Part shown: one piece after another, positions 1-21,891 of the stretch
How positions within the stretch are numbered: position 1 is the stretch's first letter
Layout of the letters: every line of letters starts with the position of its first letter
Origin: a virus
Lineage: Duplodnaviria; Heunggongvirae; Uroviricota; Caudoviricetes
Direction: 5' to 3' (one strand)
Length of the DNA stretch: 21,891 nt
Virus record (IMG/VR): IMGVR_UViG_2778261300_000004
Coordinates: 1 to 21,891 of that record
Made by a program: the position numbers and the translations under genes
Notes under the pieces: generated by a model
What the model saw: the letters and a program-made list of their open reading frames with translations, nothing else
Told to the model about the DNA's origin: nothing
Databases searched by the model: none

Positions 1-516
1 ATGAAATTTAAAAAATGTCTTCTGCCTGTGGCAATGTTAGCGTCATTCACTCTGGCAGGATGCCAGTCAAATGCTGACGATCATGCCGCCGATGTTTATC
101 AAACCGATCAACTGAATACCAAACAAGAAACTAAAACCGTTAATATTATTTCCATTCTTCCCGCAAAAGTTGCCGTAGACAACTCCCAAAATAAACGGAA
201 CGCACAAGCCTTCGGCGCGCTTATTGGCGCAGTCGCTGGCGGTGTTATCGGCCACAACGTCGGTTCTGGCAGCAATTCCGGAACGACGGCAGGGGCAGTT
301 GGCGGCGGAGCTGTAGGCGCGGCAGCGGGTTCTATGGTGAATGATAAAACCTTAGTGGAAGGTGTTTCTTTAACCTATAAGGAAGGCACCAAAGTGTATA
401 CCTCTACCCAGGTGGGTAAAGAGTGCCAGTTTACGACAGGTTTAGCCGTTGTTATTACCACGACGTATAACGAAACGCGTATTCAGCCAAATACCAAATG
501 TCCTGAAAAGAGCTAA
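1..516 (+). CDS. Outer-membrane lipoprotein with glycine-zipper segment (YcfJ / Rick_17kDa_Anti-like); probably host flank or cargo
   Basis: ATG at window start; signal peptide ending in lipobox LAGC; Gly/Ala-rich segment GALIGAVAGGVIGHNVGSG resembling the YcfJ-type glycine zipper as recalled. Confidence 0.55.
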   Translation: MKFKKCLLPVAMLASFTLAGCQSNADDHAADVYQTDQLNTKQETKTVNIISILPAKVAVDNSQNKRNAQAFGALIGAVAGGVIGHNVGSGSNSGTTAGAVGGGAVGAAAGSMVNDKTLVEGVSLTYKEGTKVYTSTQVGKECQFTTGLAVVITTTYNETRIQPNTKCPEKS

Positions 517-531
517 TAATCAGGAGGAGTC

Positions 532-1071
532 ATGAAGAAAGTTTTTCTTTGCGCCATCTTAGCCTCCTTAAGCTATCCGGCTATCGCCTCATCATTGCAG
601 GATCAACTCTCTGCTGTCGCAGAAGCGGAACAGCAAGGTAAAAATGAAGAGCAAAGGCAGCATGACGAATGGGTCGCGGAGCGCAACAGGGAAATCCAGC
701 AAGAGAAGCAACGTCGCGCAAATGCCCAGGCCGCCGCTAACAAAAGAGCGGCAACGGCAGCGGCAAATAAGAAAGCTCGTCAGGATAAACTGGACGCCGA
801 AGCCACTGCGGACAAAAAACGCGATCAAAGTTATGAAGATGAGCTACGCAGCTTAGAGATTCAGAAACAAAAACTGGCGCTGGCGAAAGAAGAAGCCCGC
901 GTTAAGCGAGAAAACGAATTTATCGATCAGGAACTGAAGCACAAAGCTGCGCAAACCGATGTGGTGCAATCTGAAGCTGACGCCAACAGAAATATGACTG
1001 AAGGCGGTCGCGATCTGATGAAAAGCGTGGGCAAAGCAGAAGAGAACAAATCGGACAGCTGGTTTAATTAA
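532..1071 (+). CDS. Secreted, highly charged coiled-coil protein of unknown function
   Basis: AGGAGG 5-10 nt upstream of ATG 532; N-terminal signal peptide; K/E/R/A/Q-rich remainder; followed by a strong terminator. Confidence 0.55.
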   Translation: MKKVFLCAILASLSYPAIASSLQDQLSAVAEAEQQGKNEEQRQHDEWVAERNREIQQEKQRRANAQAAANKRAATAAANKKARQDKLDAEATADKKRDQSYEDELRSLEIQKQKLALAKEEARVKRENEFIDQELKHKAAQTDVVQSEADANRNMTEGGRDLMKSVGKAEENKSDSWFN

Positions 1072-1111
1072 TCGATGTTAGTAACTTCAAGCCTATGATT
1101 CTTGAAGATAA

Positions 1112-1142
1112 AAAACCCTCTGTAGTAACAGAGGGTTTTGTT
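1112..1142. terminator. Bidirectional rho-independent terminator between convergent genes
   Basis: Perfect hairpin aaaaccctctg / tagtaa / cagagggtttt with A-run 5' and T-run 3', so it can terminate both the + genes and the minus-strand lysis operon. Confidence 0.7.
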
Positions 1143-1290
1143 CATTCATAGTGCAGGGATTAAAATCATTCCCACTCAATTATTTACGACAATCATAACC
1201 AATTGAGTGATAACATTTTTCCAAAACCAAATTTTTCCCGTACCGTTTTATATACCGTCACCGAAAATCAGTACCATGAAAAATGCCATG

Positions 1291-1773
1291 CTATCTGGTC
1301 AGGGTGTCGTACTGTTTTTCGCAGACTCTTCCGGCTTCGACAGCCCTGTCAGCATACTCTGCCAGTTGTCTGTTTCTCTCGAGAGATTTACTGAGCACGT
1401 CGGCAAGCAAAACTCCGGTGTCTGCGGCTGACGTCCCAGCGCCGACAATGGCGTTATACTGCCTGAGCTGCTCACGGATGGCAACGAGCTGTTGCTGCAA
1501 CCGGCCAGCGCGAGCGGCAGCATCAAGAGCATCATTGCGCGCCTGGTCGATCCTCTGCTGCGCTTCACGTTCATTGATCGCTTTCTCCTGTTCGTAGTGA
1601 TGACGAACTCTCTCATCTTCGGTTTTGCGGTCTTCTTTCGCCTGCGCATACCCGGCGTCGTACTGACGACTGCCGTGTACATTCCAGGCAACAACTCCTG
1701 ATATGACCAGAACAGCAAGCACCGCCATGATAATCAACTGTTTCCGGTATGCTTTTACGAATGCCCAGATCAT
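1291..1773 (-). CDS. Rz: Rz-like i-spanin (inner-membrane spanin subunit)
   Basis: 160 aa with one N-terminal TM helix then a charged coiled coil; start ATG overlaps the endolysin stop (ATGA); position after the endolysin. Confidence 0.7.
1299..1535 (-). CDS. Rz1: Rz1-like o-spanin lipoprotein embedded in the +1 frame of Rz
   Basis: Internal [16 protein letters not shown] with lipobox LAGC, moderately Pro/Ser-rich mature part, entirely inside Rz. Confidence 0.5.
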   Translation of the reverse strand: MMLLMLPLALAGCSNSSLPSVSSSGSITPLSALGRQPQTPEFCLPTCSVNLSRETDNWQSMLTGLSKPEESAKNSTTP

Positions 1774-2399
1774 GCCGCCAGCACCTTACTGGCAGTGACG
1801 TACCGCGTGCGCCGGTCGTCGATGCCATTCCTGCCACCATTGATAATCAAAGTTACACGTGCAATATCGCCGGGATACTTCATGCAGCCTTTGCTGGAGA
1901 AGAACCACGCCGCGCTACGAGCCGCGTATTCGTCTTGCGTCAACAGCTCAGGATTCTCCAGCAGGTCCACTTTCAGGCCGTTTCCGCAGTCACGATAGTT
2001 ATTCAAACCGGTAATCTGGATAAGTCCGCGCCCACGGTAATTCCAACCATCACCGGGAGCATTGTTCCCCATGCGTTTGCTATACACCAGATTTGCGATC
2101 GCGCGCTGTCGCTCAAGTGGCAATGGTGGTTCACCAGCACGGCGTCCCAATGCATTAGCCTGCCCTTGGGTGAGACGCCCAGCACGAACGAAGTTGGCCA
2201 GCCCGGTAACGCTGTAGTTGAAATTCTCCTGCAACCGGGTGAAGCCTCCAGACTCATGCCCGACCATAGCAATAAACATTGCCTGATCTTCGGGGTTGCT
2301 GATACCAAACTCTTTCATCGCAGAAGTTATATGCAAGAACCAGCGTGCGGCCAGCGCCTCGCTGATACCAGCAGCTCGCTGGAATTGTTTAATCTCCAT
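1770..2399 (-). CDS. Endolysin, GH19 (chitinase-like) lysozyme type
   Basis: Starts at internal ATG 2399 ([21 protein letters not shown]...) with GAGG upstream; family assignment from recalled GH19 endolysin features; the track ORF extends upstream only through alternative frames. Confidence 0.7.
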
Positions 2400-2695
2400 G
2401 TTTAGACCTCGATATTTTGAAAATCTGAACAACGTTACCGCGTGTTTTAATAACCGCAGCAAGCATAACAGCGTTGATAATGACCTCAGGTAAATCCACA
2501 GCCATTGGCGTGCATAACCAGATTGCATAGACGACACGAACAGGAATACTGGCCGCAGCAACAATAAGGAAATAAGCAAGCCCCCCCCCATCTTCGGTGT
2601 TGAGAGCCATTACGCCGGAATGTGACAACGCGAATTGCTATTCCCGAACAAATAATCGCATTGGCAATAAGCAAAAAAAGCTCATGAGTTACCAT
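2389..2695 (-). CDS. Holin-like small membrane gene split into two overlapping frames at a G9 tract (frameshifted or slippage-dependent)
   Basis: ORF A (ATG 2695, GGGGAG RBS, one TM) and ORF B (ends 2389, two hydrophobic segments) overlap by 125 nt in frames differing by 1; removing one G at 2581-2589 fuses them into a ~104-aa, 3-TM protein ending 10 nt into the endolysin start. Confidence 0.4.
2581..2589. repeat. Homopolymer tract C9 on + (G9 on the coding minus strand)
   Basis: Read directly; the only long G/C homopolymer in the window, at the junction of the two holin-like frames. Confidence 0.9.
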
Positions 2696-3086
2696 TGTCT
2701 TTTCTCCCCGGAATTAACTCACGTGGATTATCTGAACGATGGTAGAGCCATATACCAATACGTACAGCGACAATCGCCGATACGAATGCTCCTGCAGAAA
2801 AGACGATCCCTTTCTCGAAAGAGTCCTGTGTGATGGTAGGGATCAGGCTGGCTATGCCGATAAGAATCGATGCTGCTGGTTTGTAAAAGAGAAGGCCGCA
2901 AAGAAAGCTGAGAATAGACAGGAGCACCCGGCGGCGGATCGGATACTCGACAGCAGAGGTAACAAAAATCACCGCTCCTGACAAAGCACCGAGCACCACC
3001 TCTGGCGGAACGCCTACGATAACCGCAGCAAGAGAACTCATACTAAGCCACTGATTTAAAGCCCCATCTGTTAGCTGAGCTGACAT
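2682..3086 (-). CDS. Membrane protein with about four predicted TM segments, first gene of the lysis cassette (holin family or lysis accessory)
   Basis: ATG 3086 preceded by GGTGG; 134 aa with four hydrophobic stretches; stop overlaps the start of the next small ORF. Confidence 0.45.
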   Translation of the reverse strand: MSAQLTDGALNQWLSMSSLAAVIVGVPPEVVLGALSGAVIFVTSAVEYPIRRRVLLSILSFLCGLLFYKPAASILIGIASLIPTITQDSFEKGIVFSAGAFVSAIVAVRIGIWLYHRSDNPRELIPGRKDNGNS

Positions 3087-3213
3087 AAAAACCACCGTTT
3101 AATGTGCATAAGACCCTCCTTAGTTGGTGAGTTTATCATACACAATAAACCATATATGGATTAAAGTTAATCAAGCAAAAGACTACCTCCCCAGGAGGTG
3201 GTTTAGGGATAAC

Positions 3214-3242
3214 AATAAAAAGATGGCGCATTGAGCGCCATC
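3214..3242 (-). terminator. Rho-independent terminator after the acyltransferase gene
   Basis: Hairpin gatggcgc / loop / gcgccatc followed on the minus strand by TTTTTA, immediately past the acyltransferase stop; a second weaker hairpin (acctcc/ggaggt) follows. Confidence 0.55.
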
Positions 3243-3245
3243 ATA

Positions 3246-4382
3246 TTAATTATGTTTGTTTGCTGCAATGTTAATAAAATACCTTTCAAAAAAATGGAAG
3301 GTTAAACATGACACAACACAAAGAAATATAAAGACAATAGTTAGCTGAAGATAAAAAATACCACCACTCATAGGAAGGTTGTTTTCTTTCATTACTTTAA
3401 AAGCGACATAAAAAATCACCCCCTGAAGTAGATATATACTGTAACTAGCCTCTCCAAGCCTTATAAATCCCTTGGTTCTAAATAGACCAAATAGATCGGC
3501 ACCTGAGCATACAGCAAAGAAACCTATCGCTGAAACAAATATGAGCTTTGTGCTAAGAGTGCCTGGTGAAAGTATAATAATGCTTAATATTGATGCAACC
3601 AACAAAATTTCTGATTGCAATTTTGTTATTTTCACCAGCAATGTTATTTCTTTCACCAACATACCAAAACAAAAAGCCGCCCATAAGTTTGCTTTGGCAT
3701 CTGGGAAAAATGATGGTACAAAATACATGGATAAAAAAGTAATGGCTGAGATGAACTCTAACGATTTTTCTCTAAATAAGTAAAGCAAAGGAAGAATGAA
3801 ATAAAACCCCCACTCCCACACAAGAGTCCATGTAACTCCAGCAGTTACATATCTTGAGTTAATCATCCCGTTTATATCTGGTCTTATATTCGTAAACCCA
3901 CAGTCAAACCAATACAAATAGTTCTGATACTTCTGAATAAAATCAGATGGAAGCCCTGTATAATACAATATTACAACTATAGCCAAAAGTGATGACAACC
4001 AAGCCATTGGCAAGATTCTAAACAGCCTTCCCTTATACATTGAAATCCAGTCAACACGCTCTGAGTCTCTTATTTTCCCCCAAAATAAAAAAGCAGTAAT
4101 CATGAAGAAAAAATAAACCCCAATATTTCCTATATAGTACATAAATGATGATGTGAACCACCATTTATTATTTATGGTAAAATTCAAAAAAAAGTCCATA
4201 TGGTCAAAGACGACCATTGATGCAAGTATATATCTTACACCTGTTAATTGCATATTTCTATGCAGCTTCACGCCTTTATCCATAAATGAGAATAAAGGCA
4301 TGGAAAATATTAAAGAAACAAATAATATAGAACCAAAAACCCATATTGCTAAATATATGCTATTCTGCATGATTGACACCAT
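3246..4382 (-). CDS. Integral-membrane acyltransferase family 3 (O-antigen acetyltransferase-like) moron
   Basis: 378 aa, roughly ten hydrophobic segments, strongly AT-rich relative to neighbours; acyltransferase-3-like N-terminal motif (LTGVRYILASMVVFDHM) and FFFMITAF; own terminator; immediately after the tailspike. Confidence 0.65.
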   Translation of the reverse strand: MVSIMQNSIYLAIWVFGSILFVSLIFSMPLFSFMDKGVKLHRNMQLTGVRYILASMVVFDHMDFFLNFTINNKWWFTSSFMYYIGNIGVYFFFMITAFLFWGKIRDSERVDWISMYKGRLFRILPMAWLSSLLAIVVILYYTGLPSDFIQKYQNYLYWFDCGFTNIRPDINGMINSRYVTAGVTWTLVWEWGFYFILPLLYLFREKSLEFISAITFLSMYFVPSFFPDAKANLWAAFCFGMLVKEITLLVKITKLQSEILLVASILSIIILSPGTLSTKLIFVSAIGFFAVCSGADLFGLFRTKGFIRLGEASYSIYLLQGVIFYVAFKVMKENNLPMSGGIFYLQLTIVFIFLCVVSCLTFHFFERYFINIAANKHN

Positions 4383-4453
4383 TTTAAATATTTATATTTA
4401 AATTATCACACATAAATAAATATAACAATAGTGCCAATCACATCAGTTATTGA

Positions 4454-6925
4454 TTAAACCACACTTAACCAACTTGAACCATTCGCAACAACTGGGCCAA
4501 CTCCACCAGCAAGACTGGTATTTGTGTTGTAACAGTGACTCCCCCTAACCGCAGTTGCGTTACTAACATCCGCAAAAATACCAAACCCTTTAATCGCCCA
4601 CGTGACCCCTGAAACCGGTGTAGATGGTATAGCTGAGTTTCCATACTGCATATGCCCACTTATATTTACAGAGCCAGTTGTTGTGGTGAAAACTTCACCC
4701 GTTTTACTTGATACGACATTACCGCCGCAAATAACAGAATAGCCACTAACCAGACTTGTTAATTTGTCTGGCCTGTTGAAAAATCCACCGATAAACTCAA
4801 ACGAGGGAGTGGTATTGTCGTAGTTAACACCAGTACTTATAAAGCTATAACCATTAGATTGGGTTAATTTGTCGAAGATAACTTTCTCTACTTTACCACT
4901 AGACTTTCTGATCACCGCCTGCCCGGAAACCAAATCAATATTCCCCGAAACAATAACGGTGTTTATCTGCCCACGGGTGATACGAACTCCGGCTGCGTCC
5001 GACACACTGGTAGCAAGTAAGGTTTTATCGAAATTAACATTAAGATTGTCTATGCGACTATTGTCGGCACCAGCACCATCACCCCCTACCTCCAGAAAAT
5101 ATGCGACATCACGAGGGCACCGACATTCCAGATTGTAGACACGAACTGCTGATGAGCCAGCCGTCCCAGTGGTTACCGACACTACAGGCACAACTGCTGC
5201 CGAGTAGTTAGCCGAGATAACGCCGATTACAGCGTTATCGACGGTAACAGTACCAGTCCCTACTGTTTTAAATTCAATGGTTCTGTAGCCAGCGCCAGCA
5301 ATTCCACCGACATTGTCGATATTCAGTGTTTTCACGTTGGTTTGTGACAGATTTGGTCCATCTGTCCACACCCTGATTACACTATGCTGGTAGCTACCAT
5401 AAACACCATCTATGCTCAGGTGGCGAACAGGTGTTGTGCTGTTTCCTGCAACCTTTACTGCACATAAAGAATTAATGCCATAAATGCCCTTAACGTCGAT
5501 GTGATTAAACGTTCCGCGCAACCCTAAATCGTAAGCAAGGTAATCCCCTCCGGTCATTGCAAACATGTCATCGCCAGTCGTACCGTACAGATCCCTTACG
5601 TAGGCATAATCAATAGGTGGCTGTAGATGAAGTCCATCAGAGTTGTTATTAAAACGAAGCCCTTGAGCATCAAGATATTGAACGTTGGCTACAAGGTAAG
5701 AATATTTTCTTGCACCTTTAATTTCCAGTCCACCACCTAATTTAACCCGCACTGCTGATGCAATGCAGATGCAATGCATTTCCATCCCATTCGAGGTGCC
5801 TCCCGTAGAATAGTTGTAGTCAACGGTCCCACCTCCCCATATCCCAATATAATCTGAGCGGTTACCAAGATCGGATGTGTTAGAAGCAAAACCTCCCGAG
5901 ACTGTCCTGTTTGACAGAACATATTCCCATTTCTCACTTACAAATACCGGCCTCAGATTGCCAGACGCGCCTGAAACCGTAACGCCGGATTTAATTTCGA
6001 TGTCGGTGTTATTAGGGACTATGATTGGCCCATTGACAAAAATAGTACCCTGATCTGCAAACACAATTCTCGTAATCGTGGACTTACCAGACAGATCGTT
6101 CAGCATGTTCTGCAAATTTGTAGAGTTAACGGTGGCACTATTTGTTGGTAAGACACCATAATCACTTACATAATAAATCCTATCTAATTTGTCTTTTACT
6201 GTCTGTAAAATCGCAAATGGTCCCTTATTTTTATATCCTGTTATTTTTGCACCATTGTTTGCTAACTCAATTAGAACATCTGAAGCCGAGCCTGATTCTG
6301 GCAAAACGGCAATTGGTCTCCCTACATCATTAAAAGCAAGAATTTTATTCGCTCTCTCTTCATTTGATGGTATCTGATCAACATAACTTTCAGGAACTCT
6401 TAGCGTCCTTTTGAAAAGGTTGTCGACATAATAGGCGACACTGTCAACATAATTTTTTGTTGCCGCATCCTGTGGATCTCGTGGGTCTCTAAGATTACGG
6501 ATATAGTTGTTTAGCGCGTCGTACCAGTTCGCGATGCTTGATGGCTTACGCAGCGCAAGGCTAAACAAACTGCGAACCTGCTGAATCAACATCGTTAGCT
6601 TATCAAACGCATCCTCATGCACCTCAGCAAAAAACTTACCCTGATTGCGCAGATCAGTTTCCTGTGTAACCGGTAGCTCTCGTGATATAGAAATCCGATA
6701 ACCGTTAGCCAACGCCTTCGACAGAATTACATTACCGCCGTTGTACCCTCCCGCACCAGTGACTGCGTAATCAGTATCAAGAGCCAGCACAGCGATATTT
6801 TCATCAAGGTCAACCACCTGTACTACCAGATCAGATTCCTGGAAAATCCTAAAGGTATAAGGGAATGAAGTCGTAACACCGTTACCTGTGTATTCGTTGT
6901 GGTCAACTTCTGTTGATACCGTCAT
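4454..6925 (-). CDS. Tailspike / receptor-binding protein, likely beta-helix glycanase
   Basis: ATG 6925 with GGAG RBS (track start is an upstream TTG); N-terminal ~150 aa (MTVSTEVDHNEYTGNGVTTSFPYTF...QETDLRNQGKFFAEVHEDAFDKL) matches the conserved tail fibre/tailspike N-domain as recalled; G/S/T/N/V-rich remainder. Confidence 0.7.
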   Translation of the reverse strand: MTVSTEVDHNEYTGNGVTTSFPYTFRIFQESDLVVQVVDLDENIAVLALDTDYAVTGAGGYNGGNVILSKALANGYRISISRELPVTQETDLRNQGKFFAEVHEDAFDKLTMLIQQVRSLFSLALRKPSSIANWYDALNNYIRNLRDPRDPQDAATKNYVDSVAYYVDNLFKRTLRVPESYVDQIPSNEERANKILAFNDVGRPIAVLPESGSASDVLIELANNGAKITGYKNKGPFAILQTVKDKLDRIYYVSDYGVLPTNSATVNSTNLQNMLNDLSGKSTITRIVFADQGTIFVNGPIIVPNNTDIEIKSGVTVSGASGNLRPVFVSEKWEYVLSNRTVSGGFASNTSDLGNRSDYIGIWGGGTVDYNYSTGGTSNGMEMHCICIASAVRVKLGGGLEIKGARKYSYLVANVQYLDAQGLRFNNNSDGLHLQPPIDYAYVRDLYGTTGDDMFAMTGGDYLAYDLGLRGTFNHIDVKGIYGINSLCAVKVAGNSTTPVRHLSIDGVYGSYQHSVIRVWTDGPNLSQTNVKTLNIDNVGGIAGAGYRTIEFKTVGTGTVTVDNAVIGVISANYSAAVVPVVSVTTGTAGSSAVRVYNLECRCPRDVAYFLEVGGDGAGADNSRIDNLNVNFDKTLLATSVSDAAGVRITRGQINTVIVSGNIDLVSGQAVIRKSSGKVEKVIFDKLTQSNGYSFISTGVNYDNTTPSFEFIGGFFNRPDKLTSLVSGYSVICGGNVVSSKTGEVFTTTTGSVNISGHMQYGNSAIPSTPVSGVTWAIKGFGIFADVSNATAVRGSHCYNTNTSLAGGVGPVVANGSSWLSVV

Positions 6926-7028
6926 GTTCAATCTCCGGATAGTCGCAGCACCCGTTGCGCCGCATACCCGGTTATTTTATTACCTTAAAAACCACATATG
7001 GATAGATAACCCATAAATACGAACAGAT

Positions 7029-7045
7029 ATCACCTTTCAGGTGAT
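7029..7045. promoter_or_regulatory. 17-bp inverted repeat A-TCACC-N5-GGTGA-T, a variant of the operator-like motif
   Basis: atcacctttcaggtgat in the divergent tailspike / SOS-gene intergenic region; same architecture as the TTACC-N5-GGTAA sites. Confidence 0.35.
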
Positions 7046-7081
7046 TTGCAAAACGTGCTGGATAGCAAATAAATTATTTGA

Positions 7082-7101
7082 TACTGTATATTCATACAGT
7101 T
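7082..7101. promoter_or_regulatory. LexA (SOS) box
   Basis: TACTGTATATTCATACAGTT matches the CTGT-N8-ACAG consensus with both arms intact (about 17/20 to TACTGTATATATATACAGTA); 20 bp upstream of ATG 7121. Confidence 0.65.
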
Positions 7102-7120
7102 ATTGCATGGAGAAGATAAG

Positions 7121-7378
7121 ATGCAGCAGTATCACTATCCACTGGAAAACGGATTTACCGAAAAGATTCACACGCCGGGAGGCGTCAGATCACTGGTGGA
7201 GGGATCGCACTTGATGAAATTACTCCGGGATCTCGATAAAGATGGATTTAATGTCGATGGTCCACTTGCCGAACTGACTGCACTGATTAACTACGTCACC
7301 AGCTCACAGATGTCTATGCAGGATCTGCAAACACATCTCGACTATTGTGCCGAACAATTACGAAAACAAACCCGGTAA
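7121..7378 (+). CDS. Small SOS-regulated protein of unknown function (candidate antirepressor or SOS-induced accessory factor)
   Basis: ATG 7121 with GGAGAAG RBS (track start is an upstream TTG at 7103); 85 aa, acidic and soluble; LexA box at its promoter; a hairpin follows. Confidence 0.5.
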   Translation: MQQYHYPLENGFTEKIHTPGGVRSLVEGSHLMKLLRDLDKDGFNVDGPLAELTALINYVTSSQMSMQDLQTHLDYCAEQLRKQTR

Positions 7379-7385
7379 ATTTAAA

Positions 7386-7401
7386 GGCCGCAAGAGCGGC
7401 C
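7386..7401. terminator. Hairpin between convergent genes (terminator-like)
   Basis: ggccgc / aaga / gcggcc; T-rich tract on the minus strand side, weaker on +. Confidence 0.4.
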
Positions 7402-7402
7402 T

Positions 7403-7414
7403 GTGACATGTCAC
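7403..7414. repeat. 12-bp perfect palindrome GTGACATGTCAC, copy 1 of 2
   Basis: Read directly; an identical copy lies at 13756-13767. Confidence 0.8.
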
Positions 7415-7421
7415 GCTCACG

Positions 7422-7562
7422 TTATGACAAGCCTATGTACCCTGCTACACCAGATAATATCAAAACAACTGCAACAGCAAATTCGCCATCGTGAATGATA
7501 CATTTACGGTTCATAACGCCAAGTGCAACAAGCGCAAACACAACAAGAATAAAAGCAATCAT
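7422..7562 (-). CDS. 46-aa hydrophobic membrane peptide (below the ORF-track cutoff)
   Basis: ATG 7562 with AGGATGAG RBS 10 nt after the 750-aa gene stop; MIAFILVVFALVALGVMNRKCIIHDGEFAVAVVLILSGVAGYIGLS gives two hydrophobic segments; stop at 7422-7424. Confidence 0.4.
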   Translation of the reverse strand: MIAFILVVFALVALGVMNRKCIIHDGEFAVAVVLILSGVAGYIGLS

Positions 7563-7571
7563 TTCTCATCC

Positions 7572-9824
7572 TTATTGCGGAGTGACATCCTGTGGTCGCC
7601 ACCAGTATGTCTGGTTAAACTCTTTCTTCGAACGTTGCTCCATTTTACGCAAATAACCTGGTGAAAAATACTCCTGCATCTGGTTAAAGATCATGTGATC
7701 GAGAGCCGCCTTTAAGTACCAGAGATTCGCACCTGGCATCAGACCTTTCCCCAGCTTAACCAGATCACCACCAGTCTGCTCATTCTTCCCTTCCACAGCA
7801 TTTAACGGTATGCCCTGAGCAATCTTCACTACGTCATCAACCAGACCAGCTACCGGGCCAAGCATCGACGCCAGCGCGCCGCTTCCGTACCTGGTGTGAT
7901 CTGACAATAAAAAGTCACCGTAAAGGCCAAGACCACCACCTTTCAGTAGAGCACCAAGCCAGAATTTTGCGGCATCTTCTCCTGTCATCTCTCGAGGATT
8001 ACGACCAGACGCAAGGTCGTTAAGTTGCTGCGACAAAGCGCCAAGAATGGTCGTACTGGCAATAAACGTCGCAATATATGCCGCACGCCCACCAGCAGAC
8101 GGCATACCCATAGCGCGTGACCAGTGACGCATAACCACCGAGATAGGGAACGATTTAAACAGGAAAACACTTCTCGTTAATTCACCTTTCCATGTTCCAC
8201 GCTGAATACCAGAACCGGTTATCAGTTGCTCACGTGCTCCCGGTGTAATAACAGCCATATCAACTTCTTCAGTTACGGCACCGAGCAGTTTACGCATTGC
8301 CTCAAATTTCACGCGTTCAGGCTCACCAAGATGTTTAACTGCTGAATCAGGGATACGCATAATGCTTTCCGGTGTCAGCATCGTATTATTGCCGTTCCCC
8401 CAGTCCTCCTGTTGCGCCAGACTCCATACGCTCCAGTCTGTGTCAGTAATCCCTTTGCTTTTCAGGATACGATAATCAGAATCATCGAGGCTATGAAGGT
8501 CTGGTGTCCGTGACACTACTTCTCCCAGGCTTCCCATCATGGTTACGCCATAGGCGCGCTTGTGCGCATCTGACCATGCTGTAAGCCCACTGGCACGCAT
8601 TACCGCCGTTGCAGCCCAACGAGACACAGACGGCCCCATATTATCCATCGCCCAGCGGTTAACGCTGCCAAGTAGAGATTCCATCGCCAGACCAGCGCGG
8701 CGCGCCCGCGCAAGCTCAGTACGGTTCGTTGGGTCCATAGCTTCAAGCTGGTTGCGGAATAACTGGTTCATTGGAAGGTTGGTCACCTTCGCAGACAGAT
8801 ACATGGTTCCAAGATCAGAGAACGATGACAGCAACGCGGATCCGAGTCTGCTGGCAACCAGCCAGTTGCGGATATTGTCAGACCATCGCGCGATGTGCGG
8901 ATTCGCTACAGGCTGTGTCTTTCCGGAAATAAAGTTGTACAGATTCTCTGTGTTGTTCGCCAGCCGCTCGACTTTACCGGTTTTACTCGGGTTAGCTGTT
9001 GCCGTTTCTGCCTTAACCTGATCAAGAAGGGAGCGGAAAACATGATCGGGGTTTGGACCATATGTTTCCACCAGAGCAATATCTTTACTGATACCTTCCA
9101 GGTGACCGACCATGATTTCCCATAGAGAGCGATCGCCATAAAGTTGTTGATATTGGAGATAGGAATCTGCATCTTTGAAATGTATCTGTCGTGATGCATT
9201 ACCACGGTTAGCACGTGCGCCGGAAATTCGCATTCCGGTATCAGTAAGCTTATTCAGCCCACCAGTAGCGATCGTGTTATAAGCCTCTCCAAGAAATGCA
9301 GACAACTCGGCATCGTTCATCAGTTGTCCATCGGCTCGGGTATAATATTTGCGATCCAGCTTACCTATAACATCGCTAACCCACTTATCCTTTGATACCG
9401 CCCCAACCTTTTCCATAGAATGATGTTGAGGGATCCCCCAGTTTTCGAGATAGCCAATGTCCCCACCAGCATCATTAAACCGGCGGCGCAGCAGCTCTGT
9501 AACTTCTCTCCACGCCTTAGCACCTTTTCTTGCTTTAGCATTGCCAGTATTTTGCCCCCGCATTTCATATACCAGGTCACGTACGCCCGCTTCATCTTCA
9601 AACAGACCAAAAAAGCGAGGATCAACTGCTTCGAATGCCTCCTGCAATTGACTCAATGCATAATCACGGGTGGCTTTTGTTCTGGATTCAACAGAGAGGA
9701 AATTAGATTTACCGTCTGCATTAAAAGCTATAGTACGGTTAAGAGCGCCAAGTTTCCCATCAGCCCCTTGATAGCTATTGATAAATTTATCCAATCTCTG
9801 ACGCGCGGCTATAGTGAGAGCCAC
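7572..9824 (-). CDS. Large virion protein, probably a DNA-ejection/injection (internal) protein of a podovirus-like particle
   Basis: 750 aa, GTG start; soluble N-terminal part and a C-terminal region with hydrophobic and Gly-rich segments; sits upstream of the tailspike where P22-like phages carry ejection proteins. Not portal-like by eye. Assignment is positional. Confidence 0.4.
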   Translation of the reverse strand: MALTIAARQRLDKFINSYQGADGKLGALNRTIAFNADGKSNFLSVESRTKATRDYALSQLQEAFEAVDPRFFGLFEDEAGVRDLVYEMRGQNTGNAKARKGAKAWREVTELLRRRFNDAGGDIGYLENWGIPQHHSMEKVGAVSKDKWVSDVIGKLDRKYYTRADGQLMNDAELSAFLGEAYNTIATGGLNKLTDTGMRISGARANRGNASRQIHFKDADSYLQYQQLYGDRSLWEIMVGHLEGISKDIALVETYGPNPDHVFRSLLDQVKAETATANPSKTGKVERLANNTENLYNFISGKTQPVANPHIARWSDNIRNWLVASRLGSALLSSFSDLGTMYLSAKVTNLPMNQLFRNQLEAMDPTNRTELARARRAGLAMESLLGSVNRWAMDNMGPSVSRWAATAVMRASGLTAWSDAHKRAYGVTMMGSLGEVVSRTPDLHSLDDSDYRILKSKGITDTDWSVWSLAQQEDWGNGNNTMLTPESIMRIPDSAVKHLGEPERVKFEAMRKLLGAVTEEVDMAVITPGAREQLITGSGIQRGTWKGELTRSVFLFKSFPISVVMRHWSRAMGMPSAGGRAAYIATFIASTTILGALSQQLNDLASGRNPREMTGEDAAKFWLGALLKGGGLGLYGDFLLSDHTRYGSGALASMLGPVAGLVDDVVKIAQGIPLNAVEGKNEQTGGDLVKLGKGLMPGANLWYLKAALDHMIFNQMQEYFSPGYLRKMEQRSKKEFNQTYWWRPQDVTPQ

Positions 9825-9835
9825 ACGACGTTTCT

Positions 9836-10090
9836 TTAATGCCGCTTCACCATGTCAGAAAACTCAAGGCGGAGATCAGCATCTTTAGGCATCGGAATAC
9901 CTTTCGCGTCATCAGTACCTTTACGAGCCGCCGCGCCAGCAAGAATTGTCTGCGCAGCGGTTTCAGGAGACACGGAAACATCCGGATTAAACCAGTTTTT
10001 TTCTGCCAAAATACCACCTGGCTTATCCATCAGTATCCCGGCAACGGCAGCAGATGGAGCGTTGGCACTGATCTGCTGTAGTGCTGACAT
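9836..10090 (-). CDS. Short ORF, probably the C-terminal remnant of a truncated upstream virion gene
   Basis: 84 aa from ATG 10090; stop 12 nt before the 750-aa gene start; nothing phage-structural lies upstream of it, only the tRNA island. Confidence 0.3.
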   Translation of the reverse strand: MSALQQISANAPSAAVAGILMDKPGGILAEKNWFNPDVSVSPETAAQTILAGAAARKGTDDAKGIPMPKDADLRLEFSDMVKRH

Positions 10091-10343
10091 ATACACCTGC
10101 CCACCACCAGTGCTCTGCCTGATGGTAGCGGTCTGGATACGTTTAAGGGGCACCCTCCCTTGCTCGGGCAAACGAACCAGGTAGCCGGAATGTGCAAGTC
10201 GAGCGGTTTTATTCCGCGCACGGGGATTCACCATCCCGGCGATTCGGTGTGACACCTCGGAAGAGACGAGGGTGCAACGATGAGAGCATTTATGGAGCCG
10301 CGACAAAGTGTGGTGCCTTAACAGGCTAAGTGCTCTCAGCGTT

Positions 10344-10420
10344 GTGGCATTAGCTCAGTTGGACAGAGCAACCGCCTTCTAAGCGGTTGGTCGCAGGTTC
10401 GAATCCTGCATGCCACGCCA
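10344..10420 (+). tRNA. tRNA-Arg, anticodon UCU (reads AGA/AGG)
   Basis: Cloverleaf folded by hand: 7-bp acceptor stem GTGGCAT/ATGCCAC, D-arm GCTC..GAGC, anticodon stem ACCGC/GCGGT with loop CTTCTAA, T-arm GCAGG TTCGAAT CCTGC, discriminator G and encoded CCA. Confidence 0.9.
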
Positions 10421-10463
10421 GAATCACGCCTAAGGACCGTGATGCCAGAAGTTCCAGGTGCTT

Positions 10464-10506
10464 GGCGGTGATGGTTTCCCTTGAAGGACTACCACCGCCC
10501 TTTTTA
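10464..10506 (+). terminator. Hairpin plus T-run after the tRNA (terminator-like)
   Basis: ggcggtg ... caccgcc arms followed by CTTTTTACA. Confidence 0.35.
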
Positions 10507-10583
10507 CAGCAGGACGCCATTGCGATGACTTCATGCTGTAAACCCGTACAGCCACGGAAGGCATAACTCATTGCTTCCAGTTC

Positions 10584-10608
10584 GCCCACTTCAGTGGGCT
10601 TTTTTTTC
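10584..10608 (+). terminator. Rho-independent terminator
   Basis: gcccac / ttca / gtgggc followed by T8. Confidence 0.7.
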
Positions 10609-10620
10609 TAGTGACTACTG

Positions 10621-10637
10621 ATTACCTTATGGGTAAT
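10621..10637. promoter_or_regulatory. Operator-like inverted repeat A-TTACC-N5-GGTAA-T in the promoter region of the AT-rich gene
   Basis: attaccttatgggtaat, perfect arms; overlaps a candidate -10 TAATAT (10634-10639) about 30 bp upstream of ATG 10669. Confidence 0.5.
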
Positions 10638-10668
10638 ATGCTGCAAACAAATAACACAAGGCCGTGAC

Positions 10669-11487
10669 ATGCTTGACTTCATCCGTGACATTTACTCCTC
10701 TTTCCGCCAAGCATCTCTTGAGCGGGTGAAAAGCCCGTTCCTTGGGGCATTTGTTTTTTCCTGGCTTTGCTTTAATTGGCAGATGTTAGCAATTCTATTT
10801 TTTAGTTCTAAGGATATTGAAAAGCGCCTTGCTATTATTAATGGCTCTTTCGGCATCGTCAGCTTTTTAATTGCGCCAATATGCACTACAGCATTGATAG
10901 TTATCCTTTTACCGCAAATTAATAAATTAATTACAATAATACAAGATAAACCTAACTCAGACACAATTGAAATGAGCCTTGCATCTAAAATAAAGATCGC
11001 CGAACTGCAGCAACTATTAGCAGAAAATGAAGCAAGAAAGAAACTTGCTGATAAAAAAGAAGAACGCTTCATTGAAGAGAATATTATTTCAATAAAAAAA
11101 GACCATGAAAAAGCAATAGATAACCTTAAAGACAAAGAAAGTAAAATCTCAAATCTCACGGACACAATAACTGAACTTCAGAGCAAACTGGTTAAAGCTG
11201 AGGCCACTCTCAAAGTTGAACAGGAGTCAAGATCCCAAGTGCAGAATGAATTGATTATTGAAAAAGAGAACAAGCGGAAATTAGAAGACAACATTCTGCA
11301 CCTTAATTTAAGTTTAAAAAAAAACCAATCAGAATTGGCCATTGCAAAAGAAGCCTATGATAATACCTTGATGGCTTATAATGAACTTAACACAACATTA
11401 AAAAAAGCAGAAAGCTCAATAATAAACTTCAACGCTAACTTTCCTTTTTTAACTGACATAAATAACAGCACCCCAAATACATACTAA
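10669..11487 (+). CDS. AT-rich moron: protein with two N-terminal TM helices and a long coiled coil (candidate exclusion, abortive-infection or host-takeover factor)
   Basis: 272 aa; two N-terminal hydrophobic segments then a K/E/L/N-rich heptad-like region; composition much more AT-rich than flanking phage genes; opposite strand to neighbours; own promoter-like and terminator-like signals. Confidence 0.55.
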   Translation: MLDFIRDIYSSFRQASLERVKSPFLGAFVFSWLCFNWQMLAILFFSSKDIEKRLAIINGSFGIVSFLIAPICTTALIVILLPQINKLITIIQDKPNSDTIEMSLASKIKIAELQQLLAENEARKKLADKKEERFIEENIISIKKDHEKAIDNLKDKESKISNLTDTITELQSKLVKAEATLKVEQESRSQVQNELIIEKENKRKLEDNILHLNLSLKKNQSELAIAKEAYDNTLMAYNELNTTLKKAESSIINFNANFPFLTDINNSTPNTY

Positions 11488-11582
11488 AAAAAAAATAAAA
11501 ATGCATGGGAGCATTTAGTTAGTTTAAATTTAAGTCTAAAGGAGAAAATACAAAAATAAATAACCAATCCACTATGGCATAT

Positions 11583-13052
11583 TTACTCATACGGGTCATA
11601 ATCTATTATAGCCTTACCCTGCTGCTGGCGCGGATCATTAAGTTTTTTTGTGACCGGAAAAGCAAACGTCAGCAGTAGCGCATCGCCTTTACCCGGCGAA
11701 CGCCCAAGCCGCTCCTTGATATCTTCCTTCGGTTCGATAACGATTTTACCGTCCACGCGAACTTTGTACTCTGCCGCCGACAGGTCGTCCGCTGTTTCCT
11801 GGTCATCCAGCATGCCGCCCAGCCTCAGCCATGTCTTGCATGAGTTGAACATCTCCCCACGCTTGTTAAGCATCTGCGGGTCAGTGGACGCACCGCCGAA
11901 CGGAACAAGTTGCCATGTACGTCCCCAGCCATCACCGATTGACTTCAGACCAGTTCCGTAACCGAAGTCGATGAACACTGCGTCAGCCTGGTACTGGTCT
12001 TCAAAGTCAGCGATATGCTTCGCCATAATCAGATCGTCAGTGGTCTTGTTGCCAGTCCACAGCACCTTACTGTGCAGCCCCTGCCGCAGGTATATCACAG
12101 CGTCATCAACGCCGGAGTATGCCGGGTCAACGCCGATTATCACCGGTGCATGTGCCACCTGCGCAGCAGTTACCACCCGTTTCATTGCCTCGTCAGTAAG
12201 ACCGGTAGGGATAAACTGCAATTCAGATGCATCAGGGAATATGCCGCGCACACGGATTTTAACGAAGTCGCTGTCTTCCCCGTAGTCATCAACCCATTTC
12301 TGCAATTGCTGCTTGTTAGTACCTTCCACCGTCCGGCTGTCAATCTGCGCAGTTTTCCAGCGGTGTTTATATTTGCGGAAACATTCACGGAAACGTCCGG
12401 TATTACGCGTCGGGTTTCCGAACGCCACCCAGATAATCTCAGTGTCTTCGTCCGTAAGCGCACCCTCAGCAACTTCCCACACCAGATCCGCAATGTTCGA
12501 CGCTTCATCGAATACCACGATGATGCGTTTGCGCTCGTTGTGTAGTCCGGCGAATGCCTCAGTGTTGTGCTCAGACCAGGGGATTGCGTCAGCTCGCCAC
12601 CGCTTGTCGTGCCCAGGATCATTGCTGTACATCGCAGTAGCGGTACAGGTAAACCAGTCTTTCGTGATAGCAAGGTTCGACCACTTGATAATTTCCGGCC
12701 AGGTCTTCGTTCGTAGCTGGTTGTCGGTGTTGGCGGTCACCACGACCTTACAATCCTCGCAAGTGGACATGCCCCAGTTGATCAGCATTGAGATGAGTGC
12801 TGATTTACCAATACCGTGACCCGAAGCACGTGCCAGCATAAGCGGCTGATAGCGCGTCTCGGGATTCTGCAGGTGATCACGTATCTCTCGGAACGCATCG
12901 GCCTGCCACTGACGTGGGCCGGAAGCATGTGCCAGTTCAGTCCCCTCTTCCCCCCACGGGAACGCATAGAGGGCATAGCCAAGCGGATCGTGAGTGAACC
13001 CTGCAATATCCTCGATCAACTGCTCTTCAGGAGATAACGCTGCATCTGTCAC
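11583..13052 (-). CDS. terL: Terminase large subunit
   Basis: 489 aa; Walker A-like SGHGIGKS; GTG start overlaps the terS stop (GTGA). Confidence 0.8.
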   Translation of the reverse strand: MTDAALSPEEQLIEDIAGFTHDPLGYALYAFPWGEEGTELAHASGPRQWQADAFREIRDHLQNPETRYQPLMLARASGHGIGKSALISMLINWGMSTCEDCKVVVTANTDNQLRTKTWPEIIKWSNLAITKDWFTCTATAMYSNDPGHDKRWRADAIPWSEHNTEAFAGLHNERKRIIVVFDEASNIADLVWEVAEGALTDEDTEIIWVAFGNPTRNTGRFRECFRKYKHRWKTAQIDSRTVEGTNKQQLQKWVDDYGEDSDFVKIRVRGIFPDASELQFIPTGLTDEAMKRVVTAAQVAHAPVIIGVDPAYSGVDDAVIYLRQGLHSKVLWTGNKTTDDLIMAKHIADFEDQYQADAVFIDFGYGTGLKSIGDGWGRTWQLVPFGGASTDPQMLNKRGEMFNSCKTWLRLGGMLDDQETADDLSAAEYKVRVDGKIVIEPKEDIKERLGRSPGKGDALLLTFAFPVTKKLNDPRQQQGKAIIDYDPYE

Positions 13053-13645
13053 TGATTGCCATCCTGACGTTCTTTCAGTCTCTTCCTGGCTGCTGCTATG
13101 CGATCAGCAATTGTCACATTCACATTAACATCCATGCGTTCTTTGAACGCGTTGACGTCGACGTGCTTACCAATCAGTTCGAGGTTCTTCACCTTGTCAG
13201 GCCATTTAATTTTTTTGAGGATTGTCTCTATCGAATCCTCGTTCATGTTCATGATGGTCGATGACAGATCAAAGCCGCTAAGCGTAGTGCGCCAGATTTT
13301 CGGCCACTCGCGGATTGGCTTAAGGCTCCCATCGTCGTTGAGGATATCAATCACGTCCATCTGGTCGATCTCCACCAGGCGCATGAGAACGTAATCGGCA
13401 CTGACGCGCATTCGTTTGTTGCGCTCCTCCATCAACTCGGCAATCCGTTTTTGAATGCGTTCATCGCGCATCATGACACTGGCTTTAACTGCCGCTGTAT
13501 TTGGGGAGAATCCTGCGTTAATCGCTGCCTGAGTCTGGTTTTCAGGCGTTTTGATGTATGACTGGCAATAAGCCTCCTGCATTGCTGTTAGTGGCTTAAA
13601 TTGCGTTGATTTGCGTTTATAGGTTTTAGGTTCAGCAGACATCAT
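13049..13645 (-). CDS. terS: Terminase small subunit
   Basis: Most likely start is the ATG-ATG at 13645 (MMSAEPKTYKRK...); the track ORF begins at an upstream TTG (13723); basic helical protein directly before and coupled to terL. Confidence 0.65.
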   Translation of the reverse strand: MMSAEPKTYKRKSTQFKPLTAMQEAYCQSYIKTPENQTQAAINAGFSPNTAAVKASVMMRDERIQKRIAELMEERNKRMRVSADYVLMRLVEIDQMDVIDILNDDGSLKPIREWPKIWRTTLSGFDLSSTIMNMNEDSIETILKKIKWPDKVKNLELIGKHVDVNAFKERMDVNVNVTIADRIAAARKRLKERQDGNQ

Positions 13646-13755
13646 AACCACCGTGGTAATAGTTACCGTTGTGGTAATAGTACCATGCAAAATAAAGCCG
13701 CCATAGTTGGCGGCAGTATTCAAAACCCGTCAAATTCATCATGCATAATCTACTC

Positions 13756-13767
13756 GTGACATGTCAC
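13756..13767. repeat. 12-bp perfect palindrome GTGACATGTCAC, copy 2 of 2
   Basis: Read directly; overlaps the stop codon of the 13764-14111 gene, just upstream of terS. Confidence 0.8.
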
Positions 13768-14111
13768 ACTATTAATTTCGTTTCATGCCAGCCTTTAGTC
13801 ACCCAGCATTGCGAGTCACCATTACACGGGCATGAATTAACTGGAACTCTCTCGCCGCACTTACCGCAACGTTTTCTGCTGATCGATTTTATACGCCCGC
13901 GCACACGTGCATCATCCTGGCGGATCAGCAGCGCGATGTACTCGGCCATTTCATAGGGATCGCGACCAGGGCGCCGGGCGGCGCAGTTCCGCGCTAGCAT
14001 TTCCTGCTCCTGCTTATCCAGCACCAGTTCAATTTTGCGCTCACCGGCGGCGGACTGCCGAGCGCGCTGCGCGGCTTTGCGTTCTGCGGGGGATTTAGCC
14101 ACGAATCGCAC
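13764..14111 (-). CDS. Small basic protein with Cys-rich C-terminus (possible zinc-binding regulator)
   Basis: Track ORF with GTG start; a second GTG with GGAG RBS three codons in; C-terminal CGKCG...CPCNGDSQC cysteine cluster. Confidence 0.4.
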   Translation of the reverse strand: MRFVAKSPAERKAAQRARQSAAGERKIELVLDKQEQEMLARNCAARRPGRDPYEMAEYIALLIRQDDARVRGRIKSISRKRCGKCGERVPVNSCPCNGDSQCWVTKGWHETKLIV

Positions 14112-14216
14112 TCCACGCCAGATTGATTAATGACTCCCAGGTAATATAAACCCGGATACCAGCAGCCAGGCCGAAACCAATCACCATGGCATAAAGCAGA
14201 GCGTTGCACTTGTTCA

Positions 14217-14762
14217 TCACTTCACCTCCTGCGGCGGCTCCGGTAGCGGCATCCAGTGTGACGGCTCACATACCCCCTCAACACCATTCATGTAAAAGAA
14301 TTGAAATAACCCTTTACCTTTGTGAAACCCTACCATCTGCTCTTTTGTGTCTGAGCAATAAACCAAAACATCTTCTTCGCTTGGCATTCGCTCACTACAG
14401 CTTATCCAACCATCCGGAGTTACCGGAGAGTTGCTATTTACATCGAAGTTTGGCTCTGCGTCCTGAACCAGGAGGATGTAACCATTCTTGGCTGTATCAA
14501 GTTCTAACGCCTCGGTGACGGTGCCGAAATAGCGATTACCTAAATCAGCATCACAAGTGCTTACATCAATGGAAACTTCCATGCCTTCGATTAATTCTGG
14601 CAAGTTGTAAGTTTGGTTTACAGGCTCTGCTTCCAGCGATGCCAGAGCAATTCGTGCCAGTTCTTCCGCTTCTTCTGCTGGCAGTACAACGTTGCTACCA
14701 GGTCCGTATGTTTCGCGCCACTGCTTGATTGTCAGCAGTCGCTCTTTGGTAATAGTGGTCAT
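14217..14762 (-). CDS. Phage accessory protein, DUF551-like C-terminus
   Basis: Start taken at ATG 14762 (MTTITKERLL...) with strong GGAG RBS; C-terminal ...CEPSHWMPLPEPP resembles the DUF551 family as recalled. Confidence 0.5.
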   Translation of the reverse strand: MTTITKERLLTIKQWRETYGPGSNVVLPAEEAEELARIALASLEAEPVNQTYNLPELIEGMEVSIDVSTCDADLGNRYFGTVTEALELDTAKNGYILLVQDAEPNFDVNSNSPVTPDGWISCSERMPSEEDVLVYCSDTKEQMVGFHKGKGLFQFFYMNGVEGVCEPSHWMPLPEPPQEVK

Positions 14763-14763
14763 A

Positions 14764-15276
14764 TCACTCTCCTTTGATGCGAATGCCAGTAGCGCGGATT
14801 GCATCGATGACTTCAGAAACTTTGTATGCCATTACCGTTTGGTAATCATCGTGAAAATCTGTTCGATGAAGCATGCTGCTACGTTCCGGGAGCAGTATTT
14901 CCCGCGCTTCCAGTTCTGCAATGCGCTTACCTCCATCCGCGATTACTCCATCGTAATACTCACGCTGCTCGTTGAGTTTTGATTTTGCTGCTTCAAGCTC
15001 AACACGCAGTTTCCCTACCGTTAGCGCAATTTCCTCGTTCTCCTGGTCGCGGCGTTTGATGTATTGCTGGTTTCTTTCCCGTTCATCCAGCAGCGCCAGC
15101 ACGGTTTCTGGTCCGGTCAGAAATTTGAAGGCGTTGAGCGCATCAATATCCACACCGTAATCTTTAAGTTCCTGTTCACTTAACAAATCATCATCAACTG
15201 GCAACATTAACAGGCGTTCCATTGCTGGAGTTGCACGTTCTGCCGCCTCACGCAGTACCTGATAGTCAATTGTCAT
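14764..15276 (-). CDS. Acidic coiled-coil protein (Ea22-like?)
   Basis: ATG 15276 with GGGTGG RBS; stop and next start nearly abut. Confidence 0.45.
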   Translation of the reverse strand: MTIDYQVLREAAERATPAMERLLMLPVDDDLLSEQELKDYGVDIDALNAFKFLTGPETVLALLDERERNQQYIKRRDQENEEIALTVGKLRVELEAAKSKLNEQREYYDGVIADGGKRIAELEAREILLPERSSMLHRTDFHDDYQTVMAYKVSEVIDAIRATGIRIKGE

Positions 15277-15917
15277 TCTCGCCACCCTTCACAGTTGTAA
15301 TCACTACAGCCTTCAAAATCATATGGGCTGTACTGCCAGGTTATTTTTCCGCAATGCGGACAATTCCAACGCACCTTCCCGCTTCGCGACTTCTTTCTTC
15401 TGTTCTGCTCTTTCAACCAGTCAGGCATGACCAAACCTGCGCCCTGAACCATTGTTCTGCGGTTAAATTTATTGATATTGAACGTCCGGCGCTTTGCTGA
15501 ATCAGCAATGGAAAATGGCAACCAAACTATTCCTGGTTCGTTTTTGTTGGCGACGCTAAAGATGGTCGCTTTACTGAAGTCATCTGTTGGCAATCCACCG
15601 TGTTGAAGCCAGTAAACATCGTTGCCGTTCCAGCTACCTTTTTTGTAGGCCACATACGCAGTGCAATCTGGCTCAATCAGGTTTTCTGTAGGGATGTACT
15701 GGCAATCAACGTGCCACACAGCCATTGCATCCACGCTATCAGCGCAAACAGGCTGATCGATATCTCGACCACAATTCCAGGCTTTTTGGGCTTCTTCCAG
15801 CGTGTAAACATGAGCGCGATCGATATTAGAACTGTAACCATTGCCGTTATGGCAATGGAATGAAGCGTTATTACCCACAGTTTCACGCAAGCACATCATG
15901 TAAAAGCGGTTATTCAC
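15273..15917 (-). CDS. Hypothetical phage protein with C-terminal Cys cluster
   Basis: GTG start overlapping the upstream stop (GTGA); C-terminal CPHCG...C...C motif. Confidence 0.45.
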   Translation of the reverse strand: MNNRFYMMCLRETVGNNASFHCHNGNGYSSNIDRAHVYTLEEAQKAWNCGRDIDQPVCADSVDAMAVWHVDCQYIPTENLIEPDCTAYVAYKKGSWNGNDVYWLQHGGLPTDDFSKATIFSVANKNEPGIVWLPFSIADSAKRRTFNINKFNRRTMVQGAGLVMPDWLKEQNRRKKSRSGKVRWNCPHCGKITWQYSPYDFEGCSDYNCEGWRE

Positions 15918-16477
15918 TGGATGACTCCTTTACGAAGCTGTTCAGCGATATCTTCGAGAACGCCATCAGAGAATGAGCGGTCAAAATCTCCTTCCGGCAC
16001 ATTAGCCATAAAATCAGTAGAGGTAAGAATCATCCGGGCAATATCCTCGGCGTTCTTCGCAGTATCATCAATAAAACCAGCTTTCCAGGCAGCCAACATT
16101 CTGTTCGCCACAAAGTAAGCCCCTTCCTTGCGTGCTTCAGTCTTCATTTCATCCAAGAAAGCATCGGTCGCAGGAGTGGTTTTTTGTGGTGATATGGCGA
16201 TACGAATTGTTTCAAGAGCTGGATCTGTTTCCACTGTTGGCACCTTGATAAAACCAAGCTGCACGCCATTCATAATGAACGTGCGGCGATCCTCACATAT
16301 CGCCTTCAGTCTCGCATTCTCCGCAGCCAGCACCGAAAACTTCTCGTGTGCCAACTTAACAGCCGCATCAGCCTGCTTAATTGACTCAATCGCTTTCTGC
16401 TGGTCTTCGGCCAGCGCATTAGCACGCTCCAGTTGCACTTCCAGTTGCGTTGCCAAATCGCTGATTCCATGGTGCAC
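15914..16477 (-). CDS. Hypothetical protein with N-terminal coiled coil; true start uncertain
   Basis: Track ORF from GTG 16477; N-terminal region overlaps a second frame that carries a small zinc-ribbon-like ORF. Confidence 0.4.
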   Translation of the reverse strand: MHHGISDLATQLEVQLERANALAEDQQKAIESIKQADAAVKLAHEKFSVLAAENARLKAICEDRRTFIMNGVQLGFIKVPTVETDPALETIRIAISPQKTTPATDAFLDEMKTEARKEGAYFVANRMLAAWKAGFIDDTAKNAEDIARMILTSTDFMANVPEGDFDRSFSDGVLEDIAEQLRKGVIQ

Positions 16478-16596
16478 TCAACACAGTGTCCGTTGTAAAC
16501 CCAGCGTTCACTGTCATGTCCGTGCTTACATGGTTTTCCGGTGTAGTAGCGTTTAAGTCCGCGCTTTGCGGCATCAATACGTGTAATGATTTCCAT
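16471..16596 (-). CDS. Small zinc-ribbon-like ORF; 3' end unresolved
   Basis: ATG 16596 (MEIITRIDAAKRGLKRYYTGKPCKHGHDSERWVYNGHCVEC); its frame has no stop until 16306 and becomes Arg/Trp-rich where it overlaps the coiled-coil frame. Confidence 0.25.
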
Positions 16597-16705
16597 GGTA
16601 AGTACTGTTATTAGTATTGGGATTACGGTTATTTTGTGCTGACACAAAAAAAAGATCAACCAGATTTGGTTTTTTATTACCTTTGAGGTGCGAATAGATA
16701 TGAAA

Positions 16706-16725
16706 AGACCGCCGGATGGCGGTCT
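16706..16725 (-). terminator. Hairpin terminator about 20 nt after the Cro-like gene
   Basis: agaccgcc / ggat / ggcggtct followed on the minus strand by TTTTCATATCT. Confidence 0.4.
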
Positions 16726-16746
16726 ACAGAGGGTTGTGGCTGGATA

Positions 16747-16977
16747 TCATGAGTAGAAGAAGTATGCCAGTTCTGCTTTTGAGCGCAGCCATTGTCTTGT
16801 TTTACAGGCTTTAAAAAGCCCATTCATCAATACCTTACCTGGCATTTTGCGCTTACCTGTTAAGTGAGTCTGGATATAGTGACTCGTCGTTCCGGCTTCC
16901 TGTGCGAAGGCTTCACGCTCATCCGGAGTAAGTGCAAGCCAGTGCTTTTTGAAATCGAAATGTCCGTTATCGCTCAT
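16747..16977 (-). CDS. Cro-like small HTH regulator (YdaS/Cro-type)
   Basis: 76 aa, ATG 16977; HTH-like segment TTSHYIQTHLTGKRKMP; divergent from the repressor gene across an operator-bearing intergenic region. Confidence 0.5.
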   Translation of the reverse strand: MSDNGHFDFKKHWLALTPDEREAFAQEAGTTSHYIQTHLTGKRKMPGKVLMNGLFKACKTRQWLRSKAELAYFFYS

Positions 16978-17012
16978 AGCTATTGCCTGATATTTATTTC
17001 AGATAATAAATA

Positions 17013-17077
17013 TTCACCCATAAGGTAACAAAAATCAAGGATAGTTACCCATGGGGTGCATTTACCTGTTGGGTAAT
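17013..17077. promoter_or_regulatory. Immunity-region operator cluster: three 17-bp sites of the form (A/T)-T(T/C)ACC-N5-GGTAA-(T/C)
   Basis: 17013-17029 ttcacccataaggtaac; 17044-17060 gttacccatggggtgca (weaker right arm); 17061-17077 tttacctgttgggtaat; all between the Cro-like and repressor starts. Confidence 0.5.
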
Positions 17078-17131
17078 ATTGCTTTAAATTGAATCATCTA
17101 CTGATTCATATATGAGGCGATTTTCCAGAAA

Positions 17132-17716
17132 ATGAAAAGTATCCAGGACGTCCGCAGGCAAAATCTCAACGACTTGATCGACCGTGAATTCAATGGTGTT
17201 CAGACGCGGATGGCAGAAAAACTTGGAACTCAGGCAAATCTGGTAAACCGCTGGGCTCTTGGCAAGAAGGTTATCGGCGATCAGGTTGCGCGAAAAATTG
17301 AAGCTGCCGCCAATAAACCCCGTAACTGGCTTGATATCGATCGCTCTCTTTCTCAGGAAGGTTTTCAGCCTGTCGGCCCAAGCGACATTGGTCAGCTGGC
17401 GGCTCACAACCTGGAGCGCTGGATGAGCGAAAGCCGCGACCTTTCAACACAGGGAAAACTTCACCGCGCATCCGGCGTAGCCCAGGTGACAATCAGCCGC
17501 CTGTTAAACAATGAGGTCAGCGTTTCCATTTCCACCCTGGAGAATGTTGCATCCGCATTCGGGCGTCATGGCTATGAATTACTGATTCACCCGCACGACC
17601 CTGCGACCATCAACTATGACCGCTCGCGCTACGCATTGTTACCCGAAACCGAGAAAGCAAAGATCGAAAGTTACATTGAATTTGTCATCAACCAGAACGA
17701 AAAAAACAAACAATAA
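17132..17716 (+). CDS. Prophage repressor candidate with two HTH (XRE-type) domains and no recognisable peptidase/autocleavage domain
   Basis: 194 aa; HTH-like segments around residues 25-45 and 110-130; no S24-like Ser/Lys motif region seen by eye; followed by a strong terminator. Confidence 0.55.
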   Translation: MKSIQDVRRQNLNDLIDREFNGVQTRMAEKLGTQANLVNRWALGKKVIGDQVARKIEAAANKPRNWLDIDRSLSQEGFQPVGPSDIGQLAAHNLERWMSESRDLSTQGKLHRASGVAQVTISRLLNNEVSVSISTLENVASAFGRHGYELLIHPHDPATINYDRSRYALLPETEKAKIESYIEFVINQNEKNKQ

Positions 17717-17736
17717 AATCATATTTTTCAGTAAGT

Positions 17737-17762
17737 AAGCCGCCTTCTGGCGGCTTTTTTTA
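17737..17762 (+). terminator. Rho-independent terminator after the repressor gene
   Basis: aagccgcc / ttct / ggcggctt followed by T7. Confidence 0.7.
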
Positions 17763-17773
17763 TTGTCTATACG

Positions 17774-17790
17774 ATTACCTGACGGGTAAT
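17774..17790. promoter_or_regulatory. Operator site (perfect arms) upstream of the early-operon promoter
   Basis: attacctgacgggtaat. Confidence 0.5.
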
Positions 17791-17808
17791 TTTTTTAACT
17801 CATATCTA

Positions 17809-17836
17809 TTGACATCAAACCAAATACGCATAATCA
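17809..17836 (+). promoter_or_regulatory. Candidate sigma70 promoter of the + strand early operon
   Basis: Perfect -35 TTGACA (17809-17814); -10 candidate TAATCA 16 bp downstream; bracketed by two operator sites. Confidence 0.4.
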
Positions 17837-17852
17837 TTACCTCAACGGTAAC
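17836..17852. promoter_or_regulatory. Operator site overlapping the -10 / start region
   Basis: attacctcaacggtaac. Confidence 0.5.
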
Positions 17853-17870
17853 AGACCGAGGTAACAAATT

Positions 17871-18022
17871 ATGCAGTGGAAAATCATCAACGGTTGGTAC
17901 TGCGTTACTGCATGCGGATTCATGAGCTGGAAGTTCCGCACCTTACAGGAAGGCATTAAGTGGGCTTTCGTCAGCAAAGAAGCTCGCGATGTGGCCAACG
18001 ATAACGAGATATGGGAGGGCTG
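17871..18022 (+). CDS. 49-aa Trp/Cys-containing small protein, first gene of the operator-controlled operon (below the ORF-track cutoff)
   Basis: ATG 17871 with GAGG 8 nt upstream; MQWKIINGWYCVTACGFMSWKFRTLQEGIKWAFVSKEARDVANDNEIWEG. Confidence 0.35.
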
Positions 18023-18025
18023 ATA

Positions 18026-18325
18026 ATGAACGTTAATCAGCAGAAAAATCTTCAAAAAATCATGCTGGCATTCGACAAGGACTACCGCCTGTCAGAACAG
18101 CTATATGACCGACAAGTTGAACTGATTGAGAGTATCCGGCTTCATCAACTGGCCTCAACTTTCGACGTTGTAACAGGCAAAGGTGTTCGCCAGGAAGTGC
18201 TGGAAGCAGCTAAAGACAGCCCTGAGTTCGAAGAACTGATGGATTCCTACCGGCGCGAGGCAATGGCAATTATCGCCCGCTGGGATCTGGCTGATCAGAT
18301 TGATGGGCAGAGGGACGCGGCATGA
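18026..18325 (+). CDS. Hypothetical early protein
   Basis: ATG 18026 with GGAGGG RBS (track start 18011 is in-frame upstream); stop overlaps the next start (ATGA). Confidence 0.45.
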   Translation: MNVNQQKNLQKIMLAFDKDYRLSEQLYDRQVELIESIRLHQLASTFDVVTGKGVRQEVLEAAKDSPEFEELMDSYRREAMAIIARWDLADQIDGQRDAA

Positions 18326-18528
18326 AACCAACGCTCCTCTCATTGCTGCGAGGTGGAAAACACAGCATCCGAGATATGGCAAAGATTCTTGGTATCTCAA
18401 AATCGAAGGTTTCTTGGTTCATCGCTGAGCTTGAACGTCGCAAATGGGTAAAGGTGACCAGGTGCGCAATATATTTCCACGATGGAACCCGTTCCAACAA
18501 GCAGAACGAATACAAGGTTAAGTTATGA
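18322..18528 (+). CDS. Small basic HTH-like protein
   Basis: 68 aa; segment IRDMAKILGISKSKVSWFIAELERRKW resembles a winged-helix/HTH; coupled to both neighbours. Confidence 0.45.
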   Translation: MKPTLLSLLRGGKHSIRDMAKILGISKSKVSWFIAELERRKWVKVTRCAIYFHDGTRSNKQNEYKVKL

Positions 18529-19346
18529 ATACTGGCATCTATTTCGATATCAGCAACGAGGATTACCACGCCGGTGACGGCGTGAGCAAGTCGCAGCTAG
18601 ATATGGTGGCTAAGAACCCTGCCCTCCTGAAATGGGTTCAGGCAGCACCAGAAGACGAAGAGAAAAAGTCTGCACTGGATATGGGAACCGCATTGCACTG
18701 TCTGCTTCTGGAGCCTAGAGAGTTCGACAAACGCTTCATTGTTTCACCGAAATTCGATCGTCGGACGAAACAAGGTAAAGCTGACGAAGAGGCATTTCTT
18801 CGTGATGTGGCGGATATGGGGATTTCGGTACTTGATGCAGAGCAGTGGCGGAAACTGGAGCTGATGCGTGATAGCGCAATGGCTCACCCGGCGGCACGCT
18901 GGATGTTGGAAGCACCTGGTTACTGCGAAGCATCAATGTACTGGAACGATGAAGAGACTGGTGAGTTGTGCCGCATTCGTCCAGACAAATGGCTGAACGA
19001 GCACAACGTGATCGTCGACGTGAAAAAGGTTGCAGATATGGACCGTTTTGCACGCCACATCGAGGAATTCCGCTACCACGTGCAGGACGCAATGTACCGC
19101 GAAGGCGCAATGAGGGTTACTGGTCAGCCGCATGGTTTTTTCTTTCTTGCCGTGAGCGAAAGCATTGATTGTGGTCGGTATCCGGTACGCGTGTTCGAGC
19201 TGGATGCGCCGGATGTCGATGCCGGGCACGCTCTGTTCCGCCGGGATCTGAATACCTATCACGAATGCCGCATCAACGATGAATGGGGCGGAGTGGAAAT
19301 TATTAAACGCCCTGACTGGGCACGTAAACAGGATATGTATGTATGA
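18525..19346 (+). CDS. PD-(D/E)XK exonuclease of the phage recombination module (RecE-C-terminal-like)
   Basis: Motifs consistent with the PD-(D/E)XK fold: IRPD, IVDVKK (D-x-K), QDAMY; stop overlaps the recombinase start. Confidence 0.6.
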   Translation: MNTGIYFDISNEDYHAGDGVSKSQLDMVAKNPALLKWVQAAPEDEEKKSALDMGTALHCLLLEPREFDKRFIVSPKFDRRTKQGKADEEAFLRDVADMGISVLDAEQWRKLELMRDSAMAHPAARWMLEAPGYCEASMYWNDEETGELCRIRPDKWLNEHNVIVDVKKVADMDRFARHIEEFRYHVQDAMYREGAMRVTGQPHGFFFLAVSESIDCGRYPVRVFELDAPDVDAGHALFRRDLNTYHECRINDEWGGVEIIKRPDWARKQDMYV

Positions 19347-20224
19347 GCAATGATATCGCAATCACATCACAACCAGGCGCAACTGTAGGCACTGCTGCGG
19401 CAATCTTCAGCCCCGAGGGCATGAATCAACTGGTGCGTTTCGCGGAGTTGATGTCACAAAGCAAAGCGACTGTACCGAAACATCTTGAAGGCAAACCTGC
19501 CGATTGCCTGGCGGTGACCATGCAGGCGACACAGTGGGGAATGAACCCGTTCGCCGTGGCGCAGAAAACGCATGTGGTAAACGGAACGTTAGGCTACGAA
19601 GCACAGTTGGTAAACGCGGTCGTATCCTCTTCCAGCCTGCTGGCGACACGCCTGAATTATCGCTGGAGCGGTGACTGGTCGAATGTTAACGGCAAAACAG
19701 ATAAATCACCGAATCTGACGGTAACTGTGTCAGCAGTTCTTAAAGGAGAAGCAGAACCACGTGAGCTTACCATCAGTATGGCGCAAGCCGGAGTGCGTAA
19801 CTCTCCATTGTGGGAACAGGATCCGCGCCAGCAGCTTGCCTATCTTTGCACGAAACGATGGGCTCGCCTGCACGCTCCTGATGTACTTCTCGGTGTTTAC
19901 ACCCCTGACGAATTACAGGAAACGGCACCGCGCGTTGAACGAGACATTACTCCGCAAACAACTACGGCTGCGGGAATGAATAGTCTGATCAACGCTAAAA
20001 CAGTGAAAAAGCCTGATGAGCAAACGCGTAAAGCGGATAGCCGTGATCCAGAAGAAATGCTGATGGCCTTTACCAGCGCAGCGATGAATTACAGCACTGT
20101 CTCCGAACTGGATAAGGCTTACAAATACATTGCACAAAAACTTTCAGATGATGACGAACTGCTGGCAAAAGCCACCGACGTTTACAGCGTTCGTCGGGAA
20201 GAATTAAACGAAACATCTATGTAA
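19343..20224 (+). CDS. Single-strand annealing recombinase, Red-beta/RecT superfamily (Bet-like)
   Basis: Segments resembling lambda Bet as recalled (QWGMNPF..., ERDITPQ); paired with the exonuclease. Confidence 0.65.
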   Translation: MSNDIAITSQPGATVGTAAAIFSPEGMNQLVRFAELMSQSKATVPKHLEGKPADCLAVTMQATQWGMNPFAVAQKTHVVNGTLGYEAQLVNAVVSSSSLLATRLNYRWSGDWSNVNGKTDKSPNLTVTVSAVLKGEAEPRELTISMAQAGVRNSPLWEQDPRQQLAYLCTKRWARLHAPDVLLGVYTPDELQETAPRVERDITPQTTTAAGMNSLINAKTVKKPDEQTRKADSRDPEEMLMAFTSAAMNYSTVSELDKAYKYIAQKLSDDDELLAKATDVYSVRREELNETSM

Positions 20225-20273
20225 CCACCACCGCGGCGCCACGCGCGCCGCACTGCAACCAAGAGAGGTATTT

Positions 20274-20522
20274 ATGAAAGGTGCATTAGGTAAGAAGGAA
20301 CTCCTGGCGGTGGTGCCACTGTCATGGAGCACTATCGACCGTATGGAGCGCGCAGGGGAATTTCCTAAACGCTGGTACATCACCGATAAACGCTGCGCAT
20401 GGAACCGTGATGAAGTTGAGCGTTGGCTTGATGAACGTCAGGCAGCAAGCCCGGCAGAGTTCCAGGGTAAAAAGCCTCCTGTTCAGCGACGTGTATATCG
20501 TCCTGTGAGCAACGCTGCATGA
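20274..20522 (+). CDS. alpA: AlpA-family regulator / excisionase-like protein
   Basis: AGAGAGG RBS; ...STIDRMERAGEFPKRWYI... matches the AlpA signature (AGEFPK) as recalled; lies next to the integrase. Confidence 0.65.
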   Translation: MKGALGKKELLAVVPLSWSTIDRMERAGEFPKRWYITDKRCAWNRDEVERWLDERQAASPAEFQGKKPPVQRRVYRPVSNAA

Positions 20523-20631
20523 GTGTGCTGCTAAGACACTGGAGCAAATGGTCAGGATGGTACTTATTCCTGGCCTCTGTTTCAGCATGGCTTTATCTGC
20601 TGGCATTAATTTTCAGAGAGGGTTGGATTAA

Positions 20632-20931
20632 GTGAGAAAGTTAAGCCGACTTGAAAAATATCACATGAACAAGGTTTCAATGCGCAGCCCTTCAAAGGTT
20701 GTTTCCGTTACTCCTGCGGCGATAGAGATCGAAAAACGCGCGATTGAAAGAGAGAAAAAAGGGCAGTTCCGCATTGCCGCTCACCTTTGGCTTCAGTGTA
20801 TGGATGTTGCTTCTGGTGATGTTGAGCGTGCAAGGATCGCGGTTCGCAGGGACCAATGTATCACAAAAGGTAACGGCCTTCGCCGTGGCGACTATAGCGG
20901 AATAGGATGTTGTGGGGTGGTTTATGACTAA
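20632..20931 (+). CDS. PerC-like transcriptional activator (start uncertain; ATG 20665 is more likely than GTG 20632)
   Basis: ...AAHLWLQCMDVASGDVERARIAVRRDQC... resembles the PerC family pattern as recalled. Confidence 0.45.
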   Translation: MRKLSRLEKYHMNKVSMRSPSKVVSVTPAAIEIEKRAIEREKKGQFRIAAHLWLQCMDVASGDVERARIAVRRDQCITKGNGLRRGDYSGIGCCGVVYD

Positions 20932-20946
20932 GAAATACACACTAAT

Positions 20947-21891
20947 CTATGCAGATCCACCCTGGGTATTAGATAATGGCTTCCGGAAGTTGTAACGACC
21001 AGGAACCAGATATTCACTTCCACCAGCGCACATCTGCAACCCGACCAATATATCCTGTGCCTGTTTAGGCAGGTAAATAACGTGCGCCCGGCTTCCCTTC
21101 ATGCGGTCTGAAGGAATTGTCCATGTCCATTTTTTAAAATCTATTTCGTCCCACGTTGCATTGGTGAATTCGCCTTTACGAACCATAGTGATAAGCACCA
21201 GCTTTAAAGCCATTTTCATAGTGCCCATAGCACCAATGGCATCCAGCGTACGGAAGAACAGGCCAATTTCTTCTGGTGTCAGTGTTCGCTCTCGTGGTTT
21301 AAATATGGCGATAGACGAAGGTTTAATGTCAGCTGCAGGATTAAACAAACCATGACCACGGTCATTGGCGTGACGGTATACGCTGCTGATGATCTCCCTG
21401 GCCTGCACTGCTGTTGCCCGGCCACCGCGTTCGACAATCCGGTCACACAAATCACGAACCATCGATGTGGTAATTTCAACCATCATTTTGTTGCCAAGAA
21501 CCGGAAGTATGTCACGGTCGATCACCGCCTGCTTCATTGCGCGGGTACTTTCAGCCAGGATGACGTGTTTCATATAACTGTCGGTATGTACCGCAAACGT
21601 CTCGGCACCACGAATCTTTTTGATACCGTCACGTTTAGCCACAGCCGGCGACTGGCCTGCTTTAAGCAGCTTCTTTGCAGCAATCAGTTCTTCCCGCGCT
21701 TCTGCCAGGCTGATACCGTCACGCCCATACTGCCCGATTACCAGTGTTTCGCGGCGACCGTTGATACGGTAGTCATAGCGAAACGAGACCGTGCCTGACG
21801 TAAGCACAGCTACATACAGCCCGTCACGATCGGAGACCTTGTACAGTTTGTCCTGCGGCTTGAGGTTTTTTAATTTTGTATCGGTAAGCAC
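20947..21891 (-). CDS. int: Tyrosine integrase, P4-type; N-terminus runs off the window and the ORF ends before the catalytic C-terminal segment
   Basis: Arm-binding-like N-terminal region (LTDTKLKNLKPQDKLYKVSDRDGLY...) and core segment (LVLITMVRKGEF...HVIYLPKQAQDIL...SEYLVPGRY) present; ORF stops after ...FRKPLSNTQGGSA with no H-x-x-R / catalytic-Tyr region in any frame downstream. Confidence 0.7.
   Translation of the reverse strand: MLTDTKLKNLKPQDKLYKVSDRDGLYVAVLTSGTVSFRYDYRINGRRETLVIGQYGRDGISLAEAREELIAAKKLLKAGQSPAVAKRDGIKKIRGAETFAVHTDSYMKHVILAESTRAMKQAVIDRDILPVLGNKMMVEITTSMVRDLCDRIVERGGRATAVQAREIISSVYRHANDRGHGLFNPAADIKPSSIAIFKPRERTLTPEEIGLFFRTLDAIGAMGTMKMALKLVLITMVRKGEFTNATWDEIDFKKWTWTIPSDRMKGSRAHVIYLPKQAQDILVGLQMCAGGSEYLVPGRYNFRKPLSNTQGGSA

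Follow-up and report, generated by a model that had tools for sequence, protein, structure and literature searches.

Organization of the lysis cassette

The window, by which we mean the whole 21,891-nt stretch of DNA analysed here, opens with E. coli chromosome, namely yfgH (1-516) and yfgI (532-1071), at least 98.8% identical to E. coli genomes. Beside yfgI lies a prophage related to phiV10, epsilon15, SPN1S and TL-2011b (genus Uetakevirus), in which we delineated a lysis cassette with the following features:

1291..1773, minus strand: Rz-like i-spanin (DUF2514), 160 aa, by profile match
1299-1574, minus strand: Rz1 o-spanin embedded in the Rz gene, 91 aa, lipobox LALAGC, from the phiV10 annotation
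1770..2399, minus strand: GH19 endolysin (PF00182), 209 aa, intact
2389..2695, minus strand: frameshifted small holin gene of the PF05449 family (Phage_holin_3_7 / DUF754), 307 nt versus 309
2389..2628, minus strand: ORF B of the ORF list, 79 aa, TTG start
2486..2695, minus strand: ORF A of the ORF list, 69 aa, ATG start
2581..2589, minus strand: G9 homopolymer, standing where homologues have the 11-nt GGGGNGGNTGG (Trp-Gly-Gly-Trp), a net change of -2 nt
2682..3086, minus strand: PF16931 (Phage_holin_8) membrane protein, 134 aa, intact, with 3-4 hydrophobic segments, assigned by Pfam

The genes of the cassette are interleaved at their ends. The stop of the PF16931 gene overlaps the small holin start by 14 nt, and the small holin stop (TAA, 2391-2389) falls inside the endolysin start region (ATG at 2399), an 11-nt overlap that recurs in homologues; that the stop of the fused gene overlaps the endolysin start had already been pointed out in a sequence-only reading of this locus. 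These start/stop overlaps match those of phiV10, TL-2011b, SPN1S and E. coli 214-4, in which the small gene is an intact 309 nt encoding 102 aa. The small holin gene is paired with the PF16931 gene in all 37 phage records that contain the latter. The endolysin, found as an identical protein in 170 indexed blocks of the protein collection, has a ribosome-binding candidate, GAGG, that precedes the ATG by 7 nt and belongs to this gene alone. A hydropathy scan revealed no N-terminal hydrophobic segment in it, so that its activity probably depends on a holin.

Which of the two membrane proteins supplies that holin bears on whether the frameshift would abolish lysis. In the Burkholderia P2-like phages KS5, KS14 and KL3, the DUF754 protein is the predicted holin and the upstream 3-4 TM protein a putative antiholin (Lynch et al. 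2010, PMC3091744). These phages, together with the P2 Y/LysA paradigm, share with our cassette the order 3-4 TM protein, DUF754 protein with three TM segments, endolysin and Rz/Rz1. Their assignment, predicted on the strength of gene order and topology, amounts to the same proposal as that of the sequence-only reading, which suggested that the upstream gene may be a lysis regulator; in the enterobacterial pair, by contrast, PGAP and PHROGs label both membrane proteins 'holin'. The PF16931 protein could thus be either a holin or an antiholin-like partner. NCBIfam offers no family assignment for the two membrane proteins or the endolysin, a literature search returned no experiments on the SPN1S, phiV10 or epsilon15 holins (PF05449 and PF16931 families), and holin activity of the PF05449 family itself is a prediction.

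A single holin gene split at a G9 run

The G9 run occupies 2589-2581 on the minus strand (C9 on the plus strand) in the context t-GGGGGGGGG-c, with the minus strand reading ...CACCGAAGAT GGGGGGGGG CTTGCTTATTTCC... across it, and is the sole run of G or C longer than 6 nt in the 21.9-kb window. ORF A and ORF B lie in frames one base apart, share about 140 nt and both cross the run, just as the sequence-only reading had described. Only parts of each correspond to authentic coding sequence. In ORF A, residues 1-38 are authentic (TM1 and a 12-residue loop) and are followed by 31 out-of-frame, Cys-rich residues and a TGA; in ORF B, the authentic part is confined to 2389-2580, which encodes TM2, TM3 and the charged C-terminal tail. 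Inspection of the sequence upstream of the ORF B TTG (2628) and of an internal ATG (2610) revealed no Shine-Dalgarno-like sequence, and we accordingly rejected independent translation of ORF B as unlikely.

Removal of one G from the run yields a 101-aa protein that matches PF05449 in Pfam with 85.5 bits (E 2.6e-24; profile positions 2-80 of 80), against a gathering threshold of 25.4 bits, and also matches PHROG 217 (phrog_217), 'holin', with an E-value of 1.4e-30. These matches of the repaired protein identify ORF A and ORF B as halves of one gene rather than a chance pair. A crude Kyte-Doolittle scan, used in place of a dedicated topology predictor, places hydrophobic segments of the repaired protein at about 5-25, 38-60 and 65-84, followed by a charged 19-residue C-terminal tail; the frameshift site falls in the basic/charged 12-residue loop between the first and second segments. 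The proposal that a single holin-like gene with three TM segments lies just upstream of the endolysin and is interrupted at the G run thus agrees with the family match, the hydropathy and the gene position alike. The same proposal held that a G8 or G11 tract would fuse the two ORFs into about 104 aa. The fusion is correct, the length is not (101 aa with G8, 102 aa with an 11-nt tract), and the natural in-frame tract of 11 nt is the interrupted GGGGNGGNTGG and not G11. In the window, the tract is 2 nt short and the frame is lost after codon 38. Judged by its reading frame, the window copy is a pseudogene of the PF05449 family and no functional member as written.

Exact searches of a collection of 15 billion proteins recovered neither ORF A (69 aa), nor ORF B (79 aa or 73 aa), nor the hypothetical G11 product. 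Since gene callers leave such fragments unreported, protein searches are unable to survey frameshift alleles, and near-identical loci were therefore gathered through exact matches to neighbouring proteins: the PF16931 protein, the endolysin, the truncated gp20 and the tailspike. We also considered a conserved overlapping gene in the third frame, which in the window continues without a stop past the G run and into the endolysin, and rejected it because that frame contains stops in homologues.

The tract across homologues

Across the family, the tract is 11 nt long, TGG GGN GGN TGG, and encodes Trp-Gly-Gly-Trp in the loop between TM1 and TM2. Alignment with phiV10, TL-2011b, SPN1S and E. coli 214-4 places the 2-nt shortfall of the window within TGG GGA/T GGG TGG. 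A pattern scan of IMG/VR found an 11-nt tract in 18 of 18 contigs, as GGGGAGGGTGG, GGGGTGGGTGG, GGGGTGGATGG, GGGGGGGATGG, GGGGGGGCTGG or GGGGGGGGTGG, and the six metagenome contigs all carry an interrupted tract of 11 nt. The region is present in 384 of 5,426 complete E. coli genomes, none of them more than 95% identical to the window; among the matches listed (about 90 of the 384), every one has 2 nt more than the window in the alignment and carries a single gene annotated 'phage holin family protein'.

With the reference, IMG/VR, metagenome, E. coli and phage surveys all showing an intact gene, one fused gene is the rule. The comparison with homologous prophages that the sequence-only reading had proposed as a check accordingly turned up only the fused form, and two separate conserved small genes were not found in it. 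Nor is the repeat maintained as such: every other homologue examined breaks up the tract (GGGGNGGNTGG), with G8TGG as a minority synonymous variant. The homopolymer appears from these alignments as no feature of the family, but as something that arises when both glycine codons are GGG. The loop itself is of constant length in all aligned full-length homologues, down to 40% identity, and the Trp that is removed in a G8 form of the gene (see below) is conserved in the homologue alignment down to 66% identity. Given the shortened loop and the missing conserved Trp, that form may be incompletely functional.

Near-identical loci and the mutational path

The tract takes the following forms among the near-identical loci:

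G7CTGG, 11 nt: in frame; seven loci
G8TGG, 11 nt: in frame; L010, L017 and L048
G7TGG, 10 nt: frameshift; L018
G9, 9 nt: frameshift; the window, L050 (GCA_002518655.1), L007 (GCA_040555345.1), L006, L045 and L049 (SRR29736265), L009 (SRR3977093), L046 and L051 (SRR5024473)
G8, 8 nt: in frame, 101 aa, one Trp lost; L008 (GCA_003783165.1)

A further in-frame variant, RRWGWLAY (of G5TGG type, with three Gs fewer), occurs in two Logan contigs. In a list of differences against the window, the G9 and G8 loci form one clone, separated by 0-2 SNPs in 9-17 kb. Six of its approximately seven members carry G9 and one (L008) carries G8, which corresponds to one length change within the clone, too few events to tell a switch from sporadic slippage. 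The derived base 3902A is common to L008 and most G9 loci, and L046, itself a G9 locus, still has the ancestral C there. Parsimony on this one informative site makes G9 the probable ancestral form in the clone and G8 a later, frame-restoring slip of -1.

The sister locus L018 shares the host flank of the clone and differs from the window by four SNPs and, in the tract, by exactly one T; the G8TGG loci show more SNPs against the window and a different host flank. The most parsimonious order of events would therefore be G8TGG to G7TGG to G9 to G8 (11, 10, 9 and 8 nt), that is, three single-base losses, although an independent 2-nt loss from G8TGG to G9 would be equally possible. Under either path, the run behaves as a mutation hotspot. 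Over the 8.7 kb of prophage at 1163-9848 of the window, the tract is the only indel relative to the intact sister L048. Hotspot behaviour of the run is in keeping with earlier work, in which mononucleotide runs of E. coli are indel hotspots and even 8-bp G:C runs are genomic outliers (PMC8510543).

All four SNPs between the window and L018 are nonsynonymous, comprising A31V in the PF16931 protein, G161C and L87I in the acyltransferase, and G788S in the tailspike. A31V and G788S are clone-wide, and the other two arose within the clone: L046 lacks G161C, and L87I occurs only in the window and L050. This pattern fits relaxed constraint, with the caveat that four is a small number. The 10-nt allele has a further consequence, since a G10 or G7TGG tract puts TM1 of the holin in frame with the whole endolysin; the resulting 308-aa fusion ORF is present in L018.

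The prophage is defective

Comparison with phiV10 by BLAST shows that the prophage of the window is a remnant, aligning in three segments and with one gene truncated:

7384-9848: matches phiV10 19523-17059
9845-10130: matches phiV10 14636-14351
10126-10607: matches phiV10 3147-2666
7572..9824, minus strand: truncated virion structural protein (phiV10 gp20 homologue), 750 aa versus 824, matching phrog_684 from 76 to 831 of 840
9845..10130: 286-bp relic of the gp18 'head protein', with junctions at 9845-9848 and 10126-10130 that overlap by 4-5 nt each

The equivalents of phiV10 3147-14351 (about 11.2 kb) and 14636-17059 (about 2.4 kb), about 13.6 kb in all, are deleted. The first deletion took out the genes for the head-tail adaptor/portal, the protease, the major head protein, tail proteins and internal virion proteins, along with most of gp18. 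The second runs through the end of gp18 and gp19 into gp20, which has lost its first 66 codons. Alignment to TL-2011b leads to the same conclusion. The intact sister L048, for its part, keeps the 824-aa form of gp20 and the virion genes upstream. Having lost genes that are essential for virions in its intact relatives, the element is a defective (cryptic) prophage, in which the O-antigen acyltransferase, a conversion gene, is retained intact.

The same deleted architecture is found in L045 (19.8 kb, three SNPs, no gaps) and L050 (16.9 kb, no differences), which indicates that the remnant has been inherited within the clone. The G7TGG sister L018, whose prophage is seen in part, keeps the 824-aa gp20, so the holin frameshift may predate the deletions.

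Decay, switching or rescue of the holin frame

We put the probability at about 80% that the G9 tract arose by slippage and inactivates the gene, in a prophage remnant that is decaying and is passed on vertically in one E. coli clone. This was one of the alternatives raised by the sequence-only reading, and the loss of the portal, protease, capsid, tail and internal-protein genes makes it the best supported of them. Under this scenario, synonymous third-position changes would have turned TGG GGN GGN TGG into an 8-G run (G8TGG), in which replication slippage or small deletions would have produced the frameshifted forms, G9 (net -2 nt) becoming fixed in the clone. Translation from the ATG at 2695 would then yield TM1 and the loop as far as RRWGG, continue through 31 wrong residues and end at a stop at 2488-2486, 86 nt short of the endolysin ATG. 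The product would lack TM2, TM3 and the charged tail, holin function would presumably be lost with them, and the stop/start coupling to the endolysin would disappear. As the prophage is unable to build virions, selection for repair is not expected, and loss of the lysis function might even have been favoured. The run would stay unusually mutable, and the one isolate that slipped to G8, regaining the frame minus one Trp, would represent mutational noise at a hotspot. Two observations stand against this account. Tract length has changed at least twice among very close relatives, G9 to G8 included, as it would at a contingency locus, and the PF16931 protein, the endolysin and Rz/Rz1 are all intact, so that the cassette could still be in use. 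Should the PF16931 protein be the actual holin, the cassette may have kept its lytic capacity; whether G9 abolishes lysis or leaves it in place depends on which membrane protein is the holin.

That the true tract is G8 or 11 nt and the gene intact, the G9 being a sequencing or assembly artefact, is scarcely credible. Homopolymers are error-prone on some platforms and one clone member (L008) does read G8, but the same G9 recurs in two NCBI assemblies (GCA_002518655.1 and GCA_040555345.1) and in three SRA runs assembled independently by Logan (SRR29736265, SRR3977093 and SRR5024473). This reproduction across independent assemblies disposes of the assembly error that the sequence-only reading had entertained. 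Moreover, the 101-aa G8 protein is recorded for one contig only, as against nine contigs for the PF16931 protein of the clone, and other indels among these assemblies are absent over 16.9-19.8 kb. A real G9 tract could instead be one state of a slipped-strand contingency locus, with G8 as ON and G9 as OFF, such that only a subpopulation lyses when the remnant is induced. The tract does lie within a gene and sets its frame by length, its length is polymorphic among near-identical loci (G9 in most, G8 in L008, G7TGG in L018), G8 gives back a full-length PF05449 protein and the remainder of the lysis cassette is intact. To this extent the switch suggested by the sequence-only reading draws on a real property of the locus; what the comparison does not bear out is a selected switch, given that the uninterrupted run is confined to one clone, is interrupted in every other homologue examined and differs in one of approximately seven sampled clone members. 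One tract event against about 4-5 SNP events in about 20 kb corresponds to a tract rate some 4,000 times the per-base rate, or about 1e-6 per generation at the per-base rate of about 2e-10 per generation given by E. coli mutation-accumulation work, an order-of-magnitude figure from a single event. Long runs in repair-proficient cells typically show such a rate, which lies far below that of classic contingency loci, and E. coli is as a rule proficient in mismatch repair. A prophage that makes no virions would also draw no obvious benefit from maintaining a switch, and our literature search on homopolymer or phase-variable holins returned nothing relevant. We therefore regard phase-variable lysis as quite unlikely.

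Partial expression of the G9 allele is also improbable. Slippage of RNA polymerase on C9 could generate G8 transcripts; alternatively, tRNA-Gly could slip by +1 on the ribosome, from G6-G8 to G7-G9, and so restore the frame, both routes giving a low level of the 101-aa G8 protein. Re-pairing from GGG to GGG would be perfect, with CTT then following in the correct frame, and a shift anywhere in the frame overlap of about 140 nt would lead to a near-full-length product. E. coli is known to show transcriptional slippage on long homopolymers, chiefly A/T runs; G/C runs, however, are regarded as poorer substrates for it. The out-of-frame arrangement is conserved in no homologue, the A site offers neither a rare nor a stop codon (GCT follows) and the surroundings contain no obvious stimulator. 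Holins act above a concentration threshold, moreover, so that a few percent of product may well do nothing. A programmed frameshift or transcriptional-slippage gene of the prfB, dnaX or IS transposase type was rejected, because homologues are in frame and only the clone and L018 are not. The most elaborate possibility, and a very unlikely one, is a three-state switch in a domesticated remnant, in which G8 or an 11-nt tract turns the holin ON, G9 turns it OFF, and G10 or G7TGG produces the fusion of TM1 to the endolysin. If true, this would provide a membrane-tethered endolysin and would imply heterogeneous autolysis or content release in a clone that kept its lysis and O-antigen-modification genes while discarding those for virions.

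Relation to known systems

The closest relatives of the small holin gene are those of Uetakevirus (phiV10 p28, epsilon15, SPN1S_0027 and TL-2011b gp51), which likewise lie between the genes for a PF16931 protein and a GH19 endolysin and overlap their neighbours at stop and start codons. Once repaired, the window protein shares 82-84% amino-acid identity with them, together with the three hydrophobic segments and a full-length HMM match. It is set apart from them by its 307 nt instead of 309, by the loss of frame after codon 38 and by a Trp-Gly-Gly-Trp tract collapsed to G9.

Phase-variable genes governed by poly-G/C tracts are known from Neisseria, Haemophilus, Campylobacter and Bordetella (PMC1891110, PMC5084427). 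As at such SSR contingency loci, the length of an intragenic homopolymer decides the frame in the window and lengths vary among close relatives. Unlike them, the window tract is recent, clone-specific and unconserved, its estimated switching rate is low, and it sits in a mismatch-repair-proficient E. coli host within a defective prophage that has no evident benefit from switching. If the tract were a switch after all, it would add a rare E. coli example of phase-variable lysis, a reading that the evidence disfavours.

A further comparison is with the frameshifted or decayed lysis genes of E. coli cryptic prophages, in which, as here, virion genes are deleted, a conversion gene is kept and a point indel strikes a potentially lethal gene. 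The locus adds one more example to a familiar type of event, and we propose that its two small ORFs be annotated neither as two genes nor as a regulatory device, but jointly as a single PF05449 holin pseudogene, frameshifted and lying in a defective Uetakevirus remnant. It departs from the usual course of cryptic-prophage decay in that the other lysis genes of the remnant are still intact, and it would illustrate that a lethal prophage function can be lost early in domestication. It departs from that course also in that public assemblies allow the path to be followed nearly one base at a time (11, 10, 9 and 8 nt), and this stepwise history at one 11-nt site suggests how an indel hotspot can arise from a codon change that is itself neutral.

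Deletion junctions and accessory genes

Two deletions have shaped this prophage remnant, and the flanking alignments overlap by 4–5 nt at each junction. The features of this region are as follows.

9845–9848 and 10126–10130: the two deletion junctions
10344–10420, plus strand: tRNA-Arg gene, anticodon TCT
10669–11487, plus strand: 272-aa ORF, G+C 0.35 against 0.47 for the window

Together, the deletions removed about 13.6 kb carrying the portal, capsid, tail and internal-protein genes, and the junctions enclose a 286-bp relic of gp18, the 'head protein' gene of phiV10. Identical junctions are present in other members of the E. coli clone that carries the remnant. The tRNA-Arg gene is part of the prophage, with the deletion junction on one side of it and the terminase region on the other. 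The 272-aa ORF is oriented opposite to the terminase genes and flanked by A9 (11316–11324) and A10 (11486–11495) runs. Its product combines a hydrophobic N-terminal region with a long coiled-coil-like part, and its sole matches are PHROGs without known function (phrog_13369). A moron or other accessory function is the probable role of this gene.

Retained genes and their divergence

Two genes of the remnant are still intact.

3246–4382, minus strand: O-antigen acyltransferase (PF01757), G+C 0.33
4454–6931, minus strand: tailspike, 823/825 aa

Retention of the acyltransferase, a conversion gene, may explain the persistence of the remnant. Still smaller remnants occupy the same yfgI site in other E. 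coli assemblies (related loci L011, L014, L015 and L019), where a repressor-like HTH gene or integrase/methylase genes now adjoin the tailspike, acyltransferase and lysis genes, and where the lysis cassette is intact (tract G7CTGG). The lysis/oac/tailspike end is the repeatedly surviving part of this prophage.

The window differs from the sister-lineage locus L018 by four SNPs (2995, 3902, 4124 and 4564), all nonsynonymous: A31V in the PF16931 membrane protein, G161C and L87I in the acyltransferase, and G788S in the tailspike. The two acyltransferase changes are both of within-clone origin. Either relaxed constraint or selection acting on genes for surface modification could account for this pattern.

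An open frame from the holin into the endolysin

The alleles of this group have no stop in the third reading frame between the G run and the endolysin (1770–2591, minus strand), so that a 10-nt tract joins the first transmembrane segment (TM1) of the holin to the whole endolysin through a hydrophobic, out-of-frame linker. The resulting 308-aa fusion ORF is present in L018 (5704–6630; tract G7TGG). Since stop codons interrupt the same frame in homologues, its openness here is probably due to chance.

What the first reader, a model, noticed from the sequence alone, without database searches (positions are those of the whole stretch)
3246..6925. Tailspike immediately followed by an AT-rich acyltransferase-3 gene: candidate seroconversion module
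The 823-aa tailspike has a conserved N-terminal particle-binding domain and a divergent C-terminal part typical of polysaccharide-degrading spikes. Directly downstream is a 378-aa multi-pass acyltransferase-3 protein with very different base composition and its own terminator. This pairing matches O-antigen acetylation systems of temperate podoviruses, where the acetyltransferase blocks re-adsorption. The acceptor glycan is unknown.
Basis: partly seen in the sequence, partly recalled or inferred. Interest (0 to 1): 0.5.

Follow-up and report, generated by a model that had tools for sequence, protein, structure and literature searches.

The report
Prophage tailspike plus O-antigen acetyltransferase module
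A decayed E. coli prophage of the phiV10/epsilon15 type keeps an intact tailspike gene followed by a membrane acyltransferase that most likely acetylates the host's O-antigen to block phages with that tailspike; this kind of module is already known, so the find is ordinary, though its probable sugar target can now be named.

Summary
On the minus strand there is an 823-aa tailspike (6925->4454). It is followed after a 71-bp spacer of 18% GC by a 378-aa AT3 acyltransferase (4382->3246, 33% GC against 47% for the prophage) and a strong intrinsic terminator (3242-3222).

The element is a Uetakevirus (phiV10/epsilon15-like) prophage beside yfgH/yfgI. phiV10 carries its experimentally proven O-antigen acetyltransferase in the same slot, between tail spike and holin.

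New points:
- The AT3 keeps the essential R-X10-H and RxxR motifs.
- Its homologues lie next to a phage tail spike or fibre gene in 5 of 7 contexts.
- The spike C-terminus models as a right-handed beta-helix with a GH28-like Asp signature.
- The same receptor-binding domain occurs on P22-like prophages. Carriers of it, and of the AT3, share one rare, O-untyped O-antigen cluster (rmlBDAC-wzx-wzy-4 GT-manCB; 6 of 5426 complete E. coli genomes). This names a candidate acceptor glycan.
- The prophage in this window is defective: portal, capsid and tail genes are deleted, the integrase is truncated and one holin is frameshifted. Here the spike is a relic, and only the acyltransferase can still matter.

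Function is inferred, not shown.

The parts
4454..6925 (-). Tailspike gene, 823 aa (stop codon included)
   Evidence: ORF. PHROG 1640 tail protein, E=4.9e-148. The identical protein occurs on 6 contigs, always followed by the AT3 where the contig continues.
6236..6925 (-). Tailspike N-terminal particle-binding domain (aa 1-230), conserved Uetakevirus backbone
   Evidence: 76% identical to phiV10 gp25 residues 1-227. Residues 1-164 match the N-terminus of the PDB Klebsiella phage depolymerase Dpo31/36 at E=1.3e-26. Nucleotide homology to phiV10 and other prophages resumes at window position ~6435-6444.
4457..6250 (-). Tailspike receptor-binding/enzymatic domain (aa 226-823): right-handed parallel beta-helix with conserved N427-x-S-D430-G ... 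G451-D452-D453 ... D477 ... K491
   Evidence: AF2 model with pLDDT 91.8. Foldseek hits to the CBA120 TSP3, HK620 and Sf6 tailspikes and to GH28 exopolygalacturonase at probability 1.0. Motif conservation in 18 homologues. 96% and 94.5% nt identity to the RBD of P22-like prophage spikes in E. coli FACU 2024 and PM7.
4383..4453 (-). AT-rich spacer (18% GC) between spike stop and AT3 start. It has no terminator. It contains an extended -10-like TGTGATAAT (4409-4401) and a weak -35/-10 pair (4409-4381).
   Evidence: The promoter assignment is by eye only, and the scan found fewer promoter-like sites than in shuffled sequence.
3246..4382 (-). AT3-only acyltransferase, 378 aa (alternative start ATG 4370 gives 374 aa). 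It has 11 predicted TM helices; R50-X10-H61 and R119-x-x-R122 are intact.
   Evidence: Pfam PF01757. PHROG 3333. Invariant motif residues in 32 homologues. AF2 model with pLDDT 92.2. Best PDB fold match is HGSNAT, probability 0.93.
3222..3242 (-). Intrinsic terminator of the AT3 gene (GATGGCGCTCAATGCGCCATC + TTTTTATTGT)
   Evidence: sequence.
3166..6434 (.). Variable cassette (spike RBD + AT3 + terminator) flanked by conserved Uetakevirus backbone
   Evidence: blastn against phiV10, L004 and L005: homology stops at 3161-3165 and resumes at 6435-6444.

Best explanation
The two genes form the receptor module of a phiV10/epsilon15-like temperate podovirus integrated next to yfgI.

The spike attaches to the virion through its conserved N-terminal 230 residues. 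It binds, and probably cleaves, the host O-antigen with a beta-helix domain that carries a GH28-like Asp cluster.

The downstream gene is a stand-alone AT3 membrane acyltransferase. As in other AT3 proteins, it would take an acyl (most likely acetyl) group from cytoplasmic acyl-CoA through its transmembrane pore, using the R-X10-H and RxxR residues. It would then put that group on a sugar of the O-antigen repeat at the periplasmic face. The modified O-antigen would no longer be a substrate for this spike domain, so the lysogen is protected from phages that carry it, and its O-factor changes.

The most probable acceptor is the O-antigen made by a rare, serologically untyped cluster (rmlBDAC, wzx, wzy, three GT4, one GT2, manC, manB). 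That glycan would contain rhamnose and mannose.

In this window the prophage has lost portal, capsid and tail genes. The spike cannot be used here, and only the acyltransferase can still have an effect.

Shown: gene structure, family membership, motifs, fold, synteny and the co-occurrence with the O-antigen cluster.

Inferred: the acyl donor, the acceptor, expression in the lysogen and the exclusion phenotype.
For: - AT3 membership and intact essential residues. The roles of these motifs are described in PMC9558356.
- The AT3 sits in the same slot as the experimentally validated phiV10 oac (PMC11854483).
- The slot is variably filled in relatives: an AT3-only gene in L004/L005, an AT3-SGNH gene in FT130, and nothing in A357 and 702/18.
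- Homologues at 40-47% identity lie directly beside a tail spike or fibre gene in 5 of 7 contexts, and in a prophage in 6 of 7.
- The spike has a beta-helix fold like the O-antigen endoglycosidase spikes, with conserved acidic residues.
- Only 2 of 5426 complete E. coli genomes carry this RBD. Both are among the 6 genomes that have one particular wzx/wzy pair, and their prophages sit at different integration sites. The chance expectation for this is about 1e-6.
- The AT3, the spike and the Wzy/GT proteins all occur on an E. fergusonii chromosome of 4,619,411 bp. In at least 5 further draft assemblies the AT3 accession lies within 1,300-4,200 accession numbers of proteins from this O-cluster.
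- A P22-like prophage with the same RBD carries the remnant of an AT3-SGNH acyltransferase beside its spike.
- The AT3 ORF is intact in every copy examined, including 4 or more copies of the deleted prophage.
Against: - There is no biochemical or genetic test.
- There is no recognisable similarity to phiV10 Oac beyond the family motifs.
- There is no NCBIfam equivalog.
- The promoter needed for expression in a lysogen is not established. The consensus scan is below chance level.
- The gene is co-directional with a late gene and no terminator lies between them, so it might be expressed mainly late.
- The O-antigen cluster could not be shown in the assembly that the window itself appears to come from.
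- There are too few substitutions between copies to test for purifying selection.
Confidence: 0.7

Rival explanations
1. The AT3 acylates another envelope glycan (enterobacterial common antigen, osmoregulated periplasmic glucans, colanic acid or capsule, peptidoglycan) rather than the O-antigen. Its position beside the spike is incidental moron placement.
For: AT3-only proteins of E. coli include WecH (ECA) and others with non-LPS substrates (PMC9558356). The family domain alone does not fix the substrate. One homologue, P0013, lies in a non-phage islet with a flippase and a hexapeptide transferase.
Against: The AT3 matches no curated NCBIfam family at all. It is repeatedly adjacent to receptor-binding proteins in unrelated phage types. 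It co-occurs with one O-antigen cluster. The precedent in the same slot is an O-antigen acetylase.
Confidence: 0.1
2. The module is a silent relic. In this defective prophage neither gene is expressed or selected, and the intact ORFs only reflect how recent the decay is.
For: The prophage has lost about 13.6 kb of morphogenesis genes. It also has a truncated integrase and a frameshifted holin. The copies differ by only 1-3 codons, so intactness is weak evidence of selection. The gene is AT-rich, the kind of DNA that H-NS silences (general knowledge). No significant promoter was found.
Against: The AT3 is intact in all 6 or more loci seen, while other genes in the same element broke. Lysogenic conversion genes are typically expressed independently of the phage's late genes (general knowledge). 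The private substitutions L87I and G161C fall at variable positions.
Confidence: 0.12
3. The AT3 is mainly a late gene, co-transcribed with the spike. It modifies the O-antigen of the dying cell so that released virions are not trapped on debris, a receptor-destroying role rather than protection of the lysogen.
For: The arrangement is co-directional, no terminator lies between spike and AT3, and a strong terminator lies only after the AT3. This differs from the convergent arrangement in phiV10, L004, L008, L009 and FT130.
Against: O-antigen chains already on the surface are not modified by a periplasmic-face AT3 within a short late period (inference). The gene is retained in a prophage that cannot make virions. 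This role does not exclude expression in the lysogen.
Confidence: 0.08

Closest known systems
phiV10 Oac (PhiV10p26) with tail fibre gp25, Escherichia phage phiV10 (Uetakevirus)
   Same: Same phage genus and same integration-side architecture. The AT3-only gene sits in the same slot between tail spike and holin genes. The spike N-terminus is 76% identical. The backbone is 88-98% identical at the nucleotide level.
   Different: The AT3 proteins share no BLASTP similarity, and hhalign aligns only the R-X10-H region. phiV10 oac is convergent to the spike, whereas here the genes are co-directional. The spike RBD is unrelated, and the target is O157 in phiV10 against an untyped rhamnose/mannose O-antigen here. 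This protein has an extra N-terminal TM helix.
Oac of Shigella phage Sf6 and OacB/C/D (AT3-only O-antigen acetyltransferases of serotype-converting phages)
   Same: AT3-only architecture, an essential RxxR motif, carriage on a temperate podovirus, serotype conversion, and a rhamnose-containing O-antigen (PMC9558356).
   Different: In P22-like phages the gene lies next to int/att. Sequence similarity was not tested here. The acceptor sugar and position are known for Sf6 and unknown here.
OafB (GtrC family II) of Salmonella prophage BTP1 and OafA: AT3-SGNH fused O-antigen acetyltransferases
   Same: They acetylate O-antigen rhamnose or abequose. BTP1 OafB protects against the BTP1 rhamnosidase tailspike by the same receptor-masking logic (PMC9558356). 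A remnant of such a gene lies beside the same RBD in E. coli FACU 2024.
   Different: Those proteins have a fused periplasmic SGNH domain. This protein has none.
O-antigen-cleaving beta-helix tailspikes (HK620, Sf6, P22, CBA120 TSP3) and GH28 glycosidases
   Same: Right-handed parallel beta-helix fold, with Foldseek probability 1.0. Modular N-terminal adaptor plus an exchangeable RBD; the same RBD is found on P22-type, Tail_spike_N-type and epsilon15-type adaptors.
   Different: Sequence identity is only 11-14% and TM-scores about 0.3. There is no Pfam hit. The catalytic residues are only inferred from an NxSDG...GDD pattern one coil apart.

Membership tests
Acyltransferase-3 (AT3, PF01757) membrane acyltransferases | Pfam PF01757 match above the gathering score over the whole domain | tested here: met
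   80.6 bits against a cut-off of 31, E=1.4e-22, profile positions 4-323 of 326.
Acyltransferase-3 (AT3, PF01757) membrane acyltransferases | R/K-X10-H motif in TM1 (essential in OafA/OafB) | tested here: met
   R50 and H61 are invariant in 32 homologues down to 24% identity. The motif is described in PMC9558356.
Acyltransferase-3 (AT3, PF01757) membrane acyltransferases | RxxR motif in the first cytoplasmic loop (essential in Sf6 Oac) | tested here: met
   R119-L-F-R122; both arginines are invariant.
Acyltransferase-3 (AT3, PF01757) membrane acyltransferases | Ten-helix transmembrane acyltransferase (TmAT) fold | tested here: inconclusive
   The AF2 model has pLDDT 92.2 and 11 long helices, that is 10 plus one extra N-terminal helix. 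The best PDB matches are human HGSNAT structures at probability 0.93, but with E=0.09 and TM 0.33. No AT3 structure turned up in the PDB sequence search.
Phage-encoded O-antigen acetyltransferase conversion modules (phiV10 Oac, Sf6 Oac type) | Encoded on a temperate phage or prophage, next to the receptor-binding protein or at the att-proximal end | tested here: met
   Uetakevirus prophage; the gene lies between spike and holin, as phiV10 oac does.
Phage-encoded O-antigen acetyltransferase conversion modules (phiV10 Oac, Sf6 Oac type) | Sequence orthology to a characterised phage Oac | tested here: not met
   BLASTP against phiV10 Oac gives E=0.35 and hhalign gives probability 4%. Sf6 Oac was not compared.
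Phage-encoded O-antigen acetyltransferase conversion modules (phiV10 Oac, Sf6 Oac type) | Expressed in the lysogen from its own promoter | tested here: inconclusive
   The AT-rich spacer has promoter-like hexamers, but the scan is below the chance level. The gene does have its own terminator.
Phage-encoded O-antigen acetyltransferase conversion modules (phiV10 Oac, Sf6 Oac type) | Adds O-acetyl to the O-antigen and blocks adsorption of the cognate phage | not testable with these tools
   This needs LPS chemistry and adsorption assays. The only support here is indirect: co-occurrence with one O-antigen cluster.
Uetakevirus (epsilon15/phiV10-like) tailspike | Conserved N-terminal virion-attachment domain | tested here: met
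   76% identity to phiV10 gp25 over residues 1-230.
Uetakevirus (epsilon15/phiV10-like) tailspike | Beta-helix polysaccharide-binding or -degrading C-terminal domain | tested here: met
   AF2 model with pLDDT 91.8. Foldseek hits to tailspikes and GH28 enzymes. Enzymatic activity itself was not tested.
Uetakevirus (epsilon15/phiV10-like) tailspike | Part of a prophage able to build virions | tested here: not met
   Relative to phiV10, the window lacks positions 3148-14350 and 14637-17058, which hold the portal, protease, capsid, tail and internal virion genes. The sibling locus L003 retains the 837/600/824-aa structural genes.

The most novel reading that the evidence does not exclude
This AT3 defines a distinct subfamily with an extra N-terminal helix, carried on phages and linked to spike genes. 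It travels with receptor-binding domains as an exchangeable cassette across podovirus and siphovirus prophages of Enterobacteriaceae. Here it converts a so far unserotyped E. coli / E. fergusonii O-antigen (rhamnose and mannose, possibly one of the OgN genotypes) into a new acetylated O-factor. The host keeps it as a stand-alone anti-phage gene after the rest of the prophage has decayed.
Probability: 0.4. Interest if true: 0.45.

Novelty: new member of a known kind. Interest (0 to 1): 0.33.

Why it matters
O-antigen acetylation by prophages changes serotype, vaccine epitopes and phage susceptibility.

This locus adds a divergent AT3 allele. It is at most 47% identical to anything outside its own cluster. 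It is absent from the 5426 complete E. coli genomes, although it is present in more than 100 draft assemblies and sequencing samples.

The locus also gives a testable triple of spike, acetyltransferase and O-antigen for an O-type that in-silico serotyping left unclassified in one carrier strain. That is useful for phage host-range prediction and for typing untypeable E. coli and E. fergusonii.

It also illustrates that a receptor-masking gene can outlive its phage. It does not reveal a new mechanism.

Tried and rejected
- Searches for the AT3 gene in 5426 complete E. coli genomes (megablast and blastn) and in 50,697 phage records found no copy. The gene is known only from draft assemblies, sequencing samples and E. 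fergusonii.
- The PDB sequence search for the AT3 found nothing. NCBIfam and PADLOC also found nothing, so no finer functional name is available.
- Pfam on the spike RBD gave no family even at E<=0.05. The GH28-like signature therefore rests on fold and motif spacing only.
- I tried to show that the window's probable source assembly (GCA_002518655.1) carries the O-antigen cluster, by looking up partial O-cluster proteins. These look-ups returned other samples, collapsed places, or no record, so the point stays unresolved.
- I tried to name the O-antigen cluster. One carrier, SI-NP020, is typed 'uncl:H14' (PMC8209727). The UniProt entries for Wzy and the GTs might come from Iguchi's OgN work, which is my guess only. 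In that paper OgN8, OgN10 and OgN12 carry rmlBDAC (PMC4873512), but I could not decide which, if any, this cluster is. A literature search on fergusonii + OgN found nothing.
- The promoter scan found fewer sigma-70-like sites than in shuffled sequence. Promoter statements are therefore by eye only.
- The syn/nonsyn comparison between copies has too few differences (0-2 synonymous, 1-3 non-synonymous codons in the AT3) to infer selection.
- I considered that the deletions might be assembly artefacts and rejected this. The same junctions, gene sizes and holin frameshift recur in at least 4 independent samples.
Full report
**Observation.** The minus strand of the window carries an 823-aa ORF (ATG 6925 to stop 4454) followed by a 378-aa ORF (ATG 4382 to stop 3246).

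The second ORF matches Pfam Acyl_transf_3 over the whole domain (E=1.4e-22, 80.6 bits against a cut-off of 31). It also matches the phage family PHROG 3333 'O-acetyltransferase' (E=4.6e-37).

Its GC content is 33.2%. The 71-bp spacer upstream is 18.3% GC, the tailspike 44.1% and the prophage as a whole 47.1%.

A hairpin with 8 pairs (6 G-C) followed by TTTTTATTGT lies 4 nt after the stop codon, at 3242-3222. There is no terminator between the two genes.

Two small corrections apply. Both genes are on the minus strand. NCBI annotation of identical or near-identical copies often starts the acyltransferase at Met5, giving 374 aa.

**Context.** Positions 1-1163 are E. coli chromosome; the two lipoprotein genes correspond to yfgH and yfgI.

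From about 1164 to the end of the window lies a prophage of the phiV10/epsilon15 group, genus Uetakevirus. Reading the minus strand, the gene order is:
- terS (13723-13049) and terL (13052-11583)
- a fragment of the gp18 homologue
- a gp20 homologue lacking its first 198 nt (7572-9824)
- the tailspike
- the AT3
- the holin-like gene (3095-2682)
- a second holin
- a GH19 endolysin (2399-1770)
- Rz (1773-1291)

The right part of the window holds early genes and ends at the start of the integrase gene.

**The prophage is defective.** A blastn comparison with phiV10 shows two deletions:
- phiV10 3148-14350 is missing. This removes the portal/adaptor, protease, major head, tail and internal virion proteins and most of gp18.
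- phiV10 14637-17058 is missing. This removes the end of gp18, gp19 and the first 198 nt of gp20.

The junctions lie at window 10126-10130 and 9845-9848. Adjacent blast segments overlap there by 4-5 bp.

Two further defects are visible. The integrase ORF is 314 aa against 416 in phiV10. The gp28-type holin has lost 2 bp, leaving a run of nine C on the plus strand at 2581-2589.

A sibling locus from another sample (L003) is 99.07% identical over window 1-9848 and keeps the 837-, 600- and 824-aa structural genes and the holin. The deleted form recurs in at least four independent samples, so it is not an assembly artefact. In all of them the spike and the AT3 are intact.

**The acyltransferase.** The residues shown to be essential in characterised AT3 proteins are the R/K-X10-H motif of TM1 and the RxxR motif of the first cytoplasmic loop (PMC9558356). 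Both are present here as R50...H61 and R119-L-F-R122. They are invariant in an alignment of 32 homologues reaching down to 24% identity, as is E190.

The two substitutions private to this window's allele (L87I, G161C) fall at variable columns.

An AlphaFold model built on that alignment has pLDDT 92.2. It shows eleven long helices: one extra N-terminal helix (residues 2-25) before the canonical TM1.

The best solved-structure matches are human HGSNAT, at probability 0.93 but E=0.09. That fits the proposal that AT3 and HGSNAT share a fold (abstract of PMC12423673), but it is weak evidence.

There is no fused SGNH domain, so this is an 'AT3-only' protein like Sf6 Oac and phiV10 Oac.

Outside its own 90% cluster (28 sequence variants, in E. 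coli and E. fergusonii; the two commonest are on 73 and 62 contigs), the nearest protein is 47% identical. The gene is absent from 5426 complete E. coli genomes even at blastn sensitivity, and from the phage collection.

**Synteny of homologues.** I looked up the genomic context of seven homologues at 38-99% identity.
- Five lie directly beside a phage tail spike or fibre gene: two Uetakevirus prophages at the same att site, two siphovirus-like prophages with a Tail_spike_N-type spike, and one Enterobacter prophage.
- One lies next to a phage integrase at a contig end.
- One lies in a non-phage islet with a flippase.

In every case where a spike is adjacent, except this window and its near-identical copies, the two genes are convergent. 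Here they are co-directional.

In related E. coli Uetakevirus prophages the slot between spike and holin holds one of four things:
- an unrelated AT3-only gene (phiV10 oac)
- a 46%-identical AT3 (L004/L005)
- a 619-aa acyltransferase family protein, long enough to be an AT3-SGNH fusion (FT130)
- nothing (A357 and 702/18)

Backbone homology breaks at window positions 3161-3165 and resumes at 6435-6444. The spike RBD, the AT3 and the terminator therefore form one variable cassette.

**The precedent.** phiV10 oac, in the same slot, was shown to modify the O157 antigen and to make cells immune to phiV10 when expressed from a plasmid (Perry et al. 2009, as summarised in PMC11854483 and PMC9558356).

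The window's AT3 is not an orthologue of it. BLASTP finds nothing, and a profile comparison aligns only the R-X10-H region at 4% probability. The claim is therefore 'works like', with membership only at the level of the AT3 family.

**The spike.** Residues 1-230 are 76% identical to phiV10 gp25. The rest has only 23 relatives in 5.8 billion proteins. These sit on at least three kinds of N-terminal adaptor, in E. coli, Enterobacter hormaechei, Plesiomonas, Pantoea and Providencia.

A model of residues 226-823 has pLDDT 91.8 and is a right-handed parallel beta-helix. Foldseek places it with the CBA120 TSP3, HK620 and Sf6 tailspikes and with GH28 exopolygalacturonases, at probability 1.0, TM about 0.3 and 11-14% identity.

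All homologues that have residues at these columns (18 of the 19 aligned rows) conserve N427-x-S-D430-G, G451-D452-D453, D477 and K491. The 22-residue spacing between D430 and D452 corresponds to one coil. From memory it resembles the NTD...GDD pattern of GH28 enzymes.

I propose D430, D452 and D453 as the catalytic acids. This is inference: no Pfam family matches the domain.

**Which glycan?** Nucleotides 4447-6255 of the window are 96.1% and 94.5% identical to the RBD of P22-type tailspikes in two complete E. coli genomes, FACU 2024 and PM7. No other complete genome has this RBD. The two prophages sit at different sites, dacD/sbcB and argW.

The O-antigen cluster of FACU 2024 is rfbBDAC, wzx, wzy, three GT4, one GT2, manC and manB. 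Its wzx-wzy segment occurs in only 6 of 5426 complete genomes, and PM7 is one of them. By chance, two genomes would both fall in that set about once in a million.

The exact-sequence look-up extends this:
- An E. fergusonii chromosome of 4,619,411 bp carries the AT3 (P0146), the 823-aa spike (P0165), Wzy (P0175) and the GT2 (P0241).
- Another E. fergusonii chromosome, of 4,583,330 bp, carries the P22-type spike and Wzy.
- In at least five draft assemblies the AT3 accession lies within 1,300-4,200 accession numbers of a protein from this O-cluster (blocks EFG252, EFI149, EFT269, EFN79 and HCP598). The same holds for the 823-aa spike in two more assemblies (HGW660, HGX869).

The accession-block argument is indirect. 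It is hard to explain otherwise, however, given how rare the cluster is.

One carrier of the cluster, SI-NP020, was typed 'uncl:H14' (PMC8209727). The cluster may be one of the OgN genotypes (PMC4873512), but I could not decide which.

A further hint concerns FACU 2024. Beside its spike with the same RBD is a 258-aa ORF that matches 'SGNH domain (fused to AT3 domains)' at E=4.6e-29 and begins just after an IS3 element. It looks like the remnant of a different O-antigen acyltransferase.

I could not show that the window's own source assembly carries the cluster.

**Mechanism proposed.** The AT3 takes an acyl group, most likely acetyl, from acyl-CoA at the cytoplasmic face. It transfers the group to a sugar of the rhamnose- and mannose-containing O-unit at the periplasmic face.

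The modified polymer is then no longer bound or cut by this beta-helix domain. That excludes phages carrying the domain, whatever their virion type, and changes the O-factor.

Expression in the lysogen would need a promoter in the AT-rich spacer. An extended -10-like TGTGATAAT lies at 4409-4401 and a weak -35/-10 pair at 4409-4381, but the consensus scan is no better than chance. Read-through from the spike gene during lytic growth is also possible, because no terminator intervenes.

In this strain the spike cannot be assembled into particles. The module's only possible present function is therefore the acyltransferase.

It is a new member of a well-known kind of lysogenic conversion module. 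It has a divergent AT3 allele, an unusual gene orientation, a defective host prophage and a now-identifiable candidate acceptor. Interest is modest.

Noticed in passing
window 9845-9848 and 10126-10130; 20947-21891: The prophage is a deletion derivative of about 21 kb, against 39 kb for phiV10. Two deletions remove the portal, protease, capsid, tail and internal virion genes. Adjacent blast segments overlap by 4-5 bp at the junctions. The integrase ORF is 314 aa instead of 416. The same deleted form is present in at least 4 independent samples.
   Followed up: yes
window 2581-2589 (C9 run), ORFs 2389-2697: The gp28-type holin (102 aa in sibling loci) is frameshifted by a 2-bp loss that leaves a homopolymer run. 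The upstream Phage_holin_8 gene, the endolysin and Rz are intact.
   Followed up: partly
window 10344-10420: A tRNA-Arg (anticodon TCT) lies inside the prophage, downstream of terL. It was found by both ARAGORN and Rfam.
   Followed up: no
window 10669-11487 (+): An AT-rich (34.6% GC) 272-aa ORF lies on the opposite strand between terL and the tRNA. It has an N-terminal hydrophobic segment and a long coiled coil. It matches PHROG 13369 (function unknown), gives only faint SMC-like coiled-coil hits, and has no defence-system match. It is a possible moron.
   Followed up: partly
L008 7001-10066: A 47%-identical AT3 homologue lies tail-to-tail with a tailspike carrying a SASA/SGNH O-acetylesterase domain (PF03629). 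An acetyltransferase next to a putative deacetylating spike is not explained by simple receptor masking.
   Followed up: no
L002 5204-5980 (E. coli FACU 2024): An SGNH domain of the type fused to AT3 domains (PF19040, E=4.6e-29) lies beside a P22-type spike with the same RBD. The ORF begins just after an IS3 element. This suggests that a second, unrelated acyltransferase was once paired with this RBD.
   Followed up: yes
cluster members (Escherichia fergusonii chromosomes of 4,619,411 and 4,583,330 bp): The same spike RBD, AT3 and O-antigen cluster occur in Escherichia fergusonii as well as in E. coli. The O-antigen and its phages are therefore shared across the two species.
   Followed up: partly
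window 3249-4382, residues 2-25 of the AT3: An extra N-terminal transmembrane helix precedes the canonical AT3 TM1. The close homologues align over 97-98% of the query, so the region appears to be shared. It would place the N-terminus on the opposite side of the membrane from ordinary 10-TM AT3-only proteins.
   Followed up: partly

What the first reader, a model, noticed from the sequence alone, without database searches (positions are those of the whole stretch)
7029..7378. Strong LexA box in front of a small gene between the ejection and tailspike genes, in a prophage whose repressor appears non-cleavable
A near-consensus SOS box (TACTGTATATTCATACAGTT, both CTGT/ACAG arms intact, 8-nt spacer) sits 20 bp upstream of an 85-aa soluble protein gene, on the opposite strand to the structural genes around it. 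The prophage repressor candidate (17132-17716) is a tandem-HTH protein with no visible S24-type autocleavage domain. In phage 186 (Tum) and the Salmonella Gifsy/Fels-2 prophages, induction of such repressors is driven by a LexA-controlled antirepressor encoded away from the immunity region. This gene could be that antirepressor; alternatively it is an SOS-induced toxin or defence factor in the slot where P22-like phages carry sieA. A variant operator-like palindrome (7029-7045) lies 37 bp upstream of the box.
Basis: partly seen in the sequence, partly recalled or inferred. Interest (0 to 1): 0.75.

Follow-up and report, generated by a model that had tools for sequence, protein, structure and literature searches.

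The report
Known SOS-controlled prophage antirepressor (Ant)

Summary
A LexA box (7082-7101, TACTGTATATTCATACAGTT) lies 19 nt upstream of an 85-aa gene (7121-7378, +), which is antisense to the flanking late genes. This is the only credible SOS box in the window.

The gene is not an orphan. Its product is 87% identical to Ant of Salmonella phage SPC32H (PDB 5D50 chain E, E=2e-46). The 194-aa tandem-HTH protein at 17132-17716 is the cognate repressor Rep (5D50 chain A, E=4e-42) and has no S24 domain.

The window holds an epsilon15/phiV10-like (Uetakevirus) prophage, not a P22-like one. The LexA box is kept at the same place in 81 of 85 related loci. SPC32N differs from SPC32H there by one C-to-A change in the CAG arm.

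The palindrome at 7029-7045 belongs to the ATTACC-N5-GGTAAT family. That family clusters around rep, and the epsilon15 GenBank record annotates it as repressor-binding sites, including one at this position.

So the antirepressor reading is supported, and the system was published (Kim & Ryu 2013; Kim et al. 2016).

Two local points:
- The prophage is defective: about 14 kb of structural genes and the 3' end of the integrase gene are deleted.
- Family databases and RefSeq still label this protein hypothetical.

Interest is low and the novelty class is "already known".

The parts
7082..7101 (.). LexA (SOS) box TACTGTATATTCATACAGTT, overlapping the likely ant promoter
   Evidence: 17/20 match to consensus, with none as good in 100 shuffles. 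PWM score 25.7 bits, the top site in the window by 15 bits. Conserved at the same position in 10 Uetakevirus genomes and in 81 of 85 related loci. SPC32N carries C->A in the CAG arm.
7059..7092 (+). Candidate ant promoter elements: TGGATA(7059-7064)-17-TACTGT(7082-7087), or TAGCAA(7063-7068)-18-TATATT(7087-7092). Both -10 candidates lie inside the LexA box.
   Evidence: Permissive hexamer scan. The CTGGATAG block is invariant in 10 phages from 4 host genera. The standard consensus scan found no promoter here. The transcription start is not mapped, so this is inference.
7121..7378 (+). ant: 85-aa antirepressor, orthologue of SPC32H Ant
   Evidence: 5D50_E E=2.3e-46, 72/83 identical. Syntenic with the annotated ant of SPC32H/SPC32N. 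RBS GGAG at 7109-7112.
7029..7045 (.). 17-bp palindrome ATCACC-N5-GGTGAT, a presumed Rep operator between the divergent ant and tailspike promoters
   Evidence: Member of the ATTACC-N5-GGTAAT family: 9 sites with <=2 mismatches against 0.66 expected. The equivalent site in epsilon15 is annotated protein_bind 'repressor'. Present in 82 of 85 related loci.
6974..7002 (-). Candidate tailspike promoter TCCATA-17-TAAAAT (TTCATA-17-TAGAAT in SPC32H)
   Evidence: Permissive scan. It coincides with invariant columns of alignment A1. Inference only.
7385..7402 (.). GC-rich hairpin between ant and the late genes. The T-run lies on the minus strand, so it terminates the gp17-gp18 late transcript. It also lies 7 nt after the ant stop codon.
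   Evidence: Terminator scan. Annotated as a rho-independent terminator in epsilon15 and phiV10.
7422..7562 (-). 46-aa integral membrane protein (phiV10 p21 / SPC32H_019 homologue), the neighbour of ant
   Evidence: PHROG 7892 E=4e-32. Synteny.
4454..6931 (-). Tailspike gene, divergent from ant
   Evidence: N-terminal part matches phiV10 p25. Annotated as tailspike in PAS61 and SPC32H.
17132..17716 (+). rep: 194-aa repressor, homologue of SPC32H Rep (N-terminal DNA-binding domain, middle HTH dimerisation domain, C-terminal tetramerisation/Ant-binding domain). No S24 domain.
   Evidence: 5D50_A E=4e-42 over residues 1-190, and 5D4Z_A over residues 89-190. Pfam gives HTH families only. 97% nt identity to the phiV10 p40 region. 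Domain names from PMC9986798.
17013..17077 (.). Three operator-like palindromes between the cro-like gene (16747-16977, minus) and rep
17774..17852 (.). Two operator palindromes downstream of rep, ahead of the recET early operon
   Evidence: Equivalent sites are annotated in epsilon15 at 32479-32632.

Best explanation
The locus is the SOS-sensing arm of the lysis-lysogeny switch of an epsilon15/phiV10-like (Uetakevirus) prophage, of the type described for Salmonella phage SPC32H.

Proposed mechanism:
1. In an undamaged cell, host LexA sits on the box at 7082-7101. The box covers the -10 region of the ant promoter, so ant is silent.
2. Rep (17132-17716) holds the early promoters shut by binding ATTACC-N5-GGTAAT operators around its own gene. 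It probably also holds the late transcription units shut, through operators there.
3. Rep has no autocleavage domain, so RecA* cannot remove it directly.
4. DNA damage leads to LexA self-cleavage, ant is transcribed, and the 85-aa Ant binds the C-terminal domain of Rep.
5. The DNA-binding Rep tetramer breaks into dimers that bind DNA poorly, and lytic genes are derepressed.

Shown here: homology of both proteins to the crystallised pair, the strength, uniqueness and conservation of the LexA box, the synteny, and the operator family.

Inferred from SPC32H work and not tested for this E. coli pair: LexA binding, SOS induction, and Ant-Rep binding.

Because this copy of the prophage has lost most structural genes and the end of its integrase gene, derepression cannot yield virions.
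For: - Ant is 87% identical to PDB 5D50 chain E 'Anti-repressor protein'.
- Rep matches 5D50 chain A 'Repressor' over its full length.
- The epsilon15 GenBank note ties 5D50 to phage SPC32H, and PMC9986798 ties 5D4Z to it.
- SPC32H and SPC32N annotate the syntenic gene as ant.
- SPC32N differs from SPC32H in the aligned intergenic region only by C->A in the CAG arm of the box.
- The LexA box scores above 30 known E. coli boxes and is unique in the window.
- The box is conserved across Escherichia, Salmonella, Enterobacter and Klebsiella phages while the flanking bases vary.
- Rep has no S24 domain.
- It also says the C-terminal domain of Rep mediates both tetramerisation and Ant binding (PMC9986798).
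- A review states that Kim & Ryu 2013 showed LexA-dependent antirepressor induction (PMC7380047).
Against: - Nothing was measured for this E. coli-lineage pair.
- Rep is only 43% identical to SPC32H Rep, and 47.5% in the C-terminal Ant-binding part. Ant-Rep recognition is therefore assumed, not shown.
- No promoter passes a standard consensus scan, and the transcription start is unknown.
- I could not read the two primary papers. Their content is taken from my memory of the abstracts, from citing papers and from database records.
- The only experimental paper on an E. coli Uetakevirus switch (ZX5, PMC9782041) calls a different, Bro-N-domain protein 'the anti-repressor' and ignores this gene.
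Confidence: 0.9

Rival explanations
1. The circuit is a relic with no role for its own prophage. Because the element is defective, Ant matters only in trans, for example by co-inducing an intact phiV10-like prophage in the same cell, or not at all.
For: - Relative to phiV10, the window lacks phiV10 coordinates 3147-14351 and 14636-17059 (portal, capsid and tail genes) and 27853-28977 (integrase 3' end).
- The integrase ORF is 314 aa against 416 aa.
- Trans-acting antirepressor crosstalk is documented for Gifsy and Fels-2 prophages (PMC3121763 as listed; summarised in PMC7380047).
- Ant is much more conserved than Rep (87% against 43%), which would favour cross-reactivity.
Against: - ant, its LexA box, rep, the operators, the lysis cassette, recET and the terminase genes are all intact. 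The switch can therefore still control many genes in cis.
- No second Uetakevirus prophage is visible in the window.
Confidence: 0.3
2. The 85-aa protein is an SOS-induced toxin, defence factor or RecA modulator (DinI-like) rather than an antirepressor.
For: It is a small LexA-controlled gene on the opposite strand, in a variable 'moron-like' position. Pfam, NCBIfam and PHROG give it no function.
Against: - 87% identity to a protein crystallised in complex with the phage repressor.
- No PADLOC hit, and no DinI, Bro-N or KilA-C Pfam hit at E<=0.1.
- It is strictly syntenic and conserved with rep across the genus.
Confidence: 0.03
3. The real antirepressor of E. coli Uetakeviruses is the Bro-N-domain protein (phiV10 p23 / ZX5 ORF4), and the small gene is accessory.
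For: Overexpressing ZX5 ORF4 lowered the prophage fraction and repressor transcription (PMC9782041). In phiV10 that gene lies just downstream of the small gene on the same strand.
Against: - The window has no Bro-N gene. phiV10 coordinates 19523-20543 are simply absent between 7378 and 7384, as in SPC32H and epsilon15.
- The small Ant is therefore the only candidate here.
- The ZX5 study did not test or mention the small gene, LexA or SPC32H.
Confidence: 0.05

Closest known systems
Ant-Rep-LexA antirepression switch of Salmonella phage SPC32H (Kim & Ryu 2013, J Virol 87:11775; Kim et al. 2016, PNAS 113:E2480; PDB 5D50, 5D4Z)
   Same: - Orthologous Ant (87% identical) and homologous Rep over its full length.
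- Same gene order: gp17-like gene, small membrane protein, ant on the opposite strand, tailspike.
- LexA box at the same position in the alignment of the regions upstream of ant, with the same CTGGATAG and GCATGGAGAAGA flanks.
- Same operator palindrome upstream.
- Same genus (Uetakevirus).
   Different: - Host lineage is E. coli (phiV10-like).
- Rep is only 43% identical.
- Ant is one residue shorter, with 11 substitutions, 10 of them in residues 2-56 and the last at 65.
- The spacer of the LexA box differs (ATATTCAT against ATGTTTAT).
- The prophage is defective.
- Nothing was tested experimentally for this pair.
Tum of coliphage 186, and the LexA-controlled antirepressors of Gifsy-1/-3 and Fels-2 (Shearwin 1998; Lemire et al. 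2011, PMC3121763)
   Same: Same logic: a non-cleavable repressor is inactivated by a small LexA-repressed antirepressor encoded outside the immunity region.
   Different: No Pfam, NCBIfam or PDB search run here returned a Tum or Gifsy-type protein. From my recollection of the Kim & Ryu abstract, SPC32H Ant is a structurally distinct class. The partner repressor has a different architecture.
P22 Ant (immI region: mnt, arc, ant)
   Same: An antirepressor gene placed next to the tailspike gene in a short-tailed temperate phage.
   Different: P22 Ant is large, is controlled by Mnt and Arc rather than LexA, and is not needed for SOS induction because P22 C2 is cleavable (PMC7380047). No homology: no P22_AR or ANT Pfam hit.
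Bro-N-domain 'anti-repressor' of phiV10 (p23) and vB_EcoP_ZX5 (ORF4)
   Same: Where present, it lies in the same intergenic slot and on the same strand as ant. It is reported to favour the lytic cycle.
   Different: It is a different protein family and is absent from this window. No LexA link is reported.

Membership tests
SPC32H-type Ant antirepressor (Uetakevirus) | Sequence homology to the crystallised Ant (PDB 5D50 chain E) over the whole length | tested here: met
   E=2.3e-46, residues 2-84 aligned with 3-85, 72/83 identical.
SPC32H-type Ant antirepressor (Uetakevirus) | Cognate Rep-type repressor in the same element: N-terminal DNA-binding domain, middle HTH domain, C-terminal tetramerisation/Ant-binding domain, no S24 autocleavage domain | tested here: met
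   17132-17716 matches 5D50_A over residues 1-190 (E=4e-42) and 5D4Z_A over residues 89-190. Pfam gives HTH families only. Identity is only 43%.
SPC32H-type Ant antirepressor (Uetakevirus) | LexA box overlapping the ant promoter | tested here: met
   Box at 7082-7101, 25.7 bits, unique in the window. It aligns with the SPC32H box, and the SPC32N mutation falls in it. Overlap with the promoter is inferred from hexamer matches only.
SPC32H-type Ant antirepressor (Uetakevirus) | Conserved position: opposite strand, between the small membrane-protein gene and the tailspike gene | tested here: met
SPC32H-type Ant antirepressor (Uetakevirus) | Ant physically binds Rep and disassembles the Rep tetramer; ant is induced by the SOS response | not testable with these tools
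   Known for SPC32H from secondary sources. Needs biochemistry for this pair.
DinI-like, Bro-N/KilA-C or P22-type antirepressor families | Match to the Pfam models of those families | tested here: not met
   hmmscan at E<=0.1 returned only a sub-threshold DUF724 hit. The one weak link is to the C-terminal 50 residues of PHROG 1760 'anti-repressor' (E=5e-7).
Tum (phage 186) / Gifsy GfoA-GfhA antirepressors | Sequence homology to Tum or GfoA | not tested
   No reference sequences were at hand. None appeared among PDB, Pfam or NCBIfam hits. The resemblance is functional only.
Anti-phage defence or toxin proteins | Match to a PADLOC model | tested here: not met
   No hit.

The most novel reading that the evidence does not exclude
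Two readings are not excluded.

(a) The conserved Rep operator is fixed 36 nt upstream of the LexA box, between the divergent ant and tailspike promoters. It may place ant (and the tailspike gene) under Rep as well as LexA. Ant would then derepress its own promoter, a positive-feedback commitment step not described in the sources I could read.

(b) In this non-excisable prophage, which has lost its virion genes, the intact LexA-Ant-Rep switch may be retained because it works in trans on co-resident Uetakevirus prophages, or because it drives SOS-triggered expression of the surviving lysis, tailspike and recET genes.
Probability: 0.2. Interest if true: 0.4.

Novelty: already known. Interest (0 to 1): 0.15.

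Why it matters
As biology it adds little. The LexA-Ant-Rep switch of epsilon15-like phages was dissected genetically in 2013 and structurally in 2016.

Its practical value is for annotation. The locus occurs in about 10% of complete E. coli genomes (531 of 5426), and every listed hit is labelled 'hypothetical protein'. Pfam, NCBIfam and PADLOC have no model for it, and PHROG 450 is 'unknown function'. A 2022 paper on an E. coli member of the genus assigned the antirepressor role to a different gene. Transferring the SPC32H annotation would explain how these prophages sense SOS. Some of them lie in O157, O26 and O103 STEC backgrounds.

Tried and rejected
- Primary papers: I tried to read both by DOI and by PMC id, and the epsilon15 genome paper. 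None is held, so the mechanism comes from citing papers, database records and my memory of the abstracts.
- Promoters: the standard promoter scan found none for ant or the tailspike gene. Only a permissive scan gave candidates, so the promoter assignments stay tentative.
- Operator as promoter spacer: I considered a minus-strand promoter that uses the operator as its spacer (TTGCAA-17-ATCTGT). I rejected it because the -10 is poor and not conserved.
- Other LexA-like sites: 5902 (2.0 bits) and 10536 (about 10-11 bits) fall below all known boxes, so I rejected them as chance.
- Family searches: Pfam, NCBIfam and PADLOC returned nothing for Ant.
- Co-variation with Rep: I asked whether the symmetric C/G change in the window's operator (ATCACC...GGTGAT against ATTACC...GGTAAT) tracks Rep specificity. 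It does not. The window's other operators keep ATTACC/GGTAAT, and phiV10, whose rep region is 97% identical in nucleotides, carries the change in one arm only (ATTACC...GGTGAT).
- Same deleted prophage elsewhere: no complete E. coli genome covers at least 80% of the window, or the deletion junctions, in one piece.

Full report
**What is there.** Between two minus-strand late genes lies a 189-bp intergenic region followed by a plus-strand 85-codon ORF (7121-7378), with GGAG 8 nt before the ATG. The sequence TACTGTATATTCATACAGTT occupies 7082-7101. It is one of three CTGT-N8-ACAG matches in the window (0.33 expected). It is the only one that matches the 20-mer SOS consensus at 17/20, and no match that good occurred in 100 shuffles.

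The box scores 25.7 bits, higher than every training site, with a heterology index of about 1.65. The runner-up in the window scores 10.9 bits, and the other two CTGT-N8-ACAG matches fall below the weakest known box.

**What the element is.** The window is not P22-like. The region matches Escherichia phages phiV10, TL-2011b, PAS61 and ZX5 and Salmonella phages of the epsilon15 group, all in genus Uetakevirus. A BLAST map against phiV10 shows collinearity from the att core ATTGAGTGGGAATGATT at 1164-1180 (core sequence from PMC9782041) to the integrase start at the window's right end.

Three deletions interrupt that collinearity: phiV10 coordinates 3147-14351, 14636-17059 and 27853-28977. Together they remove the portal, capsid and most tail genes. 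They also truncate the gp17/p20 homologue (7572-9824) at its N-terminus and cut the integrase to 314 of 416 aa. The prophage is therefore defective and probably cannot excise.

**What the gene is.** The 85-aa protein matches PDB 5D50 chain E, 'Anti-repressor protein', at E=2.3e-46 with 72 of 83 aligned residues identical. The 194-aa protein at 17132-17716 matches 5D50 chain A, 'Repressor', over residues 1-190 (E=4e-42), and the 5D4Z fragment over residues 89-190. These entries are from Salmonella phage SPC32H (epsilon15 GenBank note; PMC9986798).

In the SPC32H and SPC32N records the syntenic gene is annotated 'ant: anti-repressor protein'. It lies between a small membrane-protein gene and the tailspike gene on the opposite strand, exactly as here. 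Rep has HTH hits only and no S24 peptidase domain.

**Conservation of the control region.** I aligned the intergenic region of ten phages from Escherichia, Salmonella, Enterobacter and Klebsiella hosts. The alignment keeps TACTGT...ATACAGT in register while the spacer and flanks vary. The conserved blocks are the CTGGATAG block about 20 nt upstream, the RBS block and a 17-bp palindrome.

SPC32N differs from SPC32H in this stretch by one base, C->A in the CAG arm. From memory, this is the mutation Kim & Ryu reported as making Ant constitutive. It drops my PWM score from 24.9 to 17.9 bits.

In 85 related loci (IMG/VR and phage records) the box is intact in 81. The four exceptions are:
- SPC32N;
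- a contig end;
- a contig that starts with a Nextera adapter;
- one prophage (L020) in which an insertion sequence, whose 406-aa ORF I take to be a transposase (not confirmed by a search), has landed inside the box.

**The palindrome.** ATCACCtttcaGGTGAT at 7029-7045 belongs to the family ATTACC-N5-GGTAAT. That family has 9 sites with two or fewer mismatches in the window, against 0.66 expected. Three degenerate copies lie between the cro-like gene and rep. Two lie just downstream of rep, ahead of the recET operon. Others lie ahead of the terminase and portal-side units.

The epsilon15 GenBank record annotates seven such sites as protein_bind 'repressor, lysogeny', including the one at the position equivalent to 7029-7045, with an adjacent IHF site. 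phiV10 has the same set. So this is an ordinary member of the presumed Rep operator set rather than a special variant.

Its symmetric C/G change does not track Rep specificity, because the window's other sites keep T/A. The spacing to the LexA box has no indels across the Escherichia, Salmonella and Enterobacter phages.

The palindrome lies between the best candidate ant promoter and a candidate tailspike promoter, and overlaps the core of neither:
- ant: TGGATA-17-TACTGT or TAGCAA-18-TATATT, both with the -10 inside the LexA box;
- tailspike: TCCATA-17-TAAAAT at 7002-6974.

Whether Rep bound there controls the tailspike gene, ant or both is unknown to me.

**Mechanism.** Steps 1-3 below are taken from SPC32H through citing papers.
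1. Rep binds DNA as a tetramer.
2. [quoted passage not shown]
3. The C-terminal domain of Rep mediates both tetramerisation and Ant binding (PMC9986798).
4. LexA self-cleavage lets the antirepressor be made (PMC7380047).

For this window, homology, synteny and the cis elements are shown. LexA binding, SOS induction and Ant-Rep recognition are inferred. One caveat is that Rep is only 43% identical to SPC32H Rep: 54% in the DNA-binding domain, 34% in the middle domain and 47.5% in the C-terminal part. Ant is 87% identical, and residues 66-84 are identical.

**Comparison and novelty.** P22 Ant, DinI and Bro-N/KilA-C models do not match. The only remote link is to the C-terminal ~50 residues of PHROG 1760 'anti-repressor'.

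The Bro-N 'anti-immunity' gene that follows ant in phiV10, and that the ZX5 paper calls the antirepressor, is absent here.

The finding is therefore already known. What remains open is the annotation gap. The locus is in 531 of 5426 complete E. coli genomes, and every listed hit is labelled 'hypothetical protein'. No Pfam, NCBIfam or PADLOC model exists, PHROG 450 is 'unknown function', and among 130 homologous clusters a few UniRef entries say 'Anti-repressor protein' while the other names given are 'hypothetical protein'.

Also open is the role of an intact SOS switch in a prophage that can no longer make virions or excise.

Noticed in passing
window 1164-21891 (junctions near 9845-9848, 10126-10130 and 20965-20969): The prophage is a decayed phiV10-like element of about 20.7 kb against 39 kb. 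Three deletions remove the portal-to-gp16 structural genes, the N-terminus of the gp17/p20 homologue and the 3' end of the integrase gene. Terminase, tailspike, lysis cassette, recET, rep, cro-like and ant stay intact. No complete E. coli genome in the collection shares these junctions.
   Followed up: partly
window 1164-1180: att core ATTGAGTGGGAATGATT lies exactly at the left prophage boundary. The host flank (1-1071) encodes a glycine-zipper lipoprotein and a DUF5384 protein. The core is the one reported for integration at the 3' end of guaA.
   Followed up: partly
window 10344-10420 (+): tRNA-Arg (anticodon TCT) inside the prophage, in the region that phiV10 annotates as hypothetical protein p04. 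ARAGORN and Rfam both call it, and RefSeq annotates it in related prophages.
   Followed up: partly
window 10621-10637 and 10669-11487 (+): A perfect operator palindrome (ATTACCTTATGGGTAAT) lies 32 nt upstream of a 272-aa plus-strand gene that replaces phiV10 p03. The protein matches PHROG 13369 (unknown function), has weak SMC/coiled-coil similarity, and has no Pfam or PADLOC hit. It may be a Rep-controlled moron.
   Followed up: partly
L020 1438-1500 (IMGVR_UViG_2563366870_000004): In one related prophage an insertion sequence, whose 406-aa ORF (218-1438) I take to be a transposase (not confirmed by a search), has landed inside the LexA box. It leaves only the right half (CATACAGTT) in front of ant, so the promoter and left arm are gone.
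   Followed up: partly
L041 1-40 (IMGVR_UViG_3300045988_013119): The contig starts with Nextera transposase adapter sequence (AGATGTGTATAAGAGACAG) fused to the middle of the LexA box. This is an assembly artefact in the public collection.
   Followed up: no
window 7121-7378 versus 17132-17716: Ant is far more conserved than its partner between the E. coli and Salmonella lineages: 87% against 43% identity, with Ant residues 66-84 identical. This hints that Ant could act across immunity types.
   Followed up: partly
window 3246-4382 (-) and 4454-6931 (-): An Acyl_transf_3 O-antigen-modifying gene sits next to a tailspike whose C-terminal part has no phiV10 match. Only 6435-6931, the N-terminal head-binding part, is shared. 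This is the usual serotype-specific cassette swap.
   Followed up: no
window 7121-7378; PMC9782041: The 2022 paper on E. coli Uetakevirus ZX5 assigns the antirepressor role to a Bro-N-domain protein and never mentions the small SPC32H-type Ant, LexA or SPC32H. ZX5 nevertheless encodes an Ant 97.6% identical to this one.
   Followed up: yes

What the first reader, a model, noticed from the sequence alone, without database searches (positions are those of the whole stretch)
7403..7414. 12-bp perfect palindrome GTGACATGTCAC present twice, at gene 3' boundaries (second copy 13756-13767)
Two identical copies in 22 kb are well beyond chance for a specific 12-mer. One overlaps the stop of the Cys-rich gene just upstream of terS; the other lies 8 nt past the stop of the 46-aa membrane peptide, next to a hairpin. 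Partial copies (GTGACATG, GTGACAT) flank the start of the AT-rich 2TM gene at 10664-10690. It could be a binding site for a late regulator, a module-boundary recombination motif or a processing signal. The arms are 4 bp apart, so it is not CRP-like.
Basis: seen in the sequence. Interest (0 to 1): 0.45.

Follow-up and report, generated by a model that had tools for sequence, protein, structure and literature searches.

The report
Conserved phage palindrome beside regulator gene
The repeated 12-base palindrome is real: it is a conserved DNA signal that accompanies one uncharacterised small DNA-binding protein gene in many temperate phages of enteric bacteria and Vibrio, is most likely that protein's binding site, and marks the ends of transcription units.

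Summary
Within the window the evidence is only moderate: a repeated perfect 12-nt palindrome appeared in 5 of 300 shuffles.

The comparative evidence is decisive.
- The window is a degraded epsilon15/phiV10-like prophage.
- Intact relatives carry the motif at three fixed junctions: the stop codon of a 112-aa Cys-rich gene (epsilon15 gp49 / N15 gp46 family), after terL, and after the 46-aa gene.
- In 60 genomes found through that protein alone, GTGAC-NN-GTCAC occurs 82 times against about 1 expected.
- In 80 lambdoid control loci without the protein, the exact motif occurs 0 times.
- The motif also accompanies the gene in ZF40 (myovirus), N15 (siphovirus, centre TG) and a Vibrio phage (centre AC).
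- The half-sites never change. Centre variants occur as reverse-complement pairs. The RNA hairpin is weak.

The protein model resembles ribbon-helix-helix DNA binders.

Best reading: the motif is the dimer-binding site of this regulator. It sits at operon boundaries, often 0-4 nt before an intrinsic terminator. Its effect on transcription is inferred, not shown.

It resembles matS (13 bp) but fails the matS and MatP membership tests. I found no description of it in the searchable literature.

The parts
13756..13767 (.). Palindrome copy A (GTGACATGTCAC). It overlaps the TGA stop of the regulator gene at the end of the early-right operon.
   Evidence: The same position is occupied in epsilon15, ZF40 and N15, and in 34 of 60 genomes found through the protein alone, plus 3 with one mismatch.
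7403..7414 (.). Palindrome copy C. It lies 7 nt after the stop of the 46-aa gene and directly abuts an intrinsic terminator.
   Evidence: The same cassette occurs in phiV10 (19493), epsilon15 (19517) and 26 epsilon15-like phage records.
13764..14102 (-). Gene for the 112-aa regulator of the epsilon15 gp49 / phiV10 p55 / N15 gp46 family (PHROG 536). It has a basic N-terminal helix, a ribbon-helix-helix-like core and a C-terminal Cys cluster.
7375..7402 (-). Intrinsic terminator: hairpin 7402-7385, then TTTAAATTT. It ends the late segment that closes with the 46-aa gene.
   Evidence: Terminator scan. RNA fold gives -18 kcal/mol, z = -3.7.
13688..13714 (-). Intrinsic terminator (GCCGCCAACTATGGCGGC + TTTATTTTG), 41 nt downstream of copy A, between the regulator gene and the terS promoter.
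13720..13746 (-). Mini-ORF MHDEFDGF*. It starts 9 nt after copy A and ends 5 nt before the terminator. Relatives carry a 70-aa gene here with the same C-terminus.
   Evidence: Read. Homologous mini-ORFs occur in L124, L125, L127 and L137.
13645..13686 (-). terS promoter region: an extended -10 (TGGTACTAT, 13685-13677) overlapped by two repressor-type operators (TTACC-N5-GGTAA at 13663-13677 and 13645-13659).
   Evidence: The epsilon15 record annotates the equivalent repressor site upstream of terS. The promoter assignment is my own reading of the sequence.
7422..7562 (-). 46-aa membrane peptide gene (PHROG 7892), the last gene of the late segment that copy C closes.
   Evidence: phiV10 p21 is its homologue.
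7121..7378 (+). 85-aa gene convergent on copy C (PHROG 450, weak antirepressor similarity). It is preceded by a LexA box at 7084-7099.

Best explanation
GTGACATGTCAC (general form Y-GTGAC-NN-GTCAC-R) is the DNA recognition site of the small regulator whose gene ends inside copy A. That regulator belongs to the epsilon15 gp49 / phiV10 p55 / N15 gp46 family.

The protein is predicted to have three parts:
- a conserved basic N-terminal helix;
- a ribbon-helix-helix-type core that would dimerise;
- a C-terminal four-cysteine, presumably zinc-binding, module.

A dimer would read the two invariant 5-bp half-sites symmetrically.

The sites lie at the ends of transcription units. In epsilon15-like phages these are:
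- (A) the end of the early-right operon, over the regulator's own stop codon;
- (B) the junction after terL, lost in this window;
- (C) the end of the portal-to-46-aa late segment.

In each case the site lies 0-50 nt upstream of a strong intrinsic terminator for the unit being ended, and often just 5' of the next gene's ribosome-binding site.

I infer that the bound protein acts on elongating RNA polymerase at these boundaries. Most likely it acts as a boundary or roadblock element that insulates neighbouring, often convergent, modules. Less likely it licenses read-through of the adjacent terminator.

What is shown:
- the motif exists and is strongly enriched;
- it is linked to the regulator gene;
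- its conservation pattern is DNA-symmetric;
- it is associated with terminators.

What is inferred:
- that this protein binds the motif;
- the direction of its effect on transcription.

In this window the prophage has lost its portal-to-tail genes, so both copies are inherited relics. The regulator gene itself is still intact.
For: - In 60 species genomes retrieved through the protein only, GTGAC-NN-GTCAC occurs 82 times in 1.13 Mb, against about 1 expected. The exact motif occurs 67 times against 0.05-0.24 expected under Markov orders 1-5. The next most frequent 12-nt palindrome occurs 6 times, and 56 of 60 loci have at least one site.
- 34 of 60 have the motif at the regulator's stop codon, plus 3 with one mismatch. 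These include loci where it lies 4-10 nt after the stop, so it is not a coding constraint.
- Complete phages with unrelated virion modules all carry it: epsilon15 has 3 copies; phiV10 has 2 plus one copy with one mismatch; ZF40 has 3; N15 has 3 (GTGACTGGTCAC, one over the gene 46 stop); Vibrio phage K233 has 3; a P2-like Yersinia phage has 1.
- Controls lacking the gene: lambda and P22 have 0 copies. 80 lambda-Q loci (1.33 Mb) have 0 exact copies and one homologous GTGACGTGTCAC coding position. Half-site density is the same in all these genomes.
- Centre variants occur as reverse-complement pairs: AC 4 and GT 3; CT 2 and AG 1.
- Inside cII/YdaT-like genes the motif is kept at codon level: Ser is always TCA, while the neighbouring Gly codon varies.
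- 32 of 99 sites have a strict terminator starting 0-60 nt beyond the motif, against 7.3% of random positions. In 16 sites it starts within 0-4 nt.
- The motif is distinct from the prophage repressor operators TTACC-N5-GGTAA.
Against: - 23 of 60 homologues have no motif at their 3' end.
- The Yersinia P2-like homologue lacks the N-terminal part, yet that genome still holds a copy 3.4 kb away.
- The half-site stays invariant while the protein diverges to 35% identity. That would also fit a conserved host protein.
- The position relative to promoters is not fixed, and site B has the opposite orientation to late transcription. No single transcriptional mechanism fits all sites.
- N15 and P2-like phages have other late regulators.
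Confidence: 0.55

Rival explanations
1. The motif is bound by a conserved host protein rather than by the phage regulator. A MatP-like or SlmA-like nucleoid protein is the obvious candidate. Regulator gene and motif would then be neighbours only because both sit at the operon end.
For: - The half-site GTGAC is identical to the matS half-site. The outer GTGA...TCAC is shared with matS and the SlmA site.
- The half-site does not change across hosts from Vibrio to Escherichia, although the phage protein diverges to 35% identity.
- By my recollection, not tested here, the hosts of motif-bearing phages are those that possess MatP.
Against: - matS is 13 bp, GTGAC[AG]N[TC]GTCAC. The phage motif is 12 bp, so the half-sites are 1 bp closer and rotated.
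- Published work reports that matS is avoided in prophages.
- The motif is absent from lambda, P22 and 80 lambdoid loci from the same hosts, but present wherever the regulator gene is. This ties it to the phage gene.
Confidence: 0.12
2. The element works in RNA. It would be a small hairpin or protein-binding box in the transcript, either a nut-like antitermination site upstream of terminators or a translational operator just 5' of the next gene's Shine-Dalgarno.
For: - The motif is followed by a terminator in the direction of the transcript being ended.
- It often lies 9-12 nt upstream of the next start codon.
- A palindrome gives the same RNA from either strand.
- The regulator's N-terminus is arginine-rich and its C-terminus is a Cys cluster.
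Against: - Five-bp arms with a 2-nt centre cannot form a normal hairpin. The best fold is a 4-bp stem at -2.7 kcal/mol, matched or beaten by 41 of 200 shuffles.
- Centre variants occur as reverse-complement pairs at the same site (AC versus GT). These are equivalent in DNA but not in RNA.
- The spacing to site-A terminators varies from 0 to 50 nt.
Confidence: 0.1
3. The motif is a recombination site, or the core of a small mobile cassette of motif plus terminator. It would promote module exchange and moron insertion.
For: - Unrelated sequences abut the motif within 1-2 nt. At least eight different flanks occur on the terS side of site A, and many different upstream genes occur at sites B and C.
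- The 200-bp indel between the window and its intact relative ends 2 nt from copy A.
- Site B travels with opposite-strand morons.
Against: - The same pattern is expected if the motif is simply conserved for function while its surroundings turn over.
- No dedicated recombinase is linked to it, and there are no target-site duplications or terminal repeats.
- The motif also occurs inside conserved coding sequences.
Confidence: 0.08
4. The motif is a promoter element, because GTGACA resembles the -35 hexamer on both strands. It could alternatively be an upstream activator site for late promoters.
For: - The promoter scan pairs GTGACA with CATGAT at an 18-nt spacing at site A.
- The gene sits immediately upstream of terS, as RinA-type late activators do in Gram-positive phages (own knowledge).
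Against: - No conserved -10 lies at a fixed distance across sites (read).
- The distance from motif to the terS -10 differs by 18 nt between the window and epsilon15.
- A terminator lies between motif A and terS.
- Sites B and C would drive antisense transcripts.
- The late segments carry their own repressor operators.
Confidence: 0.05

Closest known systems
matS sites bound by MatP (E. coli Ter macrodomain)
   Different: matS is 13 bp with a 3-bp centre R-N-Y, whereas this motif is 12 bp with a 2-bp centre. The phage protein shows no sequence relationship to MatP (hhalign probability 0.1; no Pfam MatP domains). The sites are in phages, not in Ter.
SlmA binding site (GTGAGTACTCAC; sequence recalled from memory)
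   Same: Both are 12-bp palindromes with the same outer GTGA...TCAC (notes the shared flanking 4 bp).
   Different: The inner positions differ (GTAC versus CATG). SlmA is a TetR-family protein, and nothing here links the motif to SlmA.
Stoperators of mycobacteriophage L5 (own knowledge: Brown et al. 1997)
   Same: Both are short protein-binding sites scattered through a temperate phage genome at gene boundaries. In L5 they block elongating RNA polymerase rather than initiation, which is the mechanism I favour here.
   Different: L5 sites are asymmetric and orientation-dependent, number about 30, and are bound by the prophage repressor. Here the site is symmetric, occurs 1-3 times per genome, and is distinct from the repressor operators.
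Ribbon-helix-helix repressors with short palindromic operators (Arc, Mnt, MetJ, CopG, TA antitoxins)
   Same: The predicted fold class of the linked protein matches, as does a short symmetric operator.
   Different: Those operators lie at promoters, 5' of the regulated gene. Here the prime site is at the 3' end of the regulator's own gene and next to terminators. The protein also carries an extra Cys-cluster domain.
Lambda Q / QBE and N / nut antitermination; RinA-type late activators encoded just upstream of terS (own knowledge)
   Same: In all of them a small regulator is encoded at the early/late junction and a cis site precedes a terminator.
   Different: QBE lies within a promoter and nut acts in RNA. 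No promoter is associated with the motif, and the RNA structure is weak. There is no homology to Q, N or RinA.
PeSL promoter/stem-loop cassettes of T4-type phages (own knowledge: Arbiol et al. 2010)
   Same: Both are short conserved regulatory cassettes, including a terminator stem-loop, found at boundaries of variable gene modules.
   Different: PeSLs carry an early promoter. Here the conserved core is a 12-bp palindrome adjacent to several different hairpin sequences.

Membership tests
matS (MatP binding site) | 13-bp consensus GTGAC[AG]N[TC]GTCAC | tested here: not met
   Both window copies and all phage copies are 12 bp with a 2-bp centre. No matS 13-mer occurs in the window, epsilon15, phiV10, ZF40 or N15. 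One occurs in Vibrio phage K233. Consensus taken.
matS (MatP binding site) | Bound by MatP; confined to the Ter macrodomain | not testable with these tools
   No binding data are available. The element lies in a prophage between yfgI and guaA.
MatP protein family | Sequence homology to MatP (Pfam MatP N- and C-terminal domains) | tested here: not met
   hhalign of the family profile against E. coli MatP gives probability 0.1. No Pfam hits appear even at E = 10.
Ribbon-helix-helix DNA-binding superfamily (for the linked protein) | Beta-strand, helix, helix core resembling solved RHH proteins | tested here: inconclusive
Ribbon-helix-helix DNA-binding superfamily (for the linked protein) | Dimerisation through an antiparallel beta-sheet that reads the major groove | not testable with these tools
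   Only a monomer could be modelled.
CRP/FNR-type site | TGTGA-N6-TCACA spacing | tested here: not met
   The GTGA/TCAC arms are 4 bp apart.
Prophage repressor operator of epsilon15-like phages | ATTACC-N5-GGTAAT | tested here: not met
   Eight such sites are in the window, all at other positions. The epsilon15 record's annotated repressor sites are a different sequence.
Intrinsic terminator | G+C-rich hairpin followed by a U-run | tested here: not met
   The palindrome alone folds to -2.7 kcal/mol, no better than shuffles, and has no U-run. The terminators are the separate adjacent hairpins.
L5-type stoperator | Asymmetric site, one orientation relative to transcription, bound by the immunity repressor | tested here: not met
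   The site is symmetric, occurs in both orientations relative to late transcription, and differs from the repressor operator.
Lambda-type nut site | boxA plus a stable boxB RNA hairpin bound by an N protein | tested here: not met
   There is no stable RNA hairpin. No N homologue was detected for the linked protein. boxA was not searched for.

The most novel reading that the evidence does not exclude
The regulator is a DNA-tethered switch for intrinsic terminators. It would be a ribbon-helix-helix/zinc protein that binds a palindrome placed 0-4 nt (up to about 50 nt) upstream of a terminator hairpin. From there it would contact RNA polymerase as it pauses at the U-tract, turning operon boundaries on or off. 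This would resemble a Q-like factor stationed at the terminator rather than at the promoter. That mode of elongation control has not been described, and it would be shared by podo-, myo- and siphoviruses of Enterobacterales and Vibrio.

A second unexcluded novel reading is a phage MatP/matS mimic that interferes with host chromosome-organising machinery.
Probability: 0.12. Interest if true: 0.8.

Novelty: new member of a known kind. Interest (0 to 1): 0.5.

Why it matters
- If the pairing is confirmed, it assigns a cis-site, and hence a testable function, to a widespread family of hypothetical phage proteins. The family (epsilon15 gp49, phiV10 p55, N15 gp46, phiKO2 gp45, ZF40 gp22) has at least 788 clusters in the protein collection and belongs to no Pfam or NCBIfam family.
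- It would give a handle on how epsilon15-like phages, which lack Q, N or Ogr homologues, delimit their early, late and moron transcription units.
- phiV10 is used as a reporter phage for E. coli O157:H7.
- The motif is also a practical marker of module junctions in these prophages.
- Its near-identity to matS, one base pair shorter, raises a specific question about cross-talk with, or avoidance of, MatP.

Tried and rejected
- **Extended asymmetric 14-mer CGTGACATGTCACA.** All three copies share it, but across loci the flanks reduce to a symmetric Y...R. The asymmetry is not meaningful.
- **Specific homology of the regulator to MatP.** Rejected at sequence level. Only a generic RHH fold resemblance remains.
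- **Sequence searches of the regulator.** PDB, NCBIfam, Pfam (also at E = 10), PADLOC and BFVD gave nothing informative.
- **Motif as -35 element or activator site.** There is no consistent -10 and no phase-conserved distance to the terS promoter (and my reading).
- **Motif as the prophage repressor operator or a LexA box.** These are different sequences.
- **RNA hairpin.** Weak.
- **Partial copies at 10664 and 10685.** Not beyond chance.
- **Literature.** A string search for the motif and the N15 variant found only unrelated primer sequences. The epsilon15 genome paper and the SPC32H antirepressor paper are not held, so I cannot exclude that the motif is mentioned there.
- **Co-occurrence of motif and regulator in the 14-mer-selected IMG/VR loci.** Not assessable, because only part of each contig is held.
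- **afdb50 fold search.** Unavailable.

Full report
**1. Observation**

GTGACATGTCAC occurs exactly at 7403-7414 and 13756-13767. There are no further matches with up to two mismatches.

- Copy 13756 contains the TGA stop (13766-13764, minus strand) of the Cys-rich ORF 13764-14111, which lies upstream of terS.
- Copy 7403 lies 7 nt after the stop of the 46-aa ORF 7422-7562 (minus strand). It abuts the hairpin 7385-7402, which the terminator scan calls a terminator on the minus strand.

The claim that two copies are well beyond chance is true only for a pre-specified word:
- The window holds 69 repeated 12-mers, against about 37 in shuffles.
- A repeated perfect 12-nt palindrome arose in 5 of 300 dinucleotide shuffles.
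- The half-site GTGACAT occurs 9 times against 2.6 expected, but four of those belong to the two palindromes. The partial copies at 10664 and 10685 carry no weight by themselves.

**2. Context**

The intact relative has three exact copies:
- **Site A** lies over the stop codon of the 112-aa Cys-rich gene.
- **Site B** lies after terL, next to the terminator of an opposite-strand moron.
- **Site C** lies after the 46-aa gene.

epsilon15 itself has the same three copies. phiV10 has sites B and C, plus site A with one mismatch. In the window, site B has been replaced by an AT-rich 272-aa gene on the plus strand.

**3. The motif is conserved while its surroundings turn over**

Three contexts recurred:
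- At site A, the 3' end of the regulator gene lies on one side and at least eight unrelated sequences on the other.
- At sites B and C, the motif is followed after 0-4 nt by one of several different terminator hairpins, and many different genes lie upstream.
- Between the window and L001, a 200-bp indel (a 70-aa gene) ends 2 nt from copy A.

The motif is therefore, descriptively, a module-boundary element.

**4. Unbiased test through the protein**

A profile of the Cys-rich protein (A1) retrieved 60 loci from 60 species-representative genomes, with no reference to the motif. The genera include Citrobacter, Klebsiella, Pantoea, Erwinia, Serratia, Yersinia, Xenorhabdus, Providencia and Rahnella.

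In these 1.13 Mb:
- GTGAC-NN-GTCAC occurs 82 times against about 1 expected.
- The exact motif occurs 67 times against 0.05-0.24 expected under Markov orders 1-5.
- The next most common 12-nt palindrome occurs 6 times.
- 56 of 60 loci have at least one site.
- 34 of 60 have the pattern at the end of the regulator gene, and 3 more have it with one mismatch.
- In several Xenorhabdus, Erwinia, Rahnella and Yersinia loci it lies 4-10 nt after the stop codon, so coding does not explain it.

**5. Association across virion types, with controls**

Homologues of the protein occur in phages with unrelated structural modules. Each complete genome I fetched carries the motif family:

| Phage | Type | Sites |
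|---|---|---|
| ZF40 | myovirus | 3 exact: 3 nt after the regulator's stop, inside the cII-like gene, and in an early-left gene |
| N15 | siphovirus, 37% identity | 3 copies of GTGACTGGTCAC: over the gene 46 stop, in repA, and upstream of the antirepressor-operon promoter |
| Vibrio phage K233 | siphovirus, 35% identity | GTGACACGTCAC twice (one 19 nt upstream of the terS ATG) and GTGACGCGTCAC once |
| Yersinia vB_YenM_42.18 | P2-like, truncated homologue | 1 copy |

Controls without the gene:
- Lambda and P22 have none.
- 80 loci around lambda-Q homologues (1.33 Mb, no regulator) have zero exact copies. They share one homologous GTGACGTGTCAC coding position.
- Half-site density is the same in all these genomes (1.3-2 per kb). 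Only the inverted pairing is enriched.
- The site-C cassette is found in 26 INPHARED records, all epsilon15-like.

**6. DNA or RNA**

Four observations favour recognition of duplex DNA by a symmetric dimer over an RNA element:
- The two 5-bp arms are invariant. The 2-bp centre varies, and its variants come as reverse-complement pairs: AC 4 and GT 3; CT 2 and AG 1. These are equivalent on DNA but not in RNA.
- The RNA form folds only as a 4-bp stem at -2.7 kcal/mol, matched or beaten by 41 of 200 shuffles.
- Site B has the opposite orientation to sites A and C relative to late transcription.
- Inside cII/YdaT-like genes, 12 of 19 homologues carry the exact motif as [C/T]GT GAC ATG TCA C. Ser is always TCA and Asp is GAC in 12 of 13, while the preceding Gly codon varies among GGT, GGC and GGG. 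This indicates selection on the DNA sequence.

**7. The linked protein**

The protein belongs to PHROG 536 (transcriptional regulator). It has no Pfam, NCBIfam or PDB sequence match.
- The AF2 model (44-sequence alignment, pLDDT 83) shows a basic N-terminal helix, a helix-loop-helix core and a Cys-rich C-terminal module.
- The invariant residues cluster in the N-terminal helix (R7, K8, Q11, R12) and in four cysteines.
- My own reading, not a test: AERKAAQRxRQ resembles a bZIP basic region, and the half-site contains TGAC, the bZIP half-site.

**8. Relation to terminators and promoters**

- 32 of 99 sites have a strict terminator starting 0-60 nt beyond the motif, against 7.3% of random positions. 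In 16 it starts within 0-4 nt, and the hairpins belong to at least three unrelated sequence families.
- At sites A, B and C the order is motif then strong terminator, in the direction of the unit being ended. These units are the early-right operon, the moron, and the portal-to-46-aa segment.
- The region from the regulator stop to terS (minus strand) reads: motif, mini-ORF MHDEFDGF*, terminator, an extended -10 overlapped by two repressor-type operators, then the terS ATG.
- The epsilon15 record annotates such operators upstream of terS, gp3 and the tailspike gene. The late segments therefore seem to have their own repressor-controlled promoters, and the motif is not that operator.
- No -10 lies at a fixed distance from the motif. 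The distance to the terS -10 differs by 18 nt between the window and epsilon15. An activator or promoter role is therefore unlikely.

**9. Interpretation**

The best-supported statement is that the palindrome is the operator of the gp49/gp46-family protein.

I infer that it acts on transcription across module boundaries. I favour insulation or roadblock over antitermination, for three reasons:
- the late segments appear to be self-sufficient;
- several sites lie inside or at the start of genes;
- two of the three epsilon15 sites sit at convergent junctions.

This step is not shown. The rivals are a host factor, an RNA element, a recombination site and a promoter element. They are listed in the rival-explanations section with the evidence for and against each.

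**10. Comparison with known systems**

- The closest sequence relative is matS, GTGAC[AG]N[TC]GTCAC. The phage motif is one base pair shorter.
- The protein is not a MatP homologue.
- Prophages are reported to avoid matS.
- The closest functional analogues are short RHH operators and, for the proposed mode of action, L5 stoperators.
- I found no paper in the searchable library that contains the motif string. The epsilon15 and SPC32H papers could not be read.

Noticed in passing
window 1275-21891 (versus L001): The prophage is defective. Relative to an intact epsilon15-like prophage at the same yfgI-guaA site, it lacks the portal, capsid and most tail genes (L001 about 10990-13413 and 13695-24909), plus parts of the early region. 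The 750-aa and 156-aa ORFs at 7572-10306 are fusion remnants.
   Followed up: partly
window 7084-7099 and 7121-7378 (+): A perfect LexA box, CTGTATATTCATACAG, lies just upstream of an 85-aa gene (PHROG 450, weak match to an antirepressor PHROG). This suggests an SOS-controlled antirepressor like that reported for epsilon15-like phage SPC32H. Similar LexA-box promoters follow motif A in L122, L123, L128 and L129.
   Followed up: partly
window 10622, 13645, 13663, 17014, 17062, 17775, 17837, 18563: There are eight repressor-type operators TTACC-N5-GGTAA, against 0.5 expected. Two overlap an extended -10 (TGGTACTAT) just upstream of terS. The late terminase operon therefore looks directly repressor-controlled.
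   Followed up: partly
window 13720-13746 (-): The conserved mini-ORF MHDEFDGF* lies between motif A and the terminator and ends 5 nt before the hairpin. Relatives have a 70-aa gene ending ...YDEFDGL* at the same place. Other genera have M[HRLT]DEFDGF*. It may be a leader-peptide or translation-coupled effect on the terminator.
   Followed up: no
window 10669-11487 (+): This is an AT-rich (GC about 0.3) 272-aa opposite-strand gene (PHROG 13369; weak coiled-coil hits to SMC and LmuB). It occupies the slot where relatives carry a Gp49-family moron plus the motif-terminator cassette. A repressor-type operator lies 33 nt upstream of its start.
   Followed up: partly
window 13049-13723 (-): The terS ORF as usually annotated (TTG start, 224 aa, as in phiV10 and RefSeq) runs through the terminator and the operators. 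The real start is probably the ATG at 13645 or 13642, as in the shorter epsilon15 annotation.
   Followed up: no
window 10344-10420 (+): A tRNA-Arg (anticodon TCT) is retained inside the degraded prophage.
   Followed up: yes
window 3246-4382 (-): An Acyl_transf_3 O-acetyltransferase gene (378 aa) sits at the serotype-conversion slot next to the tailspike gene, like oac of phiV10.
   Followed up: no
L170 6138, L184 7622 and 10 other loci: The motif lies inside cII/YdaT-like genes, encoding [RC]DMS, with codon-level conservation. These are prophages whose regulator homologue often lacks the motif at its own stop codon.
   Followed up: yes
L008, L013, L018, L070, L111, L120; L159 256: In some lambdoid contigs the exact motif forms codons 2-5 of a Q-like antiterminator (ATG CGT GAC ATG TCA CAG = MRDMSQ...). 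Whether this is functional or coincidental is unknown. One of these loci also holds the regulator.
   Followed up: partly
L188 19491: Vibrio phage K233 carries one true 13-bp matS-type site (GTGACACCGTCAC) in addition to its three 12-bp sites.
   Followed up: no
L187 11663-11760: In the P2-like Yersinia phage, the single exact copy has a one-mismatch copy (GTGACATGGCAC) 33 nt upstream and a further GTGACA half-site downstream. The cluster lies in the non-essential region before the portal gene.
   Followed up: no

What the first reader, a model, noticed from the sequence alone, without database searches (positions are those of the whole stretch)
7422..7562. Unlisted 46-aa two-helix membrane peptide coupled to the ejection-protein gene
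A short ORF with a good RBS starts 10 nt after the 750-aa gene stop and encodes two hydrophobic segments. It falls below the ORF-track size cutoff. Its position matches where P22-like phages encode superinfection-exclusion membrane proteins, and it is convergent with the SOS-controlled gene.
Basis: partly seen in the sequence, partly recalled or inferred. Interest (0 to 1): 0.4.

Follow-up and report, generated by a model that had tools for sequence, protein, structure and literature searches.

The report
Known small phage membrane protein gene
The 46-codon ORF is a real, conserved gene for a two-helix membrane peptide, already annotated as a hypothetical protein in phiV10/epsilon15-like (not P22-like) prophages, and its function, possibly blocking DNA entry by related phages, has never been tested.

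Summary
Window 7562..7422 (minus strand) encodes a 46-aa peptide. An AAGGA ribosome-binding site overlaps the upstream stop codon, the gap to the ATG is 9 nt, and a terminator follows. It is a real gene: pN/pS is 0.21 over 25 alleles, it matches PHROG 7892 over its full length (E 3.7e-32), and AlphaFold gives a helical hairpin (pLDDT 90.6).

It is not new. GenBank and RefSeq already annotate it: PhiV10p21 "putative integral membrane protein, two TM helices", SPC32H_019, and WP_000559990.1.

The phage is an epsilon15/phiV10-like Uetakevirus prophage, not P22-like, and here it is defective. The "750-aa gene" is a 5'-truncated gp17, the counterpart of the T7 gp16 ejection protein.

The ORF sits in a swappable cassette slot. 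The slot is bounded by the gp17 3' end and a conserved palindrome plus terminator. Relatives carry unrelated small membrane proteins or lipoproteins there; some distant relatives carry nothing.

The peptide shows no similarity to P22 SieA. P22 sieA also lies on the opposite strand with its own promoter, whereas no promoter was found here.

Superinfection exclusion at the inner membrane is the best guess (about 0.3) but is unproven. Interest is low.

The parts
7422..7562 (-). 46-aa ORF including its stop codon. It encodes a helical-hairpin membrane peptide: helix 1 residues 2-19 (7559..7506), loop NRKCIIHDGEF, helix 2 residues 25-45 (7490..7428). It belongs to the PhiV10p21 / SPC32H_019 / PHROG 7892 family.
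7569..7573 (-). AAGGA Shine-Dalgarno sequence. It overlaps the TAA stop (7574..7572) of the upstream gene and lies 6 nt before the ATG.
   Evidence: A TAAGGA / TAGGGAG / TAGTGAGG context with an 8-10 nt gap is conserved in 44 of 45 IMG/VR loci; in the more divergent loci the ORF likewise begins just past the stop.
7572..9824 (-). 5'-truncated gp17-like internal virion (ejection) protein D gene. It is 750 codons from the first in-frame GTG, whereas intact relatives have 824 aa.
   Evidence: PHROG 684 match to profile positions 76-831 of 840. Intact 824-aa genes are seen. The homology break at about 9848 is. The IVP-D assignment of epsilon15 gp17 comes from PMC4819975.
7403..7414 (.). Perfect 12-bp palindrome GTGACATGTCAC between the ORF stop and the terminator. 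It is the conserved right-hand boundary of the cassette slot.
7375..7402 (-). Intrinsic terminator of the late operon: stem-loop AGGCCGC-TCTT-GCGGCCT at 7402..7385, then TTTAAATTT.
   Evidence: A terminator is annotated at the same position in phiV10 and epsilon15.
7121..7378 (+). Convergent 85-aa gene, an ortholog of the gene annotated ant (anti-repressor) in SPC32H and of epsilon15 gp19.
7082..7101 (+). LexA box TACTGTATATTCATACAGTT upstream of the Ant-like gene.
   Evidence: The equivalent box in SPC32H is shown.
4454..6931 (-). Tailspike / tail fibre gene. It is the next late gene downstream, beyond the ant module.
9836..10306 (-). Fragment of the gp15-like gene, joined out of frame to the truncated gp17 by a deletion junction at about 9845-9848.

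Best explanation
SHOWN. The ORF is a genuine, conserved protein-coding gene for a 46-residue helical-hairpin membrane peptide. It is the last gene of the late (virion) operon of phiV10/SPN1S-type Uetakevirus prophages. It always begins 8-10 nt after the stop of the gp17-like ejection protein (IVP-D) gene, has its own Shine-Dalgarno sequence, and is followed by a conserved palindrome and a terminator. It occupies an exchangeable accessory slot: relatives with 73-99% identical gp17 carry unrelated small membrane proteins or a lipoprotein there, and several distant relatives carry nothing. It is therefore dispensable for virion assembly. It evolves 2-6 times faster than gp17 but remains under purifying selection.

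INFERRED (about 0.3). The peptide inserts into the inner membrane with both termini in the periplasm and the conserved NRKGIIEDGEF loop in the cytoplasm. There it interferes with the trans-envelope DNA-delivery conduit built by the gp15/16/17-type ejection proteins of incoming related phages. That would make it a superinfection-exclusion or injection-immunity factor that works like P22 SieA or T4 Imm. It would be made with the late genes rather than from its own prophage promoter. In this window the prophage is defective, so any such role would depend on residual transcription.
For: Gene reality:
- pN/pS is 0.21 and variable sites by codon position are 25/9/40.
- The ORF is retained in alleles down to about 50% identity.
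- It matches PHROG 7892 over its full length.
- It is annotated in phiV10, SPC32H and RefSeq.

Hairpin structure: AlphaFold2 mean pLDDT is 90.6.

Linkage: the ORF follows gp17 with an 8-10 nt gap in 44 of 45 loci, and directly after gp17 in the more divergent loci too.

Accessory, swappable slot:
- 285 complete E. coli genomes carry the gp17 3' end but only 54 carry this ORF, and homology breaks exactly at the ORF start.
- Alternative cassettes are seen.
- BcepC6B, VP5 and YeP5 have no gene in the slot.

Faster evolution than gp17: dN 0.069 vs 0.032, 0.20 vs 0.033, and 0.35 vs 0.082.

Lower GC: 39% against 49.5% for gp17.

[quoted passage not shown] It blocks the gp16/gp20 conduit, and its conserved motif is predicted to be cytoplasmic (PMC10883804). 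Epsilon15 gp17 is an IVP-D homolog (PMC4819975).
Against: - No experiment or expression data exist for this family; no paper mentions it.
- No sigma-70-like promoter was found in the 338 nt upstream, so expression in a lysogen, which is usual for exclusion genes, is doubtful.
- P22 sieA has the opposite orientation and its own promoter.
- There is no detectable similarity to SieA or to any Pfam, NCBIfam or PADLOC family. P22 SieA itself also hits nothing in NCBIfam or PADLOC, so that absence is uninformative.
- In five of the six enterobacterial slot types examined (phiV10-type, ML35, ZX5/AR_0086, Tyrion, epsilon15) a short hydrophobic ORF begins within about 12 nt of the gp17 stop, although the sequences are unrelated; the Klebsiella phage has none. 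This could instead point to a role tied to gp17 itself.
Confidence: 0.3

Rival explanations
1. The peptide is a helper or self-immunity factor coupled to gp17. It is made in step with the membrane-active ejection protein. It either keeps newly made gp17 from damaging the producer cell's inner membrane or helps handle gp17 before packaging.
For: The gap to the gp17 stop is invariably 8-12 nt or an overlap. Unrelated short hydrophobic ORFs sit in the same coupled position in epsilon15, Tyrion, ZX5/AR_0086, ML35 and Shamal. No independent promoter was found.
Against: Nearly identical gp17 proteins (98-99%) work with entirely different cassettes. YeP5, BcepC6B, VP5 and the Klebsiella phage have no coupled small ORF. 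The peptide diverges much faster than gp17. Two independent deletion derivatives keep the ORF although gp17 is truncated or nearly gone.
Confidence: 0.2
2. The peptide is a lysogenic-conversion 'moron'. It would be a small inner-membrane modulator of a host transporter, sensor kinase or envelope function, expressed at a low level from the prophage and benefiting the host.
For: The slot is accessory and swappable, has lower GC and has its own terminator. Other cassettes encode envelope proteins, including a lipoprotein. The intact ORF is retained in two independently deleted defective prophages.
Against: No promoter was found. The defective prophages are very recent (99.8-99.98% identity), so retention says little. 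There is no similarity to known small regulatory membrane proteins.
Confidence: 0.12
3. The peptide modulates lysis timing. It would act like a holin, antiholin or membrane-depolarising peptide late in infection.
For: It is a late-operon gene, and a small two-TM hairpin resembles class II holins in general architecture.
Against: A complete lysis cassette lies elsewhere: Phage_holin_8, Phage_holin_3_7, a GH19 endolysin and Rz. No holin family is hit in Pfam at E<=10. At 46 aa, with no charged C-terminal tail, it is atypical for a holin.
Confidence: 0.1
4. The peptide is a type I toxin of the Hok/Gef kind that stabilises the prophage.
For: A superficial resemblance: a TM segment, then RK, then C.I..DG.E.A (from the reviewer's own reading of the sequence).
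Against: hhalign probability is 0.9%. The Cys is not conserved in the family. There is no antisense RNA locus.
Confidence: 0.03
5. The ORF is spurious and not translated.
For: It is short, and no direct expression data exist.
Against: The codon-position pattern and pN/pS of 0.21. The frame, start codon and Shine-Dalgarno sequence are conserved over 50 or more loci from several genera.
Confidence: 0.02

Closest known systems
PhiV10p21 (YP_512275.1) / SPC32H_019 / SPN1S 'putative membrane protein' / RefSeq WP_000559990.1; PHROG 7892
   Same: Same family at 87-96% identity. Same length, same position directly after the gp17-like gene, and same terminator. It is already described as having two predicted TM helices.
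   Different: Nothing material. The window allele has His at loop position 24, where other E. coli alleles have D, G or E. Its host prophage is defective.
Epsilon15 gp18 (NP_848226.1, 64 aa; PHROG 29212)
   Same: It occupies the same slot: it overlaps the gp17 stop, has two hydrophobic segments, and ends at the same GTGACATGTCAC palindrome plus terminator.
   Different: No detectable sequence similarity (hhalign probability 0.6%). It is longer. Its function is also unknown.
P22 SieA (superinfection exclusion; PMC10883804)
   Same: It is an inner-membrane protein encoded between the IVP-D-type ejection gene and the tailspike gene, next to the ant module. It targets the ejection-protein conduit. 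Only some relatives carry it, and it comes in divergent types.
   Different: SieA is 162-164 aa with 3-4 TM segments and the FxRYPxEAxxFNK motif. It lies on the opposite strand with its own PsieA promoter and is expressed from the prophage. There is no sequence similarity. The phage lineage is different.
T4 Imm and HK97 gp15 (small membrane proteins that block DNA entry)
   Same: They are small phage-encoded inner-membrane proteins that act on DNA injection. T4 Imm is listed as a DNA-injection inhibitor in PMC11436027, which also cites the HK97 gp15 exclusion paper. That Imm has 83 aa and two TM segments, and that gp15 is a moron-encoded inner-membrane protein, is my own knowledge.
   Different: No family hit of any kind in Pfam. 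Genomic context and expression timing differ. No direct sequence comparison was run.
Hok/Gef type I toxins
   Same: A small hydrophobic peptide with a basic patch after the TM segment.
   Different: It fails PF01848 and hhalign. It has two TM helices rather than one, and there is no antisense RNA module.

Membership tests
PHROG 7892 / PhiV10p21 family | Full-length match to the 46-position family profile | tested here: met
   E 3.7e-32, residues 1-46 against profile positions 1-46 of 46. tblastn identity to phiV10, PAS61, SPN1S and SPC32H is 87-96%.
PHROG 7892 / PhiV10p21 family | Position directly after the gp17-like IVP-D gene and before the palindrome and terminator | tested here: met
P22 SieA superinfection-exclusion family | Sequence homology, including the conserved FxRYPxEAxxFNK motif | tested here: not met
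   hhalign probability is 0.1% against P22 SieA. The motif, described in PMC10883804, is absent from the 46-aa sequence.
P22 SieA superinfection-exclusion family | About 160 aa with 3-4 TM segments | tested here: not met
   The peptide has 46 aa and two helices. SieA has 162-164 aa.
P22 SieA superinfection-exclusion family | Own promoter, expressed from the prophage, transcribed independently of the late operon | tested here: not met
   The ORF is on the same strand as the late gene with a 9-nt gap, and no promoter-like site was found in the 338 nt upstream. P22 sieA is on the opposite strand with an annotated promoter. A consensus scan cannot exclude a weak promoter.
P22 SieA superinfection-exclusion family | Located between the IVP-D-type ejection gene and the tailspike gene | tested here: met
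P22 SieA superinfection-exclusion family | Blocks DNA injection by related phages | not testable with these tools
   This needs plating, K+ efflux or DNA-entry assays.
Moron (accessory gene cassette in a prophage) | Own terminator, atypical composition, and presence or absence among otherwise near-identical relatives | tested here: met
   Terminator. GC 39% against 49.5%. Present in 54 of 285 E. coli genomes that carry the gp17 3' end.
Moron (accessory gene cassette in a prophage) | Own promoter | tested here: not met
   (consensus scan only).
Hok/Gef type I toxin | Match to PF01848 | tested here: not met
   No hit at E<=10 for the peptide or four divergent relatives, whereas a Hok control scores E 1.2e-21. 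hhalign probability is 0.9%.
Holins (class II) | Membership of a holin family and location in the lysis cassette | tested here: not met
   No Pfam holin hit. The lysis cassette is elsewhere.
T4 Imm-type superinfection immunity protein | Sequence family membership | tested here: inconclusive
   No Pfam family at all at E<=10. That Pfam holds an Imm family model is from my memory. No direct comparison with T4 Imm was run.

The most novel reading that the evidence does not exclude
The peptide would be a minimal (46-aa) injection-blocking immunity factor that jams the gp15/16/17 DNA-delivery conduit of related podoviruses. The slot after the IVP-D gene would be a dedicated, recombination-ready 'envelope-defence cassette' locus, bounded by the gp17 3' end and the conserved GTGACATGTCAC palindrome plus terminator, in which unrelated exclusion proteins are swapped among epsilon15-like prophages.
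Probability: 0.25. Interest if true: 0.5.

Novelty: already known. Interest (0 to 1): 0.2.

Why it matters
If the peptide does block DNA entry, it would be among the smallest known exclusion proteins. It would also give a simple genetic handle on how epsilon15/T7-type internal virion proteins cross the inner membrane. That would matter for phiV10-based O157 detection and for SPN1S-type Salmonella biocontrol phages, because lysogens or remnants carrying it could resist them. As things stand it is an ordinary, already catalogued hypothetical gene. The practical lessons are that a 60-aa ORF cutoff hides annotated small membrane genes, and that this window is a defective Uetakevirus prophage, not a P22-like one.

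Tried and rejected
- **Hok/Gef resemblance:** rejected. There is no PF01848 hit, a Hok control scores positive, and hhalign probability is 0.9%.
- **Homology to P22 SieA or epsilon15 gp18:** none.
- **Pfam, NCBIfam and PADLOC for the peptide:** nothing. PADLOC and NCBIfam also fail to recognise P22 SieA, so they cannot speak to exclusion proteins.
- **PDB sequence search:** only a designed-repeat artefact.
- **Foldseek of the hairpin model against viral structures:** only its own family is significant.
- **Exhaustive HMM search of 1.84 billion representatives:** only 5 clusters, all the same narrow family.
- **Function of the other cassettes in the slot:** PHROG families 29212, 3716 and 3075 are all 'unknown function'. 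There are no Pfam hits. The lipoprotein cassette modelled well (pLDDT 85) but gave only non-significant BamE-like matches (E about 0.3). So there is no slot-level support for exclusion.
- **Promoter search upstream of the ORF:** nothing reached 8 of 12 consensus positions.
- **Species-representative genome scan:** only one locus.
- **Literature:** no paper mentions the gene by any identifier. The Kim and Ryu 2013 SPC32H paper (PMC3807360) is not held.
- **Positive selection at loop codon 24 (H/D/G/E):** too few changes to test.

Full report
**Observation.** On the minus strand, window 7562..7422 reads ATG through TAA and encodes MIAFILVVFALVALGVMNRKCIIHDGEFAVAVVLILSGVAGYIGLS. The upstream ORF (7572..9824, minus strand) stops at TAA 7574..7572. 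The sequence TAAGGATGAGAAATG places an AAGGA Shine-Dalgarno sequence 6 nt before the ATG and leaves a 9-nt gap between the two genes. After the stop come a 12-bp palindrome (7403..7414) and a GC-rich hairpin with a T-rich tail (7402..7385). AlphaFold2, run on a 33-sequence alignment, predicts helices at residues 2-19 and 25-45 joined by a short turn, with mean pLDDT 90.6.

**Is it a gene?** I collected 46 copies (25 distinct DNA alleles) from phages, E. coli genomes and IMG/VR contigs.
- Pooled pN/pS is 0.21 in the ORF frame. Four of the five other frames give 1.1-3.1. The fifth, the antisense frame that shares third codon positions, gives 0.25 but holds no full-length ORF.
- Variable sites fall 25/9/40 over codon positions 1, 2 and 3.
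- More divergent alleles, down to about 50% identity, keep the frame, the start, the TM-loop-TM layout and the motifs (N/E)RKGxI..E(F/L) and GVAGY(L/I)G.
- The peptide matches PHROG 7892, a 46-position profile, over its full length with E 3.7e-32.

One IMG/VR copy is frameshifted, and one allele group has lost the stop codon.

**It is already annotated.**
- phiV10 lists it as PhiV10p21, 'putative integral membrane protein; two predicted transmembrane helices'.
- SPC32H lists it as SPC32H_019. SPN1S, 65FD and others carry similar labels.
- RefSeq has it as WP_000559990.1.
- The exact window sequence is in NCBI as 'MULTISPECIES: hypothetical protein [Escherichia]' on 55 contigs.

No function is recorded anywhere, and no paper in the held library mentions any of its identifiers.

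**What the element is.** The region is 97% identical to Escherichia phages phiV10 and PAS61 and about 81% identical to Salmonella phages SPN1S and SPC32H. These are members of the genus Uetakevirus, the epsilon15-like podoviruses, not P22-like phages.

The upstream gene is the homolog of epsilon15 gp17 (PHROG 684, 'virion structural protein'). Hardies et al. assign gp17 to the internal virion protein D family, the counterpart of T7 gp16 (PMC4819975). 'Ejection-protein gene' is therefore a fair label.

In this window, however, the gene is a remnant. Intact relatives encode 824 aa. Homology to phiV10 stops at window 9848 and resumes in a 283-bp fragment of the gp15-like gene. The gp16-like gene is missing. 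Between the terminase genes (11583..13723) and that fragment, the annotated phiV10 map has portal, capsid and tail genes; here there is only a plus-strand 272-aa ORF of unknown function. The window is 99.98% identical over 15.6 kb to an E. coli draft assembly (GCA_040555345.1). A second, independent deletion derivative (GCA_024331305.1) also keeps the small ORF.

**The convergent gene.** The plus-strand gene at 7121..7378 is 87% identical to the gene annotated ant (anti-repressor) in SPC32H. It is preceded by the LexA box TACTGTATATTCATACAGTT at 7082..7101, and SPC32H has the equivalent box. That SPC32H Ant is controlled by LexA was shown by Kim and Ryu, J Virol 2013. I cite this from my own knowledge and from a reference list, because the paper itself is not held.

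**A swappable slot.** Among 5,426 complete E. coli genomes, 285 carry the gp17 3' end but only 54 carry this ORF. In the rest, homology stops at window 7558 or 7569, exactly at the ORF start. One caveat applies: megablast would miss strongly diverged alleles of the ORF. What replaces the ORF in other elements:
- ZX5 and AR_0086: a 41-aa single-TM ORF plus a 126-aa lipoprotein, PHROG 3716.
- ML35: a 57-aa hydrophobic ORF plus a 98-aa four-TM protein, PHROG 3075.
- Enterobacter phage Tyrion: a 103-aa two-TM protein.
- Epsilon15: the 64-aa two-TM gp18, which overlaps the gp17 stop.
- Pseudomonas phage Shamal: an unannotated ORF of about 115 aa with several TM segments.
- A Klebsiella phage: the same lipoprotein as in ZX5.
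- BcepC6B and VP5 go straight to the tail-fibre gene, and YeP5 goes straight to a convergent gene.

All these cassette families are of unknown function. In every enterobacterial cassette type the right-hand boundary is the exact palindrome GTGACATGTCAC followed by a terminator. The slot is thus flanked by conserved sequence on both sides, which would allow exchange by homologous recombination. The peptide also diverges faster than its neighbour: dN is 0.069 against 0.032 for the Salmonella alleles, and 0.20 against 0.033 and 0.35 against 0.082 for two more distant alleles. Its GC content is 39%, against 49.5% for gp17.

**Family breadth.** A word-indexed search of 5.8 billion proteins found only close relatives (at least 72% identical), in Escherichia, Salmonella, Citrobacter and Hafnia. 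An exhaustive profile search of 1.84 billion representatives found 5 clusters in total. In every locus examined the ORF follows a gp17-like gene.

**Mechanism.** Four things are shown: it is a late-operon, ribosome-coupled, accessory membrane hairpin; it is dispensable for virions; it evolves fast; and it sits in an exchangeable slot next to the gene for the protein thought to form the inner-membrane part of the DNA-delivery conduit.

Three things are inferred. The first is topology: the only basic residues are in the loop, so the positive-inside rule places the loop in the cytoplasm and both termini outside. The second is the target, and the third is the effect.

The closest working model is P22 SieA. 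[quoted passage not shown] It blocks DNA injection, it is escaped by mutations in gp16 and gp20, and its conserved motif is predicted to be cytoplasmic (PMC10883804).

Three facts argue against a simple transfer of that model. P22 sieA is on the opposite strand with its own promoter. No promoter-like site was found upstream of this ORF. There is no sequence similarity.

I put exclusion at about 0.3, a gp17-linked helper or self-immunity role at about 0.2, a host-directed moron at about 0.12, a lysis-timing role at about 0.1, a Hok-like toxin at about 0.03 and a spurious ORF at about 0.02. The recurrence of unrelated short hydrophobic ORFs coupled to the gp17 stop is the main reason the helper idea stays alive. 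The existence of relatives with no such ORF, and of identical gp17 proteins paired with different cassettes, is the main argument against it.

**Verdict.** The gene is real but already catalogued. The phage type was misidentified. The sieA analogy holds for the genomic interval but not for orientation, promoter or sequence. Novelty is 'already known' (a gene of unknown function), and interest is low at 0.2. It would rise to about 0.5 if the exclusion role and the cassette-locus idea were demonstrated.

Noticed in passing
window 7403-7414 and 13756-13767; also L003 7518-7529, L004 5350-5361, L005 5079-5090, L066 4453-4464, L075 2262-2273, L076 2143-2154: An exact 12-bp palindrome, GTGACATGTCAC, occurs twice in the window: after the 46-aa ORF and about 30 nt upstream of the small-terminase start. 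It marks the 3' boundary of every enterobacterial cassette type in the slot, including epsilon15 (it was not found in Pseudomonas phage Shamal). It also follows the terL terminator in phiV10 and epsilon15, and at the terL and late-operon ends it sits next to an intrinsic terminator between convergent genes. The phiV10 linear record is cut inside an imperfect copy. It could be a recombination boundary or a protein-binding site.
   Followed up: partly
window 9836-13052: The prophage is defective. The homology break and junction at about 9845-9848 fit a deletion of roughly 2.4 kb that removed the first ~74 codons of gp17, the whole gp16-like gene and part of the gp15-like gene; by coordinate arithmetic the junction is out of frame. 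The portal, capsid and tail genes that phiV10 carries between terL and this point are also missing and are replaced by a plus-strand 272-aa ORF (10669-11487, PHROG 13369, unknown function). The same arrangement exists in E. coli assembly GCA_040555345.1, and a different deletion that also keeps the small ORF exists in GCA_024331305.1.
   Followed up: partly
L004 4761-4886 and 4973-5353; L008; L009; L005 4766-5077; L006 about 4839-5190: The slot after the gp17-like gene holds unrelated envelope proteins in different relatives. Several short hydrophobic ORFs that begin 8-17 nt after the gp17 stop are not annotated in the public records: 41 aa in ZX5 and AR_0086, 57 aa in ML35, and about 115 aa in Shamal.
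   Followed up: partly
window 7082-7101: A near-consensus LexA box lies directly upstream of the 85-aa Ant ortholog. The same arrangement is found in SPC32H (L002 about 4056-4075) and in epsilon15 (L003 about 7841-7860, upstream of gp19).
   Followed up: yes
window 10536-10551 and 5902-5917: Two further exact CTGT-N8-ACAG matches: CTGTAAACCCGTACAG, in the region between the gp15 fragment and the 272-aa ORF, and CTGTCCTGTTTGACAG, inside the tailspike gene. They were not examined.
   Followed up: no
L055 3001-3137; L044-L046 3001-3160: Natural variants of the small ORF. One IMG/VR copy has a frameshift after codon 19. One allele group has lost the stop codon and runs on through the palindrome, giving a 72-aa product in protein P0015.
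   Followed up: no
proteins P0005, P0006, P0009 and other 55-aa forms: Many database entries give the peptide a 9-residue N-terminal extension (MLLRNKDVK...). That extension starts inside the 3' end of the gp17 gene and is most likely a mis-called start, because the ATG with the Shine-Dalgarno sequence is the conserved one.
   Followed up: partly
window 1-1071: Two plus-strand genes lie beyond the lysis cassette at the prophage end. One is 171 aa; its 172-aa counterpart in related loci carries glycine-zipper / 17-kDa-antigen-like Pfam hits, while PHROG 1277 is labelled 'DNA methyltransferase', which looks inconsistent. The other is 179 aa (DUF5384 in the related loci, PHROG 1094).
   Followed up: no

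What the first reader, a model, noticed from the sequence alone, without database searches (positions are those of the whole stretch)
9836..11582. Head-morphogenesis module is missing: terL is followed by a tRNA island and a truncated ejection-gene remnant
After terS-terL a tailed phage normally encodes portal, scaffold, coat and head-completion proteins. Here terL is followed instead by the oppositely oriented AT-rich gene, terminators and tRNA-Arg, then an 84-aa ORF that looks like the tail end of a virion gene, then the 750-aa ejection-like protein. Together with the truncated integrase and split holin this points to a defective prophage that has kept terminase, tailspike and lysis functions. 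The tRNA island marks the deletion or replacement junction.
Basis: inference. Interest (0 to 1): 0.55.

Follow-up and report, generated by a model that had tools for sequence, protein, structure and literature searches.

The report
Deletion-riddled phiV10-like defective prophage
This is an ordinary decaying phiV10-like prophage of E. coli: four clean deletions and a holin frameshift have removed its head, tail, replication and excision functions, and the tRNA gene and AT-rich gene after the terminase were in the phage before the deletions.

Summary
On the minus strand, terS-terL (13723-11583) is followed by an opposite-strand AT-rich gene, tRNA-Arg(TCT), an 84-aa ORF and a 750-aa ORF. No portal, protease or capsid gene exists anywhere in the window.

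Comparison with intact relatives (phiV10, TL-2011b, PAS61, an E. coli TUM10828 prophage) maps the cause to the base:
- An 11.2-kb deletion (junction 10126-10130) runs from 214 bp past the tRNA into the phiV10 p18 homologue.
- A 2.4-kb deletion (junction 9845-9848) removes the rest of p18, all of p19 and the first 66 codons of p20.

The 84-aa ORF is an internal p18 fragment (residues 617-698), not a gene's tail end. The 750-aa ORF is p20 residues 75-824.

Two further deletions truncate the integrase and remove the replication genes. The holin carries a 2-bp frameshift. All junctions show only 2-5 nt of microhomology.

The tRNA and AT-rich gene sit in the same place in intact prophages. They lie next to the junction but do not mark a replacement.

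Three independent read-run assemblies carry the same junctions, so this is not a misassembly. It is ordinary prophage decay and of low interest.

The parts
13049..13723 (-). terS, apparently intact (224 aa)
   Evidence: Pfam Terminase_2 E=2e-29. Collinear with phiV10 1-2111 at 96.9%. Same length as the TUM10828 gene.
11583..13052 (-). terL, apparently intact (489 aa)
   Evidence: phrog_2 terminase large subunit E=5e-52. Same length as the 'terminase' of the intact TUM10828 prophage.
10669..11487 (+). AT-rich accessory gene of unknown function, present before the deletions. In this window it is cut to 272 aa by TTA>TAA at 11486; it is 296 aa in sibling assemblies and in intact prophages.
   Evidence: phrog_13369 (unknown function) E=7e-132. 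Same slot in the intact prophage L007. No significant PADLOC, Pfam or NCBIfam family; only coiled-coil-type weak hits.
10584..10607 (+). Terminator-like hairpin plus T-run between the tRNA and the AT-rich gene
   Evidence: It lies inside the block that is 97% identical to phiV10 2666-3147.
10344..10420 (+). tRNA-Arg (anticodon TCT), a native gene of this phage genus
   Evidence: ARAGORN. Rfam tRNA 73.3 bits. The same tRNA sits at the same relative position in phiV10 (2853-2929) and TL-2011b (14420-14496) and in the TUM10828 prophage.
10126..10130 (.). Junction J1. An 11,208-bp deletion relative to the TUM10828 prophage (phiV10 3148-14350) removes p06, portal, p08, protease, major capsid protein, p11-p17 and the 5' 1,808 nt of p18.
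   Evidence: BLAST segment boundaries overlap by 5 nt. Junction alignment. Deletion size.
9845..10130 (-). 286-bp internal fragment of the p18 (epsilon15 gp15-like) gene, stranded between J1 and J2
   Evidence: 99% nt identity to phiV10 14351-14636. 94/94 aa identical to p18 residues 605-698. phrog_992 profile positions 536-621 of 764.
9836..10090 (-). 84-aa ORF: p18 residues 617-698 read from an internal Met, plus 2 out-of-frame residues (R, H) and a stop created by J2
   Evidence: Called as an 84-aa gene in the Logan assemblies.
9845..9848 (.). Junction J2 (GAAG microhomology). A 2,426-bp deletion (phiV10 14637-17058) removes the 3' end of p18, all of p19 and the first 198 nt of p20. The fusion is out of frame.
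7572..9848 (-). 5'-truncated p20 (epsilon15 gp17-like virion protein). Homology covers residues 67-824. The longest ORF (750 aa, GTG at 9824) corresponds to residues 75-824.
   Evidence: 741/750 aa identical to phiV10 p20. phrog_684 positions 76-831 of 840. tblastn.
16462..16465 (.). Junction J4 (outside the finding). A 2,311-bp deletion removes the DnaT-like and P-like replication genes, the DUF1064 gene and the start of the eae-like gene.
20965..20969 (.). Junction J3 (outside the finding). A 1,128-bp deletion removes the integrase 3' end, the DUF1382 gene and most of the methyltransferase gene.
   Evidence: The integrase matches PF00589 only to profile position 101 of 172, against 170 of 172 in phiV10.
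2389..2695 (-). Holin (PF05449) gene frameshifted by loss of 2 bp in a G-run
   Evidence: Alignment with TL-2011b gp51. The Pfam match stops at profile position 33 of 80, against 80 of 80 in TL-2011b.

Best explanation
The window holds a decayed prophage of the genus Uetakevirus (epsilon15/phiV10-like podoviruses). It lies next to genes resembling the host's yfgF-yfgI, at the locus where the intact TUM10828 relative sits beside guaA.

The ancestral late region ran terS, terL, [opposite-strand accessory gene + tRNA-Arg], p06, portal, protease, capsid, tail genes, p16, p17, p18, p19, p20, p21, tailspike. Two deletions in the finding region account for the present layout:
- An 11.2-kb deletion starts in the non-coding stretch 214 bp past the tRNA and ends inside p18.
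- A 2.4-kb deletion runs from inside p18 to codon 66 of p20.

A 286-bp island of p18 is left between them. It reads as the 84-aa ORF. The headless p20 reads as the 750-aa ORF.

The junctions carry only 2-5 nt of shared sequence and no inserted DNA. That is the signature of illegitimate (microhomology-mediated or slippage) deletion, not site-specific or homologous recombination. Two more such deletions (integrase 3' end, replication genes) and a holin frameshift make the element unable to excise, replicate, build particles or lyse normally.

Shown: the endpoints, the identity of the remnants, the ancestral status of the tRNA and AT-rich gene, and the same junctions in three independently assembled read runs.

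Inferred: the deletion mechanism, that the remnant ORFs have no function, and that losing lethal functions while keeping the repressor and the O-antigen acyltransferase reflects ordinary prophage decay or domestication.
For: - Segment-by-segment collinearity with phiV10, TL-2011b, PAS61 and the TUM10828 prophage, with 4-5 nt overlaps at every breakpoint.
- The 84-aa ORF region is 100% identical over 94 aa to p18 residues 605-698. The 750-aa ORF is 99% identical to p20 residues 75-824.
- tblastn finds no other phiV10 structural protein anywhere in the window. PHROG and Pfam scans of the main ORFs find no head gene.
- The tRNA-Arg sits at the same position in phiV10 and TL-2011b.
- The full terL / AT-rich gene / tRNA block matches 30 complete E. 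coli genomes over its full length. In the one inspected it is followed by an intact head module.
- Identical junctions occur at 99.98-100% identity in Logan assemblies of three different SRA runs; five contigs carry the exact 750-aa product.
- The integrase catalytic domain and the holin are both truncated.
Against: - Nothing contradicts the deletion model.
- The order of the events cannot be resolved. No intermediate carrying only J1 or only J2 was found in 5,426 complete E. coli genomes, and exact-junction scans of GTDB representatives, IMG/VR (both junctions) and JGI metagenomes (J1 only) found nothing.
- Whether J1 and J2 arose in one complex event is also open.
- The remnants show no further degradation: p20 has no stops or frameshifts. 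The deletions are therefore recent, or less likely the remnant is maintained.
- Non-function of the remnant ORFs is inferred, not tested.
Confidence: 0.93

Rival explanations
1. Assembly artefact: the head module exists in the real genome but was collapsed or skipped by the assembler.
For: No complete E. coli genome, GTDB representative, IMG/VR contig or JGI metagenome contig shares the junctions tested. Short-read contigs of two sibling assemblies break near the tRNA and inside the AT-rich gene.
Against: Three independently assembled SRA runs contain J1 and J2 inside their contigs at 99.98-100% identity to the window. The junctions share only 2-5 nt, far too little to cause a repeat-mediated collapse. 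Four separate junctions plus a frameshift form a coherent picture of decay.
Confidence: 0.02
2. Helper-dependent element. The reduced prophage is functional and keeps its own terminase, tailspike and lysis genes. It is packaged into capsids supplied by a co-resident or superinfecting Uetakevirus, or it launches in-situ headful packaging of the neighbouring chromosome, as in lateral transduction.
For: terS and terL are full length and match intact relatives. The tailspike, endolysin and spanin ORFs are open. The retained genes show no further decay.
Against: The integrase lacks the C-terminal part of its catalytic domain. The replication genes are deleted. The holin is frameshifted. The gene remnants are out of frame and lack their own start signals. 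The breakpoints cut through genes rather than falling at module boundaries, which is the opposite of the tidy architecture of evolved satellites. Only a handful of near-identical copies exist, so this is not a spreading element.
Confidence: 0.04
3. Natural mosaic variant: a different, viable genome organisation in which the tRNA island replaced the head genes by modular exchange, with head genes of another type elsewhere in the same phage.
For: The slot after terL is variable. phiV10, TL-2011b and PAS61 each carry a different opposite-strand gene there.
Against: No head-type gene of any family occurs in the window. The window spans the element from the yfg-like host genes to the integrase start codon. 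The island is present together with the full head module in an intact prophage. The flanking ORFs are demonstrable gene fragments.
Confidence: 0.01

Closest known systems
Escherichia phage phiV10 (NC_007804, genus Uetakevirus) and Salmonella phage epsilon15
   Same: Same gene order and 97-99% nucleotide identity over terS/terL, the tRNA-Arg block, the p18 fragment, p20 and p21, the early left operon and the integrase 5' part. The tRNA-Arg(TCT) sits at the same position.
   Different: Lacks phiV10 3148-14350, 14637-17058, 27854-28976 and 33342-35657. A different gene occupies the slot after terL (272/296-aa AT-rich gene instead of p03). The tailspike receptor-binding part and the acyltransferase differ. 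There is no Bro-N antirepressor region; the viable phage PAS61 also lacks it.
Intact prophage of E. coli TUM10828 (NZ_CP134389, 1485475-1520033) beside guaA
   Same: Closest intact relative for the finding region. It is collinear from the tRNA through the AT-rich 296-aa gene, terL and terS (window 10126-14101), at 99.5% over 10300-11700. The window's yfg-like flanking genes fit the same chromosomal locus.
   Different: It has the complete p06-to-p20 structural module, the replication genes and a full integrase. Its tailspike and acyltransferase cassette differs.
Cryptic or defective prophages of E. coli (established knowledge, e.g. the K-12 remnants DLP12, Rac, Qin, e14)
   Same: A prophage locked in place by deletions that remove excision, replication, morphogenesis and lysis functions, while the repressor and accessory (lysogenic-conversion) genes persist.
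   Different: Much younger. The surviving genes are 97-100% identical to those of viable phages, and every breakpoint can still be read to the base.
Phage satellites (PICI, cf-PICI, P4-like)
   Same: Small size (about 21 kb) and no capsid genes of its own, yet with packaging genes.
   Different: No working integrase, no replication module, gene fragments at the breakpoints, and no satellite hallmark genes. It is not a member of this group.

Membership tests
Uetakevirus (epsilon15/phiV10-like) prophage | High nucleotide identity and synteny with type genomes across several modules | tested here: met
   83-99% identity in collinear blocks with phiV10, most blocks at 88-99%. The best whole-genome phage hits are all phiV10-like.
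Uetakevirus (epsilon15/phiV10-like) prophage | Complete virion module (portal, protease, major capsid protein, tail, p16-p20 internal or hub proteins) | tested here: not met
   Only p18 residues 605-698, p20 residues 67-824 and p21 are detectable. It is therefore a remnant of the genus, not a functional member.
Defective (cryptic) prophage | Loss of genes essential for particle formation | tested here: met
   The 11.2-kb and 2.4-kb deletions are mapped to the base.
Defective (cryptic) prophage | Loss of excision and replication capacity | tested here: met
   The integrase catalytic domain is cut at PF00589 profile position 101 of 172. The DnaT-like and P-like replication genes are deleted. This is sequence-level evidence only.
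Defective (cryptic) prophage | No infectious particles on induction | not testable with these tools
   Needs an induction experiment.
Phage satellite (PICI / cf-PICI / P4-like) | Own functional integrase and replication initiator or primase | tested here: not met
   Integrase truncated. Replication module deleted. No primase or rep-type family among the ORFs scanned.
Phage satellite (PICI / cf-PICI / P4-like) | Recurrent, conserved reduced architecture in many unrelated hosts | tested here: not met
   The junctions are absent from 5,426 complete E. coli genomes. Exact-junction scans of GTDB representatives, IMG/VR (both junctions) and JGI metagenomes (J1 only) also found nothing. Only five near-identical Logan contigs carry them.

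The most novel reading that the evidence does not exclude
The locked-in remnant still has an intact terS/terL and presumably its pac site. When a related Uetakevirus superinfects or is induced in the same cell, packaging could start in situ at this pac site. It would then run unidirectionally through the tailspike and lysis genes into the adjacent yfg-like host genes and fill helper capsids with host DNA. This would be a lateral-transduction platform created by prophage decay. Alternatively, the truncated p20 or the p18 fragment could be made and poison assembly of incoming relatives.
Probability: 0.05. Interest if true: 0.4.

Novelty: new member of a known kind. Interest (0 to 1): 0.1.

Why it matters
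The value is mainly for correct annotation.
- The 84-aa and 750-aa ORFs should be marked as pseudogene fragments of the p18 and p20 homologues.
- The tRNA-Arg and the AT-rich gene should be recognised as native cargo of the phage, not as a scar.
- The element should be scored as a non-inducible remnant.

It is also a very clean, young example of prophage inactivation. Four microhomology deletions and one frameshift hit morphogenesis, replication, excision and lysis, while the repressor, the O-antigen acyltransferase, the tailspike and the terminase survive. It raises no new biological question.

Tried and rejected
- Pfam, NCBIfam and PADLOC scans of the 84/156-aa, 750-aa and AT-rich proteins gave nothing significant. 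Only PHROGs and direct comparison with phiV10 were informative.
- An Rfam scan of the whole window found only the tRNA.
- Searches for the same junctions elsewhere all found nothing. These were a BLAST search of 5,426 complete E. coli genomes and exact-pattern scans of GTDB species representatives (two scans), IMG/VR (two scans) and JGI metagenomes. The order of the deletions could therefore not be reconstructed from intermediates.
- A search for the source serotype via the tailspike and acyltransferase cassette found only two partial matches in complete E. coli genomes.
- The primary paper on the genetics of epsilon15 gp15/16/17 (Guichard et al. 2013) is not in the searchable library. The roles of these proteins are taken second-hand from PMC12391199 and PMC8954989, which disagree between tail hub or tube and T7-like ejection proteins.
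- Rejected readings: misassembly, modular replacement and satellite (see the rival explanations).

Full report
**What is in the window**

The window is almost entirely a prophage whose late genes lie on the minus strand. Its parts, from low to high coordinates:
- 1-1071: two ORFs that correspond to the DUF5384 and Gly-zipper genes called in a sibling contig. That contig continues with a DUF2633 gene and a MASE1-EAL gene, a set resembling E. coli yfgI, yfgH, yfgG and yfgF.
- About 1200-3100: the lysis genes.
- 3246-4382: an AT-rich acyltransferase gene.
- 4454-6931: an 825-aa tailspike.
- 7572-9824: the 750-aa ORF.
- 9836-10090: the 84-aa ORF.
- 10344-10420 (+): tRNA-Arg(TCT).
- 10669-11487 (+): an AT-rich ORF.
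- 11583-13052: terL, followed by terS at 13049-13723.
- Beyond that: early genes, the repressor, the RecET-like genes, and an integrase ORF whose start codon is the last base of the window.

**Checking the observation**

The central claim, that no head-morphogenesis genes follow terL, holds for the whole window. A tblastn of all sixteen phiV10 structural proteins (p06 to p21) finds only p18 residues 605-698, p20 residues 67-824 and p21. PHROG and Pfam scans of the main ORFs show regulators, recombination proteins, terminase, tailspike, acyltransferase, holin and integrase, and nothing head-like.

**Identity of the phage**

The best phage matches are phiV10, O157 typing phages 9 and 10, PAS61, TL-2011b and ZX5. 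All are epsilon15-like podoviruses of about 39-45 kb, and phiV10 and PAS61 are classified in the genus Uetakevirus. Among complete E. coli genomes, the related prophages span about 38-44 kb where this window spans 21.9 kb.

**Mapping the finding region**

Collinear BLAST blocks against phiV10:

| Window | phiV10 | Identity | Content |
|---|---|---|---|
| 13763-11653 | 1-2111 | 96.9% | terS, terL |
| 10607-10126 | 2666-3147 | 97.3% | tRNA block |
| 10130-9845 | 14351-14636 | 99.0% | inside p18 |
| 9848-7384 | 17059-19523 | 98.2% | p20 from nt 199, p21, terminator |

Adjacent blocks overlap by 5 and 4 nt. Base-level alignments show clean joins with no inserted DNA. The shared sequence is 2-5 nt at J1 and GAAG at J2.

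The closest intact relative for this region is the E. coli TUM10828 prophage. Against it the two deletions measure 11,208 bp and 2,426 bp.
- The first removes p06, portal, p08, protease, major capsid protein, p11-p17 and the first 1,808 nt of p18.
- The second removes the end of p18, all of p19 and the first 198 nt of p20.

**The two ORFs**

The ORF 9836-10306 is 94/94 identical to phiV10 p18 residues 605-698. The 84-aa ORF within it starts at an internal methionine (p18 residue 617) and ends two codons after J2, because the join is out of frame. It is therefore an internal fragment, not a gene's tail end.

The 750-aa ORF is 741/750 identical to p20 residues 75-824. Its GTG 'start' is simply the first possible start codon after the frame opens, and its native start and upstream signals are gone.

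phiV10 p18, p19 and p20 correspond to epsilon15 gp15, gp16 and gp17 (record notes; p20 by position). The literature assigns these either to the tail hub or tube (Guichard et al. 2013, as cited in PMC12391199) or, for gp14-gp16, to T7-like ejection proteins (PMC8954989).

**The tRNA island**

- ARAGORN finds the same tRNA-Arg(TCT), in the same orientation and position relative to terL, in phiV10 and TL-2011b.
- The whole stretch 10300-11700 (tRNA, terminator, AT-rich gene, terL end) matches 30 complete E. coli genomes over its full length, at 98.1-99.5% identity in the 15 listed.
- In the one I inspected (TUM10828, beside guaA), the island is followed by p06, portal, Bbp19-like protein, peptidase, major capsid protein and the rest of the structural module, up to the 837-, 600- and 824-aa proteins.
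- The window is collinear with that prophage from 10126 to 14101 without a break.

The island is therefore native cargo in a variable slot. phiV10, TL-2011b and PAS61 each carry a different opposite-strand gene there. The deletion begins 214 bp beyond the tRNA, in the non-coding stretch upstream of p06. The island is adjacent to the junction but does not mark a replacement.

**The rest of the element**

- A third deletion (J3, 20965-20969; 1,128 bp) removes the 3' part of the integrase. It leaves 309 native residues, and the Pfam catalytic-domain match ends at profile position 101 of 172, against 170 of 172 in phiV10.
- A fourth deletion (J4, 16462-16465, ATCA microhomology; 2,311 bp) removes the DnaT-like and P-like replication genes.
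- The PF05449 holin has lost 2 bp in a G-run and matches the profile only to position 33 of 80.
- terS, terL, the tailspike, the endolysin and the spanin genes are open.

**Is it real?**

The exact 750-aa product is encoded on five contigs of the Logan collection. Loci from three different SRA runs match the window at 99.98-100% identity with no gaps, and J1 and J2 lie inside their contigs. Microhomology of 2-5 nt cannot cause an assembly collapse. Misassembly is effectively excluded.

No complete E. coli genome covers more than the 286-bp p18 fragment of a junction-spanning query. Exact-pattern scans of GTDB species representatives, IMG/VR (both junctions) and JGI metagenomes (J1 only) also found nothing. 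The deletion derivative is therefore confined to a narrow lineage.

**Mechanism and interpretation**

Shown:
- the four breakpoints and what was lost at each;
- that the remnants are otherwise undamaged, which implies recent events.

Inferred:
- illegitimate, microhomology-mediated deletion, possibly replication slippage, as the mechanism;
- that the pattern reflects ordinary prophage decay or domestication, in which excision, replication, particle formation and lysis are lost while the repressor and the O-antigen acyltransferase are kept.

The satellite or helper-dependent reading is unattractive. The breakpoints cut through genes, the integrase and replication functions are gone, and the architecture does not recur. 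A residual possibility is in-situ packaging from the intact terminase and pac site when a related helper is present. It cannot be excluded by sequence alone, and I rate it at about 5%.

**Verdict**

The defective-prophage reading is right. The role given to the tRNA, the nature of the 84-aa ORF and the assumed integrity of the 750-aa ORF are wrong in detail. This is a new instance of a well-known phenomenon and of low interest.

Noticed in passing
window 11486 and 11492 (AT-rich gene 10669-11487): The window differs from the sibling assembly L003 by T>A at both positions, inside an A-rich run; the intact TUM10828 prophage encodes the same longer protein as L003. The first change turns Leu273 (TTA) into a stop, so the protein is 272 aa here and 296 aa elsewhere. 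It could be a real nonsense mutation or a homopolymer sequencing error.
   Followed up: partly
window 10669-11487 (+): The AT-rich accessory gene is mostly coiled coil after its N-terminal third. It matches phrog_13369 (unknown function) and has distant homologues (24-31% identity) in E. coli, Klebsiella and Vibrio phages. It has no PADLOC, Pfam or NCBIfam family. The slot after terL holds a different opposite-strand gene in each related phage, so it is a candidate lysogen-expressed accessory or defence gene.
   Followed up: partly
window 16462-16465: A fourth microhomology deletion (2.3 kb, ATCA) removes the DnaT-like and P-like replication genes and DUF1064. It fuses the p42 homologue's 5' part to an eae-like gene (187-aa ORF 15914-16477).
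   Followed up: yes
window 2389-2695 (-): The holin (PF05449) has lost 2 bp in a run now read as G9. The same sequence occurs in the sibling assemblies. The upstream Phage_holin_8-type membrane protein (2682-3095) is intact.
   Followed up: yes
window 3246-6440: The tailspike C-terminal part matches only 2 of 5,426 complete E. coli genomes (94-96%). The AT-rich Acyl_transf_3 gene (GC about 0.31-0.37) matches none. This suggests a rare O-antigen specificity and modification cassette.
   Followed up: partly
window 10350-10589 (-) and L001 (phiV10) 2672-2923: The phiV10 CDS p04 (and TL-2011b gp24) corresponds to the window's 79-aa ORF, which overlaps the tRNA-Arg gene on the opposite strand. It is probably an annotation artefact in the reference records rather than a gene.
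   Followed up: no
window 7379-7383: Compared with phiV10 and TL-2011b, the Bro-N antirepressor region between p21 and the p24 homologue is absent. The viable phage PAS61 is collinear with the window here (6444-9848), so this is natural variation, not a fifth deletion.
   Followed up: yes
L004 start (window 10315) and L005 ends (window 4405, 11132): Short-read contigs of two sibling samples break just before the tRNA and inside the AT-rich gene. This may mean that this block is repeated elsewhere in those genomes, for example in a second related prophage that could act as a helper.
   Followed up: no

Follow-up and report, generated by a model that had tools for sequence, protein, structure and literature searches.

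A prophage tRNA-Arg(UCU) gene is an exchangeable cargo of a modular noncoding phage unit with a structured RNA core

The tRNA gene and its surroundings

The window, by which we mean the whole stretch of 21,891 nucleotides that was analysed, is a prophage of the phiV10/epsilon15 type, integrated between yfgI and guaA, and ARAGORN finds a single tRNA in all of it, a tRNA-Arg with anticodon tct at 10344-10420 on the plus strand. As the initial annotation had stated, this is the strand opposite to that of the phage neighbours, since the minus strand carries both the terminase (11583-13723) and the tail genes to the left of 9824. The features around the tRNA are the following.

10126-10127, no strand: deletion junction, located by blastn against the intact prophage L127
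10126-10274, plus strand: core of an unannotated structured phage RNA, 5'-truncated, from a profile match and covariation
10128-10136 paired with 10177-10185, plus strand: helix Pb
10145-10161, plus strand: hairpin Pc
near 10203-10217, plus strand: variable hairpin
10223-10237, plus strand: hairpin Pf
10229-10232 with 10246-10249, plus strand: pseudoknot of the Pf loop CACC with GGTG
10255-10271, plus strand: hairpin Pg, loop GAAGAGA
10275-10343, plus strand: long hairpin CAACGATGAGAGCATT ... AGTGCTCTCAGCGTT(G) with a co-varying stem and a swappable tip of about 34 nt here
10344-10420, plus strand: tRNA-Arg(UCU) with encoded CCA, filling the cargo slot of the noncoding unit, from ARAGORN and Rfam
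10423-10443, plus strand: trailer hairpin ATCACG-N9-CGTGAT, conserved across genera
10464-10505, plus strand: T1, GGCGGTGATGG...CTACCACCGCC followed by CTTTTT, terminator-like and internal to the family, from the fold
10506-10583, plus strand: conserved T1-T2 spacer with the invariant block ACGCCATTGCGATGAC at 10514-10529
10584-10607, plus strand: T2, GCCCAC-TTCA-GTGGGC followed by T8, an intrinsic terminator by the terminator scan
10622-10636, no strand: operator-like palindrome TTACCTTATGGGTAA, 5' of the ORF 10669-11487, a neighbour outside the tRNA unit

The tRNA-Arg gene is real, argU-like and intact, and it is not a pseudo-tRNA, which confirms the earlier claim of a complete gene with anticodon UCU. 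Its match to Rfam RF00005 is full-length and scores 73.3 bits (gathering score 29, E 1e-14), all 7 pairs of the acceptor stem are Watson-Crick, and the 3' CCA is encoded at 10418-10420 behind the discriminator G at 10417. Arginine identity is defined by A20, C35, U36 and a purine at position 73, and alignment with K-12 argU shows that A20, C35, U36 and G73 are all retained. In the same alignment the anticodon loop and T arm match throughout and the D arm differs at a single D-loop base, whereas the acceptor stem reads GUGGCAU/AUGCCAC against GCGCCCU/AGGGCGC in argU, with compensated changes, and the anticodon stem likewise differs by compensated changes only. The host argU (dnaY) and the prophage tRNA share the anticodon, but their flanks are unrelated. 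The tRNA-Arg itself is not new, since it is already known from epsilon15/phiV10-type prophages, and taken alone it is a routine find, a known prophage copy of a rare AGA/AGG decoder.

Two hairpins with T-runs had been described at about 45 and 165 nt downstream, and both exist, T1 beginning 44 nt and T2 164 nt past the tRNA. T1 dominates both the MFE and the centroid fold, with a 7+4 bp stem followed by CUUUUU, and it was missed by the terminator scan because of an interior mismatch; its ends, UUGGCGG...CCGCCCUUUUUACA, are invariant, and the interior of its stem co-varies between genera. T2, which ends the unit, is conserved and has a compensated stem in Klebsiella (GCCCGG/CCGGGC). Both structures have the hairpin-plus-U-run form of an intrinsic terminator, and both are predicted to terminate transcription. 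The description of two terminators therefore stands as far as the structures go, but T1 is an internal module with more conserved RNA after it and is probably no simple end point. The U-runs of T1 and T2 lie on the tRNA strand only, so opposing transcription from the terminase side would pass unblocked. The trailer hairpin is kept in Escherichia, Klebsiella, Salmonella and Superficieibacter copies and stands 3' of the slot with either cargo, tRNA or non-tRNA. The invariant columns of the T1-T2 spacer hold in six copies from four genera, and the block ACGCCATTGCGATGAC is found even in epsilon15, which has no tRNA; a weak hairpin within the spacer, ACAGCA...TGCTGT (10506-10539), has poor covariation support as a helix. 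Conservation of the trailer from genus to genus makes further small RNAs plausible, in line with the earlier suggestion that the 160-nt spacer might encode one.

The 482-nt block 10126-10607 is 96.7-98.1% identical to phiV10-type (Uetakevirus) E. coli phages. Uetakevirus members (phiV10, phiv142-3, O157 typing phages 9 and 10, SPN1S/SPC32H and Klebsiella ST512-KPC3phi13.3) have the same tRNA-Arg(UCU) gene, which several of their records annotate, whereas the RNA upstream of it is annotated in none of the records listed. The complete unit of these members, including the promoter, the operator and the first hairpin, sits between terL and the portal gene, whereas in the window its left part is deleted; the right flank is as in Uetakevirus, with a cargo ORF and then terL and terS, and the left flank including the portal gene is gone. 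The blastn comparison with L127 shows 13695 joined to 24909, and about 11.2 kb is missing at 10126/10127, namely the portal-to-injection genes, the promoter and operator of the unit, and its hairpin Pa. Left of the junction, 9845-10127 comes from the interior of a virion gene. Together the two deletions of the window take away about 13.6 kb, with the genes that start at the portal (capsid, injection). The junction 10126/10127 is contiguous in none of 5426 complete E. coli genomes, and since both junctions of the window, near 9845 and 10126, are unique among complete genomes, they may be assembly artefacts. A promoter scan found no sigma-70-like promoter on the plus strand of 9500-10343. Since this defective prophage has lost the promoter along with the first hairpin, local expression is doubtful; judging from the sequence, the tRNA is here probably without its native signal for transcription, and its expression may be weak or nil.

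A structured RNA upstream of the tRNA

The tRNA does not stand as a gene by itself: it is one module of a conserved noncoding unit that starts more than 240 nt upstream. In the window it is preceded by 218 nt that form a 5'-truncated copy of a structured RNA. An nhmmer profile of the core of this RNA, built from 35 diverse copies and comprising 164 model positions, matches 10124-10278 with 110.8 bits (E 3.6e-34) over model positions 23-163 of 164, and the copy is not full length, as the first hairpin (Pa) is absent. Five helices and a pseudoknot of the core are supported by covariation, which identifies it as a structured RNA: 96.2% of the cells are paired, compared with 31-42% when partners are slid, both-side changes in the helices amount to 95 cells in 13 pairs, and the observed values were reached by 0 of 500 shuffles. 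Of 118 distinct copies, 116 keep the pseudoknot complementary, with three different pair sets among them. Invariant G.U pairs assign the fold to the tRNA strand. A 19-nt single-stranded block of the core is invariant across genera, and there is a possible second loop pseudoknot, GGCACAU/AUGUGC, whose two sides are both invariant and are partly fixed by the search patterns.

The Rfam 15 scan, which included T-box, YrlA, tmRNA, C4, GOLLD, ROOL, ribozymes and riboswitches, gave no family match for the core upstream of the tRNA in the window (E up to 10), no core match for full-length P1, lambdoid and Uetakevirus copies (E up to 1), and no match for the element or the non-tRNA cargos at seven diverged loci (E up to 0.5). 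Overall, the Rfam scans returned tRNAs only, plus an unrelated C4 and isrK elsewhere. No description of the core RNA was found in the literature, including by exact sequence strings; Pas sRNA, a 50-genome ncRNA survey and a P1 transcriptome study proved unrelated to it. The core motifs AGAGA and GGUGNRA recall stem I of the T-box, but a T-box identity was dropped because the Rfam T-box model gives no match. GOLLD and ROOL are structured, pseudoknotted ncRNAs of phages and prophages, of unknown function and often beside tRNA genes; they reach 500-800 nt, most of them are found in Gram-positive bacteria and the phages of these, and their Rfam models do not match the core. tRNAs are also co-transcribed with small stable RNAs in the phage T4 tRNA cluster (species 1 and 2 RNAs) and in 3'ETS-leuZ, where RNAs are released by RNase P or RNase E and a conserved trailer ends in a terminator, whereas the non-tRNA partner here is a large conserved leader common to unrelated temperate phages. 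We conclude that the core is a real, widespread and unannotated structured RNA on the tRNA strand.

Distribution, modular architecture and repressor control

Of the 5426 complete E. coli genomes, 1837 contain the core, which also occurs in 10 or more other genera of enterobacteria and on about 100 metagenome contigs, and among the 40 records listed none has an RNA or tRNA feature on it and one has a hypothetical-protein CDS. It is 80-82% conserved in lambdoid phages and in P1/P7, which do not carry the tRNA-Arg. P1 and Kosakonia have the core without the hairpin and the slot, and at two Kosakonia loci it continues into the antisense of a gene. The stem of the long hairpin reads CAACGTTGAGAACACTGG/CCAGTGTTCTCAACGTTG (18 of 18 paired) or CAACGATGATGGCTTTCT/AGAGAGTCATCTTCGTTG in other copies, its tips vary in length from 33 to over 90 nt, identical tips are common to unrelated phage types, and G+1 of the tRNA would take part in its last pair. 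The cargo slot elsewhere holds non-tRNA RNAs that are closed by GUUGUGGUG/CACCACAAC and fold cloverleaf-like, and in L142 it is empty (GUUGUG-GAAA-CACAAC). The architecture of the unit is modular, and the tRNA-Arg is an exchangeable cargo in a stem-closed slot. The unit is dispensable, since epsilon15 lacks both core and tRNA and is still viable.

Upstream of the sequence TAGCGG, intact copies carry TTGACA-N17-TACCTT and ACGGCG-TATGGCACATG-CGCCGA. In Uetakevirus the -10 element (TACCTT, a weak one) is overlapped by the operator, whose palindrome recurs in a cluster at the repressor gene. Lambdoid copies have TTGACA-N16-CATAAT and an operator palindrome directly past the cI terminator, and in P1 the core lies within the C1-controlled ban operon. 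The window itself contains the palindrome TTACCT-N3-AGGTAA (up to 2 mismatches) 11 times against 0.65 expected, clustered around the HTH repressor gene, and the same palindrome is annotated as a repressor site in the epsilon15 record. Operator and promoter are thus linked in relatives. The proposed promoters in these relatives are putative, being consensus matches that rest on conservation and operator overlap, and a simple scan with a 9-of-12 threshold reported none of them, as they fall below the threshold or outside the scanned range. Because the promoter of the unit overlaps a repressor operator in relatives, the tRNA is probably made after derepression, and it is probably not made in the lysogen, where the acyltransferase acts.

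Possible roles of the unit

On balance, we believe that 10126-10607 is probably the remnant of a repressor-controlled, polycistronic noncoding transcription unit of the epsilon15/phiV10 type. The intact unit would run from an operator-overlapped promoter through the pseudoknotted leader of about 165 nt (the core), the tip-exchangeable hairpin and the tRNA slot to a small hairpin, T1, the conserved spacer and T2. Upon derepression it would be transcribed as one precursor, from which an RNase P cut at 10343/10344 and 3' trimming would release the tRNA, and T1 and T2 would stop the precursor transcript on the tRNA strand. The released tRNA would supplement the scarce host argU for AGA/AGG-rich phage genes. 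Codon usage is consistent with this part, since AGA/AGG make up 19.2% of the Arg codons in the prophage ORFs of the window (AGA 7.5 and AGG 4.7 per 1000 codons) and 3.9% in a comparison set of 40 K-12 genes flanking the same attachment site (1.6 and 0.8 per 1000). This enrichment of about five-fold (odds ratio 5.8, p 3e-17), which agrees with the expectation in the initial annotation that the prophage genes exceed the host in these codons, adds support to the decoder idea. The share peaks in the acyltransferase (33% GC), where 11 of 12 Arg codons are of this kind, and in the 825-aa ORF at 4454-6931, with 17 of 35.

The same codon bias, with its peak in the acyltransferase, would suit an independent moron, in which a tRNA gene under a promoter of its own and followed by two terminators is expressed from the prophage and helps to translate AT-rich, AGA/AGG-rich converted cargo such as this gene, and the intact tRNA, its strand opposite to the neighbours and the terminators at the end fit as well. 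We nevertheless think such a moron unlikely, because conserved, covariation-supported RNA reaches at least 218 nt upstream of the tRNA, no promoter-like site was found between the core RNA and the tRNA, and the only conserved promoter of the relatives is upstream of the core, where the overlapping operator predicts silence in the lysogen, and is deleted in the window. The upstream conservation might also reflect something other than RNA of the tRNA strand, such as a minus-strand protein gene, an RNase III site in antisense late mRNA, or a DNA site; candidate minus-strand genes are ORFs like phiV10p04 or mEp460 gp37 and the window ORF 9836-10306. Some records do annotate hypothetical proteins across the element, the epsilon15 record places a feature "RNaseIII, mRNA processing" on the late strand, a short way upstream of what is left of the core, and terminase-side transcription crossing the region would read it antisense. 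This is nonetheless very improbable. A protein-coding explanation of the core is ruled out by the substitution pattern, as the changes are compensatory within helices and not three-periodic, by length differences that are not multiples of three, and by strand asymmetry, as the invariant G.U/U.G pairs would be A.C mismatches on the other strand; moreover, nearly all genomes listed have no RefSeq CDS on the element, the window ORF 9836-10306 crosses the deletion junction and is therefore a chimera, which speaks against a minus-strand gene, and the epsilon15 RNase III feature lies outside the core. A far more serious contender, which we put only a little short of an even chance, is that the whole block in the window is an inert relic, a promoterless unit in a defective prophage whose tRNA has not yet degraded. 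The two deletions, which take the portal-onward genes and the unit's promoter, and the failure to find an upstream promoter-like site both point this way, and in defective prophages an intact tRNA sequence does not imply expression. On the other hand, compared with functional phages nothing in the tRNA or trailer is disabled, transcription might read in from outside or start at a non-consensus promoter, and the junctions could be assembly artefacts.

As for the core of the proposed transcription unit, we tentatively suggest, though with some leaning to doubt, that it is a cis-acting leader which would confer resistance to T1-type termination on the polymerase or on its nascent transcript and organise the processing of downstream structured RNAs, by analogy with HK022 put and Bacillus EAR, both cis-acting RNAs for processive antitermination. 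The lambdoid core resembles putL in its place, past a repressor-controlled early promoter and before a terminator-like hairpin and early genes (PMC9378689). The helix layout differs, because HK022 put has about 70 nt and two stem-loops (PMC9378689), whereas the core has about 165 nt with five helices and a pseudoknot. Homology to HK022 put was rejected, as maximum-sensitivity nhmmer over HK022 24-33 kb gave only a 16-nt chance match inside nun. The Bacillus EAR RNA is pseudoknotted and longer than 100 nt, and the core is like it in both respects. The lambdoid T1 homologue sits between a PL-type promoter and the first early gene, and its position in mEp460, between the promoter and the first early-left gene, argues for read-through; no other promoter-like site was found in that mEp460 interval. 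In the P1 ban operon the only strong terminator is upstream of the core, which argues against a cis role in read-through, and a terminator scan found none downstream of the P1 core that needs suppression. The two Kosakonia loci at which the core continues into antisense sequence likewise speak against this reading. A putative antitermination activity is a positional analogy from the lambdoid relatives, and the P1 context does not call for such an activity. The ORF directly past T1 in phage BUCT711, considered as an argument for T1 read-through, was set aside, as it has no Pfam or PHROG support. Slightly more doubtful to us is a core that acts in trans, as a decoy, sponge or RNP scaffold for a conserved host factor or a tRNA-targeting defence nuclease, with the cargos as co-released effectors. 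Candidate host factors would be RNA polymerase, RNase P and RNase E, release could occur by processing of early phage transcripts, like that of DicF from the dicB operon, and the cargos could be, for example, replacements or decoys for cleaved host tRNAs. Such a role would fit the invariance of the 19-nt single-stranded block across genera, the occurrence of the core without hairpin and slot in P1 and Kosakonia, the dicF-like region and three tRNAs in the P1 operon that contains it, the cloverleaf-like folds of the non-tRNA cargos, and an expression that appears early and repressor-controlled. However, in none of its contexts does the core have a conserved neighbouring gene for a partner protein, the models for tRNA, YrlA and tmRNA did not pick up the non-tRNA cargos at E < 0.5, and the anti-defence idea is an analogy with the tRNAs of phage T5.

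It is a bold and rather uncertain proposal that the leader, tip-swappable hairpin and cargo slot constitute a previously undescribed modular class of phage RNA, with members in repressor-controlled early units of three unrelated temperate phage types, and in its boldest form an RNA-only read-through device. If this boldest reading were true, it would be the second example of RNA-only read-through in phages after HK022 put, coupled to tRNA-like effectors. A large RNA with many invariant unpaired bases, located immediately after the main early promoters of the phages that carry it, has escaped annotation in P1, in lambdoid phages including the Shiga-toxin ones, and in about one third of E. coli genomes. 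If the core controls elongation or processing, it would be part of the lysis-lysogeny circuitry of well-studied model phages, and if the core and its tRNA-shaped cargos act in trans, they may have a bearing on phage-host conflicts over tRNAs. Phage tRNA genes should therefore not be read as isolated genes.

The tRNA-Arg gene, its codons and its trailer

The initial annotation had proposed that the prophage carries a complete tRNA-Arg(UCU) followed by two hairpin-plus-T-run structures, and had suggested that the tRNA decodes AGA and AGG in AT-rich cargo. The tRNA was borne out by ARAGORN and by a full-length match to the Rfam tRNA model (73.3 bits, gathering score 29), and the two structures, here called T1 and T2, lie 44 and 164 nt 3' of it, as had been given.

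Features of the tRNA, its trailer and the two ORFs with extreme AGA/AGG usage
3246-4382, - strand: acyltransferase (Pfam Acyl_transf_3), 33% G+C, AGA/AGG in 11 of 12 Arg codons
4454-6931: 825-aa ORF, AGA/AGG in 17 of 35 Arg codons
10344-10420, + strand: tRNA-Arg, anticodon tct, the sole tRNA that ARAGORN calls in the window
10423-10443: trailer hairpin AUCACG-N9-CGUGAU, which, like T1, comes after the slot whatever its cargo
10464-10505, + strand: T1, GGCGGTGATGG/CTACCACCGCC plus CTTTTT, dominating the predicted trailer fold
10584-10607, + strand: T2, GCCCAC-TTCA-GTGGGC plus T8, from the terminator scan

The tRNA folds as a cloverleaf and its CCA is encoded. Compared with K-12 argU, there is no difference in the anticodon loop or T arm, the D arm differs by one D-loop base, the acceptor and anticodon stems show compensated changes only, and A20, C35, U36 and G73 are retained. 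Positions 10126-10607 are 96.7-98.1% identical to phiV10, phiv142-3, TL-2011b, O157 typing phages and others; tRNA-Arg is annotated in several of these records and in RefSeq prophages, and the unit is also found in Klebsiella and Salmonella Uetakevirus members, there at about 81-84% identity. The tRNA-Arg is already known as a Uetakevirus feature, and the finding as originally stated is correct but ordinary. In phiv142-3 (6219-6293), GenBank gives the tRNA-Arg on the strand opposite to that backed by ARAGORN and Rfam. The codon-usage rationale is also supported: AGA and AGG together account for 19.2% of the Arg codons of the window prophage ORFs (7.5 and 4.7 per 1000 codons) versus 3.9% (1.6 and 0.8 per 1000) in 40 K-12 genes surrounding the attachment site (odds ratio 5.8, p 3e-17), with the acyltransferase among the peaks. 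The intact relative prophage (L127) has a different acyltransferase, of 656 aa, at this location.

T1 has invariant ends and a co-varying interior. Beyond it, Uetakevirus copies have the invariant block ACGCCAUUGCGAUGAC (10514-10529) ahead of T2, and lambdoid copies have another long hairpin of CAAC/GUUG type ahead of the first early-left gene. The U-runs of T1 and T2 are on the + strand only, and the two structures would end their own unit without blocking opposing terminase-side transcription, which agrees with the terminator scan, although T1 itself was not picked up by it. Directly 3' of T2, and preceded by an operator-like palindrome (10622-10636), lies a 272-aa ORF (10669-11487, + strand, 34.6% G+C) with a strong match to PHROG 13369 (unknown function) and no Pfam or defence-system match. 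Relatives have a Gp49-family gene, a DUF2829 gene or phiV10 gp03 there, and thus the position is a variable cargo site. Klebsiella phage BUCT711 (2845-3090) has an insert of about 250 nt between T1 and the conserved spacer block, with an unannotated 81-codon ORF that starts 12 nt past the T1 U-run behind a GGAG and has no Pfam or PHROG support.

A widespread structured RNA upstream of the tRNA

The unexpected result is a widespread, unannotated and covariation-supported RNA directly 5' of the tRNA, here called the core (window copy 10126-10274, + strand, 5'-truncated). The conserved block begins 218 nt 5' of the tRNA, and these 218 nt are found without tRNA-Arg in unrelated phages. Lambdoid copies (mEp460, cdtI, Stx2c phages, Ayreon, 2H10) are 80-82% identical and lie just downstream of a cI-type repressor gene on the same strand, while P1, P7 and related phage-plasmids have the block between the tRNA-Ile gene trnI and ban, within the C1-controlled ban operon. 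Of 5426 complete E. coli genomes, 1837 contain it. Among the 40 records listed, none annotates an RNA or tRNA feature on the block, and one plasmid row has a hypothetical-protein CDS on it. An exact 19-mer of the element matches Kosakonia, Citrobacter, Kluyvera, Klebsiella, Enterobacter, Buttiauxella, Phytobacter, Superficieibacter, Pseudescherichia, Pseudocitrobacter and Candidatus Erwinia dacicola, and a two-block pattern search added about 100 metagenomic copies. No Rfam 15 family matches any form of the element, and a literature search, including by sequence string, found no description of it. Two lambdoid relatives (L004 183-384, L005 253-454) carry C4 antisense RNA and isrK upstream of antirepressor genes, above Rfam thresholds and unrelated to the core.

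Supported elements of the core
Pa: 5' hairpin
Pb: long-range helix, GUCUGG/CCAGGU, GUCCGG/CCGGGU, GUCCACUGAU/AUCAGUGGGU
Pf: hairpin, GGGA/UCCC, ACGC/GCGU, ACGA/UCGU, UUGA/UCAA
Pg: hairpin, CCUCG/CGAGG, CCUGG/CCAGG, GCCGG/CCGGC
Pseudoknot: Pf loop with a tetramer 12 nt 3' of Pf

Covariation was tested on 35 distinct aligned copies with the structure specified by hand. Standard pairs occupied 96.2% of cells versus 31-42% when the 3' partners were slid by 1-3 columns, 13 pairs (95 cells) were changed on both sides, and none of 500 column shuffles attained the observed values. Perfect complementarity at the pseudoknot holds for 116 of 118 distinct copies, as CACC/GGUG (n=91), AACC/GGUU (n=23) or GGUC/GACC (n=2). 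Junctions between helices are nearly invariant, e.g. GGUAGCCGGAAUGUGCAAG and GGCGAUwCGGUGUGAC. A protein-coding or minus-strand explanation is unlikely, because the invariant G.U and U.G pairs of Pb and the frequent G.U pairs of Pa become mismatches when the other strand is read, and indels between copies are not multiples of three. The core is a structured RNA on the tRNA strand.

An exchangeable cargo slot and a truncated window copy

The core is followed by a long hairpin, CAAC-GAUGAGAGCAUU ... AGUGCUCUCAGC-GUUG, whose stem co-varies and whose tip is exchangeable (33 to >90 nt); identical tips occur in Salmonella Uetakevirus and E. coli lambdoid copies. GUUGUGG follows, and in the window it leads into GUGGCAU of the tRNA acceptor stem. 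Many other copies, the lambdoid ones among them, have GUUGUGGUG paired with CACCACAAC 90-300 nt downstream, enclosing other structured RNAs; this closing stem covaries in one case (GUUGUGA/UCACAAC), and one locus has an empty slot, GUUGUG-GAAA-CACAAC. The non-tRNA cargos fold in a cloverleaf-like manner: they are closed by a stem of 8-9 bp and have a D-like arm (5-bp stem, 6-nt loop), a long central arm and a T-like arm that mostly adjoins the 3' strand and has the canonical loop UUCGACU in one case; neither ARAGORN nor Rfam accepts them as tRNA. In a set of 154 copies, the slot carries tRNA-Arg(UCU) in 34; another 27 have a tRNA(CAU) about 40 nt upstream of the core, 2 have a downstream tRNA-Ile(AAU) call, and 91 are tRNA-free within 600 nt. 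Therefore, the tRNA-Arg is an exchangeable cargo of the upstream RNA, one of several carried by a conserved RNA cassette. In Phytobacter ursingii (L133 2210-2288, - strand), an Ile(AAU) tRNA called by ARAGORN (Rfam, 52.8 bits) about 520 nt 3' of a co-oriented core may be another genuine-tRNA cargo. At four loci (Candidatus Erwinia dacicola, E. whittamii, L131 and L154), the Pg-like and long hairpins are repeated with no second core and with additional unclassified structured modules; some of these loci are therefore noncoding arrays, perhaps longer than 1 kb.

The window is a phiV10/epsilon15-type (Uetakevirus) prophage between yfgI and guaA. Relative to the intact prophage it has two internal deletions, of about 2.4 kb at about 9845 (9845-9848) and about 11.2 kb at 10126/10127, which jointly remove the portal gene and the genes that come after it, capsid and injection genes among them. 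None of the 5426 complete E. coli genomes has either junction as contiguous sequence, so that the prophage is either defective or misassembled at the junctions. The 10126/10127 junction takes away the promoter, operator and first hairpin of the unit: the family profile matches 10124-10278 (110.8 bits) at profile positions 23-163 of 164, and the promoter scan found no promoter-like site on the + strand of 9500-10343. The window copy has lost the 5' end and promoter of the core RNA, although its tRNA sequence is unaltered. A 156-aa ORF (9836-10306, - strand) without Pfam match crosses the junction antisense to the structured RNA; most likely it is an artefactual chimera. The calls phiV10p04 and mEp460 gp36/gp37, which cover the same RNA region, look spurious in a similar way.

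Repressor control and possible function

Uetakevirus-type copies in E. coli, Salmonella and Klebsiella phages and in Buttiauxella and Pseudocitrobacter genomes share TTGACA-N17-TACCTT 5' of the core, with its -10 region overlapped by the palindrome TTACCT-N3-AGGTAA, which the epsilon15 record annotates as a repressor site. This palindrome occurs 15 times in the intact prophage (0.97 expected), clustered on both sides of the HTH repressor gene, and 11 times in the window (0.65 expected) with the same clustering. It probably marks a repressor regulon, to which sites close to the tailspike gene, to the replication genes and to the integrase end would belong; sites lie at 16677-17076 and 17775-17851 in the window and at 8171, 24790, 31824, 31886, 34008-35006 and 40014 in L127. 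Lambdoid copies have TTGACA-N16-CATAAT about 50 nt 5' of the core; this promoter directly follows the cI terminator (the PL/OL position) and is overlapped by an operator palindrome. From the contexts in Uetakevirus, lambdoid phages and P1, the core RNA therefore belongs to a repressor-controlled early unit, an arrangement that speaks against its being expressed in the lysogen. Epsilon15 represents a natural deletion (2559-2723), which joins the initial 52 nt of the core directly to the trailer and leaves out the greater part of the core as well as the long hairpin and the tRNA; because epsilon15 is viable, the unit is accessory. Its record annotates RNase III, IHF and repressor sites just upstream of the core remnant.

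We tentatively favour the core as a cis-acting leader promoting read-through or processing, while holding this to be somewhat doubtful, because the core is promoter-proximal in most contexts and always has co-oriented RNA modules or genes after it, and because a lambdoid T1-type hairpin and U-run separates the sole recognisable early promoter from the early-left genes, at whose first ORF no N-type antiterminator was seen (no Pfam family match, no arginine-rich start). However, the terminator scan found no terminator 3' of the P1 core needing suppression, two Kosakonia copies run into antisense genes, and the core bears no resemblance to put. It is about equally possible that the core acts in trans, serving a conserved host factor as decoy or scaffold, and that the tRNA-like RNAs are its co-products.

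Beyond the observed tRNA, RNA structure, modularity, operator link and truncation, we infer that the unit would be transcribed as one early precursor, that RNase P would cut at the tRNA 5' end, with which the end of the long hairpin coincides exactly (-1/+1), and that the released tRNA would serve the AGA/AGG-rich phage genes.

What the first reader, a model, noticed from the sequence alone, without database searches (positions are those of the whole stretch)
16747..17716. Immunity region built on a tandem-HTH repressor with no autocleavage domain
The repressor candidate carries two XRE-type HTH units and nothing resembling a LexA/CI-like S24 peptidase domain. It is divergent from a small Cro-like gene across three operator sites and followed by its own terminator. 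SOS induction of such a switch requires an accessory factor, which links this region to the LexA-box gene at 7121-7378.
Basis: inference. Interest (0 to 1): 0.45.

Follow-up and report, generated by a model that had tools for sequence, protein, structure and literature searches.

The report
Known phage repressor–antirepressor SOS switch
This is the lysogeny switch of a phiV10/epsilon15-type prophage: a repressor that cannot cut itself is switched off by a small, LexA-controlled antirepressor encoded 10 kb away. The same system was worked out and crystallised in Salmonella phage SPC32H, so it is correct but ordinary.

Summary
ORF 17132-17716 encodes a 194-aa protein with two XRE/HTH_3-like units and no S24 peptidase signal. 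It lies divergent from a 76-aa Cro-like gene (16747-16977) across three conserved TTACC-N5-GGTAA palindromes, and a hairpin plus T-run terminator follows at 17737-17756.

The interpretation also holds, but the system is already known. The protein is 100% identical to the phiV10 and vB_EcoP_ZX5 repressor. It aligns end to end with SPC32H Rep (PDB 5D50_A, E 4e-42).

The gene at 7121-7378 is 86% identical to SPC32H Ant (PDB 5D50_E, E 2e-46). Its LexA box (7082-7101) sits at the position of the SPC32H box. That box carries one of the only two differences between the SPC32H and SPC32N genome records.

Two refinements:
- In the solved homologue the second HTH-like unit is a dimerisation domain, not a second DNA-reading head.
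- Rep-type palindromes also flank a promoter downstream of rep (17775-17851). Others lie upstream of ant, of the small terminase gene and of an inserted gene. The epsilon15 GenBank record already annotates equivalent sites.

The prophage itself is decayed by four deletions. Novelty: already known. Interest is low.

The parts
16706..16725 (-). Hairpin plus T-run terminator after the Cro-like gene
   Evidence: A terminator is annotated at the equivalent place in phiV10.
16747..16977 (-). 76-aa Cro-like gene, first gene of the leftward early operon (phiV10 p41, epsilon15 gp39, SPC32H_042)
   Evidence: ORF. PHROG 35 'transcriptional repressor', E 5.6e-13. 75% identical to SPC32H_042. Five-helix model with weak similarity to YdaS/434-type HTH domains.
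17003..17031 (-). Promoter-like site for the Cro-like operon (TTGTTA-17-TATTAT), overlapped by operator A
   Evidence: Consensus scan, 9 of 12 matches. Not mapped experimentally.
17014..17028 (.). Operator A, TCACCCATAAGGTAA
   Evidence: position and half-sites conserved in 5 phages.
17045..17059 (.). Operator B, TTACCCATGGGGTGC
   Evidence: Two mismatches here, but a perfect site at the aligned position in SPC32H and epsilon15.
17062..17076 (.). Operator C, TTACCTGTTGGGTAA (perfect). It probably overlaps the rep promoter: TTTACC -35 and the conserved TTAAAT 17 bp downstream.
   Evidence: The promoter assignment is inference from conserved sequence.
17132..17716 (+). rep: 194-aa non-cleavable repressor (N-terminal DNA-binding domain, middle HTH-like dimerisation domain, C-terminal tetramerisation and Ant-binding domain)
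   Evidence: Domain names from PMC9986798. The identical protein shut off lytic transcription in vB_EcoP_ZX5 (PMC9782041).
17737..17756 (+). rep terminator
   Evidence: annotated in phiV10.
17775..17789 (.). Downstream operator 1, TTACCTGACGGGTAA (perfect)
17809..17837 (+). Promoter-like site TTGACA-17-AATCAT for the rightward operon (50-aa and 104-aa ORFs, RecE-like, RecT, AlpA-like)
   Evidence: 10 of 12 matches. TTGACAT is conserved in SPC32H.
17837..17851 (.). Downstream operator 2, TTACCTCAACGGTAA (perfect), overlapping the -10 of that promoter
   Evidence: The 62-bp spacing to operator 1 is the same in SPC32H.
7030..7044 (.). Rep-type palindrome TCACCTTTCAGGTGA between the tail-fibre gene and ant, starting 52 nt before the LexA box
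   Evidence: present at this spacing in 8 of 8 relatives. Annotated as a repressor binding site in epsilon15.
7082..7101 (+). LexA box TACTGTATATTCATACAGTT
   Evidence: Aligned with the SPC32H box that is mutated in SPC32N.
7121..7378 (+). ant: 85-aa antirepressor (phiV10 p24, epsilon15 gp19, SPC32H Ant)
7385..7402 (-). GC-rich hairpin just after ant. The scan calls it a terminator on the minus strand, so it may be bidirectional.
   Evidence: A terminator is annotated at the same place in epsilon15.
13645..13677 (.). Two Rep-type palindromes (13645-13659 with 1 mismatch, 13663-13677 perfect) just upstream of the small terminase gene
   Evidence: An equivalent site is annotated as 'repressor' in epsilon15.
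10622..10636 (.). Perfect Rep-type palindrome upstream of the inserted 272-aa ORF

Best explanation
This is the lysis-lysogeny switch of a Uetakevirus (phiV10/epsilon15/SPC32H-type) prophage. It works by antirepression, not by repressor self-cleavage.

Repressed state. Rep (17132-17716) binds TTACC-N5-GGTAA palindromes through its N-terminal HTH domain.
- Three sites lie between rep and the Cro-like gene. They overlap the leftward early promoter and, probably, rep's own promoter.
- Two sites flank the rightward promoter downstream of the rep terminator.
- Further sites lie in front of other transcription units.

Host LexA sits on the box at 7082-7101 and keeps ant (7121-7378) silent.

Induction. 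DNA damage removes LexA and Ant is made. In the homologue, Ant binds Rep's C-terminal domain as a tetramer and splits the DNA-binding Rep tetramer into dimers that let go of the operators. The early operons are then derepressed.

What is shown here:
- homology of both proteins to the solved Rep-Ant complex;
- the orthologous LexA box;
- conserved operators;
- absence of an S24 domain.

What is inferred from SPC32H:
- no RecA-dependent cleavage of this Rep;
- Ant-Rep binding;
- the tetramer-to-dimer mechanism.
For: - Rep aligns with 5D50_A over residues 1-190, E 4e-42.
- Ant aligns with 5D50_E, E 2e-46, 86% identity.
- The GenBank record of SPC32H names these genes rep and ant, in the same gene order.
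- The window's Rep is 100% identical to that of phiV10 and vB_EcoP_ZX5. Overexpressing that protein in ZX5 cut endolysin and holin transcription by more than 99.9% and abolished free phage (PMC9782041).
- There is no S24 domain at E<=10 and no Ala-Gly or Cys-Gly site.
- The LexA box lies at about -39 to -20 from the ant ATG and is conserved in 7 of 8 diverse relatives.
- One of the only two SPC32H/SPC32N differences hits that box.
- The recognition-helix stretch NLVNRW is invariant, and the operator half-sites are conserved across phages with 43-100% Rep identity.
- Rep and Ant co-occur in 35 of 36 phage records.
- Secondary literature describes the mechanism: PMC7380047, PMC9638917, PMC9986798 and bioRxiv 10.1101/2025.11.27.690993.
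Against: - This Rep is only 41% identical to the SPC32H protein: 33% in the middle domain and 43% in the C-terminal part. Ant binding to this Rep is therefore inferred, not shown.
- The only experiment on the E. coli type (ZX5) tested a different, Bro-N-domain antirepressor, not the small Ant.
- The ant promoter could not be located by the consensus scan.
- The prophage in the window is decayed, so the switch may no longer lead to phage production.
- The primary papers (Kim & Ryu 2013; Kim et al. 2016) are not in the held library. Details of the SPC32H experiments rest on my recollection of their abstracts and on citing papers.
Confidence: 0.9

Rival explanations
1. The 194-aa protein is a conventional SOS-cleavable repressor with a cryptic or non-canonical cleavage module, and the LexA-box gene is irrelevant to induction.
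For: Most lambdoid repressors of enterobacterial phages are S24 autoproteases.
Against: - No S24 match at E<=10, and no Ala-Gly or Cys-Gly dipeptide.
- All 194 residues are accounted for by the alignment to 5D50_A, whose domains are DNA-binding, dimerisation and tetramerisation/Ant-binding.
- Reviews state that SPC32H-type induction goes through an antirepressor.
Confidence: 0.03
2. The protein is an antitoxin of a toxin-antitoxin pair (HigA/VapI type), as one phage record (BP9) annotates it, rather than an immunity repressor.
For: BP9 annotates it as 'plasmid maintenance system antidote protein VapI'. There is a weak NCBIfam HigA match, E 0.0012.
Against: - The HigA score is 18.7 bits against a cut-off of 47.7.
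- The neighbours are a Cro-like gene and the recombination operon, not a toxin gene.
- The protein sits between operator sets in the canonical immunity position.
- The identical protein represses lytic genes in ZX5.
Confidence: 0.02
3. The switch is an inert relic. The prophage is decayed, so Rep, Ant and the LexA box persist without any present function.
For: Four deletions relative to phiv142-3 remove most virion genes, the replication genes and the C-terminal catalytic part of the integrase.
Against: - The rep, ant and Cro-like ORFs are intact.
- Rep is 100% identical to that of plaque-forming phages.
- Ant is 95-98% identical to that of E. coli relatives.
- The LexA box and all operator sites are intact.

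This rival concerns the present-day consequence, not the mechanism. It is compatible with the main explanation.
Confidence: 0.25
4. In E. coli Uetakeviruses the working antirepressor is the larger Bro-N-domain protein (phiV10 p23, ZX5 ORF4), and the small LexA-controlled protein is accessory.
For: - ZX5 ORF4 overexpression lowered prophage titre 1000-fold and repressor transcription by 75%.
- Its C-terminal 74 residues are 42% identical to the small Ant.
Against: - That gene is absent from the window: only about 190 bp separate ant from the next gene.
- It is also absent from SPC32H and epsilon15, where the small Ant suffices.
- In phiv142-3 it is preceded by a Rep-type palindrome. I did not scan its upstream region for a LexA box, but as read it shows no CTGT-N8-ACAG motif. 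A Rep-controlled gene would act after, not before, the SOS signal.
Confidence: 0.05

Closest known systems
Rep/Ant antirepression switch of Salmonella phage SPC32H (Kim & Ryu, J Virol 2013; Kim et al., PNAS 2016; PDB 5D4Z, 5D50)
   Same: - Same genus (Uetakevirus) and same gene order.
- Rep is homologous end to end (E 4e-42) and Ant is 86% identical.
- The LexA box is at the same place.
- The three-site operator layout between rep and the Cro-like gene is the same, and the spacing of the two downstream sites (62 bp) matches.
   Different: - This Rep is only 41% identical and is the E. coli (phiV10) allele.
- The third downstream operator of SPC32H is lost through a 60-nt gap.
- The host prophage here is decayed.
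- No experiment exists on this Rep with the small Ant.
Escherichia phages phiV10 (DQ126339) and vB_EcoP_ZX5 (MW722083; PMC9782041)
   Same: - The Rep protein is identical.
- The immunity region is 97-98% identical at the DNA level.
- phiV10 p40 is already annotated as 'putative transcriptional repressor, two helix-turn-helix motifs' with its terminator.
- The ZX5 repressor was verified by overexpression.
   Different: - Those are complete phages.
- They also carry a Bro-N/Ant-domain antirepressor that is missing here.
- The small ant is annotated only as 'hypothetical protein' in them.
LexA-controlled antirepressors of other temperate phages: Tum of coliphage 186 and the antirepressors of the Gifsy prophages (Lemire et al. 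2011)
   Same: Same logic: a non-cleavable repressor, and a small antirepressor gene under a LexA box, often far from the immunity region (review PMC7380047).
   Different: - No sequence relationship was detected. Ant falls in PHROG 450 ('unknown function') and has no Pfam or NCBIfam family.
- From my recollection of the Kim & Ryu 2013 abstract, SPC32H Ant was described as structurally distinct from the antirepressors of siphoviruses and myoviruses.
Lambda CI / LexA-type S24 autocleaving repressors
   Same: - Position between two divergent early operons.
- A triple operator shared with a Cro-like gene.
- Probable autoregulation.
   Different: There is no S24 peptidase domain and no cleavage site. 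The SOS signal enters through LexA and Ant, not through RecA-stimulated self-cleavage.

Membership tests
SPC32H-type Rep/Ant switch (Uetakevirus) | Repressor homologous over its full length to SPC32H Rep (DNA-binding, dimerisation, tetramerisation/Ant-binding domains) | tested here: met
   phmmer against the PDB: 5D50_A, E 4e-42, query 1-190 aligned to chain 2-197. 41% global identity. 71 invariant columns across 5 phages.
SPC32H-type Rep/Ant switch (Uetakevirus) | Small (about 85 aa) antirepressor homologous to SPC32H Ant | tested here: met
   5D50_E, E 2e-46. 86% identity.
SPC32H-type Rep/Ant switch (Uetakevirus) | LexA box at the ant promoter | tested here: met
   TACTGTATATTCATACAGTT at 7082-7101. 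It aligns with the SPC32H box, which is altered in SPC32N. LexA binding itself was not tested.
SPC32H-type Rep/Ant switch (Uetakevirus) | Gene order: ant divergent from the tail-spike/fibre gene and remote from rep; rep between a Cro-like gene and the recombination operon | tested here: met
SPC32H-type Rep/Ant switch (Uetakevirus) | Conserved palindromic operators (TTACC-N5-GGTAA) on both sides of rep | tested here: met
SPC32H-type Rep/Ant switch (Uetakevirus) | Rep is not cleaved during SOS; Ant binds Rep and releases it from DNA | not testable with these tools
   Needs a western blot after mitomycin C, a pull-down and a gel shift. Inferred from the homologue only.
LexA/lambda CI-type autocleaving repressors (Peptidase S24) | C-terminal S24 peptidase domain with a Ser-Lys dyad | tested here: not met
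   No Peptidase_S24 hit at E<=10 for the whole protein or its halves.
LexA/lambda CI-type autocleaving repressors (Peptidase S24) | Ala-Gly or Cys-Gly cleavage site in the linker | tested here: not met
   Neither dipeptide occurs in the 194 residues.
HigA/VapI antitoxins | Score above the family cut-off and an adjacent toxin gene | tested here: not met
   TIGR02607 scores 18.7 bits against a cut-off of 47.7. The neighbours are the Cro-like gene and phage early genes.
186 Tum / Gifsy-type LexA-controlled antirepressors | Sequence homology of the antirepressor to Tum or the Gifsy antirepressors | not tested
   No reference sequences were compared directly. Ant has no Pfam or NCBIfam family and falls in PHROG 450. 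Only the regulatory logic is shared.

The most novel reading that the evidence does not exclude
The Rep-type palindrome that starts 52 nt before the LexA box in 8 of 8 relatives may put ant under dual control by LexA and Rep. The first Ant made after LexA cleavage would then relieve Rep repression of its own gene, giving a positive-feedback latch. In this decayed prophage, the intact LexA-Ant-Rep relay could then survive as a host-retained SOS module. It would give immunity, induce incoming or co-resident Uetakeviruses in trans, and drive the Rep-gated lysis cassette and the inserted 272-aa gene. Alternatively, the site may simply control the divergent tail-fibre promoter.
Probability: 0.15. 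Interest if true: 0.35.

Novelty: already known. Interest (0 to 1): 0.1.

Why it matters
This is a useful check on that style of reasoning.

Biologically it adds nothing new. The system is described genetically and structurally in SPC32H. The identical repressor is annotated in phiV10 and was tested in vB_EcoP_ZX5. The dispersed operators are already annotated in the epsilon15 record.

One small practical point follows. The small ant gene is still labelled 'hypothetical protein' in most E. coli Uetakevirus records, and repressor annotations vary (one record, BP9, even names it a VapI antidote). Annotation could be corrected by transfer from SPC32H.

Tried and rejected
- **Cryptic peptidase domain.** Pfam at E<=10 on the whole protein and both halves gave only HTH families. 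Rejected.
- **Antitoxin reading, from the BP9 annotation.** Sub-threshold HigA score and no toxin neighbour. Rejected.
- **Primary SPC32H papers.** Four look-ups by DOI and PMC id all failed. The epsilon15 genome paper is also not held. I used citing papers and GenBank annotations instead.
- **Cro-like protein.**
  - Pfam gave only one sub-threshold match (RepC, E 0.19) and NCBIfam none.
  - The PDB sequence search found nothing even at E<=10.
  - The fold search gave only weak (E about 1) HTH matches.
  - 'Cro-like' therefore rests on position, PHROG 35 and a suggestive fold.
- **ant promoter.** The consensus scan found no promoter on the + strand upstream of ant. Hand inspection gave no convincing conserved -10. 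Left unmapped.
- **Genome-collection scan with Ant.** It returned only 3 loci (Citrobacter x2, Ca. Erwinia dacicola) because single-sequence patterns reach only close relatives. They were used only for the LexA-box comparison.
- **Dispersed palindromes as a new finding.** The epsilon15 record already annotates equivalent sites as repressor binding sites. Rejected as novel.
- **Inserted 272-aa gene as a defence gene.** No PADLOC or Pfam match.

Full report
**What the window is.** The region 16600-17900 is 96.5-98.7% identical to the immunity region of 16 E. coli podophage records. These include phiV10, vB_EcoP_ZX5, phiv142-3 and TL-2011b. It is about 77% identical to that of Enterobacter phage Tyrion. 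All are Uetakevirus, the epsilon15/phiV10 group. The window as a whole is a phiV10-like prophage segment running from the lysis cassette to a truncated integrase.

**Checking the observation.**
- ORF 17132-17716 (+) encodes 194 aa.
- Pfam finds HTH_3 in two stretches. The central unit (aa 106-147) is the stronger, at E 1e-5 when the C-terminal fragment is scanned alone. The N-terminal unit (aa 24-67) is weaker, at E 0.011, with a YdaS-type HTH match at E 3e-4.
- Nothing resembling Peptidase_S24 appears even at E<=10.
- The protein has no Ala-Gly or Cys-Gly dipeptide.
- The divergent 76-aa ORF 16747-16977 (-) belongs to PHROG 35, 'transcriptional repressor', at E 5.6e-13. It is 75% identical to SPC32H_042.
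- Its single-sequence model (pLDDT 81.6) is a five-helix bundle. The best PDB matches are weak, but they are YdaS, 434-repressor and C-protein HTH domains.
- The 154-bp gap holds three 15-bp palindromes of the form TTACC-N5-GGTAA, at 17014-17028, 17045-17059 and 17062-17076.
- Perfect copies are far more frequent in the window than chance allows: 6 against 0.03 expected.
- All three sites keep their positions and half-sites in an alignment of five phages whose repressors are 43-100% identical.
- The terminator is at 17737-17756. phiV10 annotates it too.
- The LexA box TACTGTATATTCATACAGTT lies at 7082-7101, with 17 of 20 matches to the consensus and both cores intact. It ends 19 nt upstream of the ATG at 7121, and a GGAG ribosome-binding site sits between them.

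Only the terminator and a second operator set lie outside the stated coordinates.

**What it is.**
- The 194-aa protein aligns over residues 1-190 with chain A of PDB 5D50, 'Repressor' (E 4e-42). Its C-terminal 102 residues align with 5D4Z.
- The 85-aa product of 7121-7378 aligns with chain E of the same entry, 'Anti-repressor protein' (E 2e-46; 86% identity).
- These entries come from Salmonella phage SPC32H. Its GenBank record names the genes rep and ant and shows the same gene order. There ant is divergent from the tail-spike gene, and rep lies between a Cro-like gene and the recombination operon.
- The ant upstream regions align, and the LexA boxes coincide.
- The deposited genomes of SPC32H and its sibling SPC32N differ at exactly two nucleotides. 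One of them changes ACAG to AAAG in that LexA box.
- This fits my recollection of Kim & Ryu (J Virol 2013). They reported that this single change makes Ant constitutive and drives SPC32N into the lytic cycle, that Rep is not cleaved during SOS, and that Ant inactivates it. That paper and the structural paper (Kim et al., PNAS 2016) are not in the held library.
- Citing papers confirm the outline:
  - LexA-controlled antirepressors inhibit the repressor by protein-protein contact (PMC7380047).
  - Rep binds DNA as a tetramer, and tetrameric Ant binds two Rep dimers and breaks the tetramer (PMC9638917).
  - Rep has an N-terminal DNA-binding domain, a middle dimerisation domain and a C-terminal tetramerisation/Ant-binding domain (PMC9986798).

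**Direct evidence on this allele.** The window's Rep is 100% identical to the repressor of phiV10 and of vB_EcoP_ZX5. In ZX5, overexpressing this protein reduced endolysin and holin transcription by more than 99.9% and abolished free phage (PMC9782041). The antirepressor tested in that paper is a different, Bro-N-domain protein. Its C-terminal 74 residues are 42% identical to the small Ant. That gene is missing from the window. The small ant is still annotated 'hypothetical protein' in the E. coli records.

**Comparative support.**
- Ant homologues occur in 35 phage records and full-length Rep homologues in 36. All 35 Ant records also hold Rep.
- The LexA box sits at the same distance from the ant start in 7 of 8 diverse relatives: E. 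coli, Salmonella, Enterobacter x2, Citrobacter x2 and Ca. Erwinia. Klebsiella phage BUCT711 has ATGT in place of CTGT.
- Rep diverges much more than Ant does (41% against 86% identity to SPC32H).
- The N-terminal stretch NLVNRW, the presumed recognition helix, and a set of C-terminal residues (Y..D...Y..LP..EK.KI) are invariant. This fits the conserved operator half-sites and a conserved Ant-binding surface. That last step is inference.

First, 'tandem HTH' is true of the sequence. In the solved homologue, however, the region covering the second unit is the dimerisation domain. DNA is read by the N-terminal domain.

Second, the regulatory region is larger than stated.
- Two perfect palindromes at 17775-17789 and 17837-17851 flank a strong promoter-like site (TTGACA-17-AATCAT). 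This promoter faces the rightward operon: a 50-aa and a 104-aa ORF, RecE-like, RecT and AlpA-like genes. Rep is therefore flanked by operators on both sides, as lambda CI is.
- The same palindrome also occurs between the tail-fibre gene and ant (7030-7044), starting 52 nt before the LexA box in 8 of 8 relatives.
- It occurs twice just upstream of the small terminase gene (13645-13677) and once upstream of an inserted gene (10622-10636).
- In the complete phage phiv142-3, 14 of 15 sites with at most one mismatch are intergenic, although only 10.5% of the genome is intergenic. In SPC32H all 11 perfect sites are intergenic.
- This is not new. The epsilon15 GenBank record already annotates the equivalent positions as 'protein_bind: repressor', and it annotates its repressor as an HHpred match to 5D50_A.

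**How it most likely works.** In the lysogen, Rep tetramers occupy the palindromes.
- Operator A overlaps the promoter-like site of the Cro-like/early operon.
- Operator C overlaps a conserved TTTACC...TTAAAT pair. I take this to be the rep promoter, which would give negative autoregulation. This is inference.
- The downstream pair brackets the rightward promoter.

LexA holds ant off. SOS removes LexA, Ant accumulates and binds Rep's C-terminal domain, Rep leaves the DNA and the early operons fire. The steps after LexA removal are transferred from SPC32H and were not tested for this allele.

**State of the prophage.** Relative to phiv142-3 the window carries four deletions with 4-5 bp junction overlaps:
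- 9845-9848 (2.4 kb);
- 10126-10130 (11.2 kb, removing portal, capsid and most tail genes);
- 16462-16465 (2.3 kb, removing the replication genes);
- 20965-20969 (1.1 kb, removing the C-terminal catalytic part of the integrase).

No complete E. coli genome in the collection holds 80% or more of the window in one place. The switch genes and all their sites are intact, but induction could not yield phage.

**Verdict.** The feature is an already-known system, the SPC32H-type Rep/Ant switch, in its phiV10 allele. Interest is low.

Noticed in passing
window 9845-9848, 10126-10130, 16462-16465, 20965-20969: Four deletion junctions with 4-5 bp overlaps relative to phage phiv142-3. They remove 2.4 kb, 11.2 kb (portal, capsid, tail genes), 2.3 kb (replication genes) and 1.1 kb (methylase plus the C-terminal catalytic part of the integrase). 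The prophage is defective although its switch, lysis cassette, terminase and recombination genes remain.
   Followed up: partly
window 10580-11487: A 272-aa ORF (10669-11487, +) lies in a segment absent from phiv142-3. It has no match in the phiV10 stretch compared either, but that stretch did not include the terminase end of the genome. It has no Pfam or PADLOC match and falls in PHROG 13369, function unknown. It follows a terminator (10580-10608) and a perfect Rep-type palindrome (10622-10636) whose flanks resemble operator C. It may be a Rep-gated accessory gene.
   Followed up: partly
window 13645-13677: Two Rep-type palindromes sit between a minus-strand terminator-like hairpin (about 13700-13730) and the start of the small terminase gene. 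This suggests direct repressor control or a roadblock at the late operon. The equivalent site is annotated in epsilon15.
   Followed up: partly
window 7030-7044: A Rep-type palindrome starts 52 nt before the ant LexA box and is conserved at that spacing in 8 of 8 relatives. It could control the divergent tail-fibre promoter, ant, or both.
   Followed up: partly
L002 (phiv142-3) 5424-6080; absent from the window between 7378 and 7569: E. coli Uetakeviruses carry a second antirepressor-like gene: a Bro-N domain fused to a C-terminal domain 42% identical to the small Ant. In phiv142-3 it is preceded by a Rep-type palindrome at 5138-5152. It is the 'ORF4 anti-repressor' tested in vB_EcoP_ZX5 and is missing here.
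   Followed up: partly
window 1-1071: Two ORFs (171 aa with Gly-zipper/TraT-like matches; 179 aa, DUF5384) lie beyond the lysis cassette. They have no match in the three phage genomes compared by BLAST (phiv142-3, SPC32H, and the 25-kb phiV10 stretch), but E. coli chromosomes cover them. They are probably host flank or cargo.
   Followed up: no
window 10344-10420: tRNA-Arg (anticodon TCT), as in phiv142-3 and SPC32H.
   Followed up: no
window 3246-6931: The acyltransferase gene (3246-4382) and most of the 825-aa tail-fibre gene (4454-6931) have no nucleotide match in phiV10, phiv142-3 or SPC32H. Only the N-terminal end of the fibre gene is shared. This is the usual serotype-specific swap.
   Followed up: no
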